Below are positions 1 to 64,000 of a stretch of DNA of 64,000 bases, in pieces (within the stretch, counting starts at the first letter, position 1; every line of letters starts with the position of its first letter). Where the stretch lies: positions 153,822,001 through 153,886,000 of the forward strand of contig OZ024740.1 of assembly GCA_964016885.1 (NCBI GenBank). The letters are read 5' to 3'. This DNA comes from Eledone cirrhosa (lineage: Eukaryota). The notes under the pieces are model-generated. The model was given only the letters and a program-made list of their open reading frames with translations, did no database searches and was not told where the DNA came from. The translations under genes and the position numbers were made by a program.

Positions 1-2340
1 TCTTCTCAATCAGCTGCTTGTTAATAAAATTAACCATGGTATTTTTCGGAGCAAGGGTGGCTCTTTCGCTGAGCCAATCGAGGTTTTTAAAGTTAGATGA
101 GACATTAGGAAAAACTGCTTCCCAAAGGTCAGAAGGGCTGCTCACAATGTTGCACAGGGAGTCGATTGCTATGCCGCCCTTGTCATCCGCAGGGACCTTG
201 CCCTCACCAAGTGCTAAAATATTCTGAGCAAATGCTGCAGACATGTTGTCACCATGCAAATGAGCACGCATATTTGTGCTCAGGTACAAACTCTTCACCT
301 GGAGCCACAACATGGACATCTTAAGGCAGGCACGCACTTCATCAGCTGATGTCCCTTTGGGGATGACAGGCAGCGTTTGCCGAAAATCCCCTGATAGCAG
401 AAGGGTTACGCCACCCATAGGAGCCGTAGAATCCCTAATGTCTTTCAGGGTCCTGTCCAATGCCTCAAGGGCCCTCTTGTGTGCCATTGTGCAATCATCC
501 AAAACAATGAGGCAACGTTTTTTGAGAACGAGAGCTTCGTGTGAACTCTTGCTGATATTGCATGTTGGTGTCTCAGTTTTTACTAAACCCAAGGGGAGTT
601 TAAAGGTTGAATATGCTGTCCTGCCTCCCGGCAGCAAAGTAGCAGCGATCCCGGACGATGCAACGGCCAACGCATCTTTTTCTCCTGACGAATCTTAGCG
701 AGAATCAATTTCGTTACATAAGTTTTTCTGGTGCCCCCAGAAGCATCGAGAAAGTAAATACTCCCAGTCTGATTTTGAACCGCGTCAATTATAGTTAAAT
801 AGGCCAACCTTTGGTGCGACAGAAGTTTGGGCTCATATTTCTCTAAGTATTGGGAAAGAGATTCGATGTCATATGTTGTTTCCCGCAACAAATCCGGGGC
901 CAACGTGTTAGCTTTCTCTCTGACGGTTGACGGCAAGCCATACGTCGCCAACTCACTTCCACCCATGTCGAGGAGGGCGTCCTCGATATCAATGAGTGCC
1001 CTGTTGTAGATAATATCGCTGTAACCAACTTCCACTGAAGTATACTGCAGATGAGCCAGGCGCAGGAAGTCCTCAGAAATGAAGTCTCTGTACTTGACCC
1101 ATAAAGATTTGGGATAACCCAATTCACAATTTTGAAGCAAAATGGCAAAGAGTTCCCGTAGACTTTTAGGTGATTTCAACAAAGCACCCTCTGCTAAAGT
1201 GGAATCCCATTGCGAATCATCTTCCAAAAGACCACGCTTAAAGCAGGCTTACCGGTACATATCACATATTTCTCCATCAACAGTTTTGCGGTCCTGAAAA
1301 CTTTGTGGGCCTATAACTTCATGCAGAAGAAGGCGGAGATGAAAGCACTCATGCTGACTTGGGGTTACAGTGTAAACCCTTCCAAGACAGCTGTCCAATT
1401 TTACACCAGGATGTCTTTCAGCAGCCTGACCTGACTTTCTTCGCACCCAAGTGTTTTTAGACAATATAAAGTAGGATGGAACCTGGCAGTACACAATTGT
1501 TTGCGCAAATGTATCGAACTGGCAAAGTTTGAAGAAACTCGTCAGAGTGGTCTCTTTTGCATCGGCGGCCAACTTGGCGGCGGTTTGGTCCGTAAAGTAA
1601 ACCCTTTGCCCATTTTCCAAATGTACCGCAAGCTGTACGATGGCGGGGTGACGTTGGTGTAGGGGTAAACCAAATAGGCGCCAACAAGCTTCATTGCTAC
1701 TGATGTACCGCCCCGCCAGGTATTCTGTGACCTCGTTCCTGCTATTTTCAGCTTGAAATGCGAACATTGCGGCATCAGAGCCCTTATTTACATATTTGCA
1801 TATGTATTTTATCGACTTGACGGAGTTGCAAAACTCAACGTTGATGTAGGCGTTAAACATCTTCAAGAGAAGCGGGTAGTAAGGGACCACCCATCTATTG
1901 TCGACTTGACCTCCCCTTACTATTGTGGTGAAGCCACCGTTCTCGGGCCGTCTCCGCCTGTACAGGGGGTACCCGTCGCCACCAGTCTGAGTCTGGTCAA
2001 CACATTTTTTTGGGTATCCCTTACTGCACGACCCCCCCTTTCAGACACGTGTGATGCTCATTAGAACCCGACGCACACGAACCATGATCATGTTAGCTTT
2101 GACGATGTCATGTAATTCCTGGTCAGTTGCTGGGTTAGGAATGTCAGCTGAAATGAAACTGTCTATGGCATTTGAATTGATTTTATCAGCTAACCAAATC
2201 GAAATGTGAGCATGTGGCAGCCCTCGTTTTTGCCATTCGACGGTGAACATGTCACATTTTACAGCCCCAAATACTTGACCTTTTTGATTAAAGCCATGAG
2301 TTTAGCCAGTTTCAGTCTGAACACTCTGGCAATGAGGTAA
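1..2340 (-). pseudogene. Helitron Rep/PIF1-type helicase, frameshifted
   Basis: HUH motif VEWQKRGLPHAH (ORF 2041-2250), KYICKYVNKG (ORF 1249-1890), degenerate Walker A DASGGTRKT (ORF 583-1227) and LLSGDFRQTLPVIP near 360-400. Split over several frames. Confidence 0.92.
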
Positions 2341-3710
2341 TGTCTGTTCTAATAATTTTTCCCAGGAAAAATTTCACGGGTTACATTCCGATTCATATGT
2401 CTATAGCATTAATCTGTTATGTGAAGTGTTATTTTGCGGGTTGTTATTTGCAATAAGCTGATTGAAAATGCCCCAGATAAGCCTTATGTCAATACGGAAC
2501 GCTCCACTGCAGTGTTGTCATATAGGGAGTGAAGAGCGACAGAGAGAGTAAAGCAGTTCAATTATAGAGAGGGGGAATGATCATGATTGATTTTTGCCCT
2601 TATTGTTGATTGATTTGACATTTTTTTGCTTCATGACCTTCTCCTGACCAAAAGCAATAATTGTCCCGACTTTGAATAGAATCCCGTGCAAAAAGTTCTC
2701 ATTAATTTTTTGTCTCATATTGAGAAAAACAAAGAAAGAAAATTACAATAAGGACAACAATATAATGTCTTTGTTGAGAATCATGTAAATAAATGCTTAA
2801 GCGTCGTTATTGTTACGTTTGTTGTTTTATAAATTCATATGTTGCTTTTGAATATTTGTTATTTGATGTAAAATGTAAGTGTGTAAAATGTAACGTTGAG
2901 AGAGCAGTATGTATTTAGTGCTATCGGCTTTTTAAATTTTGATATTTGATGTATGAGTGTCGTTATGACTGTTTGTTGTTGTATAAAATGATGTGTTGCT
3001 TAGTTATCAAAGTTTTTTTTGCGTTCCCGAACAAAGAGAGGGAATGATCTATTATATAGAGAGAGAAGAGCGACGGATAGAGTGAAGCTAGTGTTAAACC
3101 TCGAAGCATGAAGAGAATAAAGCAGTTAAATTATATAGAGGGGGAATAATCTATTGTAGAGAGAGGGAAGAGCGACGGTGAGAGTAAAGCTATGGTTGTG
3201 GTATAAATCGTTGTGTTGCTTAGGTTTCAAAGTTTGTGTCGCGTTCCTTCAAAAGAAGTTTTGTCGTTGTTCTAAATTGTAATGGTGATAGGGTAGTAGA
3301 CGGAGGCAGTAACCTTTTAAAGAGCGTTGCAGAGGAGATTGAGGGGAGGGGGTAGAGAGAGTGATGAACCTTTTAAAGAGAGTTGCAGAGGGGATTGAGA
3401 GTGGAGTAGAGGAAAAGATGAACCTTTTAAAGAGATTTGCAACATGTATGTAGTTTCATATATTTTTGATGGTATTAGTGAGAGGAATGAAGCGTGTAAG
3501 AGAGAGGGTTACAGCATGTATTTAGTTTTATCGATTTTTTTTCAGGGAAGCAGGAAACTTTTGGCAAAAATAATTACGCGTTGACCTGCCCTGGTAAATT
3601 TGGAGCACATTGGAAAAAATTCATCAAAATCGGTAGAGAGATGTGAAAATGCATAAATATCATACACACACACAGTCATACATCTACCGTTTTATATATA
3701 TATATATAGA
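1..3710 (-). mobile_element. Helitron, internally deleted and decayed; 5' end inside the window, 3' end beyond the left edge
   Basis: Minus strand starts TCTATATATA...AAAACGGTAGATGTATGACTGTGTGTGTG...CCGATTTTGATGAA, a typical Helitron 5' TC terminus. Internal sub-repeats at about 2530-3190 and 3310-3445. Rep-helicase remnants lie downstream. Confidence 0.8.
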
Positions 3711-4402
3711 TAGATATATATCAATTTCATAATCTCTCTCTTTCTTTCTCTCTATTATTCTCACTGTCCCCGCTGACCCCAAGAGACACCCACTATGCAA
3801 GAAGCCTCGACACATGCTGGAAAGAAAAAACAAGTAAATCTCCTTCAACTTTCGCCCTATTTTCTTAAAAATATGGAATATAATGGATGGTGGAATTCTA
3901 GCTACAATATATTTTTTGAGATGTGATAAAATATCCCCTGGGTTATTAAATAAGTATGAATTATCGTAGTGATATCAACGATAGTCCCGCTCCTTAAATA
4001 AACCAATGAAAATAAATAAAAACATAAACAAACAAATGAATAAATAATGACACCATCTTATAGAATTTCGTAAAAAAAGAATATTGATAAAAAGTAGCGA
4101 TCTATCTTCTGATGGATTTCTGTCCCGTCAACATGGGAACGTTGTACACTGATTTGGTAGTGAATATTGAATAAACTACGACCTGATAAATTTGTAAATT
4201 AGTAATTCTGTCACTGAAGATTGATTGGTTTAATACATCATACATTCGATATCTTTTTTAAATGTGACATTATTGGTTCTATCTGATTTCGGTCAGTAAT
4301 CTAAAACATTAGGATTACAAATTGTAAATCATAAATCTGTAACAGAAGGGTGGTTTAAAACAACAAACAGTTGATTTCATATTGAAATAAAAGAAACTGT
4401 AA

Positions 4403-4486
4403 TGTTAGAAGTGGGATTCGAACCCACGCCGGGAACACCCGACTGCGACCTGAACACAGCGCCTTAGACCACTCGGGCATCCTGAC
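4403..4486 (-). tRNA. tRNA-Leu(CAG), diverged copy, probable pseudogene
   Basis: 84 nt; 5 substitutions relative to the 11916 copy, including acceptor, D and anticodon stems. Confidence 0.75.
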
Positions 4487-4526
4487 TTATTAGTGGCCAG
4501 AAGAACGTTTAAAATATAATTAGAAG

Positions 4527-4830
<304 letters not shown>

Positions 4831-4852
4831 ATATATATATATATATATATAT

Positions 4853-5718
4853 AAAGAAGAAGTTTATGGAACGGAAATGCGGGTATAAAGAATTTATTAG
4901 GTAACAATTGTTTCTATAGTGTATGGGTTACCTATACCTTCCTTCTTGTATAATATAAAAATATTATCATAAATCGTAGGTACACTGTAAGAAAACACAC
5001 CATGTCGTCAGACCTTTGTAGTAGAAGGATATGAAAATATTTTATACACTAGATATAAGAGAAAGAAGGAGGTAGGAAGGGAAGAGGAAGAGGGAAGCGA
5101 GTAAGGGGGAGGGAGTCTTAGGATTTAAGACTGTCAGAGTAGTAGAGATTGTAAGGAGAAAATGTTTTGGCAGCAGTTAGCTTAATGAGGCGTGTTAGGG
5201 TTGGCGGGGGAAGTAAATTCTTCTAGTGGTGTTGTTTGGACAAAATTTAGTTAAAAGTGTCAAAGAAGTACAGAATTACAGACAAGTTATTGGGGCTATT
5301 ATAGTAGCAGGTTATTTCTAAAGGGGTCCAAAAAATAGTGTTTAGTACTATTATTATAGAAAGCCATATCGTGTGTATAAGCATATAAAACAGAAATTTG
5401 CAAACGGTGGTGTAAAAAGGTAACATTACATGCATTTAAAAAAAGAAAAAGTCGTTTTCAAACGATGGTTACAGTAAAGTGAAGGTTCAATTTTGCTGTT
5501 CAAAATTTTGTTTTCCGACGTTAAAATGCAGTATATCTCCATATTGCATAATTTACAGAATCACTGATTTTGCTAATATGCAGGCGCAGCTTCCATAATT
5601 TGCCAATCAAGTGAGAATGCTTGATTGTTCCTCCGAAGCTGCCAGGCTTTATCGGCGAGGGTTGTTACGGAGCGCATTTTCTCATGCCTGATCGAAGATC
5701 GATGTTGGTATAGGCGAG

Positions 5719-5720
<2 letters not shown>
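4853..5720 (-). mobile_element. 5'-truncated Penelope-like element (C-terminus of GIY-YIG endonuclease, 3' region and HHR) inserted in (TA)n
   Basis: Minus strand encodes RLYQHRSSIRHEK...TTLADKAWQL...LDWQIMEAAPAY, then CKLCNMEIYCIL...LNSKIE...CNHR, resembling the C-terminal part of PLE endonucleases. TA tracts on both sides. Confidence 0.75.
4899..5015 (-). ncRNA. Type I hammerhead ribozyme motif with enlarged stem II
   Basis: AGGU-CUGACGA-cAUGGUGUGU..(long insert)..AUACACUAUa-GAAA-CAAUUG-UU-ACCU, followed by AAUAAA. Palindromic stem III. Confidence 0.7.
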
Positions 5721-5753
<33 letters not shown>

Positions 5754-6067
5754 CTCTCTCTATCTCTGTATATATTTCTACATCTCATTTTCTCACTCTC
5801 TCTTTTTTTTCTTTTTTTTTTAAACTCTCTTTATCTTTACGTATCTTTGTATATCGAAAGTTAACTTTGTGCAATAGGTCATTTCTAAGACAATGGAATG
5901 TAATTCAAGATAAATTTAGGTGTTGCATCTACCTCACCTAGTAACGTTAAGGGATAGTACATTGGCTGAAAACGATAATACAATATCTTTAACAACTGAA
6001 TGCATTCACAACTGCTTCTAACTGATTTAGGTTTACAATCTAAAACTGCTTGACTACTAAATTATAA

Positions 6068-6235
6068 ATAATTGTTTTACTTTAGGCACAAGGCCAGCAA
6101 TTACCCAGTGCATTACTGGTACTTTATTTTATCGACCCCGTAAGGATGAAAGGCGAGATTGGAACTCAGATCGTAAAGGGACGTGACTATGCTGGAAAGC
6201 ATGGCGTCCGACCCTCTACCGATACTGCCAATCCA
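6068..6235 (-). mobile_element. tRNA-derived SINE with Nin/Deu-like core
   Basis: Core GCCTTTCATCCTTACGGGGTCGATAAAATAAAGTACCAG recurs at about 8942-9021, 24888-25051, 27720-27960, 30973-31303 (x2), 48718-48880 and 54520-54650. Confidence 0.75.
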
Positions 6236-6304
6236 AATGAATCTGTAAGATAAGGGTAGTTTAAACGATAACTTTGTATTCGTATTGAAATATCAAAAGT
6301 GCAA

Positions 6305-6388
6305 TGTCAGAAGTGGGATTCGAACCCACGTCGGGAAGACCCGACTGCGACCTGAACGCAGCGCCTTAGACCGCTCGGCCATCCTGAC
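6305..6388 (-). tRNA. tRNA-Leu(CAG)
   Basis: 84 nt; 1 substitution, in the variable arm; A and B boxes intact. Confidence 0.9.
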
Positions 6389-7504
6389 TTACAGATTATA
6401 AAAATGACTTTTTAACTATAATTAGACGAGGCATATTAAATTGTTACTTGCTTTATCAGTGATGGTGATGACTCTCACTTTCTCTCTCACACACTCTCTC
6501 TCACTTTCTCTTTCACACACTCTCTCTCACTTTCTCTCTCACACACTCTCTCTCACTTTCTCTTTCACACACTCTCTCTCACACACTCTCTCTCACTTTC
6601 TCTTTCACACACTCTCTCTCACTTTCTCTCTCACACACTCTTTCTCACTTTCTCTCTCACACACTCTCTCTCGTTCTATTATTCTCACTATTTTCCTCAC
6701 GATCCAACGAGGCAACCACTGTGAAAGAGTTTTCTCCACTTGTTTGAAAGAAATAACAAGCAAATATCCTTTCGTCCTATTTTTTCACAAGGAGGACTTT
6801 AAAGTATGCCGGAACTCTAGCTATTCTTTGAGACGGATTAGAATCATTGGATTATTAAGTATGAGTTTTCATGGTGATATTAATGATAGTTTTGCTTCTT
6901 AAATAAACCACTGAAAACAATTGGATAATAATAATGCATTCGTATATAATTTAGTAAAAAATCATACTGGCAGTAACTGAGGCTTACTTTTCCGACGGTG
7001 TTGAGTCCCGTCAAGATGGGAATGTTGTACTCTCATTCGCCTAAAGCATGTTAATACAGGATAAGCTACGGTTTGATGAAACTCTAAGTTTGAAACAACC
7101 TTAAACATTTAAAAAATATCTGGTATATCATTAAAAAACGTATATTGTTATCTTTTTGTGTCCAGTAACGTTCGGTCCCGGTCTAGGATATTTATGATAC
7201 AATATCTTCCAGCTATGACTTTCACGTATCTTGTATATCGAAGTTAACTTTATACAATGTGTCATTTCTAAGATGGTGGTATGTAATTCAACACACATTT
7301 ATCTGTTGCGTCTACCTAGTCAACAGTATCTAAAAAATTAAACTTTATTTTTAACATGTAAATGCGTTGATAACTGGTTCTAACTGATTTGGGTTTAAAA
7401 TCTAAAACAGTAGGACAAATCAATTGTAAATAATAAATCTGTTACAAAAGTATGGTTTGAACCAACAAACAGTCTGTATTAATATTGAAATAACAAAACT
7501 GCAA

Positions 7505-7588
7505 TGTCAGAAGTGGAATTCGAACCCACGCCGGGAAGACCCGACTGCGACCTGAACGCAGCACCTTAGACTGCTCGGCCATCCTGAC
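7505..7588 (-). tRNA. tRNA-Leu(CAG), 3 substitutions, possibly non-functional
   Basis: Changes in the T-stem, D-loop and D/anticodon junction. Confidence 0.78.
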
Positions 7589-8240
7589 TGCCTAACTTCC
7601 AGAAAAAAAAGAATTAGAAGGACATTATATAGTTAACTATTTATCGTTGGTGGTGCTTTCTCTCTCTGTTTATCTCTCTGTCTCTCTCTCTCTCTCCTTC
7701 TATCTCACCATCTCTCTCTCTCTCTCTCTTTCATACACACTCGCACTTTTTGACTTTTTTGTCATTCTCAACCTAAACATCCAGAAACGTTATTTAATAT
7801 AGGCTTGATGAAACTCGAGGTTTCGAACAGAGTTATACATTTTAAATATATCTGTGATATAATTAAACACGTTAAATTATTCTATATCTATAGTCTAGTC
7901 CGGTCCTGGTGTAGGATAATTACAATAAGATCTTCCACGTATCTTTGTATATCGAAGTCAACTTTGTGCAATCTATCTTTCTAAGACAGTGGGATGTAAT
8001 TCTAGACATATTTCGGTGTTGTATCTACCCTCACCTAGTCAACAAGGGGGGATAGCACATTGTCTCAAAACTTTTAACATTATTTTTAACAAATGATTGC
8101 GTTCATTGCTGGTTCTAACTGATTTTGGACAGTAATCTAAAACATTAGGATTACAAATTGTAAATGATAAGTCTGTAACAGAAGGGTGGTTTAAAGTAAC
8201 AAACAGTTGCTTTCATATTGAAATAAAAAGAAAATTGTAA

Positions 8241-8324
8241 TGTCAGAAGTGGGATTCGAACCCACGCCGGGAAGACCCGACTGCGACCTGAACGCAGCGC
8301 CTTAGACCGCTCGGCCATCCTGAC
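8241..8324 (-). tRNA. tRNA-Leu(CAG)
   Basis: Identical to the 11916-11999 copy; T-runs lie downstream on the coding strand. Confidence 0.95.
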
Positions 8325-9174
8325 TTACCTGTTACTAGAAAAACGTTTTAAAAATAATTAGACGAGGCATATTTTATTAAGTATTTATCATTGGTGGTTT
8401 TTTCTCTCTCCCTCTCTATCACTCTCTCATTCTTTCTCTCTCTATATATATTTCTCACTCTCTCCCTCTCTTACTCTCTCCCACTCTCTTTTTCTGTCTC
8501 TCTCTCTCACACACACACACACACATTCCCCCCTCTCTCTCACCTTTTTACTTTATTTATCATTCTCAACGTGAACATCCAGTTAATATAGAATAAGCTA
8601 AGGCTTGATGAAACCCGAGGTTTCAGACAGACTTATCCTTTTAAAATATATCTGTGATATGAAAATAAAACATGAAAAACATGAAAAAAACATATATTCT
8701 CGTTCTTTATGTATAGTCTAGTACGGCACCGGTCGAGCCGGTCTAGGAGAATTACGATACAAGATCTTCCAGCTATGAACTTCACGTGTCTTTGTATATC
8801 GAAGTCAACTTTGGGCAATGTATCATATCTAAAACGCTTGAATGTAATTCAAGACAAATTTAGCTGTTGTACCTGCCCCACCTTGCAAACGAGACGGGGA
8901 TAGCACATTGTCTCAAAAAAATAAACATTATTTTTAACAAATCCTTACGGGGTCGATAAAATAAAGTACCAGTAATTTACTGGGTAATTGCTGGCCTTGT
9001 GCCAAAAGTAGAAACAATTATTTTTAACAAATGATTGCGTTTAATTGGTTCTAACTGATTTTGGTTAGTAATCTAAAACAGTAGGAATACGGAATTGTAA
9101 ATAATAAATTCGTAACAGAAGGATAGTTTAAAGCAAGAAATAATTGTTTTCATGTTGAAATAACAAAAATGTAA

Positions 9175-9217
9175 TATCCGACCTGGACGCAAGGCCTTCG
9201 ACCGCCCGCCATCCTGG
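9175..9217 (-). pseudogene. tRNA-Leu remnant (T and variable arms deleted)
   Basis: CGACCTGGACGCAAGGCCTTCGACCGCCCGCCATCCTG at the homologous array position. Confidence 0.7.
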
Positions 9218-9407
9218 TGTCTTTGTTACAAACGTAACATTTAACAATGATTAGGCGAGACATATTAAATTGTTACTTCATTAATCATTGGTGGTTCTCT
9301 CTCTCACTTTCACTTTCTTTATTACTCTCCCTCACTTTCTCACTCATTTTCTCTCTCCCTCGTTCTCCCCCTTCTCTCCTCCCCTCTCTCTCTCTCTCTC
9401 TCTCTCA

Positions 9408-9449
<42 letters not shown>

Positions 9450-9986
9450 GTCTCTCTCTCAGATTCACATTCTCCCTCCTTTCTCGCTATTATTCTCACT
9501 GTGTTCCCCCCGACCCCTCGAGACACTCACTATGCAAGAGATCTCTTCACGTGCAAGAAAGAAATAAGAAACAGATCTCTTTCAACTTTCGTCCTATTTT
9601 CTTCACAGTGAAAAATATAAACGATAGAGTAATTCTACATAATATATTCTTTGAGATAGGAAAAAATCACCTGGATTGTTAAGTATGAGTTTTCATAGTG
9701 ATATTTACAATAGTTTCGTTTCTTAATTAAACCATTGGAAATAAATAGATAATAAATAAATAATGACACCATCATATATAATGTCGTAAAAATAGATACT
9801 GACAGAAACTGTGGATCTATCTTCTGGTGGATTTATGTCCCATCATGATGGAAACGCTGTCCTCATATTCGTTAAGGAATATTGGATAAGCTACGACCTG
9901 ATAAATTTGTAAATAGTGATTCTGTCACTGAAGATCGATTCAATACAACAAGCAACTGATTTCAGATATAAATGTGATAAAACTAT

Positions 9987-10053
9987 TGACAAAACTGGGA
10001 TTCGAACCAACTGGGATTCGAACACCTGACTGCGACCTGAACGCAGCGCCTGA
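9987..10053 (-). pseudogene. tRNA-Leu remnant with duplicated B-box and deleted D arm
   Basis: CTGGGATTCGAAC twice, then GACTGCGACCTGAACGCAGCGCC. Confidence 0.7.
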
Positions 10054-10741
10054 TTTACCAGTTTCAAGAAAAACATTTTAAATTGTTAACTATTTATATT
10101 TGGCAGTGCTTTCTCTCTCTCTCTCTCTCTCTCTCTCCTATTCTCTCTCTTTCTATTTCTATCTTTGTATTTCTCTCTCTTTCTCTCTCCCTCTAACACA
10201 CGCACTCTCTTTGTTTGACTCTCTTTATCATTCTCATCTTGAATATCCAGAAAGTTTAGTTAATATAGGATAAGCTACGGCTTGATGAAACTCGAGGTTT
10301 CGGAGAGACTTACACTTTTTAAATATATCTGTGATATCATGAAACACGTATATTGTTGGTCTTTATGTATAGTGTAGTACGGTCTCGGTGTAGGATAATT
10401 ACGATACACGATCTTTCAGCTGTGACCTTCACGGATCTTTGTATATCGATGTCAACTTTATGGAATGGAACATATCTACAACGGTGGAATGTAATTCAAG
10501 ACAGATTTCGGTGTTGCTTCTACCGCATCCAGAAAACGAGAGGATAGGGGGGAGATTGTCTCAAAAAAAATTTAAACTTTATTTTTAACAAATGAATCTG
10601 TTCATAACTGGTTTTAACTGATTTGGGTTTGCAATCTGAAACAGTATGACTACTAAATTGTAAATAATAAATGTATATAACAGAAGGATGGCTTAAACCC
10701 CAAAAAACAGTTGTTTTCATATTGAAATAACAAAATTGTAA

Positions 10742-10825
10742 TGTCAGAAGTTGGATTCGAACCCACGCCGGGAAGACCCGACTGCGACCTGAACGCGGCG
10801 CCTTAGACCGCTCGGCCATCCTGAC
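10742..10825 (-). tRNA. tRNA-Leu(CAG), 2 substitutions
   Basis: 84 nt; changes in the T-stem and anticodon stem. Confidence 0.82.
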
Positions 10826-10913
10826 GCGATGGCTTCCCGATTTACTATTTCATAATAATTTGACGAGATATAAATCGTTACTTGATTACTAGTAATGGTC
10901 TCTCTCTCCCCCC

Positions 10914-10960
<47 letters not shown>

Positions 10961-11189
10961 TCTCTCTCTATCCTTTTCATTTCGCACCCACCATTCAAGT
11001 CCGTCGACTTGTTCGAAAGAAATAAGTATATCTACATCAATTTTCATCCAATGTTTACTTTTTATTCATTCATAAACGAAAGTCTAAGTAGTGACAAAGT
11101 AAAGTACCCGCTCTGCGAAAGTTTGTCAATAAGTATTTCAATTGTTCGAACTATATACTCATTAATTTAACTCATACGTAACTGGCCAC

Positions 11190-11420
11190 TGACAACGAAG
11201 TTCTTGCATATTCGCGGCTGTGTTAGGTAATGTTCGTGAGAGTGCTTGGTTGTTCCAGCGCCTTAGCCTCGCTATTACCCGCGGTAACACTGCCTGTATA
11301 TTGGCTTGCCTCATAAAGTATTAGAGGAAGGATCCGGCACCTCTTGTGGTGTGTGACTACATTTATGTTGTATTTTCTTTCATTTTGATTCCATATTTTC
11401 ATGTGAAATATTTATGTAAT
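11190..11420 (+). mobile_element. 3' fragment of a CRE-like (RLE endonuclease) non-LTR retrotransposon
   Basis: 11235-11324 translates RESAWLFQRLSLAITRGNTACILACLIKY*, matching the QRLSxAxxRGN C-terminal signature. Confidence 0.7.
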
Positions 11421-11915
11421 TAACTAAAGTTAAAATATATAAGTTGTTTCTCATTTAAGTAACTTAGCATACCATAGACACCTGTAGCCTTACATTAATC
11501 CTTATGACTATATCAAAGTAGCACAATGTGTGGTACATCTTGTCACTTGAATTACAGGTAGATCTCATTTGATGATCGTGAACAGAATTATTTCCTCCCC
11601 TATTTCTCTTATAATTCGTAGTTCGAACCAAAGGTATAATAAAAGAAATTTTCTCCAATTGCCACACAGTGGGATTGAACGTGAGGCCTCCTGAATTGTG
11701 TAACGAAACCATTCCTCGAGCAACAAGAGCTACATATGCGCAGGCTGAAAGGAATGTGTGAATGTGTGTCTGTGAGAGACAAGTATGGAAAAAAGATAGA
11801 AAGTAAAAGCAAAGAAAGAAAGAAAGTAAGAAAGAAAGAAGATAAAAAGGAAGAAATTTCTTATAAATCAGACATCAACTCATCAAGCTTTGTCTTTTTA
11901 GCGATAAGATCGAGT

Positions 11916-11999
11916 GTCAGGATGGCCGAGCGGTCTAAGGCGCTGCGTTCAGGTCGCAGTCGGGTCTTCCCGGCGTGGGTTCGAATCCCACTTCTGACA
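11916..11999 (+). tRNA. tRNA-Leu(CAG)
   Basis: GTCAGGATGGCCGAGCGGTCTAAGGCGCTGCGTTCAGGTCGCAGT...GGTTCGAATCCCACTTCTGACA, followed by TTTCTTTTT Pol III terminator. Confidence 0.96.
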
Positions 12000-13094
12000 A
12001 TTTCTTTTTATTTATTCCCCTTCTGAATATAGAAGCAAATGTTTGGAGCATTGTACCATTCTTCCATTTATAGTAGTTCTAGTTTTTGGCTTGAAACCAA
12101 CTCTTATGCCGCTATCTATGAATACACCCACCTGCTAAAGATAATATATAGTTTTCAAGCCAACAACGGAAAGAGGGAACTCATCAGTGGTTATTAGATG
12201 AATTAAAAATAGCAGCCAAGTGTATCACATCACAGTGTACCATCTTAAAAAGAAAGAGTGAATTCCTTGTTATATATAAATGAATCAGCTGAATCTGGCC
12301 TGAACTCGATCAAACATCAAAAACAACAATGTATATTGTTAATTCTACCAATACTATATAAAGTTCTATTATTCCCACCCCTGCCCTTCTGATTTATTTA
12401 AAGTGATTTATTTAATGTGAAAGATTCATAATTTTTAATGAAGCAGATGATTTCGTTCGACCCAATGAATACATTTTACCTAGAATTCGGTCATCCGGTA
12501 TATTTATTCGCTTTAAAGACTTCAGGCTGATCGTGGAAGGATATTTGGCTGTTATTTCTTAAAAGGTCGAGGGCCCGAGTACGCAGAGGCACCTTGGGGT
12601 GGGGGTCTGTCGGATCAGAGTGTGGGAAAATGAAACGAACTTTGAGGTACACGAGTGTTAAAATAAATAGATAGACAGTGATGGGAAGAGAGACAGACGG
12701 AGGGACAGAGGGAGAGGGAGAGAAGAAAAGAAAGAGGTGGTGTAATCTGATATGAAGGTTCCAATTCAAAAGATGAGAGACGGTTGCAATCCATAAGTGG
12801 GTGTTAAGCCAGGAGTATTTTGTACAAGACATAGCCAAAGGTGTTACTGAAGTCACGTGTAACAAAATCACTCTCACTGAACTTCTCAAGAACCAATGAC
12901 ATATTACTAATACTAGTGTAGAAATGCTTGGCCGAGCTGAAAAATGAATTATATATGAGAAATAGATAAATCGAAAGATAGATAGATTGATTGATTGATA
13001 GATAGATACGTGTATATATATATATATGTGTGTGTGTGCAAGTGTGTGAGTGTGCATATATATGTGTGTGTTTATGTATATATAGTTATATATT

Positions 13095-13158
<64 letters not shown>

Positions 13159-13324
13159 GAAAGAGAAAAGGGGAGGCAGAAATAGAAAGAAAAAGGGAGG
13201 GAGATTAAATTATAGTAGAGAGATATTACAATGCAAGTCGTTTAGAATAAATGAAAGATACTTTTCAAAAGATTGCATTGAGATGTGAATTACTGTGTGA
13301 TAATTTTCCACCAGGCATTTTGTT

Positions 13325-13490
13325 CGTATGTATGTTCTTCTGGTTTTATAATTTCACAAATTTTTCCCAATAGAGAGAGAGTCGGTTTCTAACATAGACA
13401 CAAGGCTCTCTCATTGGAATTTACACAGCATCAACTAGGTAGATTATGTATGCATCTCTGCATGTGTAGATATGGATGTTATTGTGTATG
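13325..13490 (-). repeat. Dispersed repeat (retroposon 3' end adjoining CATA repeats); second copy at about 32120-32285
   Basis: GTTCTTCTGGTTTTATAATTTCACAA...CTAACATAGACACAAG...CATTGGAATTTACACA shared by both copies. Confidence 0.7.
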
Positions 13491-13676
13491 TGTGTATGTG
13501 TATGTTTTGAGTTATATGTGTGCATGTGTATATGCTTTGTATCTGTACATGTGTATATGCAGTTATTAGATGCAAAAGTTTTGGAATGTTTTACATATTT
13601 TTACTGTTCCATTAATGGATTGTACTTGTAATTTCCTAACTAGTTGTGTTCTTTCTGTTCCTTTGAAGCCTGGCTT

Positions 13677-13966
13677 GTATGTATGTATGTATGTATGTAT
13701 GTATGTATGTATGTATGTATGTATGTATGTATGTATGTATGCATGTATGTATGTATGTATGTATGTATGTATGTATGTATGTATGTATGTATTTAGGGTA
13801 TGTAGTATGTATGTCTGTATGTATGTATGTATGTATGTATGTATGTATGTATGTATGTATGTATGTATGCATGTATGTATGTATGTATGTATTTAGGGTA
13901 TGTAGTATGTATGTCTGTATGTATGTATGTATGTATGTATGTATGTATGTATGTATGTATGCATGT
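13677..13966. repeat. (TATG)n array with a 100-bp higher-order duplication
   Basis: Interruption TTTAGGGTATGTAGTATGTATGTCTG occurs at about 13792 and 13892. Confidence 0.9.
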
Positions 13967-14493
13967 AATCATGGTCGGGTCGTCGGCGACTAAACGGGCA
14001 ACCGCACCAAGTCTACTTGGTGAGGAGGGTGATTTTGGACACCCTGCAGGACAAAAAACAAAACCTGACACAGGGCGGAAGAACTCATAAGAGTCAACGG
14101 CCATCCAAAAGTGTGTAAATATGTATATACACATGTACCGCGCGGTTAAACCACTGGGTGTGAAGGACCCCTAGCCTTTGTCAGGGCATTCTTCTAGGAG
14201 AAGGCATCTCAGGAAACTGGGTTAACTCCGACATAAAACCTGCGGCTCAGTAGTTACCGATAATGTTGATCTTTTCTTCTTTTCGGGTTATAGCTACTGT
14301 CGCTCAGAGAGTGGGATTGGCTCAGTGCACAGTCTTTCCTCACTTTAAAAAATATCTTCACGCACAGGCATTGCACGATAGAATTAATTAATAATTATTA
14401 ATAATGGTAAATCGTCCAATGGCCATACTCGATAACGAGGGGGCAGCCATCATGTATGTATGTATGTATGTATGTATGTATGTATGTATGTAT
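13967..14493 (+). mobile_element. RTE-derived non-autonomous retroposon, family A, (TATG)n tail
   Basis: Shares 5' body with family B; ends GGCCATACTCGATAACGAGGGGGCAGCCATC-(ATGT)n. Confidence 0.7.
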
Positions 14494-15180
14494 GTCAGGT
14501 CACCAGTTGGTGCTACTGGTAACATGTATCCCAGTACAACCTGTCTCATGGTCGGGTCGTTGGCGACTAAACTGGCAACCCCACCAAGGTTTCTTGGTGA
14601 GGAGGGTGACTTTGGACATCCTGCAGGACTAAAAACAAAACCTGTCAAAGGGCAAAGGAGCTCTTAAGAGTCAATGGCCATCCAAAATCACCGGGAGAGA
14701 TGACCCTTTAGTCTTTGTCAAGGCAGAATTCTAGGAGAAGGAAAACTCTGATATAACACCTGCAACCCTGATGGTATCCAATGATGTTGACTTGTTCTTC
14801 TTTTTGGTAAATAGCATCTTGGTTAAGAGAGTGGGACTGGCTTTGTGCAGTGCCTTTGCTCACTATAAAAGCTTCACGGCACAGGCATTGCTTTATATCT
14901 GGAGATCTCTCTGCACTTGTCCTCACATGGGCCCAGCACTATGTGTCAATAGTTGTCCTACCATGGGCCTAGCACTATGTGTCAATAATTGTCACAGGTG
15001 TAGTGTTTGTACCAGAGGTTTCAAGTCGCTGGCTGGACTAAAAAGTCACACTCGTTCAGCGCTTCGGTAGGGGTTATCCTACATGGATGTAAAGTAGTGG
15101 CCGTACTCGAAAACGAGTTGGCAGCCACCATGTATGTATGTATGTATGTATGTATGTATGTATGTATGTATGTATGTATA
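14494..15180 (+). mobile_element. RTE-derived bipartite non-autonomous retroposon, family B, (TATG)n tail
   Basis: Retains the RTE-type C-terminal zinc-finger remnant [20 protein letters not shown] and 3' stem CTCGAAAACGAG...CAGCCACC-(ATGT)n. Further copies at 17577-18186 and 19201-19611. Confidence 0.75.
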
Positions 15181-15231
15181 CACACATACATACATACATA
15201 CATGATGGCTGCCCCCTCGTTATCGAGTAGA

Positions 15232-15562
15232 TAAATGCCTTAGTGATTAGAGCACTGGGATTGTAATCAGAGAGAAGGTTGTGAGTTCGATTCTCGGATC
15301 GGTTGATGCGTTGTATGCTTGAGCAAGACACTTTATTTCACGTTGCTCCAGTTTACACATATGTAGAAATGAGTTCCGACATCACTGCCAAGCTATATAG
15401 GCCGTTCTAGTTCCCTTGGACAACACCGGTGGCGTGGAGAGGGGAGGCTGGTATGCATCAGTGACTGGTGGTTTTCCACAAACAACTTTGCCCGGACTTG
15501 TTCCTCGGAGGGAAACTTTCGAGGTGCGAATCCCATGGTCATTCGTGATCGAAGGGGGTCTT
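15232..15562 (+). mobile_element. tRNA-headed SINE
   Basis: A-box-like TAGTGATTAGAGC, B-box GAGTTCGATTC, then CTTGAGCAAGACACTTTATTTCAC core. Confidence 0.65.
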
Positions 15563-15753
15563 TACTCTTACATATAAACTATTCTAGTCCTGTAGAAGCC
15601 ATTTCTATATTAAATATTTATACTCTGAACACGGGATAAACTTATATATATATTTATATATATATGTAAGAGCATAGAGTGCTCAACCGGTATACCGCCT
15701 ATGGAAGCATCTTAGCTACCATAAGACACACACACACACATATATATACAATG

Positions 15754-15795
<42 letters not shown>

Positions 15796-15796
15796 C

Positions 15797-15868
<72 letters not shown>

Positions 15869-15869
15869 G

Positions 15870-17434
<1,565 letters not shown>

Positions 17435-17444
17435 ATATATACAT

Positions 17445-17502
<58 letters not shown>

Positions 17503-17576
17503 CGGGAAAGAGAGAGGTGGGTAGATAATTAGCTAGATATATAGATACGTACGCACATACATACATACATACATAC

Positions 17577-18431
17577 ATGGTGGCTGCCAACTCGTTTTCG
17601 AGTACGGCCACTACTTTATATCCATGTAGGAGAACCCCTACTGATGCGCTGAACGAGTGTGACTTTTTAGTCCAGCCAGCGACTTGAAAGCTCTGGTACA
17701 AACACTACACTTGTGACAATTATTGACACATAGTGCTGGGCCCATGGTACCATGTGACGACAAATGCAGAGAGATCTCCAGATATAAAGCAATGCCTGTG
17801 CCGTGAAGCTTTTATAGTGAGCAAAGGCACTGCACAAAGCCAGTCCCACTCTCTTAACCAAGATGATATTTACCAAAAAGAAGAACAAGTCAACATCATT
17901 GGATACCATCAGGGTTGCAGGTGTTATATCAGAGTTTTCCTTCTCCTAGAATTCTGCCTTGACAAAGGCTAAGGGGTCATCTCTCCCGGTGATTTTGGAT
18001 GGCCATTGACTCTTAAGAGCTCCTTTGCCCTTTGACAGGTTTTGTTTTTAGTCCTGCAGGATGTCCAAAGTCACCCTCCTCACCAAGAAACCTTGGTGGA
18101 GTTGCCAGTTTAGTCGCCAATGACACGACCATGAGACAGGTTGTACTGGGATACATGTTACTAGTAGCACCAACTGGTGACCTGACATATATACATATAT
18201 ATATATACATACATACATATATACATACATACATATATGATGGCTGCCCCATCATTATCGAGTAAGGCCCGATATACCATTATTAATAATTATTAATTAA
18301 TTCTATCGTGCAATGCCTGTGCGTGAAGATATTTTTGAAAGACTGTGCACTGAGCCAATCCCACTCTCTGAGCAACAGTAGCTATAACCCGAAAAGAAGA
18401 AAAGATCAACATGATCGGTAACTACTGAGCT
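17577..18431 (-). mobile_element. Inverted copy of the family A (5'-truncated) plus family B dimer
   Basis: Reverse complement of about 14243-15135, including the internal microsatellite spacer. Confidence 0.85.
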
Positions 18432-18911
18432 ACATATATGCCAATAAATGCATTTATGCGAACAGACACACAACATGATATCTAGTATATGCTGTGGAGA
18501 AAGAGAGCTTTTATACATATTTCAAAAGATGCGAACTACAGAGGTCTGCTGCAGTTAGATATATGTCTAAATATAGAATTCTAACTGCACTGTTCCTAAT
18601 ATTCTGGCTAATACTCTGTAGAAGAGAAAAGCTGACGTTATACCTATTTAAAAGTTCGGTTTGTTGGCACTCATGCTACACGTCACACAAACAATACTTA
18701 ATGTTAATTTACAGCTGCCATCCCTCCAAATCATGAAAGTGATTCGCCATAGCTGTCAAGTTAACTTCTTTTCTCAAATATGAAGTCCGGTTTCTATCCC
18801 AAAGCGTGGCACTATCAATAGATATCTGCTAGTATTATCGCAGATTGACGAAATTGAAAGTAACATTTTATAGACGAAAGTCGGTCGATTATATATATAC
18901 ATAGATACACA

Positions 18912-19105
<194 letters not shown>

Positions 19106-19117
19106 TATGTGTGTATG

Positions 19118-19193
<76 letters not shown>

Positions 19194-19200
19194 TATACAT

Positions 19201-19611
19201 ATGGTGGCTGCCAACTCGTTTTCGAGTACGGCCACTACTTTATATCCATGTAGGAGAACCCCTACTGATGCGCTGAACGAGTGTGACTTTTTAGTCCAGC
19301 CAGCGACTTGAAAGCTCTGGTACAAACACTACACTTGTGACAATTATTGACACATAGTGCTGGGCCCATGGTACCATGTGACGACAAATGCAGAGAGATC
19401 TCCAGATATAAAGCAATGCCTGTGCCGTGAAGCTTTTATAGTGAGCAAAGGCACTGCACAAAGCCAGTCCCACTCTCTTAACCAAGATGATATTTACCAA
19501 AAAGAAGAACAAGTCAACATCATTGGATACCATCAGGGTTGCAGGTGTTATATCAGAGTTTTCCTTCTCCTAGAATTCTGCCTTGACAAAGGCTAAGGGG
19601 TCATCTCTCCC
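19201..19611 (-). mobile_element. 5'-truncated family B copy
   Basis: Appears identical to 17578-17988; the ORF track gives the same translations for both. Confidence 0.85.
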
Positions 19612-19639
19612 AGATATATATATATATATACATACATAT

Positions 19640-19744
<105 letters not shown>

Positions 19745-19777
19745 CATATACATATATATATATATATATATAAATAT

Positions 19778-20668
19778 ATGAATAAAGTGGTCCTTCATCA
19801 GTGATCTTCCAACCATCACAGGTATTTCTTCGCTTTAAAGACCATATACCTCCGGTTGGTGCGAGCAACGGCTAAAAAAAAGTCGTTGGGACACGTAAAT
19901 AAAGGGGACAGCGAGAGTGTAAACAAACAAAGATGGTGAAGCAACGAAAAGTGAGGAAATACGAGTCAAGTCCCAAAATTCCATGAATATAAGTTCGGTG
20001 AAATCGTGAACGAGAGAGAATAAAGACCATCAAACCTGGTTGGAATGTGAGCAAGGAAGGAATTCCGTACATGTCTAACGGGGGGAAGAAGGAATCTAGT
20101 CTGTGAATTCGGTGAACATAAGTTCTGTGAAATCGTAGACGAGAGAGAGAAAAAAGGCGAACCAGCCTGACCAAGCGTGCGAAGAAAAGAATTACGCACA
20201 GGTCAAACGGGAAGAAGGAGGAGGAGAGGTAGTAACAGAGAGTGAGTGAGTGAAGGGTGAGGAAGAGGCTAACAGAGAGAGTGACTGTTAGAGAGGGTAA
20301 AGATACAGAGAAAGAGGAAGCAGTAAGAACGAAATAGACGGATCACAGCGGGGAAAACAATATGTGTAAATATGAGAATAAACGTGCTGCGTGGTTGCAA
20401 ATGGGTTACATATGAATAAAGTGGTCCTTCATCAGTGATCTTCCAACCATCACAGTTATTTCTTCGCTTTAAAGACCATATTTGTTTTTTTACACTCTCG
20501 CTGTCCCCTTTATTTACGTGTCCCAACGACTTTTTTTTAGCTGTTGCTTGCACCAACCGGAGGTAAATGGTCTTTAAAGCGAAGAAATACCTGTGATGGT
20601 TGGAAGATCACTGATGATGGACCACTTTATTCATATGTAACCCAAATGCAACCACACAGCACGTTTAT

Positions 20669-20675
<7 letters not shown>
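19778..20675 (-). mobile_element. Non-coding 634-bp-unit element: about 1.1 units plus an inverted segment (20481-20675), in (TA)n
   Basis: ATGAATAAAGTGGTCCTTCATCAG...AAAGACCATAT at 19778 and 20412. The inverted piece reads across the unit junction. Second copy at 50828-51545. Confidence 0.8.
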
Positions 20676-20731
<56 letters not shown>

Positions 20732-20891
20732 TAAATATACACGGGTGTGTATGATTGTGTATAGAAGATTATATTAATAAGAGGAATTCCAACTTTGTCT
20801 GATTTACTCGTTTTATTTACAATCCTTTAAAATATATATAATGGTATTATAATGAAATAGTATGATAGAATATTAAATTCTAAGTGTTAAT

Positions 20892-20930
20892 TGAACAAGT
20901 ACTTTCATGCTTTCGCAATCTTCAGGTTCA
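20892..20930 (-). ncRNA. Minimal hammerhead in 3' pLTR
   Basis: UGAAC-CUGAAGA-uUGC-GAAA-GCAu-GAAA-GUAC-UU-GUUCA; palindromic stem III. Confidence 0.82.
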
Positions 20931-21301
20931 TGATATGTGGTGACAGTCGAGTTTGCAATTTTCAACTGTAATGAGATGGGTAAATTTCCTACCTTTTATA
21001 CATTTTATACAGAGAAAAGTGGCTCCAGAATGCAAAGCCCTGTAAACTGTATTTCGACCAATCAATGTGTAGTTTCACTGAATTACTACAGCTGATTGGT
21101 TTAAGCGTCACGGCTGGTTGAGCATGCTAACGGCCAATAGTCATATCCAACGTATCAATTGTTTTGCTTTTTGAAATGATGAAAATAGCATTTTCTATTA
21201 ATCATCACCATCAACATCACTTTTATTATTATTATTATTGTTGTTGTTGTTGTTAGTGGTCGTGGTCATAGTGGTAGTAGAAGTAATACCCCTAGGCGTT
21301 A

Positions 21302-23041
21302 TTATTGTTCATTTAGCTTGGGTTTGAATTTATCAATAAAATTCTTTTCTTTGATTTTTCTCTTGATTTCACTTGGGCTGTGTAATTTGTAGAATGGGAA
21401 TATTATAAATATTCCCTGACCACATGTTGCCAGGTGGCCGCTTAGGGGTATCTGACGGACATTTGGGTCTCTGATTTGTTGACGGTGTACCCGTGCACGT
21501 TCCGATAGTGCATTTCCAGTTTGACCGACATATAGTTCTTCACAATTCGGGCATTTAATGCAGTAAATTAGATTTCTGCTTTTGCAGTTAATATTTGCAT
21601 TTGGGAATATTTTTCCAGTTTTTGTTTTCATATATTGACCGGCGTGTATGGATTGACATGTGCCGCATCGATTATCATTGCATTTAGATACAGTGAATGA
21701 TTGGTCTTTGTTGTTAAGGTCAAACTTTGCTTTTGTTAGCAATTGCTTCAAATTTTTTGGCTGTCTTTTACTAAGAGTCAAAGATCGATCTGTGATTAAG
21801 CCTTTTAATTCGTTACTTTGAGCAATGATCGGTAGGTTTGCTTTGGCAGTGTTGAAGATATTCTGGTGACATGGGTTGTGTGTCATTATAAATGGTATGA
21901 CCAGTTCTTGGTTTCTTCTTCCTTGGGTTGTTCTAAGTTGTTGTATAGGTATTTTTATAGCCCGCTGTATGCCATTTTCTATAAGTAGAGATGGGTATTT
22001 TTGTTTGAGCAAAAATTCTCTTAGTTCTGTCAGGCGTTTGTACCTGGTATTCGTATCTTCTACAATGGTACAAATTCTTCTGGCTAGGCAGTATGGGATG
22101 TTGCGTTTTGTATGAGGTGGATGGCACGACTTAAAATTCAGATATTGATGGGTGTCTGTGTGTTTATAATATATATCCGTGGTAATGGTGGTGTCGTTTT
22201 TGATTATCATTATATCTAGGAATGGTAATTTGGTCCTACTCATCTCTTTTGTGAATTGGAGAGATGGGTGTAGGTTATTCAGGAGGATATTGAACTCATC
22301 CAGAGTATCTAGAGATTCTGTCCAGATGATGAAACAGTCGTCAAGGTATCTCTTCCAAGATTTTTCAATGTACTTTCTAAAGTCAGTACTATACTTTTCC
22401 TCTATTTCTTGGTAGAGTTGTTGTTCTAAGTATCCCATTACAGAGTTCGCGTAAACGGGAGCAAACTTCGTTCCCATCGCTGTGCCTCTAATTTGGATGT
22501 AATTATTTCCATTGAAGAAGAAAGTGTTGTTTTCCAGAATAAGTTTAACTGCGTCTAATATAAATGGCGCTGTGAATCTAATGGGAATCACTTCTCTATG
22601 TTTTTCCACCCAGTATTTAACCGCCTTTATTCCTAAATCATGTGTAATGCTGGTTTAAAGGCTTACCACATCAAAACTGAGTAGAAGTGAATTCGTTTCC
22701 GTGGTTTTGGGAAGATGGGACAGGAAGTCGATATCATCCCGGATGAAACTGGGTATGTGAATACATAGTGGTTTCAAAATAATGTCAACAAAATTGCTTA
22801 GACGGTGAGTGGGGCATGTTGGACCAGCTATAATAGGTCTAAGTTTTAAGTCTTTTGGGTGTAATAATTTAATGTACTCACTGCTTTGTTCTCTTACTGC
22901 CAGTTGTATTTCTTTTGACTTGTGAACTTTCGGTAGGCCATACAGGTTGCTGGGTTTCGGCTCAAAATTGGTGATGTAGTCTCTTTCCTTATCAGTAAAT
23001 GAGTTGTGGTATTTTGAAGCCAGGTTGTTGATCTTCTTCAT
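21302..23041 (-). pseudogene. PLE reverse transcriptase plus GIY-YIG endonuclease; one in-frame stop at 22655-22657
   Basis: GLPKVHK, LRPII, SFDVVSL, GTAMG, RYLDD, Cys linker CNDNRCGTC and NLIYCIKCPNCEELYVGQTG. The two ORF-track pieces are in the same frame. Confidence 0.93.
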
Positions 23042-23274
23042 GATGTTGTGGTCGAGCTAAATGAACAATAATAACGCCTAGGGGTATTACTTCTACTACC
23101 ACTATGACCACGACCACTAACAACAACAACAACAATAATAATAATAATAATAAAAGTGATGTTGATGGTGATGATTAATAGAAAATGCTATTTTCATCAT
23201 TTCAAAAAGCAAAACAATTGATACGTTGGATATGACTATTGGCCGTTAGCATGCTCAACCAGCCGTGACGCTTA

Positions 23275-23382
23275 AACCAATCAGCTGTAGTAATTCAGTG
23301 AAACTACACACTGATTGGTCGAAATACAGTTTACAGGGCTTTGCATTCTGGAGCCACTTTTCTCTGTATAAAATGTATAAAA
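23275..23382 (+). promoter_or_regulatory. Putative pLTR Pol II promoter
   Basis: CCAATCA/GATTGG boxes, GAGCCACTTTT (23351) and TATAAAA (23367, 23376), about 70 nt before the HHR. Confidence 0.5.
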
Positions 23383-23445
23383 GGTAGGAAATTTACCCAT
23401 CTCATTACAGTTGAAAATTGCAAACTCGACTGTCACCACATATCA

Positions 23446-23484
23446 TGAACCTGAAGATTGCGAAAGCATGAAAGTACTTGTTCA
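23446..23484 (+). ncRNA. Minimal hammerhead in inverted pLTR
   Basis: Same motif as 20892-20930. Confidence 0.82.
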
Positions 23485-23598
23485 ATTAACACTTAGAATT
23501 TAATATTCTATCATACTATTTCATTATAATACCATTATATATATTTTAAAGGATTGTAAATAAAACGAGTAAATCAGACAAAGTTGGAATTCCTCTTA

Positions 23599-23684
<86 letters not shown>

Positions 23685-23701
23685 CATACATACATACATA
23701 C

Positions 23702-24439
23702 ATACATAAACGGAGAAAGCTAATAGCGATACTCCGGCCAAATTGCAACTCACTCAACAAACATTAGGAAATACCTTAGTATATTCCTAATTAAACGTTC
23801 GGGGTGCTAACTATATTGTATTGTGTGGAGAATTGGCTGTATTATTTCATATGAGATATATCAAATATATCACTTCCCATACGACTCGTTTCATTATAAG
23901 ATTTCTACAAGTTGGGTGAAATTATACCAAATTATGTAGAAGCTTGTATAAGATCAACAGATACTTATACAAGTGGGCTCTTATAATTCTTCAGTGGGTG
24001 CCCAATAATGTTAATATTGATAACCAAATCAACATCAATATTTAGCGATAATCACCATCAGTGCTTGGGGGAGCTGCTAGGTTGTTAGTCCAGGAGTTCT
24101 AAAGAAAATCTCACACTGTCTCGAAAATAGGAGGAAGGAGACTACCGCCAAAAAACAATACATGCGCAGGTCAGTTGAATTCCGATACGAATTCAAGCCA
24201 CGTGCTTAGAACTCAATTGGATATGAAAAAATAACCATATGTGCGCTTCGCTTAATGACACATATAGATATCTTCTCGGGCAAAATAACAGAATGAGATA
24301 CAAGAACAAACAGTCAATATTCATATAAAAAATAAACAAAGAGAGTCATAACTTATATCGGGAAAGTTCATATTTGTTGCACCAAGAGTAAATATATAAA
24401 TACATAAACGGAGAAAGCTAATAGCGATACTCCGGCCAA
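23702..24439 (-). mobile_element. Retrozyme-like non-coding element: 698-bp unit with 40-bp terminal direct repeat and HHR
   Basis: ATACATAAACGGAGAAAGCTAATAGCGATACTCCGGCCAA at 23702 and 24400; microsatellite flanks; no ORF. Confidence 0.75.
23876..23998 (-). ncRNA. Type I hammerhead with branched, roughly 95-nt stem II domain
   Basis: CCCA-CUGAAGA-AUUAUAAGA-[two hairpins]-UCUUAUAAU-GAAA-CGA-G-UCG-UA-UGGG. Confidence 0.8.
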
Positions 24440-24556
24440 CATATAGATATACATATACATATACGTATATATTCTCAATGCTTCAAAGCCAAAAATTCGG
24501 CTTCGTACATTGTTTGTATTAGAGCGAAAACAAATTTTGTTTATATATATATATGT

Positions 24557-24629
<73 letters not shown>

Positions 24630-24887
24630 TGTTTGTATGTGTGTGTGTGTGTATGTGTATGTATGTGTGTGTGTGTGTGTGTGCGCGTGCGCATATGAGT
24701 GTGTGTGTGTGCGTATGTGTGTGTAGGTGTGTGTTTGTGTGTGTGTGTAAGTATGGGAATTTTGTATATCTAGTGATATCTTCTGCTGCAATCGGCTAGA
24801 AGGCATTAGCCATCAACTTCCACAAATTCATAGTTAAAGGCTTTCAAATGTTTATTCGTAAACATGTCGTATATCATTATATACGGT

Positions 24888-25051
24888 TAATTGGCAGTAT
24901 CGGTAGAGGGTCGGACACCATGCTTTGTCGCATTCTTAGTTCAAATCCCGCCGAGGTTAACTTTGCCTTTCATCCTTACGGGGTCGATAAAATAAAGTAC
25001 CAGTAATATACTGGGTAATTGCTAGCCTTGTGCCAAAAGTAGAAACAATTA
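24888..25051 (+). mobile_element. Nin/Deu-like SINE
   Basis: TTGGCAGTATCGGTAGAG...GTTCAAATCCCGCC...GTCGATAAAATAAAGTACCAG...AGAAACAATTAT. Confidence 0.75.
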
Positions 25052-25151
25052 TATATACAAAATTTCCATACTGATATGTATACAGCTATATCGGAATGAA
25101 AACATAAATTTATATATATATATGTGTGTGAGTCTGTGTGTCTGTGTTGTG

Positions 25152-25220
<69 letters not shown>

Positions 25221-25998
25221 GTGTGTGTGTAGCATTGCCCGTTATTCAATAGCCGCATGATTCAGTTCTCGTAGACGCTTCTGTCCACATGTTCTATATC
25301 CTCTGGTCTCTGTAAATGAATTATACAAGTTTGTCTTAGGTTAATTAAAAGTTACTCCGATGATACTACACGTGGGTATATGTATGTGTGTGCGTGTATG
25401 TGTCTATATGTGTGTGTATATGTCTGTGTGTGTGTATATATTGGCACAGTATGTTGGAATGAACGATAATATTACCGATAAAACACTGCATCAAATGAAA
25501 GCACCAGACCTGCCAACCTCTAAAAACCCAAACGGGGAGTACCATGAAAAATAGTGCCCCAAAATGGGGAGAAATGAGGCAAAATGGGGAAGATTTTACA
25601 TTATGAAAACTATACACATTTTTACAAGAGAAGACACCTTTCACCCACTCCAAAACGGACGGGGGTCTGAAGCTCCCCGTGTTATTTATTTCAACTGAGT
25701 CGTAATACACACGCACTGTTCACTTTTACCATTAAGAAATGCAGTGAACTATTTATTAACCCGTTTAAAAACTTCAAGTAGCAACGTTATTGTTAAAAGT
25801 TGTCATATAAAATATGATGATTTATGCCTTTAATTATTCCTTGGATCGATAAAAATACGTATTAATGATCCACCACCAACCTAAATTTGTGGCCTGATAT
25901 TTCTAGCATTTTTTTTTATAGTTGTCAGCTCTAGAAGTTGAGGCATAGCACTTATAAGAGTAGTTTGTTGCGCAATCAACCTTAAGATTGCGAGCCCA

Positions 25999-26067
<69 letters not shown>

Positions 26068-28589
26068 GTATATATTAGAAAAAACGAGGAAGTTTCGTTT
26101 ACTTGTATAATATTTTACATTTGTCTCGACTGAATCACTTACACTATACATACATATATATATACAGATATGTGTGACTGTGTGTGTGTCTATGTGCACG
26201 CCTCTGCACGCGCGTGTGTGCATGAATGTGTGTATATTCCTGCAAGATCGTTTACATTTAATGTGAAAAAAATCTTTATTAGCATGTAATGCAGTTTGTT
26301 TAAATAATATTTGTTATCTTCACAAAAAATATATCCCACGAACCAATTACAATTACGAAGCGTACGCAATATTTAATCAACGTCATTATCTGATGATTGG
26401 ATATGTTCATTAGGAATCATGTTCATCTCCAATTCAGTTAAATAACTAAAAGACCTCACCTAGACGCCAGAGAAAATATTACATCAACATCCATTGCGAT
26501 AATCTTCTATATTCTTTATAATTAATTAGAACCTAGCTTAGCTAAATATGTTATATATTCACAAGTACAATTCTATGTTATCTGATATGCATTTATTCTA
26601 TAGGAAGTCATAGCTGAATTATTAATTCGTATTACTCTCTACCGAGATTTCTGTGACTATGCCTACATTGAAGACTCTAAAATGTTTATCGCTCTAACTG
26701 TTGAAAATAACAACTAACACTCCTTCGAATCACACTGTATTATCTTTTAAAAAGCTTATATTAATCTTGGAATGACTTTCATCCTAATTCTTGTCGATTA
26801 CAGCCGACTTAGAATGAGAAAAACAATACCAAAATCAACCATGGATCTTCCTCTTCACTTAGCTTATATAAATATGCACCGATACATTCTTTATTGTAAC
26901 GTTTTATTTCATTTCAATATACAAAAGCTCATATATATGTTTCAAGTTGTAGACCGAAGTCTTGTTTATAGACGACTGAAATTTTGCATAGTGACACATC
27001 TTTCCAAGAAGAATACAATAGATTATGAGACATCTGAAATTTGTTTTCTAACAGAACAATGAAGAATATTGTATGCCTCCAAGCACTGTAATAGACACTA
27101 GGAAGATGTTACTTATTAACAATTCATTTAGTGTAAATTACTACAATATTTCGCGAAAGAAGCATGTTTTCCCAGAAAATATAAAATAATATAAGAGTAA
27201 AATATTTTCTATTTTCTATTTTAGGTTATTTATTTGATTGTTTATTATTGTTTTTGGCGTATTTTTATGAGACTTAGTTAGAAATATCATTGGATTGTTT
27301 AGATGCAACAATACTGAATAAACCAATATGCACAAACCATCTAAAATTTGTTTGCATTTGTTAAAAGCAATTTATTCAAAATAAACTGAATTTATGGAAT
27401 TACATTTTTTTAAATATTAACAATCCCGGCCAAGTCTGGGTCATGCTACTAGTATCGTATATGATAACAATCTGGTTCTTGTAGAATAGAGTCAACACAG
27501 AAATGGAAAAGCAGCCGCAACGTGGACAGTTCGTACCCCATCATTGGCACCTTACCGGGCTTGAGCAAGACATTAAAACTCCAAATGCTAGTACGTGTTT
27601 GAAACAGCTCGTCGCTCTAAACAGCTGCAACACTTTATTGTAGGCAAGTGTTATATTAGATTACAGTAATTGTCGGTGTACATCTTACGAAGCTTATTTC
27701 TACTTAGATGCACTAAGCTGCAATTTGGCAGAAGCGTTAAAGTGTCACGCGAAATGTCTTGCTGTATTTATTCTGGCTCTTTACATTATAAGTACAAATC
27801 TTATCGGGATCTATTTATCTTTTCATTCTTCAAGAGTCGATAAATAAAGTACCAAGATAAGGTAGTCAATTGATAGAACGGTTAAAGCATCGAGTAGGAT
27901 GCCTTGCGGTACAGGTTCCGGATCTTTGCATTCTGAATTCAAATCCCACAGAGACCTACATATGTGTGTGTGTGTGGGGGGGGGGGGGATTTATACTTCA
28001 CCTAGTTTAACACCGCTCCCTGTGTGTATTTGGCGTAATTCACACTGTTGCAAGCATTCGAACAATATCTCTCTTTGATTTGAGGATACCTTCCTAATTC
28101 CATTCCACCTTTCTTAGAATCCTGAAAGGGCAGAAGGTACTGTCCCTCCTTTTCTGACCCAGTAACACCCCCACCAAATATATGTGCATGAGGTTATTCC
28201 TATTATAACTGTTGTCGTTTAACCCCAGTTCAGTCTTGATCGAGCATTCATACACATCAAAAACGTTGCAGCCGTGACCATCCCATCTTTCTCTATATCT
28301 ATGACAACATTATCCAGTTTGTTCTTTCTTCATTATTTTTAGGTAATAACATATGATTTGAGGAGGATTTTGCTGCTATTTCGAGATGGTCAAACGACCA
28401 CACAGCGATTCCATCGTTGGCTTGTAATATTTATTATGTTTATTTAAGTAAAACATCATATTTCATATTTTTTTAACATCCGGTATAGTCGTAAAGAGTT
28501 TAATTTATTCAAACACCATAACAATGGAAGCTAATCAAATACAGACCGTTACATTCGGTGTAAATACCAAACAGTTTGTGGACACAAGA

Positions 28590-29487
28590 CACGACTACAC
28601 ATACATATATACACATGCATACATTGACATACACACATATATACATATCCCTATGCACACATACGCAGATAAATATACACACATATACACATATACATAT
28701 AAACATAAAGACGCATATACATCTGCACATATGGATACACACATACAAACATTTACACATGCACACATACGTATATAGACATGCATACATATCCACATAC
28801 ACATATACACACATACGCATATAGGCGTAAACGTATATATATACTGACGTACATACACACATACGGATACACACATATATACATACTTACAAATGTAGAT
28901 ATACATATGCACATATACAGACACACATACTTCAATGTACGTAATTACATACATGTAGTGAAGTGGATACATATTTATTCAAATATGTGTTCGTGAATAT
29001 ACATGCATACATGTATGTATGTATGTATGTATGTATGTATGTATGTATGTATGTATGTATGTATGTATGTATGTATATGTGTGTGTATATATGTATGAAA
29101 TGTAAGTATGTATGTGTGTATGTGTGTATGAATGTATGTATGTAATGTATATATGTATGTATGTGTGTATGTACGTACGTACGAATATATGTATGTATAT
29201 GTGTATATATGTATGTATGTTTGTATGTATGTAAGTATGTATGTATATATGTATGTATGTACACATGTATATATGTATACCTATGTTTACACTCATACAC
29301 ACACACACGCATAGATATATGAGAGGGCGCATAAATAAACATATCGACATCCACATATATATTCATACACATATATGTGCATACACACTCACACACACAC
29401 ACACACACGCACAAACACACTAACACACACACACACACTCAGAAACACACACACGCGCGCACACAAACACACACACACATACGCGCG

Positions 29488-29538
<51 letters not shown>

Positions 29539-29590
29539 CCGCCCGCACACACATTCGCGAATAGAAACATTCACACATATATACACACGC
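28590..29590. repeat. Compound CA/TA/TATG microsatellite
   Basis: Low-complexity sequence. Similar tracts occur at 31.9-32.7, 34.6-36.2, 41.5-41.9, 45.8-46.3 and 47.4-48.2 kb. Confidence 0.9.
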
Positions 29591-29760
29591 GAGCGCATTT
29601 TTGAACTTCATATGTGGACAAAGTTCAGAGGAGTTATTTGTTTGAAAATATATTGTTTAGCCCAGTGTTGTTTGTTGACTTTCGTTTGTGTTATCTTAGT
29701 AAACAGAAATCTGGGTTTAGCGGTGGAGGTATCAGGAGGGGAGGAGTTATAAGAGAAAAC

Positions 29761-30090
29761 CTTCTTCTTCTTCTTCTTCTTCTTCTTCTTCTTCTTCTTC
29801 TTCTTCTTCTGAAACAAAGATTTTCTGAATATCTGAATACCATCGTGCTTAACTATCACGTACAATCCGTTTATTGTTGAGTTGCCGATGGAGCCTCTAC
29901 GCGGGTATTTCACACGCTTCTTAAAGAAAAGAAGAAGAAAAGGAAAAATGCAATTACATAGGATAATGTAGACCTAGATAGACTTGTGCCTGGAAATAAA
30001 AGGAAGGATTGGATGATGGTCTCAGCTGAAAGGCTTTTGATGAGAGAGGGGTCTACTCGATCTTTGTTGACATGGGCTCTAAACAAAAGC

Positions 30091-30149
<59 letters not shown>

Positions 30150-30159
30150 GCTGCTGCTG

Positions 30160-30198
<39 letters not shown>

Positions 30199-30236
30199 AT
30201 AGTAGTAGTAGTAGTAATAGTAGTAGTAGTAGTAGA
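29761..30236. repeat. (CTT)n at 29761-29810 and (CTA)n switching to (TAG)n at 30091-30236
   Basis: Read directly from the sequence. Confidence 0.9.
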
Positions 30237-30830
30237 TATGCCTCTTCTATGCAAACAGTCAAGAACCCCTGTCTTGTTGTTCAGTCAAGTAATAGATACC
30301 AAGTTTCCCTTATTTTTTTAAAAGAAACGGAAGGACTCATTAGATGATGTATTACTAAATACAATAAAATAAGCATATTCATGGCTGGAATGTCTTTGAA
30401 CATATGTTTACTCAATCACAGTTGACTTGCAGCTAAACAACAACATCAACAATCTTTCGTTGTTTATTTTTGAGCTATATTGCTAAATAAATAATTTTTT
30501 TAGACCGGCACAAAATATCATATGTGTGGGAATTAGAGGGAGAGGATAATTTCAGTATATCATTAGTGGTTTTGTATGAATTGAGACCAGAGTTAGCGAA
30601 TATCTACGTGGTCGTGTGTTCTGCTAGAAATAGCAGAGAAATCTCCTTCCAATAACCTAGAAAAATCTTTAAAACGGATACATTAGATAATGCAGGCCTA
30701 CGTACAGAACATCTGAAGAAAGAAATGCAACAAAAACCACAACAAGTGTGGAGGTACGAAAAGCGAAGTAGACTAAGTTGGGATTTGAATTCGAAATATC
30801 AAAACAGAAAACTAACTACTCTCATATATA

Positions 30831-31384
30831 CAGGGTGACTCCCAAAAATGTATACATAACTCGATTACCTGTACAGGAAATATTTATTAGAATGCACAGC
30901 CTTTCCTAAAAATAAAATGATCTACAGACATAATTCAATTGTATGTAACACCCTATAATGTTTACATGATTTAAATAATTGTTTCTACGTTAGGCATAAG
31001 GCCAGCAATTACCCCCAGTGCATTACTGGTGCTTTTATTTTATCGAACCCGTAAGGATGAAAGGCAAAGCTAACCTTGGTGGGATTTGAACTCACAACGT
31101 AAAGGGCCATAACTCTATGCTGCAAAGCGCGGTGTCTGATGCTCTATTGATACTGCCAATCCACCACCCCAAATAATTGTTTCTACTTTTAGCACAAGTC
31201 CAGCAATTATCCCAGTGCATTACTGGTTCTTTATTTTATCGACCCCGAAAGGATGAAAGGCAAAGTTAACCTCGGCGGGATTCGAACTGCCAATCCACCG
31301 CCCAGAATAATGCAAATAAAACAGAATTTATTTTAATGCATTTTTTAATGATTTTTTATGTATACATTTTTTGGAAACACCCTG
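30831..31384. mobile_element. Tc1/mariner-type MITE with two nested SINE copies
   Basis: TA|CAGGGTGACTCCCAAAAATGTATACATAA ... TTATGTATACATTTTTTGGAAACACCCTG|TA; SINEs at 30973-31170 and 31172-31303. Confidence 0.8.
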
Positions 31385-32015
31385 TATAATATATTGAGGT
31401 GTGAGGTCCTGGCGTATTTATATTTAGTGTAGTGAAATCTCCCACCCCAGGAGTATTTCCCAGCTCAGTTATCTTGAAAATACAACATGGCATTGAGCCC
31501 AGTGCTGCGCATACATTTAATGAAAGTCTTCGTCTTCTGCCAATTCTGACTCTTCTATTGTCTAGGAACCCATCATAGCATTACTATTCTTCATAGAATT
31601 TTTTACATACAAAACGAAAATCTGCTATCGTCATTAACTAACCAACTAGAAATTATATTCTTTATTTATATTTTCACTTTTGTATATTTATTTATATAAT
31701 ATTTTACTTTATTACAATATCAGATGGACAACCTTCTACGGTGAGTGAAAATATCTAATTCCCGCAGACAATATTTAACCAATTTTTGCCCGAGATCGTC
31801 TTAACCATAGAAATTAGCATAAACTATTTCCTGTCAACAGCTAAACTAATCACGAAATATTCTAAAGCTATATAATATGTACATACGTATATACGTACTT
31901 ATGTATGGGTATATTTCGGAATGCATGTATTTATATGTTTATAAGCATGTAAGTGTGTGTTTGTGTATATGTATCTGTGTGCGTATTTGTACGTATATAT
32001 GCCCTTTTGCGTGAT

Positions 32016-32049
<34 letters not shown>

Positions 32050-32630
32050 TGTATGTATGTATGTATGTATGTATGTATGTATGTATGTATGTATGTATGT
32101 ATGTATGTATGTATATGTATGTATCTATGTTCTTCTGGTTTTATAATTTCACAACATTTTACCAATAGAGAGAGAAAGTCCGTTTCTAACATAGACACAA
32201 GACTCTCTCATTGGAATTTACACAACATCAACTAGAAAGATATGTCTGTATGCATACATGTGTAGATATGGCTGTTATTGTATGTATGTATGTATGTATG
32301 TATGTATGTATGTATGTATGTATGTATGTATGTATGTATGTATGTATATGTATGTATGTATGAATGTATGCATGCCTGTCTGCATGTATTTGTGGGTATG
32401 TATGTATTTGCGAATGTGTGTGAATTATATATGCATATATATTTCATTGTTTGCTTGAACGTATGTATATGTGTCTCCAATGCACGTGATAATGTACGTA
32501 TAATGGGAAAGGATTGTACATTTATATATATACACACATATATATATATGTGTGTGTGTATGTGTGTGTGTGTGTGTATACAAATATACAAAGATACATA
32601 TTTTTATACACACATATATAAATATACAAG

Positions 32631-32670
<40 letters not shown>

Positions 32671-32672
32671 CT

Positions 32673-32750
<78 letters not shown>

Positions 32751-32751
<1 letters not shown>

Positions 32752-32955
32752 CGAAGGAAATGTGGTAAGGAACCAGATGGACCGTAACGCACCAAAGTAC
32801 TCATTACTTAGGGTAGTAGAGTTGGTAATAGGAACGAGTAGGACCCCGACGGCTGAGCTCAAGCCGTTTCGATGGTTAATTCTGGACTAAAAAATTTTTT
32901 AGTCCAGAATTAGCCGTCGAAACGGCTTGAGCTCAGCCGTCGAGGTCCTACTCGT

Positions 32956-32958
<3 letters not shown>
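32751..32958 (-). mobile_element. Fold-back mini-element in (TA)n carrying the 3' half of a hammerhead
   Basis: 64-bp arms at 32831-32894 and 32895-32958; GCCGTC-GAAA-CGGCT-TGAGCTC-AGCCG-TC; relative at 44119-44307. Confidence 0.7.
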
Positions 32959-33005
<47 letters not shown>

Positions 33006-33641
33006 AGTAAGCTTGTTTTGAAACAGCGAGCGAGTTCTAAACCCCAAGGCAACAATTTCTTTAGTAAAAAATACGGCGAAAGCTTCTGTTTTTTTAATTT
33101 TTATATATATATATATAATATCAGGTTGTGACATGTAACTTAAAACAATTGAGAAAAACAGAACTCAGAATATAATTGTAGAGTACAACTACTTAAAGTT
33201 TTTCTTTTACGAAGGTCAGGCAAAAATTGATAAGAAGCAATATTTCATTAGTGAATATAGAGGAACAGAACAATTGAGGTAGACAAACCATTTGGATGTA
33301 ATTCCTGGTACAATTGCTTGAAGTTGTTGCTGGCCTTTTAATCAACATTCAGTGAATGGGAGTTTAATTGTTGAGAATAAGACAAGTTTTTTGTGAAAGA
33401 TTCAGATGAAAATGGCTCTGTGCCGTATGCCTGAACTGTTTGGATCTATTTATATTTACATGGTGTGTGTATATATATATGCTTACTCTCTGTACGTATC
33501 CCCCCCCCCCCACACACACACATACACACATACATACACACATATATATATATATATTATTGTAGTACAAACTTGGTATAAATATCCAAATACATTTTAG
33601 ACCACTTAGTCGTGTATAATCAGTTACAACAGTGGTACAGG

Positions 33642-33764
33642 CAGATACTTCATTATCGTTGAGTTTAACGCCATTTCGTTCAGTTGGCCATATTGTGATG
33701 AACTCCATCACAATCTATCAGGCTGAATGAGTTGGCGTATGACCCAACGAAACTTAAGTATCTG
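33642..33764. ncRNA. Divergent pair of hammerhead motifs with 8-nt core CUGAAYGA
   Basis: Plus 33719-33764: CAGG-CUGAAUGA-GUUGG..CCAAC-GAAA-CUUAAG-UA-UCUG. Decayed inverted copy at 33642-33687. Confidence 0.65.
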
Positions 33765-33784
33765 TGTAAACCACTCTTGTAACT

Positions 33785-33862
<78 letters not shown>

Positions 33863-34749
33863 TTATGTGTGTGCGTGTGTGTTTATACGTATGTATGTAT
33901 CAGGACTAATTAATTATTTCTTAGATGACACATTTATATATTTCTTATTCTGAATTGTTATAGCCTTCTGTAACACTAGTTTGTACATATTCAGCAATGA
34001 TGCAACCAAATAACTCTCTTGATTACATATACCAGAATTTATACCTTTAAAATCGGCTGTTTTTATAGGCGTGTGTGTGAGGGTGTACGTGTGTATTTGA
34101 CTATACAGACGATGTAAAAGAACGGACTCAACACGTATATTTAGGTGTATTCAACCATTCAAAGATTCGTAGGTCAATGATTTTAAAATGAACATAGATT
34201 ACTACTCTATACTCTATATGCTGTATTGCATGCATAACTCGATATATTCCTTTCACTGCTTTGAGGTCGAAAATATTAACAGTGGAATCGATTTACTCAG
34301 ATATAACCGCATAACACAAAGGACCATATAACCCAAGTAATCTAGGACTCAAGCGAATAAACCCAGTAAAAGGAAAAATAAAGAGTGGTACCTAATCTTG
34401 AGGCAGTTAGATAGGATTGAAGGTGTGCACACAATATATAGTAGAAGCTGACAATGTATAACACAATAGTGTTCTTTATATTTTCGCTTCTATTGACAGC
34501 ATTTAATCCGTTTATTGTGTTAAAACCGAGAGAAATTCACTTTTTGTGTATTAGTATTGTGCTTTTTCGGGTTGTGGGGAAGGTGAGGCAGAACCTATCT
34601 ATAAAACTGCTTCTATGTACGACTGCAATGTATGTATGTATGTATGTATGTATGTATGTATGTATGTATGTATGTATGTATGTATGTATGTATGTATGTA
34701 TGTATGTATGTTTCTTTCAGCGCATGAATAACTTTATATATGTGTACAA

Positions 34750-34789
<40 letters not shown>

Positions 34790-34801
34790 GTATATATATA
34801 T

Positions 34802-35000
34802 ATATAAGTATGTATACGTACATACATATATGTATACAGACGTACAGTAGTATGTATATACATACATACATGCACACATATATATGTACGTATGGGTTTA
34901 CCATACGTACATATATATATGTGTGTGTGCATGCATGTATGTATATACATATTACTGTACGTCTGTATACATATATGTATGTATGTATACATACTTATAT
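34802..35000. repeat. About 200-bp fold-back palindrome
   Basis: Centre GTACGTATGG-GTTTA-CCATACGTAC; arm matches about 17245-17335. Confidence 0.8.
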
Positions 35001-35048
35001 TTAAGTATCAGCCGTACAAAGAGTGAGAAATGAAATTTCATTTTTTCC

Positions 35049-35087
<39 letters not shown>

Positions 35088-35185
35088 TATGTATATATAT
35101 GTCTCCCAACTTCTCCCTCTCACTATCTTTTTCTCCTTCCGCTCTCTCCTCCTCCCCTCTCCCTACCCTTCTTTCTCTCTCTGTA

Positions 35186-35219
<34 letters not shown>

Positions 35220-35235
35220 CCTCTCACTCTCCCCC

Positions 35236-35292
<57 letters not shown>

Positions 35293-35729
35293 ACACGCAC
35301 ACACATATAATATGTGCGCATCTCTATATGCGGTATGTTCTCACAAATGCAATGCAGTGTGTTATAAACATATCTATACTTATTCATGAGCAAACACATA
35401 CATTCATATATGCATACTTATATGCATGCATGCTGGTATGCGTACATAGATGCATACATGCACACATTAAAACACACGTATCCATGTTCCACACAGATCA
35501 CTGGCGTGTGTCAAAGGGTTAAATGGATATACACTGCTCCGGCCCCCACAAACGACAAACAAAAACCCAACAACAGCAATAATAATAAATAAATGAATAT
35601 ATGAATAAAAACTGATTTTCTCTTGGTTTTAACACTATAAACGGATTAAATAATATCAGTAGAAGAAAACACACACATACGCACCTCCACATACATCCCC
35701 ACGCACACTCTAACACACGCATATATATA

Positions 35730-35806
<77 letters not shown>

Positions 35807-35810
<4 letters not shown>

Positions 35811-36088
35811 ACATTTACATACACATTCAAACATACATACACACACACAGGCGCGTATACATGCATATACATGCAAACGCACACTCTCTCCAGACACATA
35901 CATACACACACACACACAAATACACAAATACACAAATACATACATACATATATATATATATATAAACACATTTACATACACATTCAAACATACATACACA
36001 CACACAGGCGCGTATACATGCATATACATGCAAACGCACACTCTCTCCACACACATACATATACACACACACACAAATACACAAATAC

Positions 36089-36110
<22 letters not shown>
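35807..36110. repeat. 156-bp tandem duplication of a microsatellite-rich unit
   Basis: AAACACATTTACATACACATTCAAAC...GGCGCGTATACATGC occurs twice. Confidence 0.85.
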
Positions 36111-36163
<53 letters not shown>

Positions 36164-36654
36164 TATATACACACATGATAACCTGCTTGTAGTGTCTTCA
36201 TATATTGCCATGAATGTAAATGACAGTAAAATAAAAATGATAAAAATGATAAAAATGATAAAAATGATAATATATGGTAACAAACATGCAAGCACACAAA
36301 CAAGAGATAAATAGATGAATAGATAAATACATAAAAAAATTCACAAATAAAGAAAAAAATCACCAGTTCTCTTGATCCTCCAGTCAACTATAACTTTAGA
36401 TGTCAATGTAACGTTACAAATGCCAATAAAAGCGCACGAAAGACTTAATGAATTAAAAACACACTCGAGATTTTATGACGAAACCTAAGCTTCGAGTAAG
36501 TTCAGTTCTTTGGTCCGTTTGTCTAATGTCCACATTCTTATGTTTCGTTATTTATTTTATTTATGTGGTGGGGGTATGCTATTGTTCATTATTTCGTTAG
36601 TGCGTCGGCTAAATAATCGTATTTTAACTGGTTCATTACATTTTGAATGTGCGG

Positions 36655-36980
36655 TCTCACCATGGCTGATTAGTTAAAGAGTTTGCTTAGCAATCATTAT
36701 ATTCCAATGCCGAACTTTCTTCGTGGCTTCTTGGGTAAGTATCAGTCACCACAGCCTTGGGTTGATCTGTGCCTTGTGGGTAAAATTGGAAAGGCGGAAA
36801 CTGCTTGGAAGTCATCAACTTGACTGTGCCTATAATACCAATGGTCCAGTCATGACACACACTGTGCCACGTTGAATTTCCCAGAGAATTAGGTCAGCGA
36901 TTTGCACGCTAATTTCACGAGTAGGCCGTTCCATTGATCAAACAACTGGAACACTTATCGTCGAAACCGATGGAAGTTCG
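36655..36980 (+). mobile_element. Old tRNA-derived SINE; related 3' part inverted at about 44640-44780
   Basis: TGGCTGATTAGTTAAAG head; shared TTGCACG(C/T)TAATTTC(A/C)CGAG block. Confidence 0.55.
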
Positions 36981-37699
36981 TTCTGCATTCTGATTCCAAC
37001 GAAACTACGAATAAGCTGCTGATAGAACAAATGTATGTGTTATAGTGACAACCGAAGTGAAGTCTTGGATCTAGATACATTCCAGTATCCATGACAAATA
37101 CCTTAGGCAGTTTAATGTCAGCAAGCCAAATCACAAGCTCAGATCAGGCAGAAACAAATGCTGCTCGATTTAATTGACTAGTCTCCACCCCATCTCTCTA
37201 TTTTAGAAACAATACTTATTATTGTTGTTAAAGTGCGGTTTATTGTCAGAATTGTTAGCGTTGCGGTGTGAGCTCCTGCTCTTTACTTACAATCTCCAGT
37301 TGATCTGGAACGTTGGCTTTTCTAGAATTATCTCACCCATAAACTAAGATGGTTGAAGCCTACCTTCATATAAATGTAAAAATACATAGAAAGCCTAAAA
37401 TAATATTTTACTTCCATATTTTCTGAAAAAGCGTGCATTTTCAAAATACTGTACTAATTTACATTATTATTTTAAATTATTAAAAAAAAATCTTCTTAAT
37501 TTTAGCTTTTCCAATCTCTATTGGAGTACTTAATTGTATACAGTATACTTAGTTTTTCTGTCAATATCTAAAAAGTACAGTAATGATCACGTAGCCTATG
37601 ATCTTCTTGAAATGATGTGCATCTAGACAAGATTTCATAGACGATTTTTCTAGATATATAACATACATACGTACTTTATCTCAATGATTCAATAGCAAA

Positions 37700-38650
37700 T
37701 CGGTAGCGGTTGGTATAAGAACAGCCATACAAGATTGCCGTTAATAACATAGTATAACTCAAAGATGTATTTAACACATTGCTATATAACAACTCCTTCT
37801 TTCACTGAAAACTTTTCTTTCGTGAGTTCTTTTATTTTTGTGCTTTGGAACAGGACTGGCAGGTTTGCGTTAAGGATGGCAAATATGTTTGGTACTCTTG
37901 GTTCATAGGTGCTGACAAACTGAATAATACCTTCCTCAATGGTTTGTATAGGAGTTTCAAATTTAGATATACCCAGTTCCTATACCTTTTTGATCTCGTC
38001 ATCTATTAAATTTAAGAGATATATTTATTGTTTCAGAAAACTTCTAGGTTCTGCAATGCTAATTTTCTGCAGTTCTAGATCCACTACTATTGCGCATATT
38101 CGACTTGTTATGCAATATGTAATGTTCTGTTTGGTGATGCGGTGTGGTATGAATGAAACATTAAATATTGGTATGTCTGTATTTTTGTGAAATATTTCTT
38201 TTGTAATCCTGGTGTTACATTGCTGTTGTCTATATGTGTTACATTAAAGTTAAAACTGTTTTCCTCTAATACTAGATGTAGAACATTGATGATGAAATTT
38301 ATTTTGAAACGTTCATTTACTATGTTTCTGTATTTTTCTACCCAGTACTTGATAGCTTCTAGGCATAATGTATTTAGTATGTTAGTGTAAAAAATTGTTA
38401 CGTCGAAGCTCATTAAAATAGTGTCCTCTTGAACGTCGATGCAATGAGTTTAAGAAAATCTATCTCATGCACAACTCGAGATCTTTAGACATAGAGGTTT
38501 AATAAGCAAATCTATAAAGTGTCACGAAGAATGTGTTGGAGATTGAGGTCCAACAGTAATTGGTCCCAGTTTGAGATCAGCTGGTCTCAGTGATCCTAAA
38601 TATTTTCGAGCTTTTATGAAATTTTGTAATCTTTAGAAGTTGCTTTCATT
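37700..38650 (-). pseudogene. Old PLE RT fragment
   Basis: MSFDVTIFYTNI...LEAIKYWVEKY...LVLEENSFNFN aligns with the 21-23 kb RT. Confidence 0.75.
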
Positions 38651-40123
38651 ATATTCGAAGGTTTTACATAAATAGTCAAGTTACATAGCTGGCAAAATGA
38701 GTATTATGTGTGATTTACTACTACAATTAATAATACTGATAAAAAGAATGAGCTATTTTGTTTGTTTGTATTCCTCCACAACAATCTACCACAAACTTCG
38801 GCAACATGTTTCTGAATGGCGCCAAATAAATAAATGTAGGCTTGAATCTTGAGACTGACTAGAAATAGTTGTGTACTACGGTCCAGCAATCTTTATTATT
38901 GTGATGATAGTATCACTGATAGCAACTGCACGAGAGTGTATCTTAGATTGTATTGTCTAATATCTCTGATCCCTTTCTTTCGAGATGATTAGATGTTTGA
39001 TTTAAAGGAGAAGAGATTAATAATTCTAACCGGTCGAGTAATCATGTAGATATTCTCTGATTGCCATATGTAGCAGTTATAATTCTCTTTAGTTTTTGTT
39101 GTTTTTTAGCCACAGCTCAGCACTGATGGATCAGATGTGAGCAAGAGGGCTCCAAATTTAACAGCCTGGCATTCATTTTCAGGCAAACTAAAACTTCATC
39201 GACCTATGTCATTTCTCCAAGACTTTAGGGCGTAGTCTACGAGAGCTTTTGACTGTTGTGATGCAATTTATCTGTTTTGTTTGTTTTAGATAGAGGCTCT
39301 AGAGATGATAGTGATGGGCGCGATTGTGGTTGTAGTAGTGATGGTAGTGTCGGTTCTGATAGTGATGTCGGGGAAGATGCCGGTTGTAATGGTGAAGAAG
39401 ATGCTGGCACCGGTAGTGATGGACGAAGTGATAGTGGCGCTGGTGAATATGGTTGTAATATGTGAGGGAGGTCGGAGCTAGCAATAGAAAGTCTAGCCAG
39501 TGTGAATAAGTAATTGCAATAGCATAGCATACTTGGCATGAAATAAATATATATTTACCAGACTGACGTGGCAGAAATTGTTCAGATAATAAATAGTTTA
39601 TAACTTGAAATAATAGCATTGGGTTTATATGGAAAGATAGGAGGCTTTCTTCACTGATGATTCTTTGATATATAGATTCGTCTATAAAACACACGCGCGC
39701 AGTCACACACACGCACACATACACAAACATGTATGTATGTATGTATGTATGTATGTATGTATGTATGTATGTATGTATGTATGTATGTATGTATGTATGT
39801 ATGTATGTATGCGTTTATGTGTGTGCATGTGTGTCTGTGTGCGTGTGTGTGTGTATGTATGTGTGAAACATTTATTTATGTCCAACCAATCAACCAACAG
39901 AAAAAAATTGAAATACGATTTCGCACCAAATACGAATCTAATATTCCAAGACTAATTTAAAGCGAGTAACGTTTAGTTGCTAAGGTATATAAATAGTATG
40001 GACTTATGAATAAGATTTGGAATTGAAATCACAAAGAAAAAACCAGAAGTCCTCAACGATAAATTTTGTAAAGAATATATGAAGATATATATTAGTACAA
40101 CGCTTGATATAGTAAGAACAGTG

Positions 40124-40159
40124 TCTTAACGTTTCGGGTACATGTACTTCATCAGAAGA
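40124..40159 (-). ncRNA. Orphan minimal hammerhead motif (stem II slightly decayed)
   Basis: UCUU-CUGAUGA-AGUACAUGUACCC-GAAA-CG-UU-AAGA. Confidence 0.6.
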
Positions 40160-41499
40160 TAGAATGAGAAATTAAAGATGAACTAGTTGCCAGAGGCTGA
40201 GCAGAGCAAGGGACGGAAAAAATATTTTAGAGAAAAATCAGGTGTGTGTTCAATCAGTAATATATATATATAACGTTGACTTTGAGGGAGAGGGGTATTT
40301 GAACTTAGAGCAGAAAAAACTGAAACAGATTTCGCATCGCATTCTGCCCGACGCTTTAACTACTCTGTTAATCAAATATCTTATCAGATACATCCCTCCG
40401 CCAGAATAAAAGACAAGGGTTACTTCAGCGGTACATAAACTGAAAGCGGATAGAGCGGAAACGAATACCGCAAAGTATTCTATTTAACATTCTAACGAAT
40501 CTACCAATTCGACGTCCTGTATACTAAAAACTATATGTTTGTACGGACATGTAACTTCTACCGGACACCGTAGTGATATATAGCGTTTCAAGGGCATTTT
40601 AAAACTTGTGGCGCCCATTTCTCACGAGTTCTGAACAGAGACGGTTTCTTCCCGAGAAAGAGAGACTGAGTAAGTGAGATATGGTGGAAGAATAGGCTCC
40701 TGTACCGGACTGATATTATTTATCGATGAACAAAGTATGATGGACAAAGTTGAGTTCGTTGAGTTTTGAATACAAGAAGCGCAGAGAGCCTCAACGAATT
40801 TTACCCGACGTTCTAACGACGTTACCAATCTGATGCCTATATACTAAAAGCTATGTACTAATAGTAAATAATCTGATAATTTATAGAATACCAGCAATGA
40901 TGGGGAAAGTTTTGATTTATTTCTCCGTGTGTATTGTTGTTGTTTCTGTATTGAAGGATGTGGCATGTACTAAGACATTGGTATTGATTCCATGGATAGG
41001 AGTGTGTAAGTTGTTTTCATTGTATGGTCTTTTTTTTTTTCTCTATTTTTTTTTTGCATCTCACACAATTTATTAGATTTTTAAAAGTAATAAGGACATT
41101 TGCAAGCAGCGTCATATATTTTTTAACACAAACAAACATACATTTACACACACAAATATATAAGCGCATAAAAACACACGCACACGAACAACAAATACAC
41201 ATACAAACAGGACACACGCATTTCACATTCATACACATGATTGAGCACACACACACACATACATACATACATCCATAAACACACACATACAGACATTCAT
41301 ATGCAGAAAGAAAAAGAAGACTGCATGAGAAGCATATATATTGATTCCACCAAGGAATATCTTTTTCTCGTGTTTCCTCAGCTAGTAGACTGTTTAACAA
41401 GATCGTATTTTTAGCTGAATGAAGTTGGTTCCTGTTCTTCTTTTTATCATTTATATTTTTATTTTGTTTGCATTTTATTTCCAGTCATGTCTCTTTCCC

Positions 41500-41599
<100 letters not shown>

Positions 41600-41643
41600 T
41601 TCCCTCTCTCTCTCTCTCTTTCGCTCTCTCGCTCGCTCTCTGC

Positions 41644-41707
<64 letters not shown>

Positions 41708-41744
41708 TTGTGTTTATATACATATATCGATATATATATATATA

Positions 41745-41853
<109 letters not shown>

Positions 41854-42597
41854 CTGTGTGTGTATATATATAGGTGTATATATTTATGTATATTCGTGTG
41901 TGTTTATGTATATCTACAATATGTCTGTATACATATATGTATATAGGTAGACGAACCATGAACTTGGCGAATCATTAGTAACAAAACAGAAGCGATGAGT
42001 CCTCCCATTTCAACTTGTTTCATATTTCCTACATTAGTTGTTCTCCTTCTTCCTTTATTCATTTTTCTTTCTTTAGCTTTTGTAGGTGAGTTGACTGAGA
42101 TAAAGTCGACATTTTACCTGTTAAAAAAAACAACAAATATGAATGCCATGATAAATATTGGTATCTTGCTCCAGTTTCTGTTATTTAACTATACATTCTT
42201 CACATAGAAACACGCTGTACTATTTTGAAATATAGAAGATCGTAATTAAGATGAATAAAACAACAAAAATAACAACTTGCGAAAAACATTTAACAGAAAA
42301 AACTAATAACAATGTCTAACATATCAGAACTCTGCCGATGAAAAAAAATCATTGCTCAAATATTATGGTAATGTTTTTAACCAAGGAGCAAGGCTTGTAA
42401 TTTGTGAAGGTGGTGTAGAAGTCTGCTATATTGACCCCCAGTATTTGACTGCTACTATTTATTATTTACCCCGGAATGGAAAAAGGCATGGTTTACACTG
42501 GCGAGATTTGAACTTAGAATGTAAAGACAAAGAAGAAGAAGAAGAACAACAACAACAACAACAGTACCAACAGCAGCAACAACAATATTTCAACTAA

Positions 42598-42960
42598 GCC
42601 ATTGCAAGCTTCCATATAGAAGGTCGAAGTCAGAATAAAAGCCAGCAATGGCAAAACAAATCTGGGCTGAAAGCTGAAACAGAAAGCTTTATTTTAGCTG
42701 CACAAGCCCAATGACTAGCAACAAACAACTACATAAATATAATAGTGAAAGATGCTAACACCGATTGCAGATTATGTAAACGTTACAATGCGACCGTCGA
42801 GTGCATCCTCTCCGGCTGCCCAGTCCTTGTCAAATCCAAATCAATACACAGTCACGATGGAGTGGACAGTTATGACTACTGGGAGTTTACCAACACTTCA
42901 AACAAAAAGTGGTATAAACCTTTATCAAATACGATACATGCCAATAACTTGGTCAGAACC
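42598..42960 (+). pseudogene. R4/Dong-like RLE LINE fragment
   Basis: GLKAETESFILAAQ then CRLCKRYNATVECILSGCPVL...HSHDGV (decayed CCHC plus RHD-like motif); follows (CAA)n. Confidence 0.65.
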
Positions 42961-43170
42961 TTCTAGTAGAAACTTATTCAAACTAAAAAGACGATTGAGT
43001 CCAGATACCACAATAAAAAAAAAAATGGAACAATTTTACTTGCACTCTCATAGACACCGCGGTCCTTTCTGAATTAAACATTACACAAAAGGAAGTAAAG
43101 AAATTGCATGTGGGGCATGAAAGAAAAGCAGAACTAATAAACAATGGGATGCTAGGAAGGATAAACAATA

Positions 43171-43429
43171 CGGACTTATCTTCGAAAACATTTCTTCGAA
43201 TACAAATCTTCGAACACATTTCTTCGAAATCAGATACTTCGAATTGTATTTTCGAAAGTATTTAACTCAGAAAATCAAAATATCAAAATGTTGGTTTCAT
43301 ACACCTTCTTCGAATACAAAATTGGGCAATAATCTGTATAAAAACCAGTGTCATCAAGAACATTTATCCAAAAAATTGAGTTGTCGAAGGTATCCTACTT
43401 CGAAGTTTTTGTTTTCGAAGAATAGTCCG
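43171..43429. mobile_element. MITE with TA flanks and TTCGAA subterminal arrays
   Basis: TA|CGGACTTATCTTCGAAAACA ... TGTTTTCGAAGAATAGTCCG|TA. Confidence 0.75.
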
Positions 43430-44010
43430 TAAGCGACAAAATATATATATATACATATAATTGTTTCTACTTTTGGCACAAGGCCATTATATATACATAT
43501 AATAAAAAACGTTCTGCATTGTAGCTACAAACGTGTAGATATAGACAAAAGAAAATTATGTATAAAAGAATTGAATGGTTCGAGTTTTTATATGATAAAT
43601 AATTTGATATGACAAAAGCTAGATATATATAAACCAAAACGTAATTAGAAATTCATATAAAATAAACACTATAATTTTTTTAAAGACTTTCCAAGAAATA
43701 GAAATCTAAATACCTGCAAATATTATTAGAGCATTTTCACACACCATTTGTTAGCCTTGAATATTTTACGTTAATTTTGAACATCTGTGTAAACCTGCTA
43801 GGTTTACACAGATGTTCAAAAGATGAACACTATTTTGCATACCCTCAAAGATGAATCTAATTCTTGTCTTAAAGGAAACTCTTGATGTATTTTTCAAACC
43901 ACATAAGTAATAAGAATAAGAATAAAGGCAAGCCGAGCAGATATAATAATAAAGTAATGAAATACTGTATGCACTGATATATATATATATATATAAGTAA
44001 AACAAGTAAA

Positions 44011-44307
44011 ACGCCGACGGCAGAGCTCAAGCCGTTTCGACGGCTATTTCTGGAAATATTTATGGTGCATCTGGTTCCTTACCACATTCCTTCGTTATAT
44101 ATATATATATATATATATAACGAAGGAAGTGTGGTAAGGAACCAGATGGACCATAACGCACCAGAGTACTCAATACATAGGGTAGTAGAGTGGGTAATAG
44201 GAAAATTTTAACCCTGACGGCAGAGCTCAAGCCCTTTCGACGCCTATTTCTGGACTGAAATGGCCGTCGAAACAGCTTGAGCTCTGCCGTCGGGGTTAAA
44301 CATTTTC
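44011..44307. mobile_element. Two opposed copies of the 32.75-kb fold-back mini-element around (TA)n
   Basis: 44011-44096 (internally deleted) and 44119-44307 share AACGAAGGAA.TGTGGTAAGGAACCAGATG and the half-HHR hairpin. Confidence 0.75.
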
Positions 44308-45807
44308 ATATATATATATATATATATATAACAAAATACAATGATATAGGAATCAAAATAAACAATATGTGGATCATAAAGGTAATAACATACGTTAATA
44401 GATGATAATTGAAATAAAAAAAAACCTACAAGCCCACATTAAATGCTGGCTAAAGCATAGCTCAATTAGGAACAGCCCATATCCGGCGCAAGACATTATT
44501 GTTTCAATAGCACCACATTAACATTACAATCTCAACATAAAATATACTCTACGCAATAATCACCCAATAAAATAATATACCTCACACAAAATGTTTTACA
44601 GGTTTAACACCGAATGCTATAACAGCACTGGTTGTTTGGCTCGGTCGGTTCTAACAACGAGTGTGCCTATTGTTTGAATGACGGAACAACCCGCTCGGGA
44701 AATTAACGTGCGAGTGGCTGAGCGTTTTACAGACATATACTTTTAACGTAGTCTTCGGGAAGATACAGTTTGATACAATGAATAACCATTCATGCCCCAC
44801 ATGCTGTTTCTTCACTTCCTTTTGTGTAATGTTTAATTCAGAAAGGACCGCGACATCTATGAGAGTGCAAGTAATTTTGTTCCAGTTTTTTTGTTATGAT
44901 ATCGGGACTCAATCTTCATTTTAGTTTCAATAAGTTTTAATTACAAGTACAATTGTTTTGATTGTTAAGAAACCTGGTTGCTCGACCTGCTAAAAATTGA
45001 AGACCTCATAATCTCAATATCAAATTCACAACATTGTATCTTAATACGAAAGAAAATGAAATCCCTGTGACACTATTTCTAAATGCAGAGAGTCCCATAT
45101 GCTCTATATCTCAACACAAGATATGTTGGTCGAGGTTGGAAAGCCTTTGATCGAAAAATGGCTGATGTTGGTATAAACAACAACTTCACGTCTCTCGAAT
45201 ATGTGTCTATATACACATACCAGAATTGGAAACAAGATAAACGAATGATTATTTCCAAATTGGATATTTCTTCTGTTTTACGCTATTTTATTCGTTATGG
45301 TGAAATTTCTCCATAAGAATTCTCTTCATTAGGTGAGTTAATGACCGTCAAACAGAAGACGAAAATAATTAAGATAGAAAGAAACCGAGGAATATTGACA
45401 GAAGACATTTGCAGAACTTAAGAGATTTCTTCCACCGATATTAAAAATTCTCCGAATACTCAAGCAATCAATCATGTAATGTCTATAGAATATTTTTTCT
45501 GGTATCTGCACGATAGTGCATAACGTGGATTTACTTTTACCCCATTACACACACGGAGCACACACATATATATATGTAAATATATAAATATATATATATA
45601 TATATGTGTGTGTGTATGTGTATGTATGCATGCATGCATATATATATATATATATACATATAGAGGCAGATACTTCAGTCAGTAATCAACGTATTCAGTT
45701 GTAAATAAATATATTATTCTTTATTACCTTCTAACTTAGTACCGAGTTCTTTATTTAAGTTGCAGTTTTTTTGTTCCATACACATTTAAACTACACAATC
45801 ACTCACG

Positions 45808-45848
<41 letters not shown>

Positions 45849-45859
45849 GCACACGCACG

Positions 45860-45932
<73 letters not shown>

Positions 45933-45985
45933 TTAAATATGTATATATATGCATACATATATATCCATACATATATATATATATG

Positions 45986-46048
<63 letters not shown>

Positions 46049-46524
46049 ATAAATACACATATGTAATATACATATAAGTACACACAAAACCACGTATTTG
46101 TATATACATATATGCATACACATAAATAAATATGTATATATGTATATAGATATATGCATATATACATACATATAAATATGTATATATGTATATAGATATA
46201 TGCATATATGCATATATACATATAAATAAATATTATATATGTATATAGATATATGCATATATGCATACATATAAATGAAAAATGAATAAATAAATAAATA
46301 CATAGAAGTAAAAAGTAAATTAATATAAAAAAATATAAATATAAAAATCGAAATATATAAAATAATATAGTAACAAATATAAAAACTAATGATAAATAAA
46401 TACAAAAGATAGGCAGAGAAAACAATTGTAATGGCTTCTTCCTATTGTAATATCCAGCATTCTTTGTTTTTTGTCTTTTTTGTACTATAAGTTGATTTTT
46501 TTTGTTTTTATTTCTTGTTAGTGT

Positions 46525-47290
46525 TAGTAGTGCTACAGATTATAGTGGTGTTGGTGATGGTGTGAGTGGTAGTGGTGGTTGTGATGGTTGTGGTGGTGGT
46601 GGTGGTGGTGGTGGTTGTGCTGGTAGCGGTGGTCTTGGGGATAATGGTGGTGGTGGTGGGGATAGTGGTGGTGGTGGGGATAATGGTGGTGGTGGTCTGG
46701 TGGTAGCGGTGGTGGTGGTGATGGTGTTGGTAGTGGTAGTGTTGGTGTTTGGTGGAGTTTGTACTGGTAGTTTTGGTGCTCTTGGAGATGATGGTGGTGC
46801 TGATTTGGTGGTTTTGGTAGTGTTGGTGTTTGTGGCGGTGTTGATGTTGGTTTTATTGGTGGTAGTGGTGGTGTTGCTGAGAATGGTGGTGTTTGTAGTG
46901 TTGGTGTTGGTGTTGCTGTTGGTGGTATGGTGGGTGTGGTATGATCTTGGGATAATGGTGGTGGTGGTGGTTGTGGTGGCACTGGTTATCTTGAGGATGA
47001 TGGTGGTGCTAGTGTTGGTGGTGTTTGTAGTGTTGGTGTTGTTGGTGGTGGTGTTGGTGGTGGTTGTACTGGTGGTTGTGGTGGTAGTGGTGGCCTTGCT
47101 GAGCATGGTGGTGCTTGTGTTGTTGGTATTGATGGTGGTTGTACTGGTAGCAGTAGTGATCTTGGTCGTAATGATAATGGTGATAATGGTGTTGTCGGTG
47201 TTTATGGTGTAGGTGGTGTAGATGGTAGTGGTGTTAATGGTCGAGATGTTTTTGTTGTTGTTGTTGGTGGTTGCTGGTTGTTATTGGTGT
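46525..47290 (+). repeat. GGT-rich low-complexity tract, possibly a Gly-rich exon remnant
   Basis: Degenerate GGT/GAT/AGT triplets. Confidence 0.6.
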
Positions 47291-47444
47291 ATTGTTATAG
47301 TTGTTATAGTTGTAATGTTGTAGTAATTGTGTGGTGCCTATATGTTGTTGTAGATGTAGTTGTTCTACTGTATTTAAGACAGTTTGCAATTTAAAAATTT
47401 CATCTTTAACACAAATTTGATTTGCTATTATTTTCCATTACTTT

Positions 47445-47512
<68 letters not shown>

Positions 47513-47529
47513 GTATGTATATATATGTA

Positions 47530-47612
<83 letters not shown>

Positions 47613-47712
47613 ATATATATATGTATGTATATATGTATATATGTATATGTATATACATATATGCATATATATACATACACACATATATATATGTACATAT
47701 ATACATATATAT

Positions 47713-47808
<96 letters not shown>

Positions 47809-47878
47809 GTATATATGTATATGTATATATGTATATATATATATATATATACATACACACATACACACACACACACAC

Positions 47879-47937
<59 letters not shown>

Positions 47938-48100
47938 TGTGTATATATATATATATGAACATAGTGATTTATATCTCGATGCTTGGAAATTTTCCAAAAC
48001 GACATATACTCGGTATATACATACAAGTACGCATACTTACATACATACATACATGTGTGAGTGTGTGTGTGTATGTGTGTGAATGAGTGTGTGTGTGTGT

Positions 48101-48174
<74 letters not shown>

Positions 48175-49404
48175 ATGTGGCTGTGGTTCATGAGGTATTG
48201 TGAATATCAATTTTGATTTCTGATTTATCACGTCTGCTTAGTGAGGCAACTGTTATTATTCCTTTCTTAATGTACAAAGTCATTCTTCACAAAATATCTC
48301 AAGATTTTCTGGCGATAATGTATCGCTTTAATTGAAGCTGCTAAATTTGATTTATAAACTTCTATTAATGTTTTGTCGACGCAAAAGAAATTTAATTCTA
48401 TCTCCAGTGTATTATACTAATAAGACCACCACCCGCCTAAAAATATAAAAAAAAAAGATAACGAAAACCGTTTGTTTTGTATTGTTCGCATTTTATAAAT
48501 GTAATTTTTTTTAAACTCTGCTTTATAAAAGCATTTTTATTTAATATTTGAAGAGATATGCTACAACTATATAAATTATGTTCGATAGTTATCTTAATAG
48601 TAATGTGTAAGTTATTATTATAACCAGTATGGCGGTTATTAAGAGAATAACTTACTTGAATAGATTTTCTTATACATAAAGTGTTGTTGTTATTGTTTTC
48701 TGTTTGCGGCATATAGTTATGTCCCTTTACGTTTTGTGTTCAAATCTTAGCGAGGTTAGCTTTGCCTTTCATTCATACAGGGTGGATAAAGTAAAGTACC
48801 AGTAACACAATGGTGTCGATTTAATCGACTTTCCCCTCCTCCAAAAATGGTGCCCTTGTGCCTAAATCAGAAATCATTATTTAACTCTAACTCAGCTCTG
48901 ACTGAATATGTCTATGATCATAGTCCTTCCACCCAAGACATTCCAGATGTTCTCCTGAAATCTGCACATTTAGAACATTTTAAATATCGTTGGGAGTGTT
49001 TGTGGACTTCTGGGAGACCTTCCAATCTGTTGTGTAGATATGCCTTTCAAGGACCCATTTAAATATACGGGGTAATTGAAAGTGAAGATGTTGGTAACTT
49101 CTGTCATAGAGAGTAATTTGATGTATATGTAGTTGGTATTTGTAGGAGTAAAACAACCATGTAGAGGCTCCTAATTAAATAGTTTACTATAAAATGAATC
49201 TTGAACAAATGCACCATACATCATCCCTTTCCATGCTATACACACTGAAAGTTAACTTGGGCACAATTTGAACACAGAATGTAATGATCCTGTACAAATG
49301 CTTCATAGCATTTTGTTTGACACTTTAACGAATCTGCTAATTCATCACCCATTCAGAATCCCTTGATTACCTGGAAATTCACTGATTTAAAGGACATTTG
49401 TTAT

Positions 49405-49595
49405 ATTTGAGCCATGTTGAATGTTGTGGTACTTTTGAGACATGCTTCACCGTTTTGAGTCACGTTCTTTTATTTTGAGGCAAGTTGTGCTATTTTGATC
49501 AATGTTCCGTTATTTTGAGCCACGTTTGATATGAGGCGTATTGTGTTATTTTTATCCACGTGAATGTTGTGTTATTTTGATTCATGTGAATTTTA
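49405..49595. repeat. Degenerate minisatellite (TTTTGAG-CA-GT...GTTGTG-TA)
   Basis: Several irregular units. Confidence 0.55.
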
Positions 49596-50787
49596 TGCTG
49601 TTTGTTGCGTTTAGCACCCATCATTATATTTTTCTTGATAACTGAGTAAGATCTGATCGAATAGACCTATGAGCAAATGTATTCCAATTATCCGTATTTC
49701 GCCTTTTTGTAGATCAAGAACTTCATTTTTGTATGTTTCCTTCTTATTTGAGGCGTCATGGTGTATTTTGGGAGAGGCTAGGCTGCTATTATGTCAGATC
49801 AAGCTTGTGGTTACTATTGTTGGTGTTTTGCTTCAGATGAGCTTTCGTTTGGTAAAACTATAATTAAAAGCATTCGAGCATTTTATATCGGATATCTATT
49901 ATGTATCTATTACGTATTTAATACTACAGAGTTGGTGGAAGGAAACTGCCTATTTAAAATTATTAATAACTTTATTAATTATGGGTCGATTTTCATAATA
50001 CATTATTTTGAACATTATAATAGAAGTAAAGTAAAGTTTTAAAATTATTCAGCATTGTGCATCCCTGTTTGTAATCGTCTGGGTATATCCTCGACTGACT
50101 TTATCAGGAACTCAGGCGGTATGTTGATCATTACATGACAAAAGCGTTTCTCTAATTGAGTCAGAGTTTTTGGTTTTGTATTATAATCTTCTTCCTTTGC
50201 CTACCCCCAGAGGAAAAAATCGTATAGCGTTAAGTCAGGGATTCTTGCTGGCCATTCTTATGAACTTCAATGACCCAGAAAATGTGCTAGAAATTGGACA
50301 TCAAGCCATTTACGGACAGTGCGTACAAAATGAGGAGGGAGGAATCGTGCATGACTGTGTAGTCATTGAGGTGGTCCTAAGTGGTCACAGCATGCTAAAC
50401 GTTCTCAGCAATTTTCAATAAGGAGTTTATTTCCACCCACCCTCTATATTGTTGAGATATATCTGATGTAGTTTAGATATTTTTAAGACGATATGATTTA
50501 ATATAAAGAAACTTTGGCTGCTATTTCTAGCAAGTCAATGTGTATTTGGGACAGAAATTTTACTTTTGTGTGTACATAAATTTGGGGGAGATTTATATGT
50601 ATGAAATAGAAAATATTTATGCGAGAACATATAGTAGACGTAATTAGAACATATAGTAGACGGTGTCTTAATTAGATGTCTTCGCTGTGAAGAACTGAAA
50701 TGTAAACACTTTCAAATATTACTCTATGTATCGCATGTAGGATATATAATATATAATTCAAATTTGATTTTCATGCTGCACATACGT

Positions 50788-50827
<40 letters not shown>

Positions 50828-50832
<5 letters not shown>

Positions 50833-51545
50833 TAAAGTTAGTCCTTCATCAGTGATCTTCCAACCATCATTGGTATTTCATCGCTTTAAAGACCATATAC
50901 CTCCGGTTGGTGCGAGCCACGGCTAAAAAAAGGTCATTGGGACACGTAAATAAAGGGTACACGAGTGTAAACAAACAAAGATGGTGAAGCAACGAAAAGT
51001 GAGGAAGAAGGAGACAAGTCCCAAATTTCTATGAATATAAATTCGGTGAAATCGTGAACGAGAGAGAATAAAGACCATAAAACCTGGTTGGAATGTGAGC
51101 AAGGAAGGAATTCCGTACAGGTCTAACGGGAGGAAGAAGGGATCTAGTCTGTGATTTCGGTGAACGTAAGTTCTGTGAAATCGTAGACGAGAGAGAGAAA
51201 AAAAGCGACCTGCCAGACCAAGGGTGCGAAAGAAAAGAATTACGCACAGGTCAAACGGGAAGAAGGAGAAGGAGGAGGAGAGGTAGTAACAGAGAATGAG
51301 TGAGTGAAGGGTGAGGAAGAGGCTAACAGAGAGAGTGACTGCTAGAGAGGGTAAAGATACAGAGAAAGAGGAAGCAGTAAGAACGAAATAGATGGGTCAC
51401 AGCGGGGAAAAAATATGTGTAAATATGAGAATAAACGTGCTGCGTGGTTGCTAATGGGTTACATATGAATAAAGTTAGTCCTTCATCAGTGATCTTCCAA
51501 CCATCATTGACATTTCATCGCTTTAAAGACCATATACCTCCGGTT
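50828..51545 (-). mobile_element. Second copy of the about 635-bp non-coding element (637-bp period)
   Basis: Terminal direct repeat at 50828 and 51465; same start point next to (TA)n as the 19778 copy. Confidence 0.85.
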
Positions 51546-51556
51546 TATATATATGT

Positions 51557-52948
51557 GTGTCTTTCGATGTAGTGAATCTCTACACAACGATCCCACACCA
51601 ATACGGACTAGAAGCAATAGGATTCTGGCTACAGAAATATCCCAATGAGATACCTGACAGAATAGAAAAAAGCTTCATCACCGAGGGATTAAAATTTATT
51701 TTACAGAACAACTCTTTTGATTTCGATGGCAGTACTTGCAAGCAAATATCGGGGACTGCGATGGGTACAATAGCCGCTCCAACTTATGCCAACTTAGTCA
51801 TGGCATACTTGGAAGTCCAGATATATGAACAGTCCAAATCAAAATACGGATTGAACTTTCACAAAGTTTTATCAGAAAATTGGAAACGCTACTTGGATGA
51901 TTGTCTCATTCTTTGGTCCCACACACTCGACCAACTAAATGATTTCAAAAATTTAATTAACGGCATCAATAACCCCATCCAATTCACAATAGAACACAGC
52001 CAAGATCAACTCTCATTTCTGGACATCTTAATCTTAAAAAAAGACACAAATATTGAAACTGACATACACTACAAACCAACAGTATTCCAAACAATACCTG
52101 CTATTCACCTCCAAGCATACAAAGCACACGAAGACAAACATTCCTTTTAACCTAGCAAGAAAAATTGGCACAATTGTCTCCAATTATGAAACACGAAATA
52201 AAAAAACTTTAAGAATTAAATTAAATTCTACTCGAAAGACAGTACCCACCATTACTAATAAATAATGGAATAGAAAGGGCTAAAGCAATAGGCATTGATG
52301 AATTACGAAAACAGAAACAAATTCAAGGTACGTCCAATATTTTATCATATATATCAACAGACAACCCAAGAAATGCGGAAACCTACAACACTATTCACAA
52401 GAACATCCCACTATTGAAACAAGACCCAAGAATGAAAAAAGCCCTTGAAACACACAAAGTAATCAAAAGAAAAAGACAACCGAAATCACTAAAAACATGA
52501 CTCACCAATGCCAGATTACCTACTACAAACCCACACGCAACTGTCAGAAAATGTGGTCGCTCTAATTGTGGAACCTGCACTCACCTCATTGAAGGCAACA
52601 CGTATACATTTCAATCAGGACAAAATTTTGCTATAAAAAATCACTTCACTTGCTCATCAAAAAAATCTATTTTATGCCATTAAATGTAAAGGATGCAATG
52701 AAGATTATATAGGACAAACTAAACTCACACTAAGAAACAGAATGACAGGACATCGCCAACAATAACGAGATCCAACCACGAGACAGATACCACTAAGTGC
52801 ACATTTAGACATATGCGCAAGTAATAAGACACCCAAATTCCAAGTCTTCCCATTTTAACTTTGCGCTGACAATACAACAGAACAAATACGAATAAATAAG
52901 GAAAATATGTTTATTCAAAAATATAGACCAACATTAAATATAGTTTAA
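51557..52948 (+). pseudogene. PLE RT plus GIY-YIG, frameshifted
   Basis: SFDVVNLYT, GTAMG, WKRYLDDC, CGRSNCGTC, IYAIKCKGCNEDYIGQT. Confidence 0.9.
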
Positions 52949-53554
52949 TATACATTATGTCAACACCATAACATGCTAACCATCCAAACAGATACATACA
53001 CACACACACATAACACCTTCTACTTTAGAAAATAAAAAACCAGAACTACATAAACCTTAACATACGTTAATACTCTAACACCTTAACATGCTACCCTCTC
53101 CCACACACACATAACTCCCTCCCCCATTTCTACTAACGGAATCATTTTCCTACACACACACACACACACACAAAATATATATATATATATTCTCTCCATC
53201 TTAACATTCTGACCATACTCCCCCCCCCACACACACATAACACCCATACACACACACACGCATAACACCCATATACACACACACATACACACAACTCCAT
53301 CCCCCATTTCTACTAATCATCTTCCTACACACACACACACACACACACAAGCACACAAATAAACATACATATCTCTACTTTCTTTATTTCAATAGAAAGT
53401 CTGAATTCTGACACCCCAGCGAACCAGCCATATTCACTGAACCAGAACAATTCTCCCTATCCCATTTCTATTGACCATTATCTTTTGTTTGCCACACAAT
53501 TCTCTAAAAGGCTACAAAACAAATCCCAAATACAGACTCGAAAATTAATGAACT

Positions 53555-53866
53555 TGTTCACGTGACAGTCATAATTTCATTTATAACCAATCAAATTACT
53601 TTTTTAAAAAAGAGCCTTCGTGAGCCACTTTTTTTAAGTAAAAAGAAATTCAAACACAAACTGGCGGGAAAGCTGATGTGCTTATTCACGTGACTGCATC
53701 AACCAACCAAACTTCACTCATATATGAAAAAACAACCTGACCCCCCCCCCTTGTTTGAAGAACTTTGTAACGCGAACTGGCGCGAAATGTATTATACTTA
53801 TTCACCAACCAATCAAATTACCTCTCTAAAAACCTGGCATTTCGAGCCACTTTTAACCCTATAAAA
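53555..53866 (+). promoter_or_regulatory. Putative pLTR promoter
   Basis: TCACGTGA x2, CCAATCA x2, GGCGGGAAA and GGCGCGAAA, GAGCCACTTTT x2, TATAAAA at 53860. Confidence 0.55.
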
Positions 53867-53928
53867 CAAGTAACATTCAAAGACCAACCAGATGTGAGAC
53901 AAATCACAGACCCTCCATCTCAACTCTA

Positions 53929-53964
53929 CTTTTGAAAAGCAGAAGAACTGCGAAACCGGTAAAG
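53929..53964 (+). ncRNA. Minimal hammerhead, U3-A8 core variant
   Basis: CUU-UUGAAAA-GCAG-AAGAA-CUGC-GAAA-CCGG-UA-AAG, then AAUAAA. Confidence 0.7.
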
Positions 53965-54241
53965 GAACCAAATAAATATATATATTTAAAAAAAAAAAAC
54001 TCCAGTTGCATTTTCGATTTCATCTTTTTCCTTATACTTTCACTCGTGAAGGACACCTCGGTTATTTTTCATTTTGTAAAAAAAACCTCACTTTCTAATA
54101 TATATATAAATATATATATATATATATTTATTAAAATAACAGATATTCGCTCTACGGTTCTTATATATTTGATATATATTTATCCTTATCGAGCCCTCTT
54201 TGGATTTTAGTCTTCAAATTTATTATTATTACTATATATAT

Positions 54242-54317
<76 letters not shown>

Positions 54318-54448
54318 CTGAAAATTTCTAAAGAATGAAACAGTTCTAGTCATGTAGAATCTCATCTATATTAAAACTTTTATACTCTGGTATGTATTGA
54401 GTACCTTACTTACTGTGGTTACCTCCGATTCAACCCGGAATAACTTAC

Positions 54449-54521
<73 letters not shown>

Positions 54522-54833
54522 GTTGGATAGAATGCTTTATGGTATTGGTTACGGCTCTCTGCTCTCTGAGTCCAAATCCCGCCGCGATCAACTTTGCTTT
54601 TCATCCTTTCGAGGTCGATAAAGAAAGTACCAGCGTAGTAATGGGGTCGATTCTTCCTCTATTGCATTTCCTCTCTCTCACTTTCTATCTTTTTCTGGAA
54701 GAAATATGCTGTACACTGGTTAGGGACGGGATGGCCTCTGCTAGGCTTAAATGGCCTTAAAAAGCCAAGAAACGACGTATATTAATACGGCGCCCCTAAG
54801 ACTCTATCAGTAGTTAAGGAAACAAACATACAT

Positions 54834-54942
<109 letters not shown>

Positions 54943-55475
54943 GTGTAAGGAATTCTTTTACAATGGAATTAGCTCGAAAGGAAATATTCCTGAGCCGTGT
55001 ATAAAAGTAATATATATGAGTAATATATATGTTGAAACAGATACCAACATATCTGTATTTATATGTATAAACATCATTGCCATTTGGCAGCACAACTAGT
55101 TTTTGTCGATTTATTATTATTATTATTTTAAATCGATGTGGACGAACTGTGGTATAATAATTAATATTCTTCAGTCTGGCTAACTTTCTTTTGCAATATA
55201 AATACAGATATGTTGGTATCTGTTTCAACATATATATTACTCATATATATTACTTTTATACACGGCTCAGGAATATTTCCTTTCGAGCTAATTCCATTGT
55301 AAAAGAATTCCTTACACTTAATATAACGGCTCTTCGTCGAGCTAAAATTCGCCTCATATATACGACTGTTATTTCTAGCAGTACGGTTATGAGACTAGCC
55401 TGAATCTGTGAACCCATGTGCGTCACACAGTCTTTTAAATTATTTAGAAGTGAAGCTTATCAATTGTCTCTGGAT

Positions 55476-55540
55476 GTTTACTGAGGAGAGCAGTGGCATG
55501 ATATTCCTACACTTATATCCATCTCGAAACATGTTTGGAT
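55476..55540 (+). ncRNA. Type I hammerhead motif, unit 1
   Basis: GUUUA-CUGAGGA-GAG..CUC-GAAA-CAUG-UU-UGGAU; stem I is wobble-rich. Confidence 0.65.
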
Positions 55541-56000
55541 TTTGAGGTTTAAACTTATCTACTGAACAGGTTTGACTTTGAAATTTAAATATGTATAAAC
55601 ATCATTGCCATTTGGCAGCACAACTAGTTTTTGTCGATTTATTATTATTATTATTTTAAATCGATGTGGACGAACTGTGGTATAATTAATATTCTTCAGT
55701 CTGGCTAACTTTCTTTTGCAATATAAATACAGATATGTTGGTATCTGTTTCAACATATATATTACTCATATATATTACTTTTATACACGGCTCAGGAATA
55801 TTTCCTTTCGAGCTAATTCCATTGTAAAAGAATTCCTTACACTTAATATAACGGCTCTTCGTCGAGCTAAAATTCGCCTCATATATACGACTGTTATTTC
55901 TAGCAGTACGGTTATGAGACTAGCCTGAATCTGTGAACCCATGTGCGTCACACAGTCTTTTAAATTATTTAGAAGTGAAGCTTATCAATTGTCTCTGGAT

Positions 56001-56065
56001 GTTTACTGAGGAGAGCAGTGGCATGATATTCCTACACTTATATCCATCTCGAAACATGTTTGGAT
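56001..56065 (+). ncRNA. Type I hammerhead motif, unit 2
   Basis: Identical to unit 1. Confidence 0.65.
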
Positions 56066-56244
56066 TTTGAGGTTTAAACTTATCTACTGAACAGGTTTGA
56101 CTTTGAAATTTAAATATGTATAAACATCATTGCCATTTGGCAGCACAACTAGTTTTTGTCGATTTATTATTATTATTATTTTAAATCGATGTGGACGAAC
56201 TGTGGTATAATAATTAATATTCTTCAGTCTGGCTAACTTTCTTT

Positions 56245-56292
<48 letters not shown>

Positions 56293-56555
56293 CATTATAC
56301 ATATATACATATATATCTCTATATATTTATGCACACACACACACACGCGCAAAAAGAAAAAGAAAACTACATGAGAAGCATATATATTGATTCTATCTAG
56401 GAAAATATTTTCCTAGCGTTTCCTCGGCTAGTAGACTTTTAACAAGGTCGTATCTTTAGCTAAATGAAGTTGGTTCTTGTTCTTGTTTTTATCATTTATA
56501 TTTTCATTTTATGTTCATATTTTATTTCCAGTCTTATCTATCTATCTATCTATCT

Positions 56556-59500
56556 CCCCCACCCTAATGGAAATTGTGCAGCCCGATACCCGGGACGCAG
56601 AGAGGTAAGTGCCTTTTCTCTTCACCACCAACATGGCTATGCTAAGAGTAGGCTGTTTAAATGCGCGTGGCCTGGGCTCAACTTGGAAGCAAGCAATGCT
56701 TCTAAATGACCTCAGGTCACAACGTATAGATGTGATGGTTATTTGCGAGGCCCGGATCAGCAACGTGCGACAGCTGTCCCCCACCTTTGATGACTTTGAG
56801 ATGCACGCATCTCTCTGTCAGCCCGGAGGTGGGGGTGGAGTTGTCGTTCTGCTGCAAAAACATCTGGGTCTCGCAACACAGATGGTACATTTGGACCCGG
56901 AGGGTCGACTAGTGGTTCTGGACCTTGGCAGTGGTAAAGGCGGAGCGTTTAGGTTGGTAGCCGCCTACGGCCCTTTCGGGTCAATGCGGCCGGACTTCTT
57001 CCATCGTCTGGAGACTTTTCTAGGGACGTCCCGCTCCTTGCTATTAGTGGGGGACTGGAATGGTATCCTAGATGCACGCTGGGACTACGTAGGGGCCTGC
57101 CCCGATAGAGAGGGGTGTAATAGCCTCAAAGGGTTAATCGGTCGATTTGACCTGGCCGATAGATATCGACTAGATTTTCCGACTGCGCCAACCTGGACTT
57201 GGGCAAATCGTAGCGGATCATCTAGGTCGTACCTAGATAGGTTCTTAGTTAGAATTAAGGATAAGGACTTTTTAAGTTGTCCAAAAATGCGCATGGTTGG
57301 CTATTCAGACCACAAATTAGTGACCTGCATGGTCAACCTTGACAGAACTCATAGACAGGGCCCCGGTTACTGGAAGCTCAACTTGTCCTTGCCGGCAAGT
57401 AGAGCCTACAGGAATCGGATTAGTACGTTAGTTAAGGAACGGTTGACTGGAGCGATCGTCAACAGCAGGTGGTGGGTATCTCTAAAGAGAGAGATTAGAG
57501 TAGTCTCGATAGAATTTAGTAAGGTTCTAGCTGCGGATAGGAATAGGAAGGAAAGGGAGCTAATAGATAGAGTAGAAGAGGCAATTAGAAGCGGCGACGT
57601 GGCCAGAGTGCTAGCGTCGAGAACGGCTCTGAGCCAGTTTTTCGACGCGAAGCACGAAGGCTGCGTTGTCCGAAGTAAAATACGTGCTCTAGGGAACGAG
57701 GGGACCAAAGCTGTTAGCTGGGCCCGCGTGACAGAGGCCAACAGTGGAACTAAATCCACCATCCGGTCTTTGCGAGACCTGGATGGACGGGCGATTCTTG
57801 AGCCTAAGCAGATGTGTGAGGCCTTTCAAAGGCACTTTGCCCGACTGTTCGGGAGGGGCGGGGAGCCGGTTGGGAACGTGGACTTCGGTCCATACCTCGA
57901 CGGCCTGCCGCGCCTCTCGGACAGGGAGGCGAAGTCCTGCGAGGAGCCGATTTCGGCCGCTGAGATAGAGGACGTGCTGAGCCAATGCGGCAAACGCAAA
58001 TCCCCGGGTCTCGATGGTCTTCCTTACGAATTATATCTAGCTATGCCGGACTTGTTCCCCGATCTCCTCGAGGCGGTCTACTGCAACTGGCAACAGAACG
58101 GGAGAATTCCCTGTACTGTGACCAAGGGCGTAGTCACGCTAGTGAGGAAGGACGAGAACAAGGGGGACGAAATAAGTAACTTCAGGCCCATAACACTGCT
58201 AAATACAGAGTTACAGATTTTGGCCAAGGTGCTAGCAAAGAGGTTGGCGCTTGTCGTGGGCAACCTGATGGGAGATGCGCAGACATGCGCTATCCCGTCC
58301 AGGTCCATCCATGACAACCTCCACCTCATGCGATACATCATAGAGAGGGTTGGGAACGAACCCGGCTTTGGTGGGGCTCTGATCAACTTGGATCAATCTA
58401 AGGCGTTCGATAGGGTCGACCATGGTTACCTGGATGCGGTGCTAGCGGCGGCAGGCTTCGGACCCGTTTTCAGGGGCTGGATCACTGCTATGCACAGCAG
58501 CCGCATCTGCTCTAGGGTCAAGGTGAACGGCTACCTCTCGGAGCCGTTCAAAATCGCGCGGTCCATCCGACAAGGGTGCCCTCTCTCCTCCCTTCTGTAT
58601 GTGTTGACTCTCGAGCCACTACTGCGGAAGTTGGAGTTGTTGCAGGGCATCCCTTTGGAACCGGGATTGCGGAAAGCGGTGTCGGCCTACGCCGATGACG
58701 TGACAGTAATGGTGTCGACGGCCTCCGAAATCGAGGCGGTCGGCACCTTACTGGAGGAGTACGAAAAGTTCACAGGGGCTAAGCTGAACCGGGACAAGTC
58801 GATCGGTTTGCAACTCGGCACGTGGAGGGGCAGACCGATGCCCTCCGATAGCGTCGTCGGACGCTGGACGGAGGGCCCGGTGAAGTTGCTCGGGGTCTGG
58901 TTCGGACCGGACCTCCAGGTGGAGAAAAACTGGGCGGAGGTTACGAACAGGGTGTTTGCACTGACCCAGAAGTGGGCCAGTTGCAAACTATCCCTGAAAG
59001 GTCGGGCGGAGGTGGCGAACACCTACATAGCGTCCGTCATCTACTACCGCCTGACCGTAGTGCCCTGCCCAAGGGAAACCCTCACCAAGATGGAGCGCGC
59101 GCTCTTCCAATTCCTTTGGAAGAGGCGGGCTCCTATGGTGAGGAGATCCATCTGCTGTCAACACCCTTCGAAAGGAGGGCTGGGGATGCCGTGGCTAATG
59201 ATGCGTAAACACGCATTAAGGCTACGGCACCTCTACGTATTCCTCACCGGACAACCGGTGTGGGCCTCGTTTGTGAGACGAACCTTTCCCAGACTCGTCT
59301 CACTCACCGAGCTGCAATCCTGGGTCAAGCAAAGACCGAGAAAACTGGGCGCCTGGCACACTGAGTGTGCCCAGGCGCTCACCGCCCTCTGGCAGGCGGA
59401 TCCGTGTGTCAGTGGAGACTCCACCGCAACATTCTATAGAGGGCTGGTACGCAACAGGTGCGACGACGCCCTCGGAGAAGCCCTAGACATGGAGGAGGAC

Positions 59501-60333
59501 GAACTGGCTAGCCTGTTCGGTAGGACATTCAGCCCGGGACCTATGGACAACTTCCAGAAGTCCCTGGCCTGGCAGTGCTACCGAGGGGCTTTACCCGTTC
59601 GAGAAAGGCTCTACAGACACGGGCGCCCGGGTAGGGACCCCGCCAAAAAGATCTGTCCCAGATGCGTGTGCGACGAGGAAACCGTTGCACACGCATTAGT
59701 ACACTGCTCGGGCGTAGCCGATCTGTGGGGCTATGTCGAACAACTGCTGTCAAGGGTGGGACCGATCCGGCTGACCACCGAGTCTATTGTAATGATCAAG
59801 CCGCCTCCCCCCTTCAAAGATGAAGCAGAGGCGGTGTTTCTGTGCGTAATAGCCATGGCGAAAGAGGTTGTATGGTGGACGCGTCTGAAAGGACTGAGGT
59901 CGGGCACCTTTCTCTCTGGCCAACAACTGGTCCGTTTCTTCCGATATCATTTCGGAAGAAGGATCAGGATGGAGAGAGAGGTGCTGCACCCCAGCCGTTT
60001 CTATGAAAGATGGGTGAAAGTGGCGAGAATGGCCCGTGTGAATGGGCCTTCACTCTACATCAGACTATAGGTGAGGAAGATGAAAGACCAAGGGAGCACC
60101 CCTCTCTGTGCTCCTGAGGAGAAGGGTTGCACACTTTTTTCGGGGGTGTGTGCGACCCCCCAAGGCGCCTCCTCTCTATTGAGGATTTTGTTAAAAATTT
60201 TATTTTTTGTTATATCTTATTTTATTTTTATATTTTGTTATTGCCTCCTCCTTATTGAGGACGCCTTTTTGTGTAAACTCCCCCCATTGTACTTGTCCCA
60301 CTTTTGATGCCCTAGTGGCAAATAAAAGAAATA
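56556..60333 (+). mobile_element. L1/Tx1-clade LINE, truncated at the end of ORF1, flanked by (TATC)n
   Basis: TATC repeats at about 56536-56555 and 60334-60398; AATAAA near 60320. Confidence 0.9.
56633..60070 (+). CDS. LINE ORF2: APE endonuclease, reverse transcriptase and CCHC knuckle (intact)
   Basis: LNARGL, GDWN, SYLDRF, SDH, KSPGLDG, FRPITLLN, KAFDRV, RQGCPLS, YADD, CPRC..ETVAHALVHC; first ATG at 56633. Confidence 0.95.
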   Translation: MAMLRVGCLNARGLGSTWKQAMLLNDLRSQRIDVMVICEARISNVRQLSPTFDDFEMHASLCQPGGGGGVVVLLQKHLGLATQMVHLDPEGRLVVLDLGSGKGGAFRLVAAYGPFGSMRPDFFHRLETFLGTSRSLLLVGDWNGILDARWDYVGACPDREGCNSLKGLIGRFDLADRYRLDFPTAPTWTWANRSGSSRSYLDRFLVRIKDKDFLSCPKMRMVGYSDHKLVTCMVNLDRTHRQGPGYWKLNLSLPASRAYRNRISTLVKERLTGAIVNSRWWVSLKREIRVVSIEFSKVLAADRNRKERELIDRVEEAIRSGDVARVLASRTALSQFFDAKHEGCVVRSKIRALGNEGTKAVSWARVTEANSGTKSTIRSLRDLDGRAILEPKQMCEAFQRHFARLFGRGGEPVGNVDFGPYLDGLPRLSDREAKSCEEPISAAEIEDVLSQCGKRKSPGLDGLPYELYLAMPDLFPDLLEAVYCNWQQNGRIPCTVTKGVVTLVRKDENKGDEISNFRPITLLNTELQILAKVLAKRLALVVGNLMGDAQTCAIPSRSIHDNLHLMRYIIERVGNEPGFGGALINLDQSKAFDRVDHGYLDAVLAAAGFGPVFRGWITAMHSSRICSRVKVNGYLSEPFKIARSIRQGCPLSSLLYVLTLEPLLRKLELLQGIPLEPGLRKAVSAYADDVTVMVSTASEIEAVGTLLEEYEKFTGAKLNRDKSIGLQLGTWRGRPMPSDSVVGRWTEGPVKLLGVWFGPDLQVEKNWAEVTNRVFALTQKWASCKLSLKGRAEVANTYIASVIYYRLTVVPCPRETLTKMERALFQFLWKRRAPMVRRSICCQHPSKGGLGMPWLMMRKHALRLRHLYVFLTGQPVWASFVRRTFPRLVSLTELQSWVKQRPRKLGAWHTECAQALTALWQADPCVSGDSTATFYRGLVRNRCDDALGEALDMEEDELASLFGRTFSPGPMDNFQKSLAWQCYRGALPVRERLYRHGRPGRDPAKKICPRCVCDEETVAHALVHCSGVADLWGYVEQLLSRVGPIRLTTESIVMIKPPPPFKDEAEAVFLCVIAMAKEVVWWTRLKGLRSGTFLSGQQLVRFFRYHFGRRIRMEREVLHPSRFYERWVKVARMARVNGPSLYIRL

Positions 60334-60398
<65 letters not shown>

Positions 60399-60614
60399 CT
60401 TTATCTGCCTGACGCGTGGAACATTGCCGGTAAGTTTTTTTGTTAATTTCTCTGCAAAATACCGAACTAATTGTTTGATAAAACATATCATCTTGTAGAT
60501 TAACCCCCAAACTGAATTGTCAGCTGGGTGGGAATCCCATTTTTTCGCCCCTTTAGGGGCGAAAACTTAATATAAAAATTGCTTTAAAATATCAAATTTT
60601 GCCAACTATAAAAC

Positions 60615-62490
60615 ATGAATAGCGCGGAAAGAACGCTAGAGAACGAAGACAGAGAGAAGAGAGGGAGAGAGGCAGATATTAACGTTATATCTGCTTTTAC
60701 TACTATGGACGTCGCTATAGATACGACTGTCAACAAATAGAAACAAATATTACCACTTGAAGATTTTAAAATTTCTACCGTCGAAACGAAGAAAAATAAC
60801 ACACAGGAAAATACAGGAATTAAACCTATTAACATACATACACATGAAAAAGACAACAACAACAACTCCATAGATACATCTACACATAAAGTTTCACCTC
60901 AAGAAATTGAGATTTCCAACATCGAAGCTAACAACGATAACAACAACAACAGCAACGCCACACACAAAAAAATGTCTTTCGCCGAAACAGTGAACAAAAA
61001 ACAAGATTTTATATATCTTGACATCTCCAATGCAAGAGATATGCCCCAGCAAGGGAGAAAATTTGTAACTTTCGAAGACAAGGATGGGTTTAGAATTAAT
61101 TCACCCCTCGAAATAAAAGAAGAGACAGTTCGTAAGACCTTTAGGACTGTCTCCAACACAACGAGAAAGCCAATATTTGTTAGTCAAGGGGATATAGAAC
61201 CCACCTTCAAGAATACTCTAGCAAATATTGAATTTCTCCAACTAGGGAAACAGTACGGAAGTGTTTCCGTACTGTTTAAAAGCGAGGCACTCGCCCAAAA
61301 ACATTCTGTGACACCAATGGTGTCAAAAGCATTCACCTTTGGGAAAAAGGACACAAAAAAAAATATATACCACCAAACATTAACATCTGGTGGATCTTGG
61401 CTGGCTTCGTAGAGCCAGAGACTGATATGATTCTTTCGATACGAAAGTCTATTAGACAAAGGTGGGCGGGTACTGATTTGGAGATTTTGATGCAAATGAG
61501 GCCGGAGAGAATCTACAAAATACCCGAAAAAGTCGTATCAACGACAACAAGAAAATAAACATTTCGGTGGAGGGTCGTAAACTTCATTGCTTTCGCTGTG
61601 GTAGCACAGCACACCTAAAGGCCTCCTGTCCTTCACAAACACACCACAACAACATCATTAAAAAACACTATTACCAGCACCAACACCAAAACAACCACCA
61701 CCACAAGTACAACAACAGACGAAACGAGCAAACACACCAAAACAAAAAACCACTCAAACAACAACAACAGAAAAAACAGAGACAACACCCTTGAAGAACA
61801 CAGCCCCACTTCATCCCACTCAATCAAACACTACCACAAACACACACACAGAAACACCACCACCACACAACATCCCCTACCCCACACTCCTGACGATGAT
61901 TATTCATCGATTGATGAGGCTGCTTCTCCTTCTTTAAGTGAAGAAGAAGGAGAGCATCGGAAATATAAAAAACAAAAAAAGAGACATCACAAAACCCCCA
62001 AAACTCCAATCACCAACACCAACACACAACCACAGACACAAACAACAACACAAACAACACCGCAGTCAAACATCCCCCTACCAGTAAAACCAACACCAAA
62101 ACCACCCCAAACACAAGCACCCACCATAAAAAGAAAACTCCCGGGCGAACAACAAACTAAAACAACACAACAAAAACACAAACAACAATACGCATAGATC
62201 AACACAAACTACAAGAGTTTGATGGAGGTGATCGCCCCAAACCCCAAGGTGGAGACGGAGGGCAAAACTTTCGACAAAGCAGAATCGTCTCCACACCTAA
62301 AACTAATAAGGGTTTTGATAGAAACCTATCAGAAATTGAAAAAACAGTTTTCGCAGGATGTTGGCAACCCCTGTCAAAATCCTTTTAACCGCGTCTTATT
62401 AAAATGCTTCCCCACCCCACCCAACACCCCCACCAGAACTGAAATGGAGATTGAACAACCGATCTCCAGGAAACGAAAAGGTAAGTGCAC
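60615..62490 (+). pseudogene. Gag-like ORF1 with zinc knuckle
   Basis: CFRCGSTAHLKASC; Thr/Gln/Pro-rich linker; multiple frameshifts. Confidence 0.75.
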
Positions 62491-62525
62491 CTTTTCGTCC
62501 TTTTCGCCAAATCTTCTTCACCAAC

Positions 62526-64000
62526 ATGGCTAGTTTACGAGTTGGAAGCCTGAATGTGCGTGGCCTAGGGATGCCCTGGAAACAGGGCCAACTTTTAAAC
62601 GGCCTTAGGTCACACGGTATGGATGTGATAGCCATCACCGAGTCCAGGATCCACAACAGGCATCAACTAACCCCCATCTTCGACTTTGAGATCTACGCAT
62701 TTCTCTGTCAGCCAAGAGGTGGAGGGGGAGTGGCTGTCAAATTTCGGAAGAACCTGGACGTCGAATTACAGCAAGTACACTTGGTCCCGGAGGGTAGACT
62801 GGTAGTCCTAGACGTGAATAGTATTGGAGGTGGAGCCTTCAGACTGGTGGCCGTTTATGCTCCGACCAGGCAATCGCAATCACGGCCAGACTTCTTTAAG
62901 CGTCTAGAGTCTTTTCTGGGAATGTCTCGCTCTTTACTTTTAGTGGGGGACGGGAATGGTGTCCTAGATGCACGATGAGACTATGTGGAGTATGTCCCAG
63001 TAGAGGGGGTGCAACAGCCTCAAAACTTTAATAGGCCAATGCCAACTGGTCGATAGGTATCGACTGGATTTCCCAACTGCACCACAGTGGACGTGGGAAA
63101 ACCGCAGCGGGACATCTAGATCGTATTTAGATAGGTTCTTCATTAGAGAAAGGGACAAAGAAATTTTAAGCTGTCCACGAATGCACATGGTTGCCTACTC
63201 AGATCACACATTAGTCGTCTGCTTAGTCAACCGTGATAGAATACATAGACAAGGACCCGGATACTGGAAGCTGAACGTGTCGTTGCAGGCACGTTAAGCT
63301 TACAGTGAACGGATAAGTAGACTAGTCAAGCAACAGTTAACGGGAGCCATCGTCAACAATAGATGGTGGTACTCTCTCAAGAAAGCAATTAGAGTAGAAT
63401 CGATAGAGATAAGCAGAGTTAGCCTTAGAGAGAAACAAAATAGAAAGAGAACTAGTAGCCAAGGTAGAAGAAGCACTTAGAAGTGGCAACACGGCTAGAG
63501 TGTTAGCGTCGAGAACGGCACTAGACCAGTGCTTCGACGTGAAACACGAAGGCTGCGTGGTCAGAAGCAAAACACGTGCTCAAGGAAACGAAGGAGCGAA
63601 AGTTGTCAGCTGGGCCCGAGTGGCGGAGGCAAAAAGTGGCAACAAGTCCACGAGTCAGTCTTTGAAAGACCAAAACAGACGCGTTCTACTTGACTCCAAG
63701 CAAATGTGCGCGGCCTTTCAGCAGCACTTTGCGCGACTGTTTGAGCAGAACGACGGTGAGCTGTACGGGGCAATGGACTTAAGTTCATACCTCGACGGCC
63801 TGTCGCGTCTCTCGAACACGGACGGCGAGTTCTGCGAAAGACCGATCACGGACACTGAGATACGGGATTCGCTGGGCCGCTGCGGGAAACGCAAGTTACT
63901 CGCTCTAGATGGTCTACCCTATGAGTTTGACATAGGAATGCCGGACTTGTCCTCTGGCGTCCTCGAAGCCGTCTCTTGCAATTGGCAGTAGAACGGGAGA
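62526..64000 (+). pseudogene. ORF2 endonuclease/tower region, disrupted
   Basis: MASLRVGSLNVRGL..., GPGYWKLN, LDGLPYE align with the intact ORF2. Confidence 0.9.

Follow-up and report, generated by a model that had tools for sequence, protein, structure and literature searches.

The 64,000-nt stretch of DNA analysed here (the window) contains two insertions of a repeat, a short non-coding mobile element that is present in thousands of copies in this animal genome (Table 1). The two copies are 92.8% alike and each consists of a full unit with an upstream partial one. An earlier note, made from the sequence alone, had already picked out both copies, a fixed end that they have in common beside a (TA)n tract, a unit of 635 nt and an internal duplication of about 120 bp; all of these were borne out, with the unit now measured at 634 nt. 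The 156-aa open frame on the minus strand is low-complexity.

Other elements also occupy the window. At 20674-23692 on the minus strand is a separate full-length Penelope-like element (PLE) with RT and GIY-YIG, a CX4CXXC linker, one stop and inverted pLTR arms; it has its own type I minimal hammerhead (20925, minus; 23451, plus) and its own tail, and it lies in the same (TA)n tract as copy 1. A decayed PLE is found at 51560-54100 on the plus strand, relatives of which carry a U3-A8 core variant of the minimal hammerhead. Short repeats at 14245-19611, 40090-40170 and 54935-56307 contain type I minimal hammerheads (17100, plus; 40155, minus; 55481 and 56006, plus), with tandem and inverted arms in the first and last of these regions. 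Six clustered tRNA matches lie inside diverged repeats of ~0.7-1.1 kb at 4403-11999, whilst 2-2040 and 56609-64000 hold Helitron-like helicase fragments, recognised by eye from the translations, as well as a pair of LINE ORFs encoding endonuclease and RT domains, the second of them called by 73% DNA similarity.

Table 1. Features of the repeat and of its predicted fold in the window
Feature	Position	Strand	Remarks
Copy 1	19776-20481	minus	with inverted arm reaching 20676
Copy 1, full 634-nt unit	19776..20409	minus	fixed 3' end (19776) adjoins (TA)n
Copy 1, upstream partial unit, 72 nt	20410..20481	minus	5'-truncated
Copy 1, inverted 5' arm	20475..20676	plus	
Optional ~40-nt PLE-type tail at end of inverted arm	20637..20676	plus	PMC8557442, PMC11167929; sequence also internal in copy 1, at 20370-20409
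Internal duplication, ~119 nt	19977-20093 / 20106-20222	.	73% identical over 119 nt
(TA)n target tract at fixed end of copy 1	19614..19779	.	
Second (TA)n tract	20673-20729		
Core CUGAUGA (C3-A9), block C	19795..19801	minus	intact in 193/201 full copies
Stem I, 3' strand GAAGAUCA	19802..19809	minus	
Stem III, 3' side	19809..19825	minus	inner AUACC, 3-nt K-turn bulge, tandem GA, outer GGUUGG
Core GAAA (G12-A15.1), block G	19825..19828	minus	intact in 178/201 full copies
AAA linker and stem II 3' strand GCGA	19830..19836	minus	
Stem I, 5' strand UGGUCUUU	19837..19844	minus	
Predicted cleavage triplet A-U16.1-A17	19845..19847	minus	cut predicted by analogy between 19845 and 19844
Stem III, 5' side	19846..19859	minus	outer CCAACC, K-turn GGA, inner GGUAU
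Stem II, 5' strand UCGC	19861..19864	minus	from upstream of cleavage block
Hairpin 5' of stem II, CAACGA/CCGUUG	19866..19888	minus	3/6 pairs change on both sides
GUCC, proposed partner of GGAC (19790-19793)	19889..19892	minus	closes fold; weak in family A
Copy 2, main lineage, full unit and ~86-nt partial	50826..51545	minus	fold intact at 50846-50915; cut predicted between 50896 and 50895

A first search of the genome for the element returned 4,003 candidates. PLEs are described as having partial tandems, an inverted 5' copy, a 30-40 bp tail and (TA)n targets (available part of Craig et al. 2021, PMC8557442), the tail arising from two RT start sites (PMC11167929). Each part of this anatomy was looked for in the element and found: a fixed 3' end, a variable 5' end, partial tandems, an inverted 5' copy, a tail of 30-40 nt and a microsatellite target. 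Among the 30 best-matching loci, selected for holding more than one unit, the fixed end lies in TA-rich sequence in every case, ten loci have an inverted arm, and the optional extension of ~40 nt occurs at either end of the element. It is from this anatomy (tandems, inverted 5' copies, tail and (TA)n) that the minus strand is taken to be the sense strand, and the repeat is almost certainly a non-autonomous PLE-type repeat. Unit length differs between lineages, from about 514 to 848 nt, and insertions are mostly under two units long. Many of the variants are present in two contig sequencing runs, a comparison that speaks to presence only.

The earlier note had gone further, describing the element as circularly permuted, with an overrun of 70-80 bp past one unit and an inverted segment whose passage through the unit junction implied a circular or multimeric template. 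The unit is not randomly permuted, however: in a motif-selected set of 105 copies, the unit end is the terminus of 42, another 42 stop after the tail, 20 run on into the next unit and one is of a different kind. The overrun is close to the claimed length in the two window copies (72 and about 86 nt) but is not a fixed one: in the 30 best-matching loci, overruns span 40 to 376 nt. As for the inverted arm, it does cross the junction, but it does so by the ~40-nt tail only, an ordinary feature of PLEs, and it is therefore no proof of a circle. A circular template for copying is suggested instead by the markers of lineage, which are discordant between units of one insertion in only 1/19, 2/19 and 1/26 cases as against 0.28-0.53 between loci, and by an insertion of more than two units (L113). 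Both observations fit repeated reading of a single unit, whether through a circle or through template jumping, and it is plausible that a re-read template was copied. In a few chimeric insertions (L019, L067 and L007) the units belong to different lineages, which points to a switch of template between RNAs.

The minus-strand motif quoted in the earlier note is present far beyond chance, a 16-mer from it having 7,466 exact matches in the 3.0-Gb genome versus a single match for the reversed control. Its parts fit an order, S-G-C, first recognised in the 3' ends of Naiad PLEs (hits from the supplement of PMC8557442), in which GAAA lies upstream of CUGAUGA and the helices are crossed. Read 5' to 3', the fold consists of the stem II strand UCGC, the outer and inner strands of stem III, U16.1-A17, the stem I strand UGGUCUUU, AAA, the stem II strand GCGA, GAAA, stem III, the stem I strand GAAGAUCA and CUGAUGA. 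Stem I has 7-8 bp and stem III is interrupted by a kink-turn (K-turn); both flank the core, and the A15.1-U16.1 pair is present. The conserved UH said to be missing is found upstream of GAAA, U16.1-H17 being kept in 198 of the 201 full copies, and the supposed 9-nt insertion is the linker together with the 3' strand of stem II. What sets the fold apart is the source of stem II. Pairing of the strand 3' of CUGAnGA with the strand before GAAA is intact in none of the 201 copies, an upstream strand pairing instead, and the strand after block C forms at most 1-3 bp of stem II in any family. The A9-10.1 link is broken, and the G10.1-C11.1 pair is absent in family A, where C.U or C.A stand opposite each other.

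The fold comes with additional scaffolding. A kink-turn consists of a helix, a 3-nt bulge, tandem G.A/A.G pairs and a second helix, and the GA/GA of stem III is present in 191/201 family A copies, with the bulge and the 3b/3n positions variable. The hammerhead parts and the K-turn-like motif that the earlier note had put forward are upheld, as is its view of the unit as a variant and not an LTR. Family C has the K-turn with one extra base and family B is without it. A closing helix, formed by the strand after A9 and the strand before the hairpin, amounts to 6-7 bp in families B and C and to 4 bp in family A, where shifted controls score at least as well. A further helix, UUAG/CUAA, could be discarded, as it is intact in 1/41 and 0/45 copies of two lineages.

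Families B and C were recovered as 1,111 candidates with a GUC site and 2,226 with an AUC site, respectively. Family C has the order and core of A, whilst family B, which has no significant BLAST match to A, keeps the order and core with different helices. Close to their 3' ends, the tails of all three families (window 20637-20676 for A; L084 and L197) have in common a G[CT]AAC[CT]AC[AG]CAGC motif, a putative signal for the start of RT.

Pairing was examined in 19 hand-picked copies, 12 of family A and seven of family C. In the S-G-C fold 95.2% of the cells are paired and both sides have changed in 13 of 22 pairs; with the hairpin and closing helix included, the figures are 94.2% and 16 of 30. 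None of 500 shuffles paired as highly, and slid controls gave 34-47%. Relatedness inflates the pair-change counts, because most of the both-side changes go back to a single A-versus-C split that is scored repeatedly. The young A2 lineage, whose copies are 99-100% identical and whose cores are intact in 45/45, nevertheless adds three both-side changes of its own, located in stems I and III. A descriptor of the fold matched 0/3,000 shuffles of the element and 0/5,000 shuffles in which both cores were held fixed; on reversed sequence it gave one weak match in 365 kb and four in 400 kb, and on 400 kb of arbitrarily placed genome stretches one weak match and no true one. No hammerhead or other family in Rfam matches the element, and a type I hammerhead descriptor finds nothing within the unit and six matches elsewhere in the window. 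Nested folding yields another structure (z = -0.76), as expected for pseudoknots, which the method cannot model. Overall, it is very probable that the element carries a conserved S-G-C hammerhead-like fold with a stem II supplied from upstream.

One position of the core behaves unusually in the lineage of copy 1 (L002-L025). Here 12/41 copies have T, C or G in place of A13, and GAAA is broken in 14/41 compared with 9/160 elsewhere (Fisher p 6e-6). Between units of one insertion A13 differs in 8/26 pairs, against a background of 0.036. Among the first 100 genome matches, seven of the 46 AAAGCGAAG copies (four of which are already in the main copy set) are changed at A13, mostly to T, versus none of the 54 others. 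Per-pass miscopying of one template base and selection for uncut templates are both possible explanations.

Which enzyme mobilises the element was approached through the Naiad RT, for which there are 80 matches in the genome; many have internal stops and short open frames, and they look decayed. None of 20 fetched matches has the fold downstream, and no 3' end common to an autonomous family was found among the fetched loci. Genome searches with an Octopus Naiad end motif (two mismatches) and with a first Naiad RT pattern returned nothing, and a looser RT pattern gave three decayed copies. Given the near-identity of the A2 copies and the decay of the Naiad RT, either a young Naiad has escaped detection or the copying is done by a different PLE clade. 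Several PLEs with type I motifs occupy the same (TA)n tracts as the element. Three candidate partners were rejected: pairs spaced 2.9 kb apart (L061 and L062) and a GIY-YIG ORF upstream of one copy (L069) are separate insertions, and the neighbouring PLE at 21305-23056 has a type I motif and tail of its own.

The DNA itself shows the element's ends and tail, its tandems and inversions, the (TA)n sites, the core nucleotides and the helices that covary; the steps from transcription to insertion we infer. Partial tandems would be transcribed by read-through, and the RNA would fold and be cut after A17 (window 19845), 69 nt before the unit end. Target-primed reverse transcription would then begin at (TA)n from either of two start sites 40 nt apart. 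Some cDNAs would end at or within the fold, on cut or stalled templates, whilst others would pass it on uncut or re-ligated RNA, giving rise to units with overruns and occasional multimers. In both window insertions the complete fold is confined to the terminal unit, and the upstream partials have no stem II 5' strand. The partial in copy 1 lacks the 5' half of the fold and carries a C-to-A change in stem III, and the motif in the inverted arm is predicted to be inactive because U16.1 is changed to A. Release of circles in cis would not be expected from either the upstream partials or the inverted copy.

The 5' ends of insertions bear on the proposed cut. They were placed by eye in 98 copies chosen by the motif 16-mer alone, with one duplicate and one internal deletion dropped. 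Within 47 nt above C3, where the predicted cut is at 43, there are 21 ends, and the next two 48-nt bins contain three and eight. No single-base peak is seen at the predicted cut, the ends being spread through the whole fold. Among the listed loci, junctions fall exactly at the cut in 6/30 of family C and 11/32 of family A, counts that are confounded by TA microhomology, and a T/TAAAG cluster 5-8 nt from the cut accounts for 12/30 and 10/32, respectively. Many upstream partials extend past the cut site. Cut templates and stalling of RT in the fold explain the pile-up equally well.

The fold might also be real and yet not cut, serving as a hammerhead-derived, kinked binding or positioning signal for a PLE RT that stalls cDNA synthesis. 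The scatter of 5' ends across the fold would suit such a signal, as would the split core and the tolerance of A13 changes in the copy-1 lineage, and in an Anolis PLE ribozyme mutants leave insertion unaffected and none of the reads stops at the cut site (PMC11167929). We nevertheless think it unlikely, as every catalytic position, U16.1 and a non-G H17 (A or C) among them, has been retained in three families with differing helices, and S-G-C forms are reported to cleave (available part of PMC10085705). On balance, the fold probably self-cleaves. Our main reading, to which we assign a probability of about 0.68, is thus of a high-copy PLE-type repeat, likely copied in trans by a Penelope-type RT, whose last ~105 nt form a predicted self-cleaving S-G-C hammerhead with an upstream-fed stem II and a kink-turn in stem III.

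A more ambitious version of this, somewhat less than an even bet, can be put forward tentatively. The element would possess an active hammerhead of a seventh wiring, S-G-C with its core severed after A9 and re-docked by way of the bridging strand and a multi-way junction, with a protein-binding bend at the kink-turn. This would be the hidden ribozyme of Naiads in different animal phyla, and abundant non-autonomous repeats would have a circular-RNA life cycle driven by it, A13 of one lineage being miscopied at each RT pass, as with a silencing modified base.

The earlier note had read the motif in type II order, as a variant or dead hammerhead with the helices UGAU/AUCA and GGUCUU/AGGACC, and this we regard as highly improbable. 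Both helices can form in the copy-1 lineage (40/41 and 32/41 copies), and the duplex energy of the type II stem II is so close to that of the S-G-C stem I (-6.1 vs -6.6 kcal/mol) that it may be a competing misfold there. Outside that lineage, however, the pairing is lost: stem I is intact in 0/45 young A2 and 6/35 old copies, and stem II in 0/45 and 0/35. The arrangement also lacks a UH, and its stem I with the A-U pair gives only 44.7% paired cells compared with the 95.2% of the S-G-C topology, which we adopt in its place. Less probable still is that the unit belongs to an LTR retrotransposon as its LTR, the reading that the earlier note had set against its own, or that it is a satellite, for although the two window copies have a direct terminal duplication of 70-86 nt, the element has one fixed and one variable end, inversions, optional tails and (TA)n sites, is dispersed over many contigs and has no internal domain between repeats.

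The predicted self-cleaving S-G-C hammerhead can be set beside several known systems. Our literature searches found no description of the fold, although subscription papers, a cited PLE-hammerhead paper and some supplements (including that of PMC10085705) could contain one. Like metazoan non-LTR retrozymes, the element is a non-coding, ribozyme-bearing and tandem-prone repeat thought to be mobilised by PLEs. Retrozymes are, in the available parts of the reports, defined by type I hammerheads, and circular RNAs have been shown for them (Cervera and de la Pena 2020, PMC7229834; Li et al. 2026, 10.64898/2026.07.22.740005), whereas the unit here, analysed as DNA, has no type I hammerhead. The type I hammerheads of pLTRs resemble the fold in core sequence and in their position near the pLTR 3' end. 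They have the type I order and a short, palindromic helix III, and they are dimer-dependent; the element's fold, with its long helix III, should in contrast work as a monomer. One type I hammerhead family of this genome (L061, L066, L206 and L208) has the CUGAUGA-AGGACUA and the GGAC/GUCC helix of family A, and it is possible that it was the source of the family A core end or that the likeness is due to chance.

Among the closest counterparts are Naiad PLEs, for which the available part of Craig et al. (2021, PMC8557442) reports no canonical hammerhead, gives no account of the present fold and marks half-cores as 'HHR_half_core'. In common with the element, Naiads have (TA)n targeting, a tail, an inverted 5' copy and, close to the 3' end, a CUGAUGA that is preceded by GAAA. 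Examined by eye, Octopus Naiad ends show the same helices, the same 23-nt spacing from GAAA to core and the same K-turn. Among the search hits from that supplement, which do not amount to a census, we could read the S-G-C layout by eye in four types of Naiad 3' end, found in two Octopus, three near-identical cnidarian and two further records; two other ends have the type I core order, Naiad_Omin is without the motif and several were left unparsed. Naiads encode GIY-YIG and RT whereas the element encodes nothing, and no alignable sequence was found between them and the element in this material. If the fold cleaves, it would explain why descriptor searches called Naiads hammerhead-less (as given in the available part of PMC8557442).

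The ribozymes of type SGC (HRIMA-1 and variants) provide the biochemical precedent, cleaving in vitro at 0.007-0.19 per min (available part of Eckert et al. 2023, PMC10085705). According to the same part of that paper, they have not been found in the genomes of known organisms, and the classification assumes an unbroken CUGAnGA block and allows six block orders. The element's fold has the non-circularly permuted S-G-C order, the full core, pseudoknotted stems I and III and the ~3-nt linker between stems I and II described there. It departs from type SGC in its stem II: in the published ribozymes CUGAnGA is followed by a strand that pairs with the one preceding GAAA, whilst here an upstream strand makes stem II, and it adds the hairpin, the closing helix and the K-turn. 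Since the helix after CUGAnGA is not intact in any of the 201 copies, the fold would work like an SGC hammerhead and yet is not a member of the class as defined in the available text. If it cleaves, it would be a non-circularly permuted ribozyme in an animal genome with a wiring beyond the six block orders given there. For probing the role of PLE ribozymes the element offers a construct of 110 nt with a predicted cut base, along with compensated variants that occur naturally.
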